This document shows, in pieces, positions 1 through 64,000 of a DNA stretch of 64,000 nucleotides (its first letter is position 1; every line of letters begins with the position of its first letter). Position numbers and translations under genes: made by a program. Source of the DNA: Gnetum montanum (Eukaryota > Plantae > Gnetophyta); contig MNCI01002568.1 of the NCBI GenBank assembly GCA_015680685.1, positions 128,844 through 192,843 on the forward strand, written 5' to 3'. The notes under the pieces are model-generated. The model was not told the origin of the DNA. It did no database searches and saw nothing but the letters and a program-made list of their open reading frames with translations.

Positions 1-599
1 CAGAACATTCATCAATGGCATCAATGGCTGGAGGTCAGTTCGATCTATTTTTTCAAATTGATTTGTGCATTTTTGTTTCATGCACATTTGTAGATTAAGA
101 GATCTGTTTTTTACATGCTTTCGCTTGTGCAATCGGGTTCTCGATGCACGTTAGATTTCTTACATCATTATCATGATTGTGCTTAGTTTCAAGGGATTCA
201 TTTTTCTATGCTTCAGATTTGTATATATTTTTACATCCTCCTACAACTACATCAGAATGTCCATTTATATTGGCATCACAGTTCTAGAATCACAAAATAA
301 TAAAGATGTATAATTGCATTGTGATTTGATCCCTTCTCAGCTTGAATTCTTGTGGGTAATTATGGCTCTAGCTCCACTTGGCCAGGGATCTACTGTTGTG
401 CTTGCGGTTGATGGTGGTCTCTTTCAAAGAGCGTATTCTCAGAATTTGGGGTCTGTGATTTTGACACCGGGAAGTGCCAAGCGCTGACCCTGCAACAATT
501 ACAAGGATGAGCAGGAGCAACAGTAGCATCTTAATATTGACCTTAATAGTCTTAACCAAATTGTGCTTGTAATGCACAAGTGAAGGAGGGCAAGCCAAA

Positions 600-2730
600 T
601 GATAGATCTAATTTTTTTCACAAATCTCAACAATAGCTTCTCAATATGCACTTCGTCGGATGACTCCTTTTTTCTAGTTCAAAACACAGCCATCAATTTG
701 CACTGCCTCTTATCAAGGGTGCACCGCCTCTTATCAAGGGTGGAGCAATATTGCACATTCTCAAGTTCCACAATTAATTGAAATAAATCCTCTATGTATG
801 CCTTTAAGGGCAATTACAAACATGTGACCAACTATAATTGGAAGCGGCTTTAGGATCAAGACATCGTTAAGATTTTGGGAATCCCTTTATGTTTTAGAGG
901 TTCAACATCTATCCTTTGGGAGCAAGTTATTTATCAAATTTAAAAGAAACTCGAAAAATGGAAAACTAAACCCCTCACACTTGCGAGTAAATACCTTGTA
1001 TGTAAGTCCATATGCACGTCCACCCATGTGTATTACTCTTCGTGTTGGGCCCCCTCCCAAGGTGCCTACCACAAGCTAGAACGATTATTCCGTGACTTTA
1101 TGTTGTCCTCCAAGGATTCTCAGAAAGGCTTTCATCGTGTCACTTGGAATATTGTTACTCTCCCCAAGAATAAGGGTGGTTTAGGCCTTTTAAACTCCTA
1201 TAAGCAAGGAATTGCCCTAGTTGCTAAGTGGTTGGTACAACATTTAAATGCCTCAGATATTATAGGAACCCTCCTCCAATTAAGGCTTCATCAAGAATTT
1301 CCTAAAAATAAGCCCTTCTGGAAAGGCATTCATTTTATCAATTGGATCCTTTCCCCCCTCACTATCATTCTTCCCAGATCTCATGTTTTCAAAAGCATTT
1401 GGAGGGCCTAGCAAATTCTACACACTCACATTGACTGGACTAAAGTTAAAATCAACCCTACTATCCTCTCTAGAGTGTGTCCGTGGTGGTTACCTCTGTC
1501 ACCCACTCCCCTTTCTATCACAAATGCTAAGGTGGCTACCTCGTGGTATCGAAAGGGTGTCATTTTCTTGAATTGTCTTAGGCTAGCTAGTCGCTGGATT
1601 TCAGGGGTCGAGTTCAAAACTTTGTATGGGAAGTCGACTACAATGAACCATTGCCTAGTTCAGATTTACTCTTTTCTCCACGGTCACTGGCATCTTGATG
1701 TTACAGTGCAAAGCCTTTTTCATGGCCTTCAATGGCTTAATGGGGTTAAACTCTTGCCCTACCAGCCATCTGTCCCCTTTCATCTCATGCATGACCCATC
1801 TGAATTCATTCAACGTTGCAATAAGTATTGGCACAAACAAGAGTCAGAAACATTTTGGATCCCTCTCTTCCAACTTATTTGGGAACTTCCAACCCTCCCC
1901 AAAATTAAGCAGTTCCTCTGGTGTCTCCTCCACCATGGTCTACCTATTGGAAAACGTTTAGAATATCTAGGGATTCCCAATCCCAATTGCCCTCTATGTG
2001 ATGGACAAGATGACTTTATCCATGTATTTTGGCAATGTCCCTTTGCTCAACATGTGTGGCAGTGGGCTTCTAAAGATTTTCCATCATACAAGCCATCTCA
2101 AGAGGATGTCATATTTGGATTCTTGAACATTACTTCTGCTAATCTTAATTTTCTGTGGAAAGTTATAAGGCCTACTATTTTATATTATATTTGGAAGCAA
2201 AGATGCAATGTTTTATTTCAAAAGACAGAGTATTCTAACAAATGTTTGCTTACCAAGTTGGAGAAGTTGCAGATCTTTCGCCTCATCCATTTTCAACTCA
2301 CATCTCAAGCATCCAAGTTCAATCTGGACATCAATTGGTTCATCTCTTGCAGCTATGGGAAAGACTTGTGTGTTCCAGTTACACTTAGCATCAATAATCT
2401 CTGCAAGGAAGCTTTCCCTTTTTATTATGTGGAGTCACCATTGGAACTCTCTCTATCCTTACTTGAGAGCTCTTCGCCTCATCTAATTCTTTATCATTCT
2501 ATTTTGTAACAAGCCAGTATGTGTGGACATTTGGTTGTGCCCCAACTTGGGTTTTCTCCTTTATACTCGTTTATTTCTAAGGTGTTTCCCGAGTGTCATT
2601 CACAATGCTCTCATTTTTCCCTTTCCTTTAACCCTATGACTTGTTCAAGTTGTTGTAATCGATGCACCTTTAATTTCAATAAAACTTCTTTTCGAGGTCC
2701 GACACCCCCCACAAATGGAAACATAAAATA
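600..2730 (+). mobile_element. 5'-truncated L1-clade LINE, ORF2 C-terminal half (end of RT, post-RT region, zf-RVT), frameshifted
   Basis: Degenerate FADD motif near 650 (SDDSFFLV), ILGIP, ORF 1028-1411 ending VTWNIVTLPKNKGGLGL, ORF 1475-2509 with zf-RVT signature IWELPTLPKIKQFLW...CPLC...HVFWQCPFAQHVW...IWKQRCN; AATAAA near 2678. Confidence 0.9.
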
Positions 2731-4192
2731 GAATTAATATAAGAGGATGAATAAATCAAGGTCTTTACTTAGGTTATAAAGCTAAAATACAATTTGAGTT
2801 CTCAACTCCTATACCAAATGAAAGGATTGAGAGCATTGAGATAGATAAATTTGAGAAATGAGATAATCAAAATAACCAAGCATTGAACTCCATGATAGAA
2901 CATAAAGAATGCATAGAAATGAGGAGTTGGTTCATACCCCCAAACCAAATCAGGATAAGCAGTGAAGCACCGCATTTCCACTCACATTGGTTCATATATA
3001 TACATGAAGCGATGTGATAATATTCCTAAATTAGCTTTTGACTAATCCCTTGATTATCGGGATTCTACCTCATCATCACTCATATACATCATATTATTTA
3101 TAGGATTTCTCTCATACATACCTTGAATAGGTACATGTTAATATTATCATCCTCTTGCTTTGTTATATGTCATATATTTAATGTTGGCATTATCCATCAT
3201 TCTCAATCCATAACATACCATCCCACTACCTCATATCATGGTTAATTAATGCATTTGTTATGATGACCCCATAATCCTAACACAATTACTACATTGGGTA
3301 TGAGTTTTAACTCAAAATGACCATTAATCATCATTGGTGCCTACGGACTCATGGGGATGAGGACATGCAAGGGCATTATGGGTACATGCTTGCTTTGGGA
3401 AGGATCCACTTGCATTCCCATTGGTCTTCCTTAAGTTAAAATTCCTATCCATCGGTCATTTGCATATTCAATCCAATCAACTTGCATTCAAATGTCTAGA
3501 TTTTCTTGATTTTGGCATTTTAAATTCATCCTAGTGTGTTGGAATCCTATTTCCCAAGTCTACATAATCCTCTTACATGTTGTTGCCATCATTTTACATC
3601 TTTTTTGGCTTCCATTGGACTCTTATTTCATCCCAGAACTCACCAAAATTCCTCCATTTTCCAAATGCAAAGTTTAGTTAAGAACAACTATGTCAATGCA
3701 ATGGGATAAGTTAACACAACCTCATCAACATAGCATAAAAATAGTATAAATATGCCTAATACTTAGCCAATTTTGCATCATTTCCACACAAAGTAGGAAG
3801 AGTTTTTGCAATTTTTATAAGCCCAAGAACCTTCCAAGAGTCCTAACTCTTAAATCATTAACCCATTTACTTCTGTTTTTTTATCCTCCTGCTACCAAGG
3901 GTAAGCTCTACATCGTGGGTGACATAAACCTTTGGTTTCTTGCAAAAAAAAATTTGAAATTTTTCTAACTTCCCAAGGTTAACTCATTAAAATGATGTTA
4001 ATTCACTTATCCTAAAAAGGATTAAGCCTAACAAACAAACTCTGATAGCTAACCAATAAAATAATATTATAATAATAAAACAACCAAGATCACAAACAAG
4101 CCCAAACATAATCTGATCTAATAAGAAAGGTATTAAAATAACTAAGGGTTATAAAATAAAAAGCTAATCCTGAATTATATTTATGATTACAA

Positions 4193-7100
4193 ATGAAACC
4201 AAAGTAAGGACCACAAGCAAGATAGCCTTTGTAGCCCAAGGAGAAGTGACCGAGAGGAGAAAGGAACCAACAGTAGCAACCATAATAGCCCCAAGAACAA
4301 GCACCTAAAGCAACACATGCAACATGATCCCTTTGGGAGGAGCTAGAAGTAAAATCTATTCACTAGATTCCCATAGCATAAACCTACTAGTCAAGGCAAG
4401 ATGAGGCTCCTAAGCCAAGACCTAACTTGGAGGTCACTCTAACAGAGGCTTGCTTGGAGAAGATTAGGACCAAGGAGGTCCAAAGTTTTATTTTTCAGAA
4501 GTTGAAATTTGGATCCTTCTTGGAGCTAGCTCCAGAAGAGGTCTGTACATAACTATAGGGGTCTTCCATATGGCCCATTCTCTCAAATAGCGAAGAATGG
4601 TACATGGTGGTGACTTAAATGTTCTAGAAAACCTAACAAGAAGATGCATTGGTGAAAATCAAAGACATCACCATCTCTTACCTAGTCAAGGCCATTACAA
4701 AGGCCCTCAAGCTGCCTGATATTGGGGCCAAATTGGTTGAGATCTCAATGTAGGTAAAACTAGAAGCTAAGAAAGAATTGGTTTAGTAATGCTATGGAGT
4801 GGACTGCAAGGAGTTCAATGCCTTCACAAAGGTAGAGCATGCATACTTCAAGATCACAACCTACCACCTAAATCCAATGGTGAGGCCCAGCAATGTGACA
4901 TCTTTCTCTACCTGGGCATGTGCTCCTCTAAGCAAGAAATTCCTAGTCAACCTTCCTCAACTTATTTTTCCTAGAAATAGAAAATTGTTTCAAGGAAAAT
5001 AAAAAATGAAGAAAGATTTCCACACCTGCCCCNTCCATAAGCTACACAATAGAGGAGGTATAGCTTACTATTTAAATAATGTGATCCACCATGCTCTTGC
5101 CACATCATGGTAAGAAATGATGAAAGAAAAGGTAGTAGCCAAGCTATAAGAAGATGAGTAGCCACCACCACCATCACTTGAAGCTTCAAAGATTATGCCA
5201 GAGGTGCTTGCAACTACTAATTGACTAAGGAAGCTTAGGGAGAAATAGTTGCAGCAACAACAAAGTTTTGCAGGTGGTGGAGAACCATCTACCTACTGTC
5301 CAACCATGAGCCACTTAAATAAGATCACATGGAGCATCAGCTAGCTAGACAAAGAGATTGCCCTATTGTTCTCAGCTCCAAGGAATTAGGCGCCCACAAG
5401 GCCTAATCCAAGTACCTAAGAGGTCACAGTGTCCATCCTTAGATAAACATTTCTTGAAATTTCAGGAAATGTTATGAATTTTTCTATTATGTTGGAGGAA
5501 GGTGAGGGGAAAATGTCTAGGTCATGTAGCATAAAGGCCAAGAGATAATGATGGAGATGATGGCTAATAGGGTTGCTAAAGCCTTGAATGCTCTTATGTC
5601 ATTAGTACCTAACACTACTACAATGATAGACATTTGTGCATTTGTAGGAGTTAGCAGCAGTCAAATAAGTGCTTTCTAACATGAGGAGGTGCTAGAAAGA
5701 CTAGTTGGAACCGAGCAACTACCATTGGAGGTCTTCAATCTCCTAGATTATATCAACACAAACTAATATAAGTTGCTCAAAATAAGGGACCAATTGCTTA
5801 TTACTAATGTGAAACTAGAGGAGGCCACCATAGCCAATTGATGATTGGCCATTGAAGTTGCTGAATTGCATGCCCATCTCTCTAACCCTGCAATTCTTAG
5901 GTCGAAGCTTACTAGGGATGAAGATTTCCAATAGCTTCAAAAAAGAATTCAAGAGGATGAGAATGCAAAGGAGAAAGTAATCTTCAACATGTCCTTATTA
6001 GAATCCATGGCTTTCAACACTAACAAGGACTTATCATAGGTTTGGAAGGTGATGGGACGTGATATCGCATGGGCAGCGATATTGCCTCCGCCGCGATATC
6101 GCATCCCTCGCGATATTGCATATGCGATGCGTCGCCAAATCTATAAATAAGAGGCAGCTCTCCCTTGTTTCACAGTTTAGGTCTAAATCGTAGCGAAACT
6201 CTGGCATTTTTTCCTTTCCAGAGATAGAATAATTTCCATGTGCCCGCAATAGGAGCTCCAAAGTGAACGGATCTTTATTCAAGCAAATATTGTACCTAAA
6301 CACAAGTTTGTGTACGGAAATAATGATAAACTTCTTGGATAAACCTTGCAGTGCATGGACTAAGCTAGATAGGACTTTACTTATTGTTATTTATTTTTTA
6401 TCATTCAAATGCTTTATTAGTTAATTAAACCTCTCTCAACCCTTCTCCCATAGTTAAGTGCAATCAGTACGACCGCTTCGAGCACGTGCGTTACGCTTGG
6501 TGATCCCAATAATGAATAACGTTTGGTAACCAAGGTAGCATTGGTTCAGGGTGTGAACGGTAAGTGGAAACAGATGTTGATGCTAGGTTAATTAAGGCTT
6601 AGTTAGTTGGTTAAAGTTAGTTAATTAGTATCTTCACCCTTCACCTCATTAGCATAGGCAATAAAACAGAAAAGACATAAAAATCATATACCTCAGACTT
6701 ACTTAACCATACAACCGTGAAAAATACAAGTAAGTCTGTGAAGACAATGAATGATTAACCTTAAGTGTTCCATGAGGCGTGTAGGAACTTAGTCTGTGGA
6801 GTTCGACTGGATCGCACATGTAATGCTCATATTCGTATGGTTGAGTGTAGGGGTTAGGGGAAAATCATTGCCTATGCAACACTAAGTAGAAATAGGACTA
6901 ATTGAGTGAACTAATACACCAATAGGAGGAGCAACTCACTAAGGTGAACCTAGACCTAAGGAGGTTAGTAGTAGAAAACCATAATATCTCAATCGAGGAA
7001 GTTCATGCTCTTCTTCAAAAAATAACCATTGAGGTAGTTGCTTGGATGAATGAAGCCCTAAAATTTGAATGGGTGAAAAATCACTCCAATGACCAAGATG

Positions 7101-7828
7101 GATTCCTCAAGGAAGTTAATAAGAAGAAAATTCAAATGATGAAGGCAAAGATGAATGAGGCACCAGCAACTACAACAAAGAGGTAATGTATGAAAGCCCA
7201 TCTTTGATGAACTAAATGCATTCAACAAGGCTGAAATCTACATAAAGTAGTTACAGATTGAAGAGATGATTGAGTACATGGAGCTTTCTAGCCTTCGTTA
7301 TGCAAAATTAGCAATGCTGATAGCAAGGAGGCCAAGTTCAAAATTAGAGAAGCAAGTGGCCAATTCCTACCTCCTTTATGAGATGGAATTCAAGCTCCAC
7401 ATGGAGACAAAATAGAATTTGAAGACAGCCAACATGAAGCTTGAAGTTCTCAAAAGTAGATTCAATGATCAACAATTGGTTACTAAGAACCTAACTAGAA
7501 GAATGAACAACTATCAGGAGCTATAGAACCTTGTAAGGATGTTTGATATAAAACATAAAACCTTTGTAGCCTAGTTAAAAATGCAAAGGAACTATCTCCT
7601 TCAATGCCTTGCCCATGGGACATTCTTGCACCAACCCATATCAATGAAGCTACTTGGACCATTTATGATCCACAAAGTGAAGAGCAAAAGATGAATGCAC
7701 CTTTGGATGCTTTTAAGCTTCTGGCAAAAGCAGTAGCAGTAGTAGGCCAACCTCGACCTCTAGCAGCACCAAGATAGGATGAGGAATCATTAGAGTACCA
7801 GAAGCCTCAACCTCCAAGAACTATTTAA
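4193..7828 (+). pseudogene. Athila-like accessory (env-position) ORF, copy 1, degraded and split by a solo LTR
   Basis: YFKITTYHLNPMVRPSNVT...FLVNLPQLIF (4799-5002) matches 19705-19905; coiled-coil segment 6944-7186; C-terminus KPQPPRTI* at 7828. Confidence 0.8.
6050..6855 (+). mobile_element. Solo LTR of a younger Athila-like subfamily, 3' end truncated
   Basis: Starts TGATGGG, has GCGATATCGC-type repeats then CTATAAATAAGAGG, and ends GCTCATATTCGTATGGTTGAGTGTAG, all matching the reverse complement of LTR 51814-52531. Accessory-ORF homology resumes at about 6860. Confidence 0.85.
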
Positions 7829-8065
7829 GACTTCATCACGTCTCCAACAATTCTACAAGCACCCACTAAATATTTTGTAAAGTGTTCAATTTTGTTGTAA
7901 CAGACACTCATTTTTGTCAACAATGTATAATAGGACACTTAGAGTTAGTTAGAAGTTAGTCTATCTATCTTTCTATTAATAAATTCCATACCTCCTAATT
8001 TTGTAAGAAGTTTGGTCCCACTTTTTTTTCACTTAAGGACAAAGTCTTAGTCAGTTGTAAGGGTA

Positions 8066-8925
8066 TGATGAAACATTAATAAGAAAGGTTGTGTAGATGC
8101 ATGCTTGTCAACATATGGCAGGATGCATTAACACAAATATGTCAATGTCGATGCAATCGCTACCTATATAAATGCATGCACTAATCACATTTATGGCACT
8201 TTTGAATTATACCCTTAGCAAAACTCTTATATTTTGTTCCTTCTAGAGTTAGAATATTTTCTCTTTGAGTGCCCACAATGTGGATCTAAGAGATTGTATG
8301 GAGCTTTATCCAAGTGCCTATGTGCTTGAACACATTGGCAAGAACAACAATAAAATTGAGATTTTCTATATCCATTGCAACACTTAGATTAATTTACTAT
8401 TTCTGTTCAACAATTGCTTTCCATGCACTTTACATTTATGCTCTTAAATAATTAATATAATTAATCATAAATACATAAGTAAGACCACTTTGAGCATAAC
8501 ATATTAACACATGGTAATTCCAATAGTGAATTATTGGTACATCTAGTAATAACCACATAGTAACCTAGTAGTATTAATACTAGTTTAGAATTTTTACAAT
8601 AGTAGGAATGGGGATAGTTAGTTATTAAACTAGTTGATTAGTTAAATAATTATTCATTCAACTTTCACTTAATCATCTAGCTGTTAAGAGAAAAATATAT
8701 TAAAAATAATGATAAGAAATACACATCATATGCCTTAACCAAACTTAATCATATATACAGATGAGACACAAGTGTAGATTAAGAAGACAATGACCTTACA
8801 ACTATAATATTCACTACTTAAAAATATCGGCTACTTGGATGAAAAAGTCTAAAAAATTCAACCAAATCGCTAGTGAATGCTTGTGATTTATATGGTTAGG
8901 CATATGAGATACCTTCTTCTTATCA
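8066..8925 (+). repeat. 3' LTR of Athila-like element 1
   Basis: TGATGAAA...CTTATCA termini, TATA (CTATATAAAT) near 8165, similarity to LTRs 9945-10783 and 22103-22968. Confidence 0.85.
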
Positions 8926-8929
8926 TTAT

Positions 8930-9280
8930 TTAAGTGATTATCTACTTGGATGTATTTTCATGGGTGACAATAAGATTGAGATCAATTTACCTTTATTATA
9001 GCACTTAACATAGTTTAATGTTTTCTTTAATTACAAGTTAATTTCTTAATGCACTTAGCATAATATTTACCTTTTCATGCATGTTAATAACTTAGCAAAA
9101 TAAGCCTAACTAGTTTTAAGTGTAAATGTATAATTTTTTGATAATCCAATAGTAAAATCGCTTGGTACACTTGGTAACATGTCCCTTGGTAATAGTACCA
9201 GTAGTTACACCAATTCAGGATGTATACAATTAACTGGGATCAAACACTTATTGCCTTAGGTTAAACTTTTGTTGTATACA
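8930..9280 (+). repeat. Internal fragment of another Athila-like LTR
   Basis: GACAATAAGATTGAGAT and TTGGTAATCC/ACAC-type repeats shared with the family LTRs (compare reverse complement of 60760-61020). Confidence 0.6.
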
Positions 9281-9944
9281 CTTTGGCCTTTTTTTTTCTT
9301 TTTTTTTTGCATAAGTAAGAGTTTCATGTATATTCTATGGCTTTTCTAACTCAAACCATCTTCAATAATTCTAGATTCAATATTCTACATCATTAATAGT
9401 GTAGTTTCTAGTCTTTATCTTCAACGTCATTTTTTTCTTTGAGGTCTAGCATTATTCCTACTTGTGACATCCAATGTCACTTTTCACATCAACTATACTT
9501 CATCTATGCACATGGTTTCTCTTTTCCATAACATTCTAGAAGATTCAGTGGATCCTAATGCATTATTTCTTCATGATCTATGAAGCATTTATGGCCTATA
9601 AATAGGAGGATACCCTTAAACAAAAAAGGATTAAGGAGTAGTTAAAGTTAATTTGGAAATCAATACAACATGCAATCATGCTTAATCTCTAAATGAAGAG
9701 ACAGCTATTTGTAACAATATTTCTTCTTACTATTTCCTAATTTACAACAATTCTTTCTAGTTGAGAGATCTTGATTAGGCACATGCATCAGAGAAAAAAA
9801 TTAGGATAACACAACTTCTTGCCAACCATCCCTAATCCCTAATTTTTTGTAGAAGGATCATTATGAACTATTTCCAAATTCTTTTTTCGTTATTTTGTTT
9901 TTTCTCTACATTTTAGTTTTTATTTCTCTATTTTACATCACCAT

Positions 9945-10783
9945 TAATGTGTCATTTTTGGTGGGACTATGTCGATGTGAATGGATAAACGTGATCCCAT
10001 CAATGCATGATTTGATGCATTGACACATATGCATCGACAAAGTATCTAGTCTTGCTTATATAAATGCACACAACTACTGCATTTACGGCATTCGTTCATT
10101 AGTAGCATAGCAAAGCTCTTGTAGTTTTTTCTTTTGAGAGTTAGAACATTTTCTAAGTGCCTACGGTAGAAGTTGAGAAGTGTACAAATCTTTATTCAAG
10201 CACTGATGTACCTGGGCACTTTGGTGTGAATGACAATAAAGACAAGCTTCTTAATAAATCTTGCATCACTTGGAATTAGCATGATATTTACTTTAATGCA
10301 CTTTATTATTATGTAATTTAATTTAATGCATTTAATTAATTAATTAATTATAATTAAGCACATAAGTACAATCATTTTGAGCATACATTAATGCTTGGTA
10401 ATCCCAGTAGCGTTTACGCTTGGTAATCTAGTAGCGTGGCAACATGTTCATGATGTGTACAGTAGATGGGAACGAATGCTTATGTTAAGATTAGTTAAGA
10501 TGCTAGATAGTTTCTAGATTAATTAATCATTTAATTACTTGATTTTCATGCTTAGGAGAAATTGATAAAAACATAAAAGTTATACAAATCATGTGCCTCA
10601 GTTACACTTAACCATATCCTTAAACCTTACAAGTGAAATCGGGAAGACAACAATCATGTCCTTGAGATTCACTACCTAAATAATGTATACTTAAAGAGCA
10701 AAATTCCATGGAATTCAATTGAATTACTTAGTGAACGCTAGTGATTCATATGGTTGGGTGTAGGAACTACTTGTTGCTCATCA
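9945..10783 (+). repeat. 5' LTR of element A
   Basis: TAATGTGTCAT (aligns to TGATGAGTCAT)...TTGCTCATCA; collinear with 22103-22968. Confidence 0.9.
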
Positions 10784-10784
10784 T

Positions 10785-10802
10785 TGGTGCAGCTGCCATG
10801 GA
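10785..10802 (+). promoter_or_regulatory. Degenerate primer-binding site (tRNA-Asp type)
   Basis: TGGTGCAGCTGCCATGGA directly after the LTR, versus the Athila-type TGGCGCCGTTGCCGGGGA. Confidence 0.75.
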
Positions 10803-10932
10803 CTTTAGTTAGCTATGTACACTACCTAGGAAGTTAGTGAAATTATACAACGACATTGTAATGAACCTTAAATTCAAAATCACTAAGCAAAATAATAATC
10901 ACACAAGCACACTATTTTCTTCAAGAACTAAC

Positions 10933-13900
10933 ATGGCTTCTTCTCAAAGGGAATATTCTTTGCCACTGTTTAAGCATAACGCCAATCAGAAAAGGCAAGA
11001 AGGTCCAAAACCACCCATGCCCCAACAATGCAAGGTGATATATATGCATTTGAATGAGTATATTCTAGATTTTACCTTCCCCTACACCAAGATGAATAAC
11101 TGAAATGGAAAGACATGGAGGGAAACATTGTGTTGCCTCCCAATCAATCAATTCCTATGATGCTGCTTCATAATCTCATGAGATTGAATATCATAAGGCT
11201 CAATGTTGAGTAATTTGTGCAAGATCATCATCCCACAAAGACACAAAGAAAGAAAGATCAGCACATAAAAGCTTACTATGAGGCATCAAAAGGAAAATGG
11301 ATCTCAAAACCCTTGTTTCAGCTAGGCCAAAAGGAAGGGAAAGATTCCTTCTCGGGGGGTTCTCAATACACAGCTTCTCCTTTTCTTCCCTTCAACAAAG
11401 GGGCCCTTAACTAGCATCTACAATCAACTATAAATAATCCTAAATCTAGGAAAAATGGTTCCTATGACCATGGAACCTCAAAGGAAGGGAGTCAAGGTAG
11501 GAGTAATGACAAGCACCATGATAACAACAAACATGGTGATCATGGAAGGGACAAAAGAAGAGGAAGTAGCAGGCATCATTTTTGTGCTAGTCCTTCTTCC
11601 TCTTCGCCTCCATCATCCTCATCATCTTACTCCTTCAACTTTGACCCAAGCTGTAGAGGGAGAGACCATGATGGAGGTGATTAGCAGAACAAAGATGATC
11701 ATAGACCCTATTGGAACAGTACAGACCAGGGGTGTGTGTAGTCAAGGAAGGCCCACCATAAAGAAAGAAGGGACAGTACAAGGCATCATAGGCATCATGG
11801 CCATCATAGGGACCATGACTATGATGAGCCTTTTCTTGCCACCAGAAACATGTTAAACATTACAGAGGCTGTAAGGATTCCAATAAGGCATGTGAAGGAT
11901 AGTTAGATTAAATAGTTGGACATGAATAGTATCCCTAAGTTCAAAGGAGAATAAAATTATGATCCACAGAATCATCTCCAAGCCTTTCATGATGCATGCA
12001 TCTTATATAAGATTGAGAAAAAATGGTAGAAATTAAAGCTATTTCCCATGATACTCATCACTAAAAGCTGGTATCAATCCTTATAACTAGAATCAATATA
12101 ACGATGGATTATGATGCTTGAACTCTTCAATGACAAGTATCATACATACTCCTAAGTGTCTAACTTGATAAGGAAAATCCAAGGTTAGAAGCAAGGCACA
12201 CATGAATCATTGGATGCTACCATGGGTAGATATTACTCATTATTGCATAGATGCCTAGGTCATGGCTATTCTCAAAGGGATCAACTACACCATATCATAG
12301 ATGGGATTTGAATAGAAATGAGGAGAACTCTTAGGATCTATGCCCAAGGATGGCTTTCTAAGCTAAGGGTCCATCAAATCCAGAGGCTAATTGAGCATGT
12401 GGCCAAAGAAGAAGGTGAGCTAAGGAAAAGAAATAGTACAGAGGAGTACAACCATGATCCTTCCATTAGCAAAAGGAAGGTTTGATTTTGTGACACTAAG
12501 GAGGAGGCACCACTTGATGAAGTGGTGGAATAAAAAACCTTACCGATACAAAAATCTGTTTCTAAAATATCAGTCAAGGTTGAAAAAATGTGGAACTATT
12601 TAAATGAAAAGTTCCAAAATACTCTCAAAATTGCTAAGGAGACCAAAGAGTAAGGTAGTGGTTGTGATAGAAGGCAAAAGAAGGAAGTTGAACATGCCCA
12701 TCAAAAGGGTAAGGGCAAAGTTGTTGTAATGGATGAGGCTACAAATTTTGAAATAGATGATGAAGGGTGTGATGTATGTCAATATGAACATCCTAAGGGA
12801 TGTTGTTCAATTGTGTCATACTTGTAGAAATCCAGGTTGTACCCTTTGAATCCTCACTTGGCAAAATGGCAAACACCCATGAGGTTGCCTTATCCTCAAG
12901 GCAACTACAGGCAGTTCCACCAACAAGTCTACTATCCGAGTGGAGCACCACCTCAAATTCATGATCAATACTAGTAGTGAAAATACCCACAGCTATGAGG
13001 GATGCCACCACCAAGGTAGCAATACCCTTACCATCAGCCAGATCTGTACAAGTACTATATTTAACAACCCATTTCTCCACGTGACTTTTCTAGTCATGCT
13101 CCTTTTCAACACCACTACTACCTTCTTGAATATTATAGAGTGCAATCTCCAAGAGGGGAATCCCCATTTTCTTATTAACCTCCTCATCCTTTTGAACCTA
13201 CACCTCCACCCTTAACTCAGTTACCACTCACTCCATCCATGCAAGGCAAAATTCCAACCCAACTGCAATAGAGAAACACCATAAGGGCTGTTAACTTATA
13301 GCCGACTCCTCAACCAAGTGGTTCAAATACCAACCATGAAAAATGACCCTTTTTCTGAACTAATAGTCCTACTAAGCCCTCACAGACATCTATGGCTACT
13401 AACCCTACTTCTTCTTCCTCCTCTGCAACATCCTTCGAGATCCCTTCAAATCAAATGCCTTCCAAAGTGCACACTATAATGTTGACCCATGCAATCATTG
13501 ATTAGATAAAGGGTAGCCATCTTTCCAAGAAGAGATCTAATCTTGGAATTCCCCTTATTTACTTTCAACTCGTCAAAAATAAACCTTACAAGGCTCTTTT
13601 AAACTCAATTTTTTGTGTTAATTTAATCTCACAAGAAATGTAAAAAGACTAGAACCTGCCTCCACTTAAGAAGATCAACATTTTTTTTGAGTTATCAAAT
13701 TAGTCCATCACTGTCCCCTTGGGATTGGTGGAGGATATTGTGATCACTATTTGTGGATGGTCATATCCTACTAACTTCCTAGTGATTCACATGGATAATT
13801 GCAAGGGGAACTTTCCTATCATCATGGGAAGGGCTTGGCTAAGTACAATTAATGTGCAACTGAGAATCAAATACCTATCCTTGCAAATCTCCAAGAAGAA

Positions 13901-16900
13901 TGAATTTAGAAAGATAGAGGAGAAGCACATTCCATGCATTAAAGTACCACACTCACAACATGCAAGTAGCGTATAGATGTCATGGAAGTGCAAAGGTGTC
14001 TGTACATAGCAACCACAAAAGAGGAGGGCACCTAGTGGCTAACATCTAAAGTAGAAAGAAGTTCAACCTTGTGCATGGAATAAACTGATAGTTTTACAAA
14101 TGCCTACGTTGAAGGCATGGATGAACTGGAGTAAGTTCATACCCAACTCTCCGATGAACATAATGAAACCAATTGGAGAGATTTGAAAATCACTGAGAAC
14201 TTCAAATAGAAGTCCCTTGAGTTAAATACTCTACCGGTTGAGATGGAGCTTTTCTAAATAATGGAAAGCTAGTCATCATCAATGCCAACCTTGCTTCTAT
14301 GCAAAAAAAAAAAAAGAAGTTTTTGGAGGTGGTCAACAAATGGCTAATAGCCTTCGCTTAGTCATATCATGAGCTAATTGAAATTGATCCAAGGATATGC
14401 CAACATTAAATTTACATAGATTCCTCCATTAAACCAAATAGGCAACTACAGTGGTTGAACCCCAAACTCAAGTAGATCATCAAGAAGAAGATTGGACAAC
14501 TCCTCAAGGTGGGGTTCATCTATCCCACTATGGATAGTGAGTGGGTTAGCCCACTTGTGATCATGCCAAAGAAAGGTGAGAAATGGAGGGTCTACATTGA
14601 TTTTAGACTATTGAACATGAAAACATTCAAGGATCATTTTCCTTTATCATTTTTGGACCAAGTGTTGGACACAATTTTTAGGAATTTCTATTATAGCTTT
14701 CTAGATGGTTATAGTGAATATAATCAAATCTAGATAGCACTGAATGATGAGGCCAAAACCACATTCACAAGTCCCCAACCAAATCTAGATAACACCAAAG
14801 GATCATGCCAAAACCACATTCACAAGTCCTTGGGAGACTTTTGCATACAGAAAGATGCCTTTCAGCCTATGCAATGCCCCTACAGCATTCCAACACCTTG
14901 TCCTCAACATCTTACAACAGCAAATCAATAGTTGGGTGGAGGTATTCATGGATGACTTCTCCACCTATGGGGCTACATTTGAGCAAGCCTTGGACAATCT
15001 TGAGCAAGTGCTGAAAAGGTGTATGGAGAAAAACCTTAGGTTCAACTAGCAGAAAAGCCACTTGATGGTCCAAGAGGACATTATTTTAGTGTACAAAATT
15101 TCATTAAAAGGGATTGAAAGGGATTGAGTAGACCCTAAAAAAATAAGGATCATCCAAGGAATAATCCCAATAACTAGAAATAGTTAAAGCTGTGAGGTCA
15201 TTCCTTGGTCATAATAGCTATTACTGGTACTTCATTGAGAATTTCTTTAAGATCACAAAACCATAGTGAAGCTGACAAAGAAGGATGTTCCATTTGTTTG
15301 GACTAAGGAATGCAAGCATGCATTCCAGAAAATCAAGTAGAAGCTCATGGAAACTTTGATTCTACAACTACTTGATTGGTCTAGACCCTTCCACATTATG
15401 ATGAATGTATCAAATTATGCCTTGGGAGTTGTGCTTACATAGTTGGATGATCAAAAACGTCCCTACTATATCCACTCTGTAAGTAGAAGCATTGTGAGTG
15501 CATAGATGAATTACACCACCATTGAGAAAGAACTAATGGCAATGGTGTATGCCTTGGAAAAATTCGAGCACTATGTGCTTGGATATAAGGTGTTTGTGCA
15601 CACAAACCATAGTGCAATTAGGTTCTTAATAAATAAGCCAATAATGAGCCCCCATGTCATAGGGTGGCTAGTAATCTTACAAGAGTTCAATCTAACCATG
15701 ATGGACAAAAAGGGAATTGAAAATGTGATAGCTGACCACTTGTCTCAATTGAGATGGAACAACAAAGAGGAAGAAAGCTCACTTTCTAATCAATTTTCTA
15801 ATGAACTCATCTTTGATATAGTTGTTACTAAACAATAGCCCAAGGAAGACAACTGGGATGATGGCATCCTCACCTGTGTACTCTCTCAGGAGATGCCATA
15901 AGAATGGAACAACACAAAGAAATAATAATTTCTTCACCAAGTTAAACACTTCATGGAAATCAATAGACACCTTTACAAGGTGTGTGCCAATGGCCTACTT
16001 TGATGATGTTTTCTTGATGATGATGAACTACATGTTCTCCAAGACGCTTACGAGGGTCCTTATGGGGACCATTATGTTGGGATGAACAACTATTAAAATC
16101 CTCATGGCATGGTATTACTGGCCAACACTTTTCAAGGATGCCCATCACTTCATCCACTTTTGTGAACACTATCAATGTGATGATGGGATGACCGCTTGCA
16201 TGGAGGACTCTTAGCAGTGGATCTAACCACTAGAGCCCTTCAACATTTGGGGCATCAATTTTATGGGATCCATCACTCCCATGTCTAATGGGAAGGTGTA
16301 CATCATAGTAGTCATTAACTACTGCACCAAATGGGCAAAAGGTATGGCCATTACTAATTACACATCCCCTACAGTGGCCCAATTTGTACAACAACATGTG
16401 GTAAATAAATTGGGGGTGCCACATGCACTTATTTATGGCAATGGAACTCACTTTACAAGCCCCACTTTTCAAAAGCTCATGCAACACTTATGGGTTGAAC
16501 AAAAACTAACTCCATGCCACCGCGAAGCCAACGATCAAGCAGAGGTTACCAATAGGGAGATAACAAAGATACGAACATGAACCTTTAGTAAATATAGGAT
16601 GGATTGGAGTACCAAACTCAAAAATGCTCTTTGGGCCTATCGCTACACTTGGGAACTTCCTATCTATTACTCTCCCTATGAGCTCATGTACAGAAAATTA
16701 CCAACTCTTCCTATCCAAGAGAAACTTTGTACACTATCAACAACTTGTGACCTCTACCTTGACTTGAGCCTAGCACAGAAAGAATGGTTAATGAATCTCA
16801 ACTTGCTAGATGAGGCCTGACTAGTGGCCTTATCATCTAACGAAGTGCACAATGCATATAATAAACAATGACATGACCTTAGAATCAGAAAAGTAAAATT

Positions 16901-17100
16901 TCTACTAAGAGATAAGGTCCTATACTAGAATCCCATACATGTACCATAACTAACTAAGTTCCAAATTTTGTGAGAGGGACATTATATTATCTATGAAACC
17001 TATCCATCTAGGGTCATGTTAATATACAAACTTGACAGCCAAAACAAAAAGCTATTAGTTAATAATCAATAGATAAAGCCTTTCTAAGAAATCAAGATAG
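10933..17100 (+). pseudogene. gag-pol polyprotein of element A (many stops and frameshifts)
   Basis: Gag capsid (DPQNHLQAFHDAC, KLKLFPM) about 11930-12300; PR end FPIIMGRAWL; RT SEWVSPLV, DHFPL, MPFSLCNAP, VFMDDFS; RH NYTTIEKELMA, NVIADHLS; INT fragments 16263-16820. Confidence 0.92.
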
Positions 17101-19058
17101 CCAACAATAACAACATCTCAATCAATGGACAAGCACACTCCATTTTTTAGATCTCCTTCTTTCAAATCAATTGTGGGGGAGATCGCCATCCATACTAAAA
17201 TCAATTAATGTGGCTCCTCGGTTTTTACTTCTTCTTTTTTTACATCATTTTTAGCATGTTTTTTTCTTTCTGGATTATTTTACAATTTTTTTTTATATTT
17301 TCTCTTATTTGGTTTAGATTCTTCTTATGTTTTTCTTTTATTTCTTTATTGCTACTAGGACTTCATGCAACTATAGCTATCAACTAATGGTGGTTTGTAC
17401 TTTATAATGTTATTTGATCATGAATGTTTGGATTCTATCTTTGATTTTTGATGTTGATAACTAAGTCATGGTTCCTTTTCATGATAACAGGTAGTGAGTC
17501 CACATCATCCACTAATCCACACCACTCTATGGTGTTCCCTTGGTTTGGAAGGATAAAGTTCCTTCTTAAATGTAACTTTTAATGAACTTGTGACCTTGGT
17601 ATTTTTGAAAATTGGGATGAATTAAAAGGATTGATAAGGATGTGACTTCATGGAGATTTAACACTTTTTATGCTTGCCTACCCTCTTGGGTGCATCAATA
17701 TCTTCATAGGTCCTTTGTCATTCCTATGTTGACCAATAATAGGAAGCTAAGTCTTTGCATGGTGGGGTTACCATCCAAAAAATCCAACAAAAAAAACAAT
17801 AATTGGAATTCAAAGCACATCCTTTAGACTCAATTACAAGCTACAAGCACTGGTTATGGGGTTAGAAAAACATGTTACCCATGCCTAAAGGCCCCCTCTA
17901 ACTAAGGTCCTTCTCCTTCCTACTTCTCTTTAATTCTCTTTTTGGAATGGTGATTGATCTATGGGGATGTTCTTATGCCCTAGAGGGTGGAAGTGGACTA
18001 GTCTAAGAGTGTTAATGTGAAGTCACTAGCAGTGGATGATTTTAATTTGAACTAAGGATGGACATTATCAGGTCATATTAACCACAAAATCCACAAGGGA
18101 CTTCATGTGGCCATGATATGGGACTCCATTCCACACTCTACTTCATCCACCTATGCTTCCAATAACTCACCTCGCTACATTTTCTCATGTTTGTTTCAAT
18201 GTCTTGGTTTGATATGGTCTAAGTTTTTTTTATAGTTTCCTTGGTAATTTGGTCCTTAACTAACCATAACCATTAGTCATCCATGGGGCCCACAAACTCC
18301 TTGCTTTGAGGGCATGTAAGGACATCAAGGGCATTAGCCTACTATGGGAAGGACCTACTTACATACTCCTTGGTTGGGATGGTTAAGTTCCTCAACCCTT
18401 TAGCAATTTCACATTTAAAGCCTTCATACTCCATGTTAATTACATCTAGTTTCGCACTCCTTAATTAAAATTCTCCAAAAAAAAAATTCATTTTTATGAA
18501 TATTCTCATCCTTTTCATGCATTCCATCATGTTTTAGGATTTTTTGGATTTTTTGGACTCCATTTTTATGCCAAAACTCTTTCTTTATTTTCAACTATGT
18601 TAACATGACCTCGTCTCAATGCAATATATAATCTGCCTATAAATAACACAACACTTAGCACATTTTGCACATTTTCTCTCAAATGCACAAGGAGTGTTTA
18701 CCATTTCAAGAGCCTAGAGCCTTCCAAAGCCCATAACTCATGAATCACTTATCTAATTAACTCTGTTCTTCAATCCTATAGCTATTAGAGATGAGATATA
18801 TGTCGTGGGGGCCATAAACCTTAGGTTTTTAACAAAAAAATTTTCTAGCTCCTAAAAGGTTTAACTAATAAAATAATATTAAAATCACAAACTCATGAGA
18901 GTTAAACCTTTCCAATGAACTCTGGTAGCTATCTAATTAAAATAATCAATCCACCATAATCACAAGTTAGCCTCAGTGTAACTGCTCAAAAGAGACAAGG
19001 TATCAAACCATCCAAGTTACACACTAAATGATAATTATTGGTCATGTTGTGATTATAG

Positions 19059-21852
19059 ATGGCACCCAGAAGAAGGGATAAATGTGGAGCAAAGGTGGGA
19101 CCATCCTAGCTAAGGGACAAGTAACCAAGAACTGGAAGGGACCAATAACCAAAGTAGCCCTAAGAGCAACCAGCCGAAATGCATGCAACGAAACCTCTTT
19201 GGGAGGAGCTCAAAGTGCAATCTATCTAGCAAATTCCCAAAGCTGAAACAGAGCAATCCCACCAGGATGAGGAATCATGACCAAGGTCCTACATTAAGTC
19301 ACTTTGACAGATGCCTTCCTTCAACAAATTCATTCCAAGGAGATTCAAAGTTCAATTCTTCAAAAGCTAAACTTTGGTCCTTTCTTGGAGTTTGCTCTAG
19401 AGGAAGTCAAGACTCAACTACAAAATTCTTCCATGTGGCCCATTCTCACTTCCCGTGGAGAATGGTACATGGGGAAAACAAACCTGTTTTGGAACAACAA
19501 GCAGACTGATGCTACTATGAAGATCAAATACATTAATGTTTCCTACTTGGTGGAGGCCATCTCTTAGGCCCTCGAGTTGCCAAAAACTAGGTTAACACTA
19601 GCAGAAATATCAACTCAAGAGAACCCATAGGTGAAAAGGAGTGGGTCCAGCAGTGCTACTGAGCTAACCATAAGAAGCATGGTGTACTAACCAAGGTAGA
19701 AAATATGTACTTCAATATCGTAGCCTACCACCTCAATCCAACAATGAGGCCAAGCAAAGTCATGGCCTTCTCTGCCTATGTGTGTGCCACTCTGAGTGGG
19801 AAATTTCTAGTCAATCTCCCACAACTAATCTATCTTGAGATAGATAAGCACTTTAAGGAAAATAAGCATGGGAGAAAGGTACTTCCCTTCTCGTGCCTAA
19901 TTTAAAAATTATGTAGAAGGGAAGGGATAGCGCACTATTCCAATGACATACTTCAACATGCTCTTCTCACCTCGTAGGCAAAAATGATGAAAGATAAAGT
20001 TCCATCAAAAGTTCAAGAAGAAGAGCAACCACCATCACCCACCACTTGGGAAATAAGGAGGCTTGCACTACCATTGAATGCATGCAAAAACTACATGAAC
20101 AACTCCTAGAGTAGTAGCAGGCTCGATTGAGTGGTAAGCCCTCTATCTACTAACTAGCACTGAGCCTTCTAAATGAAGTCACTCGTACAATCACCTAGTT
20201 GGAGAAAAAAGCACCAATGTTTTCTACCCAATGAATGTAGGCACTTGCAATATCGAATCCAAGTACCTTCTTGATGTGCCTAGAGAAGGATGTAGGGGCA
20301 ATTATCTTGGTGATGTAGCACCAAGGGCAGGAAATAGTAACAAAGGTGATGGATGATAGAGTTGGTGAGGCATTGAATGCTCCTGCAATTTCCATTCCTA
20401 ATATTGCTACACTTCGAGACATGTAGACATCTGCAAGAGCAAGTGGGAGGTTTAGCACAGCCTAGCATGAAGAATGCTGGATTGACTAGTTGGGGTTGGG
20501 CAACTAATTTTGAAGGTCTTTGACCTTCCAAACAACATAACTACAACCTAGTCAATTCTCTTGGAGGTTGATGGAAAGTGCATCATTGCTAATGCCCAAC
20601 TTGAAGCAGTTGCATCTAAAAATCAGCACTTGGCTACTGAAGTTGTTGAATTGAGAGCCCGTCGTGCTAATCCCACTATCCTTGGCCAAGCCATAACCAA
20701 ATATAAAGCTCTTCTATAGCTTTAAGAAAAAATTAAAGTAACTGAGAACACTAAGGAGACTATGATCTTTGAGGCATTCATCATAAAAGCCATGGCCTAA
20801 AATACTGAAAAAGACCTTTGAGAGATCCTTAAGGAGAATGCAATTTTGACCAAGAACAACTATTGCTTGCACAATGTTGAAACTTAGAAGGACCATATGG
20901 TTGATTTCCTAAGATAATAGTAGGATCATCTTGCCAAGGTAACCATGGATCTGAGGAGGTTGGCTCTAGAAAATAGAAATCTCTCGATGGATGAAGTCTG
21001 AGCTCTTTGCCAAAAATCAGCAATTGAGATCGTTTCCTGGAAAAATGAGGTCCTCAAGTTCAAAAGGGTCAAAAATCACTACAAGGACTAGGTTGGCCTT
21101 CTCAAAGAGGTTGATGAAAAGCAAATCCAGCCAGCTAGTGAAGACAAAGGTGAATGAAGCCCTCTAGTAGCTCCAACAAGGAGGCGACATGTTGTAGCCC
21201 ATATTTGATGAACTGAATGCATACAACAAAGCAAAACTCTACCTCAAGGAGCTACAAATCGAGGAGATGATAGAGTACATGGAGCTAACCAACCTTCATT
21301 ATACAAACTTGGCAATGTTGATTGCTAGAAGGCCAAGGTCAAAATTGAAGAAGCAAGTGGCCAACTCATACCTCTTGTACAAGGTAGAGTTCAAGCATCA
21401 TAAGGAGATAAAGCAAAATTTAGAAATGGCCAATGCTAAACTCAAAGTTCTTAGAACATGATTCATAGACCAAAGATAAATAGTTGATAACCTAACCCAT
21501 AGAATGAATGACTACTATGAGCTATAGAATGTTGTCAAAGCATTCAACATTGAACGCAAACAATTCACTATCTAGTTTGTTAATGTTAAGGAGTTGTTTA
21601 TTATCATGCCCTATCCATGGGATGTTCCTATACTGGCCCACATTGGTGATGTTTTGTGGACCGTGTATGATCCCTAGAGTAAGGAGGTAAAGATGAAAGC
21701 ATTAGCTAGATGTATTTCATCTTCCACCAATAGTCATAGTTGCAGCAAGATAGCCATAATAGCCATAGCCCCAACCTTAACAACCATGTGTACCAAAGGT
21801 AGGAGAAGATCCTTCGGCATCTCAAGAGCCTCCACCTCTTGGGATTGTCTAA
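19059..21852 (+). pseudogene. Athila-like accessory (env-position) ORF, copy 2
   Basis: Starts MAPRRR after GATTATAG; LNFGPFLEF...WPILTSRGEWYMG, YFNIVAYHLNP...VLPFSCLI, coiled coil, MIEYMELTNLHYTNLAML; ends EPPPLGIV*. Confidence 0.85.
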
Positions 21853-22088
21853 CTTTCTTCTCATCTTCAACTACCATAGGGGTTCAACTATCAATTTTAT
21901 GATGGTGTTCAATTTTCTTTTCATGAACACCTATTTTTGTAAAAGTTGTAAATTTGTACACTTGGGCACTTAGTGTCAATTTGAGTCAATCTAAGTTAGT
22001 CAGTCAGTCAGTCAACAATTCCATACCTTTCCAAAATTTGGTAAAGAACTTTTTCCTTCTTTGGTACACTCAAGGGCAAGTTTTCATT

Positions 22089-22102
22089 CAGTCATGGGGG
22101 TA
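22089..22102 (+). promoter_or_regulatory. Polypurine tract of element A
   Basis: CAGTCATGGGGGTA immediately before the 3' LTR TGATGAG. Confidence 0.8.
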
Positions 22103-22968
22103 TGATGAGTCATCATTGTTTAGACTACATTAACGTGATCTTGTTGACATGTACCGATCGATGTAGCTATGTCGATGCATACCCATCAACATAGCTATGT
22201 TGACACATACCCGTCGATGCATGATTTGATGCATCAACACATACACATCAAAAAAATGTCTAGTATTGGATATATAAATGCACACACCTACCACATTTAA
22301 GGCATTCTTTCATTAGTAGGATAGTGAAGCTCTTGCAATTTGTTCTTTTGAGAGTTAGAATATTTTCTAAATGCCCGCAGTAGGAGTTGAGAAGTGTACA
22401 AATCTTTACTCAAGCACTTATGTACCTAGACACTTTAGTGTGAACAACAATAAAGATAAGCTTAATGATAAACCTTGCATCACTTGGAAATAGCATGATA
22501 TTTACTTTAAAGCACTTTACTGTTATGCAATTTACTTTCATGCATTTAATTATCAATTGAATATGGATAATTAATGCACATAAGTATGACCATTTTAAGC
22601 ATACGTTAATGCTTGGTAATCCTAGTAGTATAGCAACGTGTTCAAGATGTGTACAGCATATGGGAATGGATGTTTATGTTAGGATTAGTTAAGGTGTTAG
22701 ATAGTTTCTAGATTAATTAAGAATTTAATTACTTTATTTTCACACTTGGGAGAAATCGATAAAAATATAAAAGTTATGCAAATCATGTATCTTAGTTACA
22801 TTTAACCATACCCTTGAACCTCACTAGGAAGACAACAATCATGTCCTTGAAATTCACCACCTAGATATTGTGTACTTAGAGAGCTAATGTCTATGAAATT
22901 CGACCAAATCGCTTAGTAAATGCTAATGATTCGTATGGTTGCACATCGGGACTACTTGTTGCTCATCA
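22103..22968 (+). repeat. 3' LTR of element A
   Basis: TGATGAG...GCTCATCA termini; RTCGAY/ATGCAT repeats before the TATA box. Confidence 0.92.
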
Positions 22969-25010
22969 AACATTATAATAGATTTGTTTTGTTATCCTCT
23001 TGATTTAAGGACATGGTTTATTTACTTTAATTTATCATATCTATTTTGTTCCATTTCACAGATTTGCTTTTCCTAACCATGTACACTTTGCTTCTTCATA
23101 GATCTCATTCTGTGTAACGTTTTTCTTTTACATTGCATTTTACATAGGGTTTTTTCTTTTCATTGCATCTACTTTATTTTTACCAACTATTTCATACACT
23201 CTTTTTCACTTGTTATTTACTTCTCTTTGTAAAAACAATGTCTCAAATTATTGGAATTTCTAATGATCTACAGGTCCTCCTTTAATTTAGAGATTCATTT
23301 CTTTGGATCATTTGGTGACCATAGGATGCTTATCTTGTTTTGCGTAGGGTGGTTTTGAATCTCAAATTTACAATGATTATGACTAAAACATCTTTTTCAT
23401 GTTGGAAGAAGGAAAATTTGTACAAATTAGTGTTATTTCTAGGATCTACTTATTTAAAAAATTTCTTTAAGTATGACTAACACATCACATCAAAACAATG
23501 ATGTCATGTCATTTCTTCTCTAAATTTTACATTTGTCCTAAAAAGATACTCCACTCTCTGTTTCAAGTTCAAACTTGATTGCAGGAAAAATCGAAGATTT
23601 GGTAATGACCTTATGAACTCACAATTATTGCTAAAACACATCTACAATAATGGCATCATCTTCTAATTCAAAATTTTTAAGCTCTAAAGACTTACTGATT
23701 TGAGAAAAGGTCAAGGATTTTCTAAAGGGGTAAACCAAAGAAACTACAAGACAGTCTATGCCAAGTCAAAGCTAGGCTTCTTACTTGCATTAGATATGTT
23801 CAAGATAATGGTAGAATATGAGAGAGCAAATGATCTTCCTTCTTTCCTTCCTAATTTAAATTATCCCATTAAACTAGATCATGAGGAAGCTAAGGATATT
23901 GTAAAATCCATTATGAAATAAGAAAAAAATACACTTATCAATTGAAGAAGCTAAGATGAAAACTATCCTAGATTAGCCTTTTGGTCTGTACATTATTGTT
24001 AGAGGAAAAAAGGGAAGTGTAGCCTCAAAATAAAACATTCATTTGATTGATAAAGATGAAGAATTTCTAGTTGAAGGGTCTAATAAGACTAATCCTCTTT
24101 CACATCATATACATAACATTAATGTCATGACACCTCAAAACTCTTCCTCTGGATCTATTTCTTCTAGCATAGAACTATCTAACCTCAGTCTTCCATTAAG
24201 TTCTAATCCTTCATCTTATCATCTATTTTCTCCTAATAATACTAGTAACTCTCATTCTTTTTTTCAATCCCCTAATCCATTTTCTAGATTCATATATTCT
24301 ATCCTTCAACCCTAACCTACCGTGCCTTTATTTTCTTCTATTCCATTGCTTGTTGTTATCATCTTGTTAATGTTTAACATTATCCAACCATGTAATAATA
24401 GCCTTTCCCCCTATATCTACCTAATTTTGTTTCATTGGATATACTCACTTCCATAGCATTTGAACCCATTTCATACATTCATTCCCCTTTGATATCATCA
24501 TTTATTACTGTGGCTTAACCTACCTCTCACTTCTTTGGAACAAATCCACAATTGTTAGCACAATGATATAATGTTTCATCTTCAAAGCATTGAAGATAAA
24601 GCAGCTAAGGCATTGGTCATGCAAGAAGGCTCTTCTATTTCCTTGGATCAAGTTCTAAGTGATCATATGAGCTCTATCATTCCCATGTAAGTTTTTCCTA
24701 AGGGGATTTCACTATCATCCTTTATAATGTTTAATGGTGAAACTAGGAATCCTATTAATCATGTAGTTACCTTTAGAAATAAATGCATACTTCTTGCCAC
24801 TTATCCTCACATCATGTTAAGATGTTTCTCTAACTCTCTCTCTAGAAGAGCACTAGACAACAACATCAACCAAATTACCTTATCATTTAGAGGAATGCCA
24901 CTTATATAACATTTTCAAAGCTATAATTATTGACTATATTTTGAAGAGAACGGATTATCCTAAGCCTCATTCTCTAAATGATGCTTTCCTGGCTATCAGA
25001 TGCATTGAAG

Positions 25011-25078
25011 AAGCTACCATTCAACATAGTAACCAAGAATTCCTAAGCTACCATTCAACATAGTAACCAAGAATTCCT
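25011..25078. repeat. Perfect 34-bp tandem duplication
   Basis: AAGCTACCATTCAACATAGTAACCAAGAATTCCT x2. Confidence 0.9.
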
Positions 25079-28000
25079 ATCAATCCATAAAAAAATCTAA
25101 CAAAGTTATAAAACAAGAGAAGGGACAACCATTACCTCAAGGTGTTTCTTCTTTTTCTAAGAGACAACTCAACAATGGAGACCTCAAAGAAATAAATATC
25201 AACACACTAATATACCTATGAGGTATTCTCTACTTTTTAATAAATTTTTTAAGGATAAACACCTTAAGAGGAAATAAGTTTCTGATTAGGTAAGAGAATG
25301 TTATTGTTATATTCATCTTATAGCAATGGACTCTTTTCAAAGTCAAGAAGGTGACCCTGAGGTACCTAAGTGGAATGACTACCATAAGTACTGTTATTAT
25401 CATGAGACCACCAATCATGACACAAATAACTATAGAAATATGAAGGATGACATTAAATTAAACATCTCATAGATAAGGGTAAAATAGTAGTGGAAAATGA
25501 GCCATCTACCCTGCATTTGGATAATTAGCAACTGAAAGTATTTCAAAATTCCTTAGGAGTTAGAAACACTATTTTAGCTTTTAAGCCAAAATATAAAGCT
25601 CGCAACTTTCCACCTAGGGAGTTATATATCATTCATTGATTAGACTATGAGCATCACTAATAGCCTTCATTGCAATTTCAAAAGTCTTATGTAATTTTTT
25701 GGTCATATTACACTACTCATTCATTAAGGTCATGTCACTCTTCTCTGCCTCCTTATCATATTAATGCAACCATGACTAACCAACATCCTATTATATCTTG
25801 TCTCATTACACATCCCTATCACTCCACTCCGATACTTAACCCATCTATTCTTCTTACTTCCATCCCATTCTATACTACTTTTGAATCTCAAAAGATCCCT
25901 TCACCTGCTACATCCCAAACATCTAGTCATCCCTTTTCATCACCCCAAGTAAGAATCCTTACCCATAGCAAATGGATCAATGAGTCACAATCAAACAAAT
26001 AGAAAGAGAAGGCTGCTAATGCATCCAAACAACTTTCCAAAATGTCAAAGAAGGTCTCTTTCCAACAATAACATGAACTTGTTCTTTCAAGTGGTCTCCC
26101 ACTTACATCTAATTCTAGATAGCTAGTCATAGTGGCATCTGCTCCACAATTAACTGAATCCATGGATAATAAATTCCTACAACAAATGACTACTATTGTC
26201 CATTCAAAAGAAACTAACTTATCCTTATATGACCTCATAGTAATCTCTAAAGAGAATTATCCTACTTTATATAATGTTCTTAAGAGTATAGTGGTCCCAA
26301 GTGACATTGAAGCTCAAAAAGAAGTTATTTCATCCTTCCTTCGAGTCCCTCACTATGGATCAAATAGTTTGAACTTTTGTGGTGAGAATATCAAGAATGA
26401 TTTGAAGCTAGGAAATATCTATTAGCTACCATTCTACATTAATATCAAAGTGTTGCCTAATGCTTCAATCCCACTAATATAGGTTGATGATGGTGATGGA
26501 TCTAACACGATCACATGGCCTGTTATCAAATGTCTAAGTCTTCATGATCAAGTAATTTTCAATGAAACTTGTACTAATCTTGTTTCCTTTAATGGTACAC
26601 AAGTAGAAGTTATAGGTTCCATTTAGTTACCATTCATAGTAGGTGATTCTGTATAGTTTGAAGCTTTTTTCATGGTCATACCTAAATGTCCTAGTGTAAA
26701 TGGAATACTAGAATGCCCTTGGCTAGCTCAACATCACATAGTGTCATCTTCTATACATCAAGAAATTCATCTTCTCTTTTGAGACCATAAAATAATCATT
26801 TCAACTAATACACAAATTTTGAGTGTTTCTCATCTAGATTGTGAAGCATGGCCTTATCAACTTAGCAATGAACTTGCTAACATTAAAGTTGACCCTATAG
26901 GCAAATTGAAAGTTATCTCTTCCTTTAAGGACTTTATTGGTACCAAAGACTTGGTAGACCTAAATGTTGAGTCTATTCCTAATATTATATCTGTTGACTT
27001 AGGCTTTGAAGAACTTGACATGCTTGCTCCTAAGGAAAAAGCTTCTCCTTATCCTTCTTACACGACTAGAAGTTTATTGTTGATACAATAACATTAGATG
27101 TATAAGCTTCAAAAAACTAATTTCTTTTATTTGTTGTTTTTCCTAAGTGGTGGACTTTTACTATCGCCTATTATGACCAATGTTAAAAGTTTGTATTAAT
27201 ACTTAATCACTCTTCTACTTCTTTTTCTTTTGTGTTAGCTAGCAACATTGGTTGGTAAGCAATGATACAATATTAACTTGCTACATCGTTTTATGTTGGT
27301 ATAGTGAGGACTTGAAATCTACCTTAGAAGTAACATTTACTTCTCTCCACCCCTAAGCAAACAACATGTCTTCTATCTATAATTCACAAAATAAAACATG
27401 CAAGCACATGCACTTCATTTCTAGTTGCATAACCGAAAAAATTCTCTAAATGCTTGAAACCAGGTAGCATCACGGGTTTCTGATCCCCATAACAAAATCA
27501 AAGTTAAAGCTTAAATGTAAGCTTCAAAATCCTGTAGATTATTTACTCTTACTAAATTTAAGCATAGCATCGCATTTGCTAGCAAAATTCTACACAAATT
27601 TCATGATTTGTTCTTAAGCAATCTTACTAGTTGAGCTTTGTATCTCAGCTCTCCATGTTGCTTTTCATAATTGGTGTTCAGATCAAGATAACAACATGTG
27701 ATGCATTGAGTAAAATCTCAAAGAACAATGACAAGTTGCTCTTCAACATTTACATGAATATCAAAAAGACATTTAACATCATCACTCTAGACATATCAAA
27801 ATCAAAGAAATTCATGAAGGCTATTAGTCCAAACTCTAGAGATACAAAGTTTTCCCCCAGCTAACAAGGTCTTTTTTAATGGTTCAATTTTTACAAAATG
27901 ATGTCTATATTCTATCTCACCTAGAGGGACATCAATTTCTAGATCCTCTTAACAGAATTTTTCTAAAATGCTACTACATGCAGCCAATTTGATTGTTTGA

Positions 28001-28184
28001 GACCAAACATGTATTCTCCTAGTGACAATCTACTTTTTACTAGCTTTTTCATACTAGGTCAAGATAACAAGTTTGTTCTAAACTCTATTTTATTTTGCAT
28101 TATTCTGCTCTCTATCTTATATTTTACTATTTCTTTAGCTATTTTCTATATATTTCCCTATGCTATCAATCTTGTTCTAATCTA

Positions 28185-28720
28185 TGTGCTTGGAGTAAGG
28201 TCACTTCATTTGCTTTAACCCTTCAAACATACAATGAACCAAAATATATGAAGACAATTCAATTTGTTAAAAAACAAAAAAAATTAACTATCTTCAATTA
28301 ATTAAGAAGATTACAATACAATGGTCCCATACCCCACAAATCTCACAAATTACTCACACTCAATGATATTGCAAAGCATGGGGCTTTACAACCACACAAC
28401 AATTGACGTTAATATAGAGCATAATCGAGCTAGATCTCTCCTCCACACAACTAACATCCATCATAACACATACACGAAAAGCTAGAATGGTTAAACACAC
28501 AATAGACCATAAAGATGCACACACACTCATGTAATCTCTTTCAACCAAACTCTCATGTGCTCCACTCTCCTCTAATGCTATAATAATGCATGCTAATGCT
28601 ATAATTTTTAACCACATATTGCTTATTCTCATCAATTTTATAACAATCTACACAATGCATAAACTCAACTCTCCTAGCATATAAAATACATCCAATGACT
28701 CTTCCTTTGCTGGTCTTATT
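28185..28720 (-). mobile_element. Solo or partial LTR related to the CRM-like family
   Basis: GAGTAAGGTCACT...AAGAAGATTA...CTCAATGATATTGCAAAGCA matches 38772-39100 and 55245-55500. Confidence 0.75.
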
Positions 28721-29784
28721 TTTAATTAAATAATTTTTAAACCTAGAACAACAAATTGTGTAAAATCTTTTGGCTCCCAGTTTCATTTAAATATTATACA
28801 TAAAACTCTAATAAATTATTTTATTATAAAATTATTTAATTACATCAATTGAAACCTGTGATTCTATTTCGTCAAACTACAATAATTACATAAATCAATG
28901 TACTAAAAATAGACTAGTAACTTGGGGTTTCTAGGTAAATAATGTAACACCACGCTGACGCTTACAGTAGTTTACAACACCGTACTTGAGATACATTCCA
29001 GGAATTAAAAATTCCGTATTTCATCCTTCCCAGACATCACCTGATTATGTCACTCTTAACCGACCTTGTTATGTGTTCCATTTTCCCATTCCCAGGTGAT
29101 CATGGTAATGCTTCCCGTCGCTGCAGAGTGAGACTCCATCTTAAATCCCAAAATGTTAAAAGAGTTCAGAACCATTGGTTATTCCTTACATTATTTAAGG
29201 AGGTATCCTTCTTACATGAGCCACTATTCAATTACGTAGTGACGGCGGCACAACACATCCATACTTTGCTTTTATAAACTAACACAATAAGAAATCCCAC
29301 CAAAAACTGAATTCAAAAATCCAGCTCTCAAGACCATTCTCTTCGAATTTCAATGTCATTAACATCTAATTTGTCCCAGAAACAAGTTTCCTTAATGACA
29401 AGAAACTCAATAATAATTACCAACATGCTGGTAGAATGTTTATAAATAATGTGAAAGTCCAAAGATTTCGAAAACAAGGCATTTGGCTGTATGGACAAGA
29501 AACTTTTGACCACAATACTTTGGGCTTAAATTTGACAGATGTTACTGCTAAATGAATGTGTTCTCTGAAAGCAAGCCTTACTCGTTCATGAGCTTTACAA
29601 ATGCCTAAAAAAAATGGCTCCAAGTCCCTCCCAACTCTTCCAGTAGAAAATCCTGAAGTGAGATGCAATGGACTGAATGATCCAAGGAAATATTTGAAAA
29701 CAAAAAAATCATCAACGACAGACAAAAAATTTCGAAAACCTATAAATCCCTTTAAATAGAGAAATCTTAGTATTCATGATATCC

Positions 29785-32044
29785 TTATTGAAGCTGTAGC
29801 TTGCTCTCCTCTACAACATTAAGTCTAAGACCCTGAGTCCTTCCAGGAGCCCCACCTCCTATAGAAGACAAATCCAGCACATATCTGAAAGATTCATATA
29901 TATATGTATCAGCAGCAAAATAATATTAATAACAAACAAATAACAAATAGATTTGTCTCAACCAAATTTCTAATACACACTTACATGTTATTTGATGTCA
30001 TTCCATCTAGCTTAATCCCACCAGATATAGTTACTTTTTTATCCATCAGAGTGACAATCTGGCCAGGTAAATGCACTAAATCCTCCACAGCTGCATTATA
30101 AGAGAGACTCAGGAAATACTTAACAAATGCAAGAAATATAAAGATATGTAAATTGCAAGGTATTATGTACTCACAACTTTGAACTACATCATTTGATGTT
30201 GAAAATGCAAAGGGGTCTTTGCTTAAGCCAATAATTTCCTTCAAAAGCAAGTAAATCCCTTGCTGTAATACTCTTCGATGTTACAAAAATAGTTAAATAT
30301 AACAACGTAGGATTGTTATACCTTGAGCTTCGAATAGCAAGAGTCCAGGTCATCATTTTCCAAAATATGGTTAAATAGTGATGAGTTATGAGCCTGCTCT
30401 ATCTCTTGCCTTGCATTGGCAAGACGTTTTTGTATCTGCTCCTCCTTTTCTGTTCCCCTGCAATAAATGGATAATTCAAAATACAGAGTACAAACCAATC
30501 AATTTAGCCTTCATAACCAAGGTTTCTCGAGGAGCAGATAATTGATTAAAAGTAATTTGTTAAGTATCAAAAATTGTAGAAGCCTCGGAAATACCTTCCT
30601 CGGAGGCGCTTCTCAAGCTCTGCAAATGAAGGAGGAGAAATGAAAATGAAAACAGCTGTAAGGGTGCTATTTTTAACAGATTCTGCTCCTTGAACATCAA
30701 TGTCTAGAATGCATCTCTGTATACATGAAAGAATTGAGTTTTGAGGTTACAATAATGTAATGATAATTTAACAATGTACTACTAAAACATGATGAGCCAC
30801 CTAAGTAATCATTACCTTTCCCGCATCAGCCACAGCCTCAACAGATGCAATACTTGTGCCATATAAATTGCCATGCACATTTGCATATTCAAGAAACTTG
30901 CCCTCCTTGACCCCAACTTCCATAACCTTTCGTTCAGTGAAATGATAATGCACACCATTCACTTCTTTTTCTCTAGGAAGTCTTGTGGTGTGGCTTACAG
31001 AAAACCCAAAAGTTGATGGGAATTCCTGCATTAATTTTGATATCAATGTTCCCTTTCCAACGCCCGATGGACCACTAATAACTATAGGTTGAGGTGTTTC
31101 ACCAACAACCCCCTTGCTCCAAGCAACAACTTCTTTGCCTTGGATTTTTCTCTGCTGTTTCACATATGGACTATCCAACTGCCAAATTGATACAACGGAA
31201 TCAATAGTTGAAGACTTGATAATTTATATGAAATATCAAATTCATATCTGTCAGTAGTTAACCTCTAGAAACCAAATGTTATCTTTTGGTTCAGAACCGC
31301 CACCAAGAATCAAAATGCGATCATTTGACAAGGGCACTGCAGAATGACCTTGCCGTGGTGACGGCTTGGTACCCAACACCATCGGAGTGACCCTGTTAAA
31401 TACAGAATCAGCACCAACAAAATATTTACTTTGCGAACCGAACCAACCAAATGAGTTAACAGTCGGGTTCCTACCGTTTTCCAGTGGGCGTGTCAAGAAT
31501 TCGTATTTCATTAGTTAAAATACCTCCTAATTCACCTCCAAAGAAAACCTGAAATTTTGAAATTTTAGTGTTCCCGAAACAAATTTAACTCTTAAGAAAT
31601 ACCCTGCCATGGACCATCAAGAATAATCTTAAATGCTTACAACTTTGTCTCCCACAGCTATGCCAGCCTGATCGTGTTTATGCTCCGTATGAACACCGTT
31701 GGTCGACTGAATTTCAAAACCACCCATTACGGATACGTCCACTTCGCCCTACAAAAAAAGGATTATCCAAGTTTGAATCTCAAAATGGTTATCTGGAAAA
31801 TGTTTATCATAATAACGCAGTAACACTACGAAAGAACGGCGCTGAACATAATGATTTCAATGATATAAGCGATTCATCTAACCACGATTTCCATAGAAAT
31901 ACCATTTTCTCGCATCGATACTAAATATGGCCTGGACTTGTAACATTTCATAAAACCTATTAAAGATGAGGTGTTATCTTATAGATAACTCTTCCATCAA
32001 AATCAGATCACAGTGAAATTTATCAATAGCTAGATCATTACCAT
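29785..32044 (-). CDS. GK: Plant guanylate kinase with N-terminal kelch-like extension (GK-1/GK-2 type), 401 aa. Coding exons: 32044-32042, 31748-31641, 31548-31475, 31392-31263, 31178-30816, 30716-30595, 30457-30322, 30238-30175, 30090-29985, 29884-29785
   Basis: P-loop [56 protein letters not shown]-terminal GGAPGRT. All introns GT-AG with consistent phases; exons sum to 1206 nt including TAA. Confidence 0.96.
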
Positions 32045-33200
32045 TAGCGACAACGATGGGATCACAACCACGGAAACAAAATCTGCAACAGCAGAACCAG
32101 TCGGATCCCTGTAAGGACCAGAAACCGGCTTTAAAACAAATATAATTGATTTTAAAAGAAAACATTGCATCGCACTAACATTCAATCCTATGGGTTTCAA
32201 GATAGGGGAAATGCAGCATCACCTATTAGTTTTTAAAAATCAGAGCAGCATATTGAAGAGACCTGCAATGCGTGCAAACAAATCCAGATCAGCTTTCGGA
32301 TCGGCAAGACACGGCTTAAATCTTACACTCGGAGAAATCGCAAAAAATAGAAAACACCTCAAATTAACACGGCTTTAAGTCTTGCACTCAGAGAACCCGC
32401 AAAGTACATAAAACACCTCAAAGTAGCCCCTGTACACAGGCTCATGGGCAGGGGCAATTCAAAATCGTCGGCTCAATTATGGCAGTTATAGTAGGCCCAT
32501 GATCAATAAGGCAGAGCATAATGTCAATAATGCAATTCGGTCTTTAATTACCGCATAGCCAAAGCATCAGCAACTTGGACCGACAAGCAGAAGCCACAAC
32601 GTCATTATACTCTAAGCCTCGAAGCATAAATAATTAAAAATACACAAATGTAAGATTGAAGGATAGCACGGAGCAAGACGTACAATATTTCGAACTTTTG
32701 CGAAGGAATCCGTAACAAAAAACGGAATAAATGAAAAAACAAGGGGACAAAAACCGGCGGAACACTAGTTACTTTGGCATACAACCAAAAGAATATGCCT
32801 AATTTCCGCAACAGGAAAAGCGTCTCCAGGTACGAAATACACTATTTCTTGCGATAAAAACTCATACGGCGTTTTACTCAAACCATGCATTTTATCTGAA
32901 CGGACGGTGTACATCCGCGTCGATGTCGTAGCGGAAAAAAATTGTCTCTCGGGGTAAGAAAAAGCCATCGAAAAAGGTCTCACTCGCGCGCAAACAATGC
33001 CGAAAATTGCAGAAAACAAACCCTAGGCTCACATATGAGATGCGATTTCGTCCAAGAAGCTTCGCAGCAGCTAACCTTGGGTCAAACCTTGGGGGCGGAA
33101 AGTAGTGTGGCGGGCCAATTCCATGGAAGACGCAGACAAATCGCTGTCAAAATAAGAAACAGAGAGAAAGAGACAAACAGATACAAACCAAGCTTGTGGC
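32045..33200 (-). other. Predicted GK 5' UTR with a leader intron of about 1 kb (approx. 33075-32109)
   Basis: Acceptor CCTTACAG at 32109, candidate donor AG/GTTAG at 33075 (alternative about 33087), CT-rich leader near 33150-33185 on the minus strand. Confidence 0.55.
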
Positions 33201-34030
33201 CCTCGGCGTTCCTTTTACGTTTTCTACCAGTAAAAGCCGCAAAAACGAAAGAAAGCATCGGAATTTTCGCGTGGTAAAGCGGAAGAAAGCTAAGCTCCTG
33301 GTGTGAATGATGCGATATATCCCTAAATCCGGGCTAAAGGATTGAAACCCACTTTTGGCACGTTGCTACAGAAAACAATACCGCTATCTCCGCCGACGCT
33401 CCGTATTGTTGAGGAGTGGGGGCCAGCAGGGAAGCCAGATCGTGCCAGCGGTGGTACTAATTACCAAATCGAAACAGCGTGGAATTTGCCAACGCGGCCG
33501 CTGCAGCTTCGACAAGTTGTTCGATGGGATTTATGTGAGCAAGCAAGAATCTGACAATGGCGTTACACTTGAGATGTTTGTTTCTTTTTCCGTTGATTTG
33601 CTTTGCTTGGCTTGGATTGATTTGGTTGCGGTTCATTGTTGATTGGATTTTGCTTCCAATTCCTTTGTACCAACACGAGTGAGTTGCGTCGTGAATGACC
33701 CGACCCCATCTGCGTCTGGTTCAGTGCAATTACGGTAACGTAGCACACATGATTACGGCTTTGACTTTCATTTACCTGCCTCGGAACGCCCTGGAAAGAG
33801 CATAAAACCTCGCTTATGCTGCGCTGTCACCCAATCTCTGGTCCAGGTTGCTGTATTTTGAATTTTTGCGTGCAGACGGCTGGAATTTTTTGGCAATTGT
33901 TTTTCACCGTGCATACATAATACCACGCGCATGCGCTGGCAACAGCATCAAAGACGTACTAAGTAGGTTTGTGTGCTTGTCTGTAATCCATTCACCTTCA
34001 CATGCACGGGCAATCGTATTCAAGATGTAC
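33000..34030. promoter_or_regulatory. CpG-rich promoter region of GK with telo-box and site II-like motifs
   Basis: AAACCCTAG at about 33018, CCCTAAA at about 33321, GGGCC motifs near 33112, 33198 and 33420; CpG retained in contrast to the flanking TEs. Confidence 0.55.
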
Positions 34031-34327
34031 TAAGGAAGGAAGTTTGTATGCTTGTCCTTATCCATAAATTCATGTATTTTAATGTTTTATTTTTACCAAA
34101 GAACATTTTCAAAGTTTAATTATCTTTATTTTTTTACTTTTTCTTAAGTACGTAGGAGTAGGGGAGAAACACTTTAACCATTAAATAATAGCGTGAGGAA
34201 ATTTGAGTACGTAGCAATGTAACAAGCCTTAGTGATGTAAGTAAAAATTTTCAATTTTTGCAGAGCAATTCTTTTGACATAAAGTAATCCTTTTTAGTCA
34301 ATGAGGGTGATTTAAGTGGTTAGTTTC

Positions 34328-34477
34328 ACTATAAGTCTTGATATGTACTTATAGTTGAATTATTTCAATTCCAACACCTACTTAAAATTTTTAAAAATTC
34401 AAACTATAAGTCTTAATATGTACTTATAGTCAAATTATTTCAATTCCAACACCTACTTAAAAATTTTAAAAATTCAA
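34328..34477. repeat. 75-bp tandem duplication, each unit with a small inverted repeat
   Basis: Unit begins ACTATAAGT-CTTGATATGT-ACTTATAGT; second copy starts at 34403. Confidence 0.9.
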
Positions 34478-34499
34478 AATATATGTATTTTTAGATAAA

Positions 34500-37400
34500 T
34501 CATTTAATCAACAAGAAGGTATTAGCTTAACAGGAAGAGCCTTGGCATGAAGAACCCAAGTTACAAGTTTAATTATAGTGGGCAATATTGAGTTATCAAT
34601 AAAAATGTTTTGTAACAAGGACTTTAAAACAAGTGTGATCTAACAATCCAATAAAGTCTCAACAGATGTAAGTAAAAGATATTCAAACCCCAAGAAATTT
34701 TAATAGTAAGAAAAGAAAATTTAGAATGCGTCACAAGCCTAAAACTAAGTAGACATCATTAAAAAAATATGGAAATAAAAAATTTTCAGATTTTGCTCCT
34801 AGAGATACTACATTGTATGATTCTATAGAGCTATCTTGTAATTCTTTTTTTCAATTCTTAGGTAGAGGTATTGTTAAATTTTTAGCAAAAGGCTAAGTAT
34901 TTATTTATGGAGATTTTAATGCAAGGATAGGTTCACAACAAACAAAAATTATTCAATGGCAACATAAAGTTGTTAGTTTAGACATTGTTGAAGATCACAA
35001 CTGGACACAACATTCTACAAAGTATACTATTAATAAGATGGATCAACAATTATTAGAATGGACAAAATTTTTTTATCTTATGATTTGCAATGGCCTTGCT
35101 AGATTGCATCAATCTTCATCAATAACTTTCACAAGACCTCAAGGTAACTCTTGCATTGATTTGCTTTTATGTTCTTATGAAGATATTGATTTTATTACAA
35201 AGTTGAAATTTGGATAAGATTTACTTCAGTCTTGCCATCATCATGTAAAGATTTTGTTGCAAATTCAAATTATTTTACAAATAACAAAAAATAAGAATAT
35301 AAAAAAATTTCAAACTCACATATGAATGCAACACATAACAAATGGACTCTTGAAAGATGACATAAAATGCTTGAACAAATTTTGCTTATAGTATTTAAGT
35401 AAGTTATGCATTCACAATGACATAGTGCTTAAAAGACTTAGATTGATGAGGATTGCATATAGGCTAGGCAAAATATTAAAAATGCAAATAAGAGTCACAA
35501 AAAAAGTTTAATTAAGGCATAGAAATGCTTGATTAGAACCAAGAGAGATTTATTAAGCAGCAAAAAGAATATTTTGCTTACACCATTGAAAAGGAACCTA
35601 GATAGTTTCGACCATGTTTTTGTCATAAAGCCTCTTCATCATTTAATTTTTCTTTTCAAGATATTTGTTCATTTCATAATAAGTTATTTACAAAAGAAGA
35701 TGATAATTCTAATACTATTGTATAGCAAGTACCTCTTCAATGTACTATTAAGGAAGTCACAAAGGGTATTAAAAAGATAACATCTAGTAAAGCATGATTT
35801 ATATGCAGAACTATTAAAGTGGATACGATCTTATATTCACAGAGAAATTTAACACAAATTAAATTCAACAATGAAGCAAGGATTAAATCAACATTAGAAA
35901 AGTAGTAAAGCTATTTTTTGTATACAAAAGAGGATAAAAATAAATTGAATAATTATTAAATGATGAGTGTGAGTAATATTTTCACCAAGTTGTTGGGCAC
36001 TTTGCTAAAAACGAGAATCAATTATGGTGTTGAAGGTAACTAGGTTAGCCCAAGGTATTAAGCAAGTTTCAAATAAAATCACTCTATTATTGGTGACTTA
36101 GTTTGCAAAAATGCCTAATAAAATTTTTTTTATTAATTTTATTAATTTTGCAAAAGTACAAGATTCAATGATTTGTACAAAGTTATGGTTGCACTTGCAT
36201 TAAATTGTCCTCCCTTTAGATTTGATTGCAGTAACTCAAAGATTGTATGAGGAAGTGATTATAGAAATTGTAGACAATAATTCAAAGAAAAATTTCAATG
36301 CTATACCAAAATTGGAGTTAAAAAAGGTTGTTCACTTTCTTCAACTCTTTTTGATATTTTTATTGATGAAATATAGGAATGGTTGTACAATGGGCAAAAT
36401 AGTCATGCTATCAAAATTGAATCCAAAGCAGTTAATATTTTTTTACATATAAATGATATTGCCTTGATCTCCACTCCTACAAAAGGTATGCAAAATATGT
36501 TACAAATTTTAGAAAATTATTGTCATTCATCTAGTCTTCAAGTGAATATAGATAAAACCAAATTGATGATTTGGGATACAAAAAATACCCATTATAACTT
36601 TCATTTTAGAAGTATCAATGTGCAAATAGTAAATTCTTTTAAATATTTGGATCTCATTTTTATGGCCAATTGCATGTGGGGGAGGTGCATCAAAGAAAAA
36701 ATAGCAAGATATTTCAAAGCTCTATATACTTTTCAGAAACAATTGCAAGGATTTAGGACTCTAGGCTTGGAAAGTCAAAAAATAAATTTTTTAGACTATC
36801 GTATATCCTACTATATTATATGAATATGTTGTTTGGAGACTTTGACTCAATGCTAAACTTTGGACAGATATTGAAAACTTACAAAAAACTTTTTTTTTTC
36901 AATGAGTTAAAGGTGAAGATGCAAACACTTGACTCATTACGTACACTCATAGCTTGCATATCTCAAGGCAAGACAAATTCTCTAAAGAAATTCTTGAGGA
37001 TTCATAGGATCATGGTTGGTATTTTCAAAGGATATAATGGTTGAAAAAATGGAATACCTCATGGGAGGATGTGCAAAAAAATCCTAAGCATATTTGCCAA
37101 CTAATCAAGTAGAAAGTTTTAACATAGATATGGTCTAATATAGATCTAATAAACTAAATGTAGAAACTCACTATCTCTTAGCTGCAATTCCAATAAGATA
37201 TTGAAATGCTACCAATAAGTTTCACTTAAGTTCTTATCATATTAGAATTGAAAGTGGAAGAGGGTATTTGTATGTTGTGTATATTAAGAGCCCTTGAAGA
37301 TAAGTTGCACGTATTTCTTTCTTGTGATGTAATTACCCATTTGAGACAACATTATAATGTTACATAAAAACTTGCATGACTTGTTTTTTATGCCTCCATT

Positions 37401-37511
37401 AGTGCTTGATCAATTTCTACAATCTATATTTGTTTTTCATGAAATGTAATATTTGTTCAATAGATCCTATGGGTCTTCAGACATAATAAAGCTTCATTTC
37501 ATTTTATTTCA
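34500..37511 (+). mobile_element. Heavily degraded non-LTR retrotransposon (APE + RT + C-terminal SH/CCHC-like region), RTEX-like
   Basis: APE motifs YGDFNARIG (about 34905) and GNSCIDLLL (about 35145); RT remnants KKGC..S.TLF, INDIALIS, LQVNIDKTK, SFKYL; LSSYHIRIESGR near 37225; ends AATAAA plus (CATTT)n-like tail. Clade assignment is less certain than the LINE call. Confidence 0.8.
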
Positions 37512-37559
37512 CAATTGATACTTTGAAAAAATAAGTGAAGAAAATTAATTGTTAATACA

Positions 37560-38760
37560 AAGGAAGTTCCCAATCCTAACAAAATTTATGTCACTTTTTA
37601 ACATCTATACTTAAACTTAAAATAGCAAAAGGATTCAAGATCAAGAGTTGTGGCTTAATACTAATATTTATTTCAAAGTAAGAAAGTGGAACTACTTGTG
37701 GAAGATTTTAACCTTGTCATTTATTATTGATCTTACATTAAAAATCTTTACCATCAACTATAACCTTCTTGTTAATATTAGTTTTAATCTTTAAGTTAAT
37801 AGTATTCTTGTTAGACAAAGTAAAAATTACCTTATGACCTATTTGTCGAGGCTACTTAATATGTTCTCTAGTAGCAGTAAAAATATACATAGAAGCTTCT
37901 ATCTTTTATGAACTCTTTGTTGCCATTTGATCATTCTTATTGTTGACATTAACTTGATTTTTCATATTTTCAACTTCATATTTTTTTTTGTATTTTTAAC
38001 TTCAACACATTTTTTCTTGAGCAAAAAAGGACAAGCATTAAATAAATGTCCTTCATGATGGCAAAAGTTGTAAGAATTAGAAAAATTATAATACGTAATT
38101 GGCTGAATATAAGTCTTTCCTCTTGCTTGTAATACTAAGTTCTTTTACAATTGAGTAGGTTGATTTCAATAAAAAAAAACATCTACAAAAATCAAAAGTT
38201 ATAGAAGTAGACTCCATATGCTTAATAGGACCAAGAATATTAACAATTTCTTACTTCGCTTTCTAAAAGATCAATAAAAGATTATATAATGTGGAAAAAC
38301 ATGGAACTTTAGCATATTCTTCAGATTGGATATAAAAATTTGAAGCCCACTCATACATAATTAATAGTGCATACTTATGTATAAAAGATGTCATATCTAG
38401 GGCATGTTGCACTATCAAAGCATTTCCTAACTCAATAAGTAAAAACAAAACAAGAATAATACCTAGCACAAAGGATATAGATGTCATGATTTTTCATTAC
38501 ATCATTTAGCTATGAAACAAAACTTTGATTATAAGGTAAGTAACCCAAAATTTGAATAAATACATATTGTGTTGAAATATCAGCAACCAATGACTCATAT
38601 ACATTTTCAAGAAGAATAAAATTAGATGTCTTAGTTACATCAACATCACTAGAAGAAGGTGTTATAATTGTTTTCTTACCAACTTGTAAAATTGCATTTT
38701 GAAAAATCAATAGAAATTTCTACAATGATGAAAAAAGCAAAAATTTCAACATTGGTTGAA
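37560..38760 (-). mobile_element. L1-type LINE ORF1 remnant (DUF4283/zinc-knuckle-like)
   Basis: Minus-strand knuckle SYNFCHHEGHLFNACP at about 38030-38080, preceded by VPCFSTLYNL (compare PVWVxLxNLP). Confidence 0.55.
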
Positions 38761-38771
38761 AAAGTTAAGAC

Positions 38772-39415
38772 TAATATACTAAAGTAAGGTCACTCTAATT
38801 TGATTAACCCTTCAAACACACCAAATCTAGATTATATGCAAGACAAAAAATTACTAGAAAGAAGTAAAACTAGCTATCTTTATTAAATTGAAAGAAGATT
38901 ATAATTACAATGGAACCATAGCCACACAAAATACAAACAACAACAGACATACACTCAATGATATTGTAAAGCAAGAGGCTCTACAATTACATAAGATTGT
39001 TCTCAATGCAAGGATCAATCTCAATGATCTCTTTCGTTCTCACACGAGGCTAGCTTCCAACAACCAAGATCCAAACACATAAAGATGTACAATTGACTAC
39101 ATAACCTCTCTCTATACTCTTACACTAAAAACATGTAACATAGATCATTATTTAACTTGAATCAAAGTTAAAGCTTTAAGAAAAAATTTTCCACACTAAA
39201 CTTGACATTCTTGGCTATTTTCCATCTTGGAACTGTCGCATTGGAAATTTCACTTGGCTAAATAAGACATCTTCCCAACTTGGCAAGATGTCTTCTAGGT
39301 AGATGCTCTTGTCCAAGACATCTTTTGAATGTCAAGAATGTCTTCCAAGCTACTTAATTCCTCATTTTTTGTCTATAAGGATGACATTATGTTTGGAAGA
39401 GATGTTCCTACATCA
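38772..39415 (-). repeat. 3' LTR of element D
   Basis: Minus-strand start TGATGTAGG; collinear with 55242-56025. Confidence 0.85.
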
Positions 39416-40584
39416 ACTTTTGGATCCTTTAAAAAGTAAACTTAGGCGAATAAGAAAGCAGGCAGTAGAAGTGATCCTTCACTCAACAAGATTATTCTCA
39501 TGAATTCATATAATATCATCAATAGTTTGATTGTTTTAATGGATGAAGTACTCATGCCACTCACTCCATAAGTGTTAGAAGCTTCTTTCTTCTTAAGTAC
39601 AATTACCTACCTCTCCTATGAAGGCTTGGACATGTCAATAGCCCCCTTTAACTCATTGATGTTGTCCCTAAAGGTTTCATCATCTCTTAGTCCATGATAA
39701 TGTACCAGATCTACAACATTAAAAATAAAAGACATATTCACACAATTTTGCAAGTAAATTTCAAAGATATTATTATTGATTTTGGCCTTTATACTGAGAG
39801 GACCCATCTTCTTGGCCTTTAGTTTTGAGAAGTTCACATCTCTTAGCCTCTTCTTCTTCAAGTACACCCACAAAAGATCACCAACAATGAAGTTAGGCTT
39901 TCTCTTATCCTTATTTCTCTTTTGAACTCTTTCTTTAGCCTTCTTCTCTAGATTTACTTTCACTTGAGCATGAAGATTTTTTATCTCCTTCATAAAGTTT
40001 GCATAGATTTAAGTCTCTCTATCAAAGCTCCTTAATTTATCCCCTAGCTTGGTACAAAACCCATAATTAGCTTTAAATAGGCTCTTTCCAATAACAACAT
40101 AAAAAGCATTATTATAGGAAAACTTAGCATGACACCACAAGTTTTCTCACTGATTGGATTGTTCTTCATACAATAATCCAAAAATATTAAGAAAATATTT
40201 ATTGACTACTTCAATTTAGCTATTAGATTGTGAATGATATGTACTATAAAAATTCAAATTTATCCCTAAAATCTTCTAAAGGGATCTTAAAAAATGACTA
40301 TTAAACTTGGAATCTATGTTACTAACAATGTTCAAAGGAATCTCATGCAACCTCACAACATGCTTGAAAAAAAGTTGTCATATAAGATGAATCACTCACC
40401 TTCTTTCAAAGACTGAAGTATGCCATCTTGGAGAATCTGTCCACCATTATAAAATAGCATCATTTCCATTTTTTGTCTTCGAAATCCCACTCACAAAGTC
40501 CATTGGCACACTTTCCTAAGGCTCTTTGGGAGTTAACTTATATAGGGACACCTCTTTCAATTCCCTTATTCTCTTTCCTACATG

Positions 40585-43500
40585 TGAGTTTTATAGGTTT
40601 AGGACTTGGTGGAGACATCTTGAAGGTAAGAGAAATGTCCTATCTAAGAGTTGAGACTTCACAGGAGATGTTTGGAACACACAAAAGACATCATTGCCAA
40701 GAGCTAAGTCTTCAAAGGAGACATCTTGAATCTTGTGGAGACGTCTCTTTAGAGTGGAGACATCTTAGAGGAGATGTTTCCCAAACTATTGGGACATCTC
40801 AAGTGAGACATCTAAATTAGGAGAAGACATGTTAGCTAGGAGAAGACGCCTCACCCAAGAATTTGATATCTCCCAAACTTAGGAGATGTCTCTTCTAAAA
40901 GTATGGTTTTGATAGGAGATGACCTGAAGAGGTTAGAGATGACCCATACAACTAAGGAGACTTCCAAAATTACCATTTCAATTCAGAAAACAGCCGTAAG
41001 AAGGTAGAAAAAGATGAAAAATAGCCAAAGGTCCTCCAATTAATTTGGGAAAAGGTTTCTAGGCATCTTACCTTTTGTTGTTAATAAATATTGGTTTGTT
41101 TCATGTTTGTACTAAGGAGAGATGTGAGTGAGATGTCATGAGAGTACATGTGAAGAGTGCATGAGTGTGTATGAAGCTCTTGCTTAATTGATTTGAGTAT
41201 TGACCTAATGTCTCATATGTCTTGTGAGTTAAAATCTTAGTCCCAGGTTATGGGAAAAATTCTTTCTTAGTTGTGTCTTGCATTGAGAACAACCATTATG
41301 TGGTTGTAGAGCCTCATGCTTTGCAACATTGTTTGAGTGTTTTTGAGGGATTATTGAATGGTTTGTGGATTTTGAAACCCTCATGTAATCTTCTTTTAAT
41401 AATTAAAGAGAGCTAGTTTTCTTATTTTCTAGCATATTTTTTGTCTTTTCATAATATCTGGATTTAGTAGAATTGAACGTGATTTTTCTTTTGGATTGAA
41501 CCTACTCTAGCTAATTATTGGTATTGGAGATATTTTTAGTAGATTTTTTGTTAGACTTGGTTGCAAATTTTGTCAAATTCATATCTCACCTAAGAAGAAA
41601 TAGGTTCAAGCCATGAATAGAGACATGAAGAGCATGAAGCTTTCCTTTCAACTGATGGTCTGTTAGTTAAATGAAATTAGTAGAAAGGTAGATAAGAATG
41701 TTGAATCTAGCCATATCCAAACACGTGAAGGTGATGAGCATTCATGTTTAGATGAAGAAGTTTCATAGCCTGGTGGAGATGGAGCAAGTGATGGGGAAGG
41801 ACAATCTAGCAATGGGAGTATAGGGACCCATCAACTAAGGATTCCAATGGAAGGGAATCCTATTCCTCAAATGAGAATTTCAAGGGCTCCAACAGTGACA
41901 ACAACTTCTTCCCCTGGCATTCTTAACAAGGAGGATGAAGTAAGACTTGCGAGAGCATTTCATAATGTTACAAGACTTCCATACATTGAGTTGAAGACTT
42001 TCAATTATGTAGATGGCACCAATGCTTTTTCAAGTTGGCTAAAGATACTTGACAAGCACTTTGAGTTGGAAGAGGTACCTCACTTGAGAGTACCTATTGC
42101 TAAATCTAGACTAAAAGAAATGACTTCTACTTGGTGGAAAAAGGAGTCCTATGATTATGAAAGATAGAATGGTCAATCCATCAAAGCTTGGAATTTGATG
42201 AAATATAAGTTGAGTAGAAAATTTGAATTGTGTTGTTAGACACAAGAAACCATTATGATGTTGAAATTCCCAAGGCAATGTGACAAGGATAGTAATGAAT
42301 TTTATATCAAATTTTGGAATCTATTCCATCAAGCTAAAGTGAATTGGGAGGAGTATGAATAAGGTTCAATCTTTCTAGGAGGCCTCAAAATGGCATACTA
42401 GTAGAAGTTGTATTTTTTATGAGCCATAAACTTTTAATAAGGCTTATGATTTGGTACTCAAGGAAGAAAAGAAACTAAGCAAATTCGAAAATAGGAGCAA
42501 ACAAAGTTCCAAGTGGAAGGACAAGAGATCCAAATCTAAGAAGGGATCCAAGTCAAAATTTGAAGACAAAGATGGTAGCCATGACAAGAAGATAGAAAAG
42601 GATGATGATAAGGATAAAGCTAAGAAGAACCAAGGCAAAGGAGACAAGGGTCAAGGCAACAACTCATCCAAGATTCAATGCTTGAAGTGTGGACAATGAG
42701 AACACAAGTAATGGGAATGTCCACTTTACAAGGCAACCAAGGGCAAAGATGTAAAAACAATGGAAGTGTTGGAGACATCTAGCTAAGCTGTTCAAAGAAT
42801 TAATCCTAATGCTTCCAAGATTGAAAAAGTTTCTAAATTAAATTCTTGTGCATTCATGGGAAATGTAAATAGGGAAGATCATCCTAATAGAAAATTATTG
42901 TTTTGTATTGAGGATAGATGTTTGCTTAGTGAGAAATGGGTTCATATTCTGATTAATGGAGGAGCCCAAAAAATGTTATTTCTTCTAGGATAATTGCTAA
43001 ATTGGATTTGATAATCCTCATTCTAGAACTTATAAGGTGCATTGCTTGTATAGAGATTTCTCTCAAGAGGTGAGGGAACAATGTACTTTGAAATTTAAAA
43101 TTGAAAGTTTTCATGCTGTTGTGAAGTGTGATGTGTTTCCAATAGATTGTGTTAATGTAATTCTTAGTAGACCTTGGAATTTTAACAATGGTGCTTAGTT
43201 TGATATAGTAACTACTGTATGAAGTATAGCTAGATTTTATGGAATCCATGAGTTGATTCCTATTATAGCTAAATAAGTGAGGTAGTAAAGCTTACTTAAT
43301 GCTTCATTAATCCTTCTAGAAGAGAGGGAATACATTAAGAAACATGATGAAATAGGTTTTGAGTTATTTGTTGAATTAACTATTGTTTCTAATCATGATG
43401 ATGTGCAGGTTGAACTTCCTACAGGTGTGCTAGGCTTTAAGGAGAAATTTTCCAAGGTACTTAAGGGGAAATTGAATGGATTGCCACCAATGAGAAATAT

Positions 43501-43875
43501 AAAACATTATATTGATTTCATAACTAATGCTACCATTCCAAACTAGAGAGCTTACAAGATGGTACCAAATCAATGGGAATAATTGCAAAGGCAAGTAGAG
43601 GAGTTACTTGCAAATGACTTTGAGAAGAAATTCATTTCACCTTGTGCAATTATAGTGATGTTAGTTCCAAAGAAGGACAATGATGAATAGAGGATGTGCA
43701 TTAATTCTAGGATAGTGAATAGGATAATAGTAAGGTACAATTTTCCTATTTCGAGGATGGATGATATCATTAATGTTCTTTCCAATGCTAAAATTTCTAG
43801 CAAAATTGATTTGAAGAGAGGTTACCATCAAATTAGAGTCAGCCCTATTAATGAATGGAAGATGGATTTCCTTCA
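40585..43875 (+). mobile_element. 3'-truncated CRM-like copy C (LTR, PBS, gag, PR, partial RT) in opposite orientation inside the INT of D
   Basis: LTR ends at 41517; tRNA-Met-type PBS TGGTATTGGAGA at 41519-41530; gag 41847-42720 with CLKCGQ knuckle; RT start RYNFPISRMDD...KIDLKRGYHQIRV; homologous to the reverse complement of 52750-55200. Confidence 0.85.
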
Positions 43876-45177
43876 AACCTATCCAAAATTTAAATCATGT
43901 TTATAGAAATCAACAAAATCATTCATATCTTGCACATGAGAAATGTTAAAACTCACCACATGCATCCTAGATAAAGCATTTCCCATCACATTGGCTTTCC
44001 TACTCTTATGCTTGAACATAATAATGAACTCCTATAATTGTGCCATCCACTTTATGTGTTTGGTGCTCAACTTCTTTTGAGAATTAAAAATTGAAGTGCT
44101 TTATGATCAATCATCAAAGTGAACTCGAGCAACAAATAATGCCTCTAATGCTTGATTTCTTGAAGCATAGCATATAATTTCTTCTTATATAGACTATATT
44201 TCTACCTTAACCTATTCAATTTTTTTAAAAAAGAAACAAATGAATCTTCTTTCTTGTGAAAGCATCCCTCTAATTACAAGTCCACTTGCATCCACCTCCA
44301 ACTAAAAAAGCTTTTGAAAATTTAGTATTGTATGCACCAATTCATTGGTTATTTTTGCCTTCAACAAGTCAAAGATTCTTTGGGTTTTATCACCCCACCT
44401 AAAATCTTGATTCTTCATAAGTGAAGCAAACATAGGACATGATATACCACTAAAAGTTTTTATGAACCTTTTGTAAAAACCTATTAAACTAAGAAATGAT
44501 CTTACCTTCCCACCATTTCTAGAAGTTGGCCAATCTCTCATTGCCTTCACCTTGGTAGCTTATATTCAAATTTGATTTTTAGAAATTACGTGTTCCAAGT
44601 ATGTGATCTCCCTTTTTAAGAAATGACTCTTCTTCATGTTGCCAACTAATGAGTGGCGAGGTACCTCTACACTCAACCATATGAATACGAGCGTTTCACA
44701 CGTGATCTGGTCGAACTCTGCAGATGGACTAGTTGTGGTATCCATATAGTTACTTGTAGGTTGCAGTGCGCTGTCTTCCCACCTAGACTAGTATTAGCTT
44801 TGTCATGTATGGTTTAGTCCAGAGTGAGGTGTATGATGTGTTCCTACACTAATGCTACTCCTGGGTATGAAGGTAAATAATATTAACTAAACTAGGAAAG
44901 AGAGAGAGAGAGAGGGTGAGAGAGAATCTAAACTAGCCTAAGTGTGATGAGCATCCGTTCCTTAATCATCNNNNNNNNNNNNNNNNNNNNNNNNNNNNNN
45001 NNNNNNNNNNNNNNNNNNNNNNNNNNNGAGAACAAGCTCTATTGATTACACAGTGGATAGGTATGGGATTATTGACTGGTGAGAATGGATTCATGCCGCA
45101 GTGTGGAATCAGAACAAAATTAAGACACAACACGGAGAATGTGAAAGAAAATCCTATAGCTACAAAATTGATGGAAC

Positions 45178-47971
45178 TCATGTAGTTCTTGGTGGTGGTG
45201 GCTCCTCCATGGGTGCCTTCTCCTTGTCTTGTGCTCTAGGTCTTGGGACTTGATGGCATTGAAGTATGGCCTGGAGTTTCTCCTCTTTGGTTCGGGAATC
45301 CTGTGCCGTCCATGCCAATGTTCCGATGTTTGATGGAGTTGTCACCTCCCATGGGCAAGGTAGTTGAGGAAACATTTTTTTTGCTTTGACATACCAGGTC
45401 GCAAACACCCGTTGTTCCTCCTTGTAAGCTCTAGCTTTGTCTTTGTATTCTTGAAAATCTACAAGCCATCAAGCCAAGTTTGTCACAACACCTTTTTGCC
45501 CCTGGTAGCTTGCTTTAACCACCTCAAGTTTAGAATTTGCAACCTCCAATTTTGCAATATCTTCTTGCGTTCTACAAATTGTGTTTCATATTTGATGTAG
45601 GTGGTGGCTACCTGTTGCTTGAGATCTCTTCTTGAGCATCCTGTTGTTAACATGGCAAGGTTGGCATACCATAGGTTTACCAACTCCATGTATTCTGTAA
45701 GGTCCTGGATCTACAAGTCCCGATTCTTAACTTTTGCTTAGTGGACAAATGCATATGTGTTCAATATGGCCCGCCAGTCAGTGTGTTGAGCACTGAGAGT
45801 GTTGATATGGGTCTTGGCCATATGGATCTCCTTCTCGATGATCTGTTTATACATCCCCACTTGGTCCCGGACGTGCTCCTTTAGCTTTTCATGCTGTTTA
45901 GCCTCATTCTGCCACACGCTTATTTCAATAGCCATCTTCTAACAAATGGTGCGTACCTCCTCCATCGAGAGGGTTCGATTTTCCTTGGCTAAATGGTTCA
46001 TGTCCTGGTTGGCCCTGATGAGTTGTTCTCGCAACTGTTGAAAATGTTCTTCGAGAACATTCTTTTGCTTCTCCATAGAGGTCAATCGAAAGTTGTCAGC
46101 AACAAGTTGCTTGTTTTCCTCTTGTAAGGCCTTGAGTGCCTTGGTATGCATGTAAGTTTACGCTTTTGTTGCAGAGGCATCCCAGAAAGCCTTCTCTTTT
46201 TATTTTGACACCTTTTTATTCTCCATCAATAGTTTGTTCAGTTGCTCAGTTTTGAAAGTGTTCAGTTGGTTTGCGGGAATAAATTGAGAAGGATCTTGTT
46301 GTGCTACTTTTAGGGTCATGAGCCTTTCTTGCAATTTTTGCACCTTTGCTTCAGCGTGCTCAGCCCTCATCTCTATCAAGACTAGCTTTCCCTTGGTGGA
46401 AATGAGGTTTAATTGAATTGTTGTAACATCCTGTGGGATGTCAAATAGGGATGTCATTACTTGTCCTATTTGTAGCAATTGGTCAAGTACATCCTCATGT
46501 TCCGCAAGAGTCATTGAAATTCTGGCTAGAGTTTGAGCATCTCATGCTCCTATAAGATCTACCGGTGGCACAAGAGGTACATTGAATGGTTCTTTAATGT
46601 GATCTACGACCACTTCTGTGACTCCCGCTACATCCTGGTGCTGCATAACCACCACCGTGGCCCCTTCACCTATTTCTAATTGCACTTGAAATGATGCAGT
46701 GTTCCCTGAGATCTGTTGTAACCAAGTGCTCTCCCCTCCTCCTTTATGGATGGACACTTCATCCCTTGTGCGATCCAAATAAATCATGGGCTATATGACA
46801 TCGTCGATGATGCAGAAGAGATTTGCATCATCATGACTTCCCCAACTGATCGTCTCAGTGATGGCCCTAAGATGGCTCATCGATGGTCTATAATCTTGCG
46901 GCGGTGGCGGTGGTTGATCCTGCTGGCTCGTGCTAGGCCCTGCTTCTTGTTGTTGGCTGGGTCCCATGCTTGGAAGTTGGCTGGGTTCTACAAGTTGAGT
47001 TGCAGTTGGCCCTACTGTTTGTTCCTTTTCTTATTCTAGCCCCAGCATCTCACCAGTGATTTTCCTTGCAGCTGGTGGATTTAGCAGTTCAGCATATGAA
47101 GCATTTTGGGCTTTTTAGAGGACATCATTGGTATATCCTCTAATACTAGCACGTCGGCACAGCTTCCTGATAAGACAAGGGAAGGGCAACACAAGCTTCC
47201 CTGTCTTCTGTTCTTCAAACCGCCTCAAGATCTTCGTAAAATATAGATGAGGTAGGTTAGCATTAACCTTTTCCATCAACACTGCACATCCTCTTACCAC
47301 ATATGTTGAAATTCTTTTTAAGCCCTTTTTAGGGAAGAGGTGATAAGTCCCTATTTTGAAATAGATCCTCTCTTCCGTCGTCAATTCCCCAAACATCTTA
47401 TCTTCCTTGCCATACGTCCTTTCCAACTAAACTCATCGTGCATTAGGGTCTGAACAGGTATACAATTGAGCAACCTTTGGCCCTATATTCAGAAGGTTTA
47501 ATACTTTCGAAATGATGTGAATAGAGAAATCAACTGTCACACCACAAATATTAATCGTGGTGCCTTGTTCTTTGTGTTGCCAAAATTGGTATGTTTCCCC
47601 TAAGTACTAGGCACCACTTTCAGAGAGGATAGGCCATAATGGAGATCCTTTGAGGTGGTCCCTAATGGCCTCTAGGGAAAATTCTTCAAAAGATCCAAAG
47701 TTTAATTCCACAATCACTATAGTGAATATGGACCTTTCATGGATGGCCTGAACACAATCTTGGGGCAACGTGAGATGTTGTCCCTGTTTAGGTGCTGTTG
47801 TAGCTCCTCCTTCTACCTACCTTGATTGTATAGTAGTAGGGTCCTCTTGGTGGATACTAAATGATTGTTCCTCCTGCTCTACATGCTGTCGGGCAGGAAC
47901 TTTCCACCTCTCCTAGGTTGTTTACTCCCACCTTGAGCAGGATCTTCCTATTGTCCACGTTTTGGGGCCAT
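45178..47971 (-). pseudogene. Athila-like accessory ORF, copy 3 (best preserved)
   Basis: MAPKRG start after TGATTGCAG; YFKIGTYHLFP...LVLPFPCLIRKLCRRASI; coiled-coil ORFs 45483-46514; LPCPW...EEPPPPRTT*. Confidence 0.88.
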
Positions 47972-49803
47972 CTGCAATCACACAAGGCCCATCGTTAGTA
48001 AGGTTGTTACCAAAGTTAGGTTATACCTTACTACTTGCCTTAATGAATTTGTTCTGTCTCCATGTGATGTTTCTCGAAATAATATAATATTTTATCCTCT
48101 TTGCTTAGGTGGTTTCCAAATCTAGTTTCTTGGTATAACTAAGGGGATGAAATTATTTTTGGCACATTTATCCTTAATGTTATAACTAATTACCCTTGAT
48201 AATGTCCTTCGGGCAATGAAAAATTCCAAAAAATTTATGCGCTATATGGTGTGTGCCCCTCCCCCACGACTAAGTTGAACACTTTGAGTTCAAGTAGGTT
48301 TAGATGGAATGAAGATCAGAGGACCAATGAATGAGATATAGGTATGAAAGCAAGGGACGGGCAATTGCAAGTTGTAGAGAGAAATTTGAAAAACTCCCCC
48401 ACGTGAATAGTTGAAAATGATGTTAAGTAGCATGGGGGGTTGCATATATATATATTTATGTTAAGGGACTATGGAATATACCGAATTTTTTAAAGATTTT
48501 TCGAAAGTTAACGATGTAAACTAAGGACATGTGGACAAGTGTTAAAGGGTTCCAGGGTAATTCAAGTAGTTTTGAAGGCATGCATAAGTATGATGGTGTG
48601 GAATTGATCAATAAGAGCCTTAGGTGGTAAGGGAGAGAAAAAGGCTATGTGATGGTTCATAGGAATGTTCGAATCGGAGGGATAATAATAAGGGAAAGAA
48701 TATCGTTGAAAATATGCTGAGGGTAATAGATGGTGTGTGGAAGATGTGTTATGAGTGCAAATTACAAAAAATTACGCAAGTGAGTCCTCCCCAAAGTAGG
48801 TTCCAACCTATAATGCCCTTGCGTAACCCCACTTAAAAGTGTCTGTAGGCACTAGAAGGGTTAAATGTAATCTACACTGGTTCCACAAAACACACACATG
48901 TAAGTATCACCGGAATGAGGTCGAAATTCTACACTACACAAGACACGAGTCACAACTCCATGAATAGCAAGATGAGATGGGGTATAGAAGGGATTGTAGA
49001 TATTGGGACATGAGGTAACTAACCCAAGGAACAATGAATCCTGCATGTAAAGCATGATTAATATGTCATTAACCCATCGTTCTGAGATCAGGACCAAGTC
49101 CATTCCTCTGATCAATGACACCGCATTGTTTCATCCCATGATGAGCAACTAAGGCATATAATCACTTAGCTTTTTGTTCAAGGGAGGAGTGATTTTTGCT
49201 TTGTGGCACTTTCTTTGTTGTTGTTGTTTTTTTTTCAATTGCTGAATCCAGAGAAGCCGCCAACCTTCAGGCATGGATGCATGTCTTTCCGATGGGACCC
49301 CCTAGAACAACATTGGATTTTTGAGTGCCTTTTGATTACTCTTACTCCCATTTTGCGTTAGATCTTCAAGGATCTTAGTACAACCACATTGCGTGATAAC
49401 TCTCACAGATGTCACCAATGAGAATCCACAAGTACCCTTGATGTCACACCCTAATCATCCCCTCTTGGTCCATCCTTCTTCATTCTGGGTACAACAACAC
49501 AAAATTAATTTTAAGTTTTAAGAATGTCAAGAATATCACTGTACCCTCAAACAGAACCTCTTATTTGTAGAATGGATGAGTGGGTGTAATGGGCTCACTA
49601 TCCAAAGACTTGATCACTCGAAACTTGATAACATAGAACACACCTCAACCAACGAGCCACATGAGTGTTTTATTCATAGATGAGATTACTTATAAAAATA
49701 TAAAAAGATAAAAAGACAAAAAGGTAAAACGAGAAATTGAAAAATGAAAAACTAGAAAAAAAAAATTGTAAAATTAAAGAAAATGAAAAGATATTTATTA
49801 ATC

Positions 49804-51675
49804 CTACTTGTTATTAGAATGGGGGATATCCCCCATAACTAAACAGTTGAGCATGGTGAGGACTAATAAATGAAAGATGAGGATCCTTGCATGTTGGAAA
49901 GATTGAAACTTGGTCATACTTACCCCATTGGGATTCACACACCTGATGATAGTAAGCGTAATGGGGCAATTTATAAGATGTGGTTCCCGGATAACAAGTT
50001 GACACACTATGATACTTGAGACTGTAAGATGGTACGCAAGGATCTTGATGTCACTCTCCGTTGTTGTATTCATTGGACCATATGGTGTTGGAGTGTTAAT
50101 TGGTGCGTTGGGTTTGATGAGAAGGGTGCTCCAGTGTTGGACTTGTGCTGAGTTGGAAAAAGCAGTGGCCTTGGAACTGTGTTGTCCCTTCCTACGGTCA
50201 TGTCTAAAGAAGGGGCGCTTTCAATGTTGATGAGGTCTCTCACTGTTGTTGGCAATAGTAGCACAAGTAATGTTCGTGGGTTGTTGCTGTGGTGTAGACT
50301 CTTCAGGAACAATTGGTGGCAATGTAGAAGGAGGGAAAGGATGAGAATGTTGAAATTTAGGAGAAGTGTAAGGTACACAAGGTGGTGGTTGTGTTGAAGA
50401 CATTGGTTGATAGTATTGAGGAGAATGATAATGTGGTGAGATAGAGTATGTTGACCCAATTGGAGAAATAGGATGTTGGACTAGATAAGCATTTAGATTC
50501 AGATGATCTGAAGGGTGTCTCTAGTTTAGGGATGGTTTCTCCCATGACTGGGATTGTTGCCACTATGGTTGAACATAGTATCTCTGTACGAACTCTGGGT
50601 GTAACGTGCTTCCCCAATGCTCATATAAATGTAACAAGATTGGGCATTGGCCCTTGGGATGATCGTACAGGCAAAGGTTGCATTCATATGTATGATTGGT
50701 AGTTGAGCCCTTATCTTCCTCATCCCTTCTTTCCGATTGTCTAATGATACTTTGTCCTACTTCTTGGGTTGTCAAAACTCTATCTTCAATAATATCAATA
50801 TATTCTCCACACTTTTTATGTGTCCATTCCAACATCTTATTGATCTTTGCCTCGACTTCCTCTAATGATTATTGTACTGGAAAATATGGTTCTTCCTCCT
50901 TGAGATAGGTTGATTTCTCCCTTTTATGATCATGGACCTCTGTTAAGTTGAGATTTTGGTCCTATTGATGTTTTTCAACACTCTCCCATCTAGCCATTTC
51001 TCCTTATTTTTTTGCTACTCACTTGGTAAGCTCTTGGAGTTGGTGGGTTCATAGCTCATATAGTTGACCTTGGGCTTACATCCCTAGGGTCTCCCTTGTT
51101 TNGTCCAAGGGTTCATGTTGTGCTTGTTTCCACTCTTGGATTTTTTTCCTCAAGGTCGACACTCTTGCGTAGGTTTGATATCTTTCGTTAAAGAGTTCTA
51201 CCATTATTAGCCAACGTCGTATTGAATTTGGTTTTAACAATATATACCATACTTTTGCTTGGCCAACGAGTGTCATAGGAAAGAGCTTAAGTTTTTGCCA
51301 ACCATTATCAATGTTGTTCCATGCATAGGCATCGTAGAAGGCTTGTAAATGTTGTTGTGGATCTAAGTCATAGCCTCCTGAGAAATTGGGAAAGTTGTTT
51401 AAATCGAGCCTAGGTAGGAGGCTCACTGTACGATGCCTACGGGAGATTTGAACAGCCTCTCGTATTTGCGTTAGGCTTGTGGTGGCTAGTAGGGGTTCAT
51501 CGTTATCGAGTAAGTTATGCTTTCGTGGATTGGGATGATGCTGCTTTTGTTTATGTTTATAAGAAACCCCCACCTTAAATTGTGTACTCCAATCTTCATT
51601 GTCATATAATTCGTTGGTTCTCCAATGAATTTCCTCACTAAGTATGGCATTATCATAGTCTTGTAGGAGAGGCAT
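49804..51675 (-). pseudogene. gag of the pol-less Athila-like element
   Basis: FPNFSG..DPQQHLQAF...KLKLFPMTLVGQAKVWY...NSIRRW capsid motif; CNLCLYDHPKGQC zinc knuckle; Pro-rich tail. Confidence 0.88.
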
Positions 51676-51794
51676 GGTTGTGCAATTGTGTGAGAGTTTA
51701 TATGTGAATTTTTATAATTATTTCTTCCTAAAAGATATATCGTTAATTCCTATATAGCAACCTTGTATGATATAACTAATCTAGATTACTAGCA

Positions 51795-51812
51795 CCCCCG
51801 ACAACGGCACCA
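51795..51812 (-). promoter_or_regulatory. Primer-binding site complementary to the tRNA-Asp 3' end (Athila type)
   Basis: Minus strand TGGTGCCGTTGTCGGGGG, one base after the LTR end CTCATCA. Confidence 0.9.
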
Positions 51813-51813
51813 A

Positions 51814-52531
51814 TGATGAGTGGCAAGGTACCTCTACACTCAACCATACAAATATGAGCGTTTCATGCGAGATTCGGTCGAACTCCATAGACGGACTAGT
51901 TGTGGTATCCAGACAGTTACTCGTAGGTCGCAGTTCACTATCTTCCCACTTGGACTAGTATTAGCTTTGTCACGTATGATATAGTCCAGAGTGAGGTGTA
52001 TGATGTGTTCCTACACTAATGCTACTCCTAGGTATGATGGTAAATAATATTAACTAAACTAGGAAAGAGAGAGAGAGAGGGTGAGAGAGAATCTAAACTA
52101 GCCTAAGTGTGATGAGCATNGATAAGGGTGAAGAGATATTAACTAAGAAAGTAGTAAATAACAAATAAATAAATAAATAAATAATTAAGTTAAGTGGATG
52201 CTACAATGATGAAGTAATCTCGATCTTTATTGTCGGTCATGTGCGTGTCCAAGTACGTCACACTCGAATAACGATGCTGTACAATTACAATCACCACACT
52301 GCGGGCATGCATTGGGAGATAAGGGTTAAGAGGAAAAACTGATGTACTAAAAACTTGTTGAAAACTTAAACTTAATAACTCTAAAAACTGCCTACCAGAT
52401 CTGCCTACCTCTTATTTATAGATGAGGAGACAGGCTGCGATATCGCGTACACGATATTATGTCTAGGTTGTGATATCGTGTACGCGATATCATGGCTGCG
52501 ATATCGCAGCCAACAAATTCATGACTCATCA
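51814..52531 (-). repeat. 5' LTR of the pol-less element
   Basis: TGATGAG...CTCATCA termini, GCGATATCGC repeats, CTATAAATAAGAGG TATA, (GA)n tract; an N at 52120. Confidence 0.92.
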
Positions 52532-55241
52532 CCAACCAAACATGGCTCCTTCAATTTGAGACATATACTTCTCAAATGTTCCAAGTGCACATCCTCATTG
52601 CAATTATATATTAAAATATCATAAAATAAATAATATAATACTTATCAATCAAATCATTAAGAACATTATGCATCAAACTCATGAATGTCAGAAGAGAGTT
52701 TGTGAGCCCATAAGGCCTTCCCAACCACTTAAACAATCCATCTAGTATCTTGAAAGAAATCTTTCATTCATTACCAAGCCTAATCTAAATTTCATGATAC
52801 TCACTCTTCAAATCAATTTTTTTGAAAATTTCTATATTGGTAAGAATATCACTGTTATCTTGTTCATAGGTCTTGAATCATTTGATATCCTCCATTTGTC
52901 ACTATTCTTCTTTGGCACAAGCATTGCTAGAACTACACAAGGAGCGATTGAATTTATTATAAAGCCATTTGTAAGTATCTCCTTTACTTGACTTTGCAAT
53001 TCAACCCTCTAATTTAGTGTCATTTGGTATGCTCTTCAATTTAAAATGATATTACTAAGAATGAAGTCTATTTGGCATTGAACATTCCACATTGTTGGCA
53101 ATCCATCTAATATCCTTATTAAATACATTAGAAAATTACTCCTTTAAGCCTAGTACACTTGTTTAAAGTTCTACCTAAAAAACATCACAATTAGAAAAAA
53201 TAGTTGATACAATCACAAATCCAAAACCTACCTCATCATGTTCCTTAATATATCACCTCTTCTCAAGAAGGATTAAGAAAGCATTAAGTGACATTTTCTA
53301 CCACACTTATTTAGAAATCATAAAAATCAACTCATGGATTCCATATTCCCTTGCTACACTTCATATATTTCTTGCATCATCAAATTGAGCACTATTATCA
53401 AAATTCCAAGGCCTCTCATAATTACATCAACACAATTAATTGGTAGCACATCATATGTTAGAACATCATGATAACTCATAACCTTGAAATTCAAAACACA
53501 TTGTTCCTTCACCTATTGGGAGACATATTTAAACAACCAATGCATCTTGTAGGGTCTATGATGAAGAGATGTCACTAAACCTAACATAGCAATTATCCTA
53601 AAGGAAATAATATTTTCTTGGGCTCCTCATCAATCAAAATTTGCATCCATTCTCTAATAATCAATCATCTAGCCCCAATTCTAAATATAATTTTCTTGCA
53701 AGATGATTTCCTCTATTCAAATTTTCCATAAATGCACATCAATTTAATTTAGAAACTTTCTCAATTTTTGGCACATTAAGATTACCTCTTTAAAGAACTT
53801 TGGTTGATGGCTCATCTATCTTGAAGGTTTGTACATCCTTACCCTTGGCCACCTTGTCAAGTGGACATTCCCATCGTTTATGTCCTCACTCTCTAAATTT
53901 GAAGCATTGAATTTTGTATGAGTTACTATCTTAATCTTTGCCTCCTTTCCCTTGGTCCTTCTTGGTCTTATCATTTTCATCACCTTTATCTTCCTTCTTG
54001 TCATGGTTGCACTCTTTGTCTTTATATTTTGACTTGGATTCCTTCTCTAATTTGGATCCCTTATCTTTTCCCTTTGAATCTTGTTTGTTCCTACTTCTAA
54101 ATGCATTGATTTCTTATTTTCTTTGAGTGCCAAATCATAAGTGTCATAAGGGTTTAAGGCTTATAAAATATCAATTCCTACTGATCCACCATCTTGAGAT
54201 CTCCAAGAAAGATTAAATATTACTCAGACTCTTCCTAATTAACTTTAGCTTGATGAAAATATCCTAAAATTTAAAGTAGAATTTCTTCACATCCTTGTCT
54301 TCATATCTAAGGGATTTAGCTTCATGATTGTCTCTCACCTCTTCCTAGATTGTTCAAATTTTTGTTTCAACTGGTACTTCATCAAAGACTAATCCCTAAT
54401 AGGATGTCCATTTTAACTCATATAGCTTTGAGATTCCTTTTCCCATTAAGTTGAAGCCAATTCTGCTAATCTAGAATTAGTAACTAGTACCCTCAAATGA
54501 TTTGGTACCTTCTCATGCTCAAAATTCTTGTAAATTACTTTCAACTAGTTTACAAAGACATTGGTGTCATCTACATTGTTGAAAGTCTTCAATTCTACAT
54601 AAGGAAGTCTTATAGCATTTTTGAAAGCTATGGCAAGTCTTGATTCATCTTCATCATCTAATTTACCATGAGAAGAAGAAGTTTGTGATGGATTTTTTTG
54701 GGATTTTTAACATGAGAACTTAGGTTTCTTCCTCTTAGAACCCTTGGTTATGGGATCTAACACTCCCATAGCTAGAATGTTCTTCTTCTCATCTTTTCTC
54801 CCTCTACTAGATTTAGAAACTTCTTTGTCCTTATTTGAATGGATATGCGAATCATCACCATGAGATTGAATATTTTTGGAACTTACATTTCTATCCACAT
54901 TAGCACTAATTTCATCTAATCAGTCTAGCTCTTGATAGAAGCTTATGGTAGAAAAGAACTCATATAGCCAATCCCATGTTGGTGGGACAAGGCTAGGATG
55001 ATGATGATCTAGCTCTTCATAGAGATGAATGACAAAAATGAAATCATGTAGTCAACCTCATTTTGTTGGAACAAGGCTAGGATGATGATGATGATGATCT
55101 ATCATTAGTTGAAAAACAAATTTCATGCTCTCTACCTCTTTATTTAGGGCTCAAACATATTTCTTCTTAGGAGCTATCTAAAATAGGCATAAAAATTCAC
55201 AACTAAATCTAAAAAAAAAGAGAAATCCTATGCTTTCATGC

Positions 55242-56025
55242 TAATCCTAAAGTAGGGTCACTTTGATTTGATTAACAGTTCAAAGGCACCAAATCTAGAT
55301 TATATGCAAGGTAAACAATTACTAGAAAAGAGTAAAACTAGCTATCTTCATTAAATTGAAAGAAGATTATAATTAAAATGGAACCATAACCCCACAACAA
55401 CAAAAACAACAACAACAACACACACACTCAATGATCTTGTAAAGAAGAAGGCTCTACAGTTGCACAAGATTGTCCTCAATGCATAAATCAATCTTAAGAA
55501 TCTCTTCCCTTCTCACATAAGGTTGGCTTTCAACAACCAAGATATAAATACATAAAGACACACGATTGATAAAAAAGCCTCTCTCTCTACTTTCAAACTA
55601 AAAACATGAAACACAAACCATTATTAAAGTTGAATCAAAGCTAAAAATTTAAGGAAAACTTTTCCAAATCAAACTCAACATTCCCAACTAGTTTCCATTT
55701 TGGAACTGCCATATTGGAAAATTTCCGAAGCTGAATAAGATGTTTATAGATCAAGGAAGCTGTCTCTTTGTCAAATGTGAGATGCAAGGGAGGTGTTTAG
55801 TAACCAAGTAAGATATTTCTTCTCTAGGCAAGATGTTTGCTTTCTGGGTAAGACATCTTCCCAACTTGGGAAGACATCTCCCAAGTGGATGGGCTGTCTC
55901 TTGTTAATGCCTAGCTCTTAGGCAAAGCATCTTATGAGTGTCAAGTATGTCTCCTAGGCTATCCAAATCCTCATTTCTTTGCCTATATGAATGTTATTGG
56001 GTTTTGAAGAGGTGTTTCTATACTA
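55242..56025 (-). repeat. 5' LTR of element D
   Basis: Collinear with 38772-39415. Confidence 0.8.
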
Positions 56026-56854
56026 TATAAAATTTCCCATATGGAAATTCTAGAAAGATCAAATCTGTTGGAAAAAAATTAAAGAGAAAAAAATCAAATC
56101 CATTTTAAAAAACTAGATTCACGGAAGAAACATTAGATCCACTAAAAAAAGAAAACATAAGATTCATTGAAAAAAAATCATATTCTCTATGTTTGGGGTG
56201 AATATTGTTAAGAAAGTGTTCCAGTTCCAACACCCTCCATCTACTTCCAATTTTGACATCCTTTCCTCCAACAAATAAAGTTCTAGGAAAATTTCAATAG
56301 GTTTATTGATTGAGATATTATCTCTTATTAGCATATAGCATTAGATCTTAAGGAGTTAGAATCAAAACTATAACTTATTTGGTTATATATTCATAATAAA
56401 TACATATAATTTGGCTAAGAGAATCTAGTCCCTTTATATAAAATCAAATGGATCAATTCTAAAAAAATTGTATATGATATAGGATAAAATTTTGGAAAAC
56501 ATTAATTAGCATAGAATCTATCCTCCTAAAAGATTATAGTCAAAATATGCCTAGATATATACCACATAGTTGTCCATGTTTTGATCAACATGTCAAAGAT
56601 ATAATCACTTTAATTGTATTTTAAATTTATGTAGCAATTGTAGCTTAGCTATGATGATGGCTAGAGGTTTTTTGTTTTTTTGTTTTTTTTTTGAGGATCC
56701 ATTCTTGGAGATTTGAAAGAAACATAGATATTTAGAAATTAGGGAATGAAAAGATGGGTAGAATCCATGGATTCATAAATTTTTCCCTTTCATGATAAGT
56801 ATTACAGTTAAAATATTAATTATCATTAGAAGATCAGACTTCCTAGAGCATTAT

Positions 56855-59800
56855 TGATGAGAGGTGAGTAATCCTAACACTCTACATACAGTTCATGAGT
56901 GTCTATGTGTGACCAAATCATAATCCATGGATGAAAAATGTAATTATGTTAGTAGTTTATGTTAAGTTCGGGGATCGTTGTATTTCCACTTCAAGTTAGT
57001 AAAATATTAATGTATGGTTTAACTCTCAGTGAGGCATGTTATAGATGATGTTGTAGGGCTCTTAATGCTCCTAGTGGTAAACATGATTAAAATGAGATTA
57101 CAAGTCTAAGTCTAAGAACAATGAAAATACCAATCTATCCTAGCCTAGAGCAATGGATATCTAGTCCTAGTCTATTGTACATGCCTTAGGCTTATGTGAT
57201 TACTATTGGGATTACCAAGTGGAATTACTATTGAGTGAATCAAGCAAGACCACTACTAGGTTATCAAGCAATCACACTGATGAGACGCGATATTGAATGG
57301 GCTAAGAACATGTTGTTTACTTTTACATACCATGCTGTAAACTATTGTTGTTCTTCCTCAAAATCCTTGGCCACCTTTTCCAATTCTTGATAATCTAACA
57401 TTTAGTGCATTAGGTTCATTACTACATTGTTTTGTTCCTGGTAGTTAGCCTTTACAATTTCAAGCTCGGAGTTTGCCACATGTAATTTTTGTAAGGCATC
57501 TTTCCTATCTACAAACTCCTTCTCGTACATGGCGTACACGGCTACTACCTACTGTTCAAGTTCATTCCTAGGCTAGCCTACTATCAACATGGTCAAGTTA
57601 GCATATCAGATATTTGCTAACCCCATGTATCCTGTAAACTTCTCAATCTATAGGTCCTTGTTTTTGATCTTGGCTTGGTGGACGTGGGCTAAACTATCGA
57701 AGATGGGTTGCTAGTTTGGAGTCTAAGCAGTGATGGAATTAATTTTTTCCTTCATCATCTAGATTTCTTTCTTATTTATTTTCTTGTACATCCCCACTTA
57801 GTCCTTGTAGTGCTCCTTGAGCTTTTCATGTCTCTTGGCCTCATTTTGTCATGCACTTATCCAATAGCTGACTTTTGCTTGATAGTGCATACTTCTTCCA
57901 TTGCTAAGGTCCTATTCTCTTGAGCTAATATACTTATGTCTTGGTTGACATGAATGAGTTGTTCTCTCAGTTGGTGAATGCTTTCCTTGAGAATTTTTTT
58001 TATTTATTTTTCAACATCTATCAACTTTGTATTGTCTACAGCGAGCTTTCTATTCTCTTCCTCCAATGTAGTGAGAGCTTTGGCACGTGTGTCTCTGAGT
58101 GTTAAAAACTGATGCATTTCACACCAACTTCTCTCTTTTGATCTTCACCTAGACGTTGCAAGCAACGAGCTACCTCACTTAACATGTGTAGTAATTCTTA
58201 AGCTTGTTAAGGGCAATTACTTGTGTAGGGTCCCTTAGCTTAGCTCTTAGAGCTTCCAATTCATCTTGGAGTCTCTACACTTCATTCTTAGCATGTTCTA
58301 CTCTCATTTTAGCCTTCACTAGCTTTTCCTTTGTGGTTATCAAATTTGACTATACTACAATGATGTCACTAGGGATATCAAAAATATTTTACATAACTTG
58401 GCCTGTTTGTAGTAGTCTGTTAAGAATTTCTTCATGTTTAGTAGGAGTCATCGAGGTACCATCTGGCATTTGGAAATCTTTAGCTGGTGGCATAATAGGG
58501 ACATTAAAGAACCCCATGATATGATCAATTATTACTTCAGCTACTCCCACTACATCTTGATGCTACATAACCATGACTCTGGGACCTTCATCAGTTTCTA
58601 GCATTACTTGAAATGATGCAGTGTTCCCTAAAATTTTTTATGTCCAATCTTCCTCTCCTCCTTTTTGTAATGACACCTACCCATTTGTAGGTCCTATGGA
58701 AACTATGGGCCTCACCGAGCTATCTATAACTCTATAAAGATTGGATCCTTCTCTTGCTTCCTAGCTAATTGTATCTACGATTTGACATAGATGCCTCATT
58801 GATGGATGGTAGTCTTGTGGAGGTGGTGGAGCTTGTTGTTCTAGTCTATCTCTAACAGCTATTGAACTACTAGGTCCTACATGCTATTGTTGACTAGTAG
58901 TTGGAATGTTATCGATAGATGTTGAACCTAAAGCTTCCTTAGCGCTCCCTGGATTCTCTAACTGATCCTTCTTTGGTGACATTCATTTTGACATTTCTAC
59001 ATAAGAGGCATTCTAGGCTTTTCATGAAATATCATATAAACTAGGATCCCCACTTGATTACAAAGTTTCCTTATTAGGCAAGGGAATGGCAATTTTGGTT
59101 TCCCCACCTTCTTCTCCTTGAACCATCTTTGAATCTTCAGAAAGATTAGATGTGTGAGGTTGACATTGAACTTGTCCATTAGTATTACACCTCCCTTAGT
59201 TTCATACGTTGAGATCTTGTTGAGTCTTTTAGTTGGGAACAAGTAGTAAGTTCCAATCTTGAAATACATTTTGTCTTTAGTAATCATTTGACTATAGCCT
59301 TTATCTTCTTTGCTGTAGGCCCTTTGTAGCCACAATTTCTTAGCATCTGTGTTTGATCTTATGGAAATTTTTGTAACATTGGATCCTTCATTTAGAATAT
59401 TCAAGGCCTTAGCATTTACCTCAATTGAATATGGTACTAAGACCCCTTCTATTTTTTACTGTATCATCATGTTGTTTATTTTGCCAAAACTGATAGACTT
59501 CTCCTAAATACCATTTTGCATTACTAGATAATGTTGGACATAGTGGAGATGCCTGGAGTTTCATTCTTATAGCTTATGGAGCAAACTCCACGAATGTTCC
59601 AAAGTTTAGTTCCATAATGACTGTCGACATGATGGACTTTTCTTAGATGGCCTATAGACAATCTGTAGACAATGTGAGATGTTATCCTTATTTAGGTGTT
59701 GGTGGCACCTTTGCTTCTACTTGTGTTGAATGCTTAGTGGTAGGAGTCTATTGATGAATACTGAATAATTGAGCCTCTTGCTTAGCATGTTCAGCTTGTG

Positions 59801-60422
59801 GAGTCTGATCTCTTACTTGGCCTCTTCCACGGCCTCTTGATCTTTTGCTACCATGTTGGGAAGGTCATTTGGCTATTAGTCTCTTTGGGACCATCTACAA
59901 TCATCAAGAGGTTAAGGCTACCAAAGTGTTTAAATTAGTTCTTAATGGTTCATAATCCTTTGCATACTCTTTGTTTGATCAAGTTCTTATCTTTTTCTAT
60001 TAGTTATGGTCTTTATTATGATTGTAGAGTTAGAAAATTTTCAAAAAGAAACTCAATTTTATGTCATGAATTATTATGACCTTCTATAGTTATCATTTCC
60101 TTTTTTATTGTGTCCTTAGATGGTTGGTATGGTTAGTTAACAGAATTAATTAAACTCTTTAGCTCAAATTTGGTTGATTAGTTATAATATTCTTGTTGTA
60201 TCCTTATACTTACAATTTATATCATTTTTTGGGTGTTAGGAAATTTTGGCTTAATTATCTTGATGTGCATGCAATAGACCCCCCATGACTAAGTTGAGCA
60301 CTTCGAGATCAATAAGGTTTAAGAATTTTGCAAATCAAAGTTGTTGTAAGGAAGTTATGGCATTTGGATGTTTACTTATTAGAGCTCAAAAAAATTGCAA
60401 AAACTCCTCTTACTTTGAAATG
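56855..60422 (-). mobile_element. Athila-like element 4, 3' part (partial LTR 56855-about 57275, accessory ORF, spacer)
   Basis: LTR terminus TGATGAG at 56855 with family GGATTACCAAG repeats; accessory ORF homology 57300-59894; PPT-like site near 60280. Confidence 0.8.
57300..59894 (-). pseudogene. Athila-like accessory ORF, copy 4 (C-terminus deleted)
   Basis: MVPKR start after TGATTGTAG; YFKIGTYYLFP...PKLPFPCLIRKLCNQVGI; collinear with copy 3. Confidence 0.85.
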
Positions 60423-62721
60423 TGATAAGCAACAAGGTACCCCCTATGCCCAACCATATGAATCACAAGCGTTCATGTATGATCCGGTCAAATTCTATGG
60501 ATGGGACTAGTTGTGGCATCTAGATCATTATGCCTTGATCACAGTTCATTATCTTCCCACTTGGACTAGCGGTAGCTTTGTCACATATGGTTTAGTCCAA
60601 AGTGAGGCATATGATTCTTGATGTTGTTTTGGCCTTATGCTACTCCTAACGATAATAAAGGAATCATTTGTTTAAACTAATTAACAATGGAAAGTAAAGT
60701 CTAAACTATTCTATGAGCAATGAGTGTCCATTCCCAGCTTGCCATAAACATCCTGAATCCAAGTATCCACTAATGGGATTACCAAGCGCTATGCTACTAG
60801 ATGAATCAAGTAATAATGCTATTGGGATTACCAAGAGAATATGTGTTTATCCTTGAAATTGGTCGTGCTCATTTGGCCAATTCATTAACATGCATGGAAA
60901 CATAAATATTAACTAAGTACATGGAATATAAATTGCATTAAAAGTAAATTTAATTTAAGTAAAAGTGCTACAATGAATAAGAATTAATCTTGATCTTATT
61001 GCTATTCATGAAATGTGTCTAGGTACATTGCCATTTGAATAAGATGCAATACAACTAACTTAGATCCACACTGCAAGCACTCATTGACTATTCTCTAAGA
61101 TTATGAAATAAAACTGCAAGAGTTCGGCTACTCTATTGACCAAAGAATTGCATAAACACAGCTATGAACATGTATTTATAGATGCAAATAGACATTGCAT
61201 CGACAAGGCCACATTGACGTAATGGACTACATTGACAGGGCCTAGTTGATGAGGCCTAGTCAATGCAATAGACCACATCAACGGGGCCTAGTTGACGTGG
61301 CCCAGTTAATGCAACAAACTGTATCTCATCATAACCCCACAACTAAATGAAAACTTGTCCTTGAGATCTAAACAAAATTGGGAAGGTATGAGATTATTGA
61401 CTGGCTTTTGACATAACAAAAAAATAAAAAATAGACATAACAAAACTAAGTGCCACATTACAAAATATTATTCTAGTGGATGTATACAAAATGACAAAGT
61501 GACAAAAATAATGGACAAACATTAAAGATTACAAAATTTTTAGAGGTCTTCAAGAATTCACTAAAGATTATTCTTCTTGTTGCTACTCGCGGTGGTAGAC
61601 TTCCAACCTAGATTTTTATGTTGATGCTTCTTTGGTTATGTGGATCATTCTTGAAGAATGGACTGAAATTCCTTCTCATCATCCCATGGATTTAGCAAAC
61701 CTGCGATGCTTGAACATCTATCTTGTATGTGCTATAGTTTTTTTGTGGGCATATCCTCCATTATTCCCCTCTTAGCTTCATTTTCGTGCCTAAAAAAAAG
61801 ACCTTCTTCTTTAGGCATTTCTTTAGCATCACTTATAGTCACCAAAGGATCAACATTAGTTTTGTTAAATTTTACTTAATAATTAACCCTTTTTGGATCC
61901 CTTAGTTTTCATTTAAGCACAAGGTGATGATAGCATACTATGCCCAAGGTTATAAGGTAACTAAAATCATCAAGTTTTTTACATTATTTTGATTAATTAC
62001 TATTAGTTACCATGATGTTTGAAAATAGGATGTTAGAAAAATTTCAAAATTTTGAAGTGGATATTCCTAGCCCCCATAACTAATAAGCATAACTCTAGAA
62101 GCACACAAGTTTTTGAACAATTGAAACCAAAGGTCTAATTCAGAAGATGACTAAGAAGTATTGAACTTGAAGGATATTTTAACAAAAAAGTAGGAAAAAA
62201 GTAAAAAGTAATTGAAAGTGATGAGAAGTAGTCACAAAATTATGCATGAACATGTACTGATTTTGAGGAACGTTTGATAAAATGATGACAAAGGAAAGAA
62301 TAGATTTGGCAATGGAGCACTTAGAGGGTATAAATTGATGTGGTGGTGTGTAATAAGTACAAAGTACAAAAGTCATGAAGTGGGTCCCCCCCAAAGTAGG
62401 TTTCTACCTATCATGTCCTTATGTAACCACAACTAGAAATATCTGTAGGAACTAAAAGGGTTAAATGTAATCTGTACTAGTGCAACAAAACACACACACA
62501 TGTAAATACCATGGTGATGAGGTATGAATTCGATGCTACACAAGACACGAGTCAAAAATTCATGAACATCGAGATGAGGCGAATTGTAGAAGGGATTGCA
62601 AAGATCAGGACATGAGGTAACTGACTCAGGGCACAATGAATCTTGAGTGTCAGGCGTGATTAATGTGGCATTAGCTTGTCACTCCAAAATCAATACCAAG
62701 TCCATTCCTCCGATTAGTGAC
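60423..62721 (-). mobile_element. Athila-like element 5, 3' part (LTR 60423-61331, PPT, very short accessory-ORF remnant, spacer) nested in element 4
   Basis: LTR TGATAAG...CTCATCA; PPT TTTAGTTGTGGGGTTA at 61332-61347; 62380-62720 closely matches 48785-49120. Confidence 0.82.
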
Positions 62722-64000
62722 TGAAACACTATGGAAATTGTGAATCGGCCTCAGGTGAAGATTGACGATTCAGGCAAAAGTTCGTGATAGAATTCCAGAA
62801 GGTAGAACAAGGCAAAGCAAGGCGAAACGGCGCCCGGCATCAAGTCTCCAACTTCCTTACAAATTCCAATTTTACTATGTTTTTTGTCTTTACGCTACAT
62901 TACGCAACATAGCGTAATGACGGTTAGCGTAATTCTGCTTAACATAGTCTGACATCAGGAGGTGACTTACTTCAACAGATTTGGTGGCCTGAGCAACGTA
63001 ATATGCGACTTCTCGCATATCCTGTTAAGTCTTTTGTCCAGGGTTGGATTCACGCTCTGTTATGCAAAGTAGTGTCATGAGCTTCAAAAGGGTCAAAGGG
63101 AAAGTCCAAAGGAAGCGCAACAGATCGGCTTCTTTCTTTTTGCAGATTGATCGCCTTACACTCATTACACTACGCAGCGTACGTCAGCATAATTTATTGT
63201 TGAGTTGATCATTTTTTACGCTTCAGTATGCTTTGCTACATAAATGAGCGTAAAACAGCTTGACTCACTATTTCCATGCTTTGTTACGCTCTGCCACGCG
63301 ACGCAACGTAAACAAGTGTAATACAGCGTAAAGCCGGCTAAAGCACTTACGCATTTGTTCTCCATACGCGCAATACGCTGATAAGCATATTGTGCATAAT
63401 CATGAAGCAGCTTCGGTAAAAGTGTTGACAGCGTATGTTGCAATGTGACGTGACATAGCCAGTTCGTCAAGTCAATGGCACCCGGAAACTTTGGGACACG
63501 TGTCATCAAGGCCGTGCCTTTTCTGCATGTTATAAATACCCTAGTTGGAAAAGAAAGGCGAGGGACGGCTGGACATTTTGGAGAGAGGAGCAGCGGCTGG
63601 CATCTTCAACTTTTGGCAGTTATCATCCTTGAGCAGAAATAAGAGACATTTTCAAGCATTTGGCAGCAGGAGCGATCATACCTTTTGGCGAAAATACAGT
63701 TCTCCCATTGGTGATCCTTGGTAGTTTTGAGCAGAGACTACCTAAAGCGAAGAAGATAGATCAGAGATCGAGAGATCATCTGGTGCGGTTGGCAAGATCT
63801 ATTGATCAGACACAGTTGGTTAATAGACATCCGAGCTTGACCTTCCTTGCACTCCGTCTTTGGCTTACAAGGTAGACTGAGCTTCATTTTGCACTCCTTG
63901 TTAAACTATTTTTCTTATTATTTTGTGTATGTTTCGCATAAGATAATCGGAGTCTTCCCATTGTAATTTTGTATACAAGATACTCGTTCTTTCGGGTCAA
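62722..64000 (+). mobile_element. Young CpG-rich LTR-like sequence of a different family, running off the window
   Basis: Athila spacer homology stops at 62721 and new sequence starts TG(AAAC); TTACGC/GCGTAA repeat array, TATAAATA at about 63531, purine-rich R-like region. The other end is not visible. Confidence 0.65.

What the first reader, a model, noticed from the sequence alone, without database searches (positions are those of the whole stretch)
44647..52531. Pol-less Athila-like element that transposed carrying only gag and a large accessory ORF
Seen: both LTRs, tRNA-Asp PBS, perfect CCAAC TSD, gag (capsid plus zinc knuckle), then directly the family spacer and the 2.8-kb accessory ORF. 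No PR/RT/RH/INT motifs and no N-gap lie between 49800 and 47971, whereas element A has about 3.5 kb of pol at the equivalent position. Known: gag-only non-autonomous LTR elements (TR-GAG, LARD) exist in plants. Inference: a gag-plus-accessory-gene satellite lineage that borrows pol in trans while keeping the accessory protein would suggest that protein benefits its carrier. A related LTR occurs as a solo at 6050.
Basis: partly seen in the sequence, partly recalled or inferred. Interest (0 to 1): 0.8.

Follow-up and report, generated by a model that had tools for sequence, protein, structure and literature searches.

The report
Pol-less Athila retrotransposon, abundant family
This is a decayed copy of a plant jumping gene that has a capsid gene and a large extra gene but no copying enzymes, and it likely belongs to an abundant family that borrowed those enzymes from intact relatives, an arrangement already described for Athila elements in Arabidopsis.

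Summary
The observation mostly holds. The minus-strand element at 52531-44647 has a 5-bp target duplication inside another gypsy pol, a 718-bp 5' LTR, a PBS, gag (PF03732 plus zinc knuckle), a 1.8-kb spacer and a 2.8-kb accessory ORF (PF20167 plus coiled coil). Relative to neighbour A, about 230 nt replace 3.7 kb of pol, with no N there. One correction: the 3' LTR is only partly seen, because its head and the PPT fall in an N gap.

Public runs show a very abundant family across gag, junction, spacer and accessory ORF. Reads that stop aligning at the junction continue like this copy, not into pol. One 45-nt patch is thinly covered and no listed piece spans the whole junction, so family-wide pol loss is likely (about 0.8), not proven.

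The architecture is known. Five of 11 Arabidopsis Athila families are gag+env without pol, and the ORFs of the four tested are under purifying selection (Marco & Marin 2008). This copy is dead. Benefit from the accessory protein was not shown here. Verdict: new member of a known kind, interest 0.25.

The parts
52532..52536 (.). target-site duplication, 5' side (CCAAC on +)
51814..52531 (-). 5' LTR, 718 bp, TG...CA; single N at 52120
51796..51812 (-). primer-binding site (TGG-initiated; tRNA-Asp type by recall)
   Evidence: Asp PBS in the Athila-clade elements Diaspora and Calypso, PMC1142308 passages
49804..51675 (-). gag ORF, decayed: capsid PF03732 (~51288-51106), zinc knuckle at 50682, Pro/His-rich region, stop-free 138-codon tail; single N at 51102 hides about 99 nt
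49917..50145 (-). pol-less junction: about 230 nt with no detectable homology to A, in place of A's 3.7-kb pol
47972..49803 (-). non-coding spacer, homologous to the post-integrase region of A; conserved block at 48745-49119; ends in AG directly before the accessory ATG
45178..47971 (-). accessory (eORF-3'F, 'env-like') ORF, decayed: PF20167 domain ~47582-47142, coiled-coil heptads ~46430-45960, no strong hydrophobic helix
44971..45027 (.). 57-N assembly gap where the PPT and the first about 410 nt of the 3' LTR are expected
44647..44954 (-). visible 3' part of the 3' LTR; K2P 0.096 to the 5' LTR over 304 sites
44642..44646 (.). target-site duplication, 3' side (CCAAC on +)
13419..17107 (+). 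comparison only: pol (PR-RT-RH-INT) of the related element A, the part that the finding lacks

Best explanation
It is a decayed LTR retrotransposon copy with gag and an accessory ORF but no pol, and it likely belongs to an abundant non-autonomous Athila family whose RNA was reverse-transcribed and integrated by enzymes borrowed from a pol-bearing relative. Shown: the target duplication, the interrupted host pol, gag, the missing pol, the accessory ORF, and abundant relatives over all parts. Inferred mechanism: a 5'-LTR transcript made Gag and was packaged with Pol from an autonomous Athila (A is one such pol-bearing relative, but a distant one). A tRNA primed at the PBS, and the borrowed integrase left the 5-bp duplication. 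The accessory ORF was likely translated from a spliced subgenomic RNA, because AG stands directly before its ATG in 3 of 4 copies in the window. Its product is predicted to be a soluble PF20167-plus-coiled-coil oligomer, not a membrane-fusion envelope. My best guess is that it acted in the nucleus on host factors to keep the element transcribed (about 0.35; inference from the literature only). This copy no longer encodes intact proteins.
For: Integration as a unit: TSD and split host pol. Homology to A stops at B50145/A13419 (z 7.1) and resumes at B49917/A17107 (score 85 vs shuffle maximum 55). In 4 of 4 DNA runs all 26 bins over the element have summed contig depth 1.9e4-2.6e6, against 5e2-9e3 in the 4 host-pol flank bins. 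At the junction, bins 49932-50024 have 2.1-2.6e5 in X1, where listed single pieces have depth about 8-21. Among the 24 loose-end rows shown (of 945), the 3 that lie within 49917-50171 match this copy's own next letters by eye. For the two rows at 50132 (13 and 21 RNA reads) that is 22-23 of 28 letters. None leads to pol-like sequence. Small indels of this copy against its relatives at 50131 and 50085 flank the coverage dip and can explain it (table 4). The gag frame stays open through the junction: 0 stops in 138 codons vs 8 and 7 in the other frames. Long-term constraint: pS 0.80-0.84 vs pN 0.29-0.44 for the accessory ORF (3 pairs) and 0.81 vs 0.31 for gag. Best 19-residue hydropathy in the accessory ORF is 1.44. 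Precedent: PMC2410132 Tables 1-2; spliced ORF2 mRNA on polysomes, PMC7197481 passage.
Against: Depth falls to 613 (X1) and 188 (X8) in bin 50087-50117. No listed piece spans from above 50145 to below 49917, so continuity rests on overlapping short pieces, and 921 loose-end rows were not shown. No whole genome was held, so no second TSD-flanked pol-less copy was seen and no close autonomous partner was identified. The tool warns that summed depth is no copy number. The accessory ORF's 13 stops exceed the 97.5% bound (9-11) simulated for decay since insertion at d=0.048 and fit only d of about 0.096; gag's 9 stops are at the bound (8-10). The ORFs may therefore have begun to decay before this insertion, or the 304-site LTR clock is low. 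The non-coding control also gave pN/pS below 1 (0.58-0.73), so that ratio is a blunt test. Accessory-ORF bins are roughly 3-5 times shallower than gag and the 5' spacer.
Confidence: 0.8

Rival explanations
1. The family is autonomous, and this copy alone lost pol by a deletion at about 50087-50131, at or after insertion.
For: Coverage collapses more than 300-fold exactly there in both DNA runs and dips in both RNA runs. No single listed piece bridges the whole junction.
Against: Reads anchored on the gag side continue into this copy's 50131-50104 letters. Left-anchored reads cross 50085 (6 of 7 in X24, 3 of 4 in X21, carrying a one-letter difference) and reach into the dip bin. The flanking 230 nt show no PR or INT similarity to A. 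The gag frame is open across the site.
Confidence: 0.1
2. The element is an assembly chimera or collapse of several repeat copies.
For: There are three N gaps inside the element (52120, 51102, 44971-45027) and the family is very repetitive.
Against: The junction lies inside one N-free stretch (51101-45028). The two ends share a TSD and split one host pol in the right order. Relatives cover the junction collinearly.
Confidence: 0.05
3. The family is truly pol-less, but the accessory ORF is a passenger, kept because it lies between cis signals needed for packaging and priming, with no benefit from its protein. This rival concerns function only and is compatible with the best explanation's structure.
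For: Accessory stops are somewhat above the post-insertion expectation. Depth over it is lower than over gag, and an 836-nt skip (45280-46117) recurs in 4-8 contigs in all 4 runs. A non-coding spacer block is better conserved between B and C (77% identity) than synonymous sites are.
Against: The frame is still far more open than chance (13 stops vs 55 and 45 in 786 codons). In Arabidopsis, env of pol-less families has omega 0.19-0.30 on close trios (PMC2410132 Table 2).
Confidence: 0.3

Closest known systems
Pol-less gag+env Athila families II, IIIa, IVc, Va (includes X81801) and VI of Arabidopsis thaliana (Marco & Marin 2008, PMC2410132; parts 1-4 of 6 read)
   Same: LTR-gag-spacer-env-like ORF-LTR, no RT or integrase, amplification as families with Pol supplied in trans
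   Different: Shorter LTR (0.72 vs 1.3-1.8 kb) and longer accessory ORF (2.8 vs 1.0-2.1 kb). The family appears far more abundant than the 3-31 copies per family in Arabidopsis (rough depth inference). This copy is heavily decayed.
Sunflower Athila 14 aORF(+) (PMC11728184, section 2.5 read)
   Same: 3' sense extra ORF with a partial PF20167 match; no membrane helix was reported for it
   Different: 487 aa vs about 930 codons here; that element is described as active and was not reported as pol-less in the section read
TR-GAG / GAG-PROT non-autonomous LTR elements (as summarised in PMC13570524 passages)
   Same: keeps gag and lacks RT, RH and INT
   Different: A second large ORF is not part of the TR-GAG definition in the passages read; this element is about 8.3 kb if the gap is filled
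Element A in this window (about 9900-22968, +)
   Same: homologous gag, spacer, accessory ORF and acceptor-ATG context
   Different: A has PR-RT-RH-INT and a longer gag N-terminus; synonymous sites to B are saturated, so it is a distant relative and not the parent

Membership tests
Athila clade (Ty3/gypsy, OTA) | RT/RH/INT phylogeny within Athila | not testable with these tools
   The element has no pol; no RT tree was built for A either
Athila clade (Ty3/gypsy, OTA) | No additional aRH domain (separates Athila from Tat), tested on the pol-bearing relative A | tested here: met
   only RVT_1, RT_RNaseH(_2) and rve hit, with about 550 nt between RH and rve; A is decayed, so a weak domain could be missed. 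Criterion from PMC6317226 passage
Athila clade (Ty3/gypsy, OTA) | 3' sense extra ORF with an Athila ORF-1-related domain (PF03078/PF20167) | tested here: met
   PF20167 E 1.7e-8, 35 bits, below the 45-bit gathering cut-off; relation to PF03078 from PMC11728184
Athila clade (Ty3/gypsy, OTA) | tRNA-Asp primer-binding site | tested here: inconclusive
   A TGG-initiated PBS lies 2 nt after the LTR. The Asp match is recalled; no tRNA was on hand (one search found none in the window)
Athila clade (Ty3/gypsy, OTA) | Retrotrans_gag capsid with CX2CX3-4HX4C knuckle; 5-bp TSD | tested here: met
Non-autonomous gag+env Athila class (Marco & Marin 2008) | LTRs plus gag and env-like ORFs, no pol | tested here: met
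Non-autonomous gag+env Athila class (Marco & Marin 2008) | Pol-less structure shared by many independent insertions | tested here: inconclusive
   Short contigs and reads tile the junction collinearly at high depth, with one thin 45-nt patch; no second full copy was seen
Non-autonomous gag+env Athila class (Marco & Marin 2008) | Purifying selection on gag and env within the pol-less lineage | tested here: inconclusive
   Only deep, saturated pairs were available; stop counts are at or above the post-insertion expectation
TR-GAG | gag (with or without PR) as the only coding content | tested here: not met
   A 2.8-kb second ORF is present
Retroviral Env | Transmembrane helix in the third ORF | tested here: not met
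   Best 19-residue Kyte-Doolittle mean 1.44 in the main frame and 0.16 in the C-terminal frame; crude test on a decayed copy

The most novel reading that the evidence does not exclude
In this plant group the pol-less form is the dominant Athila, a satellite amplified to thousands of copies. It rebuilt the end of gag into a new hydrophobic tail where pol was lost, and it kept a spliced coiled-coil PF20167 protein as an anti-silencing factor, trading that protein for Pol from rare autonomous helpers.
Probability: 0.12. Interest if true: 0.6.

Novelty: new member of a known kind. Interest (0 to 1): 0.25.

Why it matters
The architecture and the benefit argument were published in 2008 for Arabidopsis, so the finding is not surprising. 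Its value is as material. The function of the Athila extra ORF is still treated as speculative (PMC6317226 and PMC7264820 passages; 'poorly characterized' in PMC13547354). A pol-less family with apparently hundreds to thousands of copies, whose sequence is found in runs of several related organisms, would give much more power than Arabidopsis's 3-31 copies per family to test selection on that ORF after pol loss.

Tried and rejected
Whole-genome copy count: no genome held.

Residual protease in the gag tail: a resemblance to A's protease seen by eye was not significant (z -0.5 to 1.2 in 3 frames), so it was rejected.

Homologue searches that found nothing: the 138-aa tail, longer lengths (89 candidates, 0 hits) and near lengths (0 candidates); the accessory ORF (7266 candidates, 0 hits at 1e-3); metagenome scans with the tail and with gag (79 and 254 pattern matches, 0 confirmed). 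These blanks are weak evidence. The exhaustive gag search gave 201 hits, with best stretches in the capsid-to-knuckle part and none in the tail among the 150 listed.

A second pol-less copy in the window could not be judged. C is cut upstream of 62742 by sequence with no Pfam hit, and D's upstream part is a LINE-like fragment (by eye).

Rfam: 0 hits at E<=0.1 over 44600-52600. No RNA holder was listed for the stretch.

Laid RNA runs gave 319 of 12.6 million and 720 of 12.9 million reads on 901 nt, on both strands, with only 3 and 2 reads at 99% or more identity. That is low-level family transcription and no sign that this copy is expressed. Poly-A loose ends at 49722-49783 lie in an A/T tract and were not interpreted.

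Earlier scan findings: none. No structure model or fold comparison of the accessory protein was obtained, so its fold is open. Supplements of the papers were not read; Additional file 4 of PMC6317226 may list similar eORFs.

Full report
Observation. The element reads on the minus strand from 52531 to 44647. CCAAC (+) flanks it at 52532-52536 and 44642-44646. It interrupts another gypsy pol: RVT_1 lies on the 5' flank (E 9.5e-7) and RNase H on the 3' flank (E 1.5e-8), in order. The 5' LTR is 718 bp, TG to CA, followed 2 nt later by a TGG-initiated PBS; that it pairs with tRNA-Asp is recalled, and Athila-clade elements use Asp (PMC1142308 passages). Only about 306 nt of the 3' LTR are visible, 90.5% identical to the 5' LTR (K2P 0.096 over 304 sites). 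The PPT and LTR head fall in the 57-N gap: the sequence before the gap matches A's 3' UTR shortly before its PPT (by eye), and 98-124 contigs in 3 of 4 runs continue past 45028. Single Ns lie at 51102 and 52120; at 51102 about 99 nt of gag are missing relative to A, so these are likely unsized gaps.

Coding content. Gag starts at 51675, hits PF03732 (E 7.8e-6), has a CX2CX3HX4C knuckle at 50682 and gives 201 hits in an exhaustive search; the 3 named of the 6 looked up are plant retrotransposon gag proteins. The accessory ORF (47971-45178) hits PF20167 at E 1.7e-8, below the family's cut-off. It has heptad-rich stretches near 46430-45960 (crude score) and no strong hydrophobic helix. Both ORFs are broken by stops and frameshifts, so this copy is dead.

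Absence of pol. Three minus frames of 47970-50700 give no Pfam hit at E<=0.5; of 8 recalled motifs in 6 frames, only one opposite-strand GPY matches. Element A has RT, RNase H and integrase. Homology to A ends at B50145/A13419 and resumes at B49917/A17107. About 230 nt therefore stand where A has 3.7 kb, inside an N-free stretch. They show no significant similarity to A's protease. The gag frame runs through them without a stop (0 in 138 codons vs 8 and 7; about 3-7e-4 for a single test) and ends in a hydrophobic stretch (KD 2.06).

Is the joint shared? No genome was held, so I used public runs; 20 of 24 listed runs hold part of the stretch. In 4 of 4 DNA runs, 309,000-366,000 contigs lie on 9.2 kb. 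All 26 bins over the element have depth 1.9e4-2.6e6, against 5e2-9e3 in the 4 host flank bins. At 31-nt resolution the junction is deep (2.1-2.6e5 at 49932-50024 in X1) but drops to 613 at 50087-50117 (188 in X8). That dip is the main result against my reading. It is flanked by small indels of this copy against its relatives at 50131 and 50085. The reads clipped at 50132 (13 in X24, 21 in X21) continue with letters matching this copy's own 50104-50131 at 22-23 of 28 positions, by eye. Left-anchored reads cross 50085 and reach into the dip bin. None of the 24 loose-end rows shown looks like a branch into other coding sequence, but 921 rows were not shown and no listed piece spans the whole junction. 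I put family-wide pol loss at about 0.8. Summed depth is not a copy number. Dividing by single-piece depth (about 10) and allowing up to about 30-fold inflation from contig overlaps (my reasoning) gives hundreds to tens of thousands of copies.

Selection. The accessory ORF against C, A and D shows saturated synonymous sites (pS 0.80-0.84) with pN 0.29-0.44; gag against A gives 0.81 and 0.31. This shows long-term constraint but includes pol-bearing history, and the non-coding control also fell below 1 (0.58-0.73). Stop counts (gag 9 of 623, accessory 13 of 786) are at or above the simulated range for decay since insertion at d=0.048 and fit d of about 0.096. The ORFs were near intact around the time of insertion, but benefit after pol loss is not shown. 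Lower depth over the accessory ORF and a recurring 836-nt skip in it keep the passenger reading alive.

Mechanism (inferred). A genomic RNA from the 5' LTR made Gag and was co-packaged with Pol from an autonomous Athila, primed by tRNA and integrated with a 5-bp duplication. AG directly precedes the accessory ATG in B, A and C, but not D. This fits a spliced subgenomic mRNA, as reported for ATHILA ORF2 (PMC7197481 passage). A PF20167 aORF of sunflower Athila 14 is predicted nuclear (PMC11728184 section 2.5), and the Athila domain is predicted to oligomerise through coiled coils and to contact many host proteins (PMC13547354 passages). A nuclear host-interacting role is therefore my best guess over envelope function, at about 0.35 and untested.

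Comparison with what is known. Marco & Marin 2008 (PMC2410132; parts 1-4 of 6 read) found that only 4 of 11 Arabidopsis Athila families have pol. Their Table 1 lists II, IIIa, IVc, Va and VI as gag plus env without RT or integrase. Omega is 0.19-0.38 on gag and env in the four such families tested, and they propose mobilisation in trans and possible cooperation. The finding is that class in another plant. It is not TR-GAG, since it has a second ORF (PMC13570524 passages). Athila membership rests on gag type, eORF domain, TSD and A's lack of aRH (PMC6317226 passages), not on an RT tree. Five literature searches were run; I make no claim that this particular family is unpublished.

Verdict. New member of a known kind, interest 0.25.

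Noticed in passing
window 48745-49119 (-), 62347-62721 (-); weaker at ~18260-18375 and ~3300-3420 (+): A non-coding spacer block is 77% identical between B and C while their accessory ORFs are synonymously saturated; a likely cis element (packaging, splicing or promoter). No Rfam hit.
   Followed up: partly
window 50085-50131: Two small indels of this copy against its relatives lie 46 nt apart and together keep the gag-tail frame; a hint that the tail was coding, or an alignment artefact.
   Followed up: partly
window 45280-46117: An 836-nt skip within the accessory ORF recurs in 4-8 contigs in all four DNA runs: a possible amplified deletion variant.
   Followed up: no
window 48605-51981 vs 45228-48297: Contig depth over gag and the 5' spacer is roughly 3-5 times that over the accessory ORF; many relatives may lack it or carry a more diverged one. 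Contig depth is unreliable for ranking.
   Followed up: no
window ~57100-62742 (-): Element C, the closest relative in the window, has a solo-LTR-like insert at about 60423-61200 and is cut upstream by sequence with no Pfam hit (62740-64000).
   Followed up: partly
window 6050-6855 (+): An LTR piece inside D's accessory ORF, closer to A's LTRs than to B's, without a canonical 3' end or clear TSD.
   Followed up: partly
window 900-2509 (+): A LINE-like reverse transcriptase fragment upstream of element D, recognised by eye from the translation.
   Followed up: no
window 41755-43863 (+) and 52759-54825 (-): Two related gypsy pol segments, 72% identical, in inverted orientation on either side of the finding; the minus-strand one is the host that B interrupts.
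   Followed up: partly
window 10800-11780 (+): Element A's gag has about 1 kb more N-terminal sequence than B's, with Ser/His-rich low-complexity stretches.
   Followed up: no
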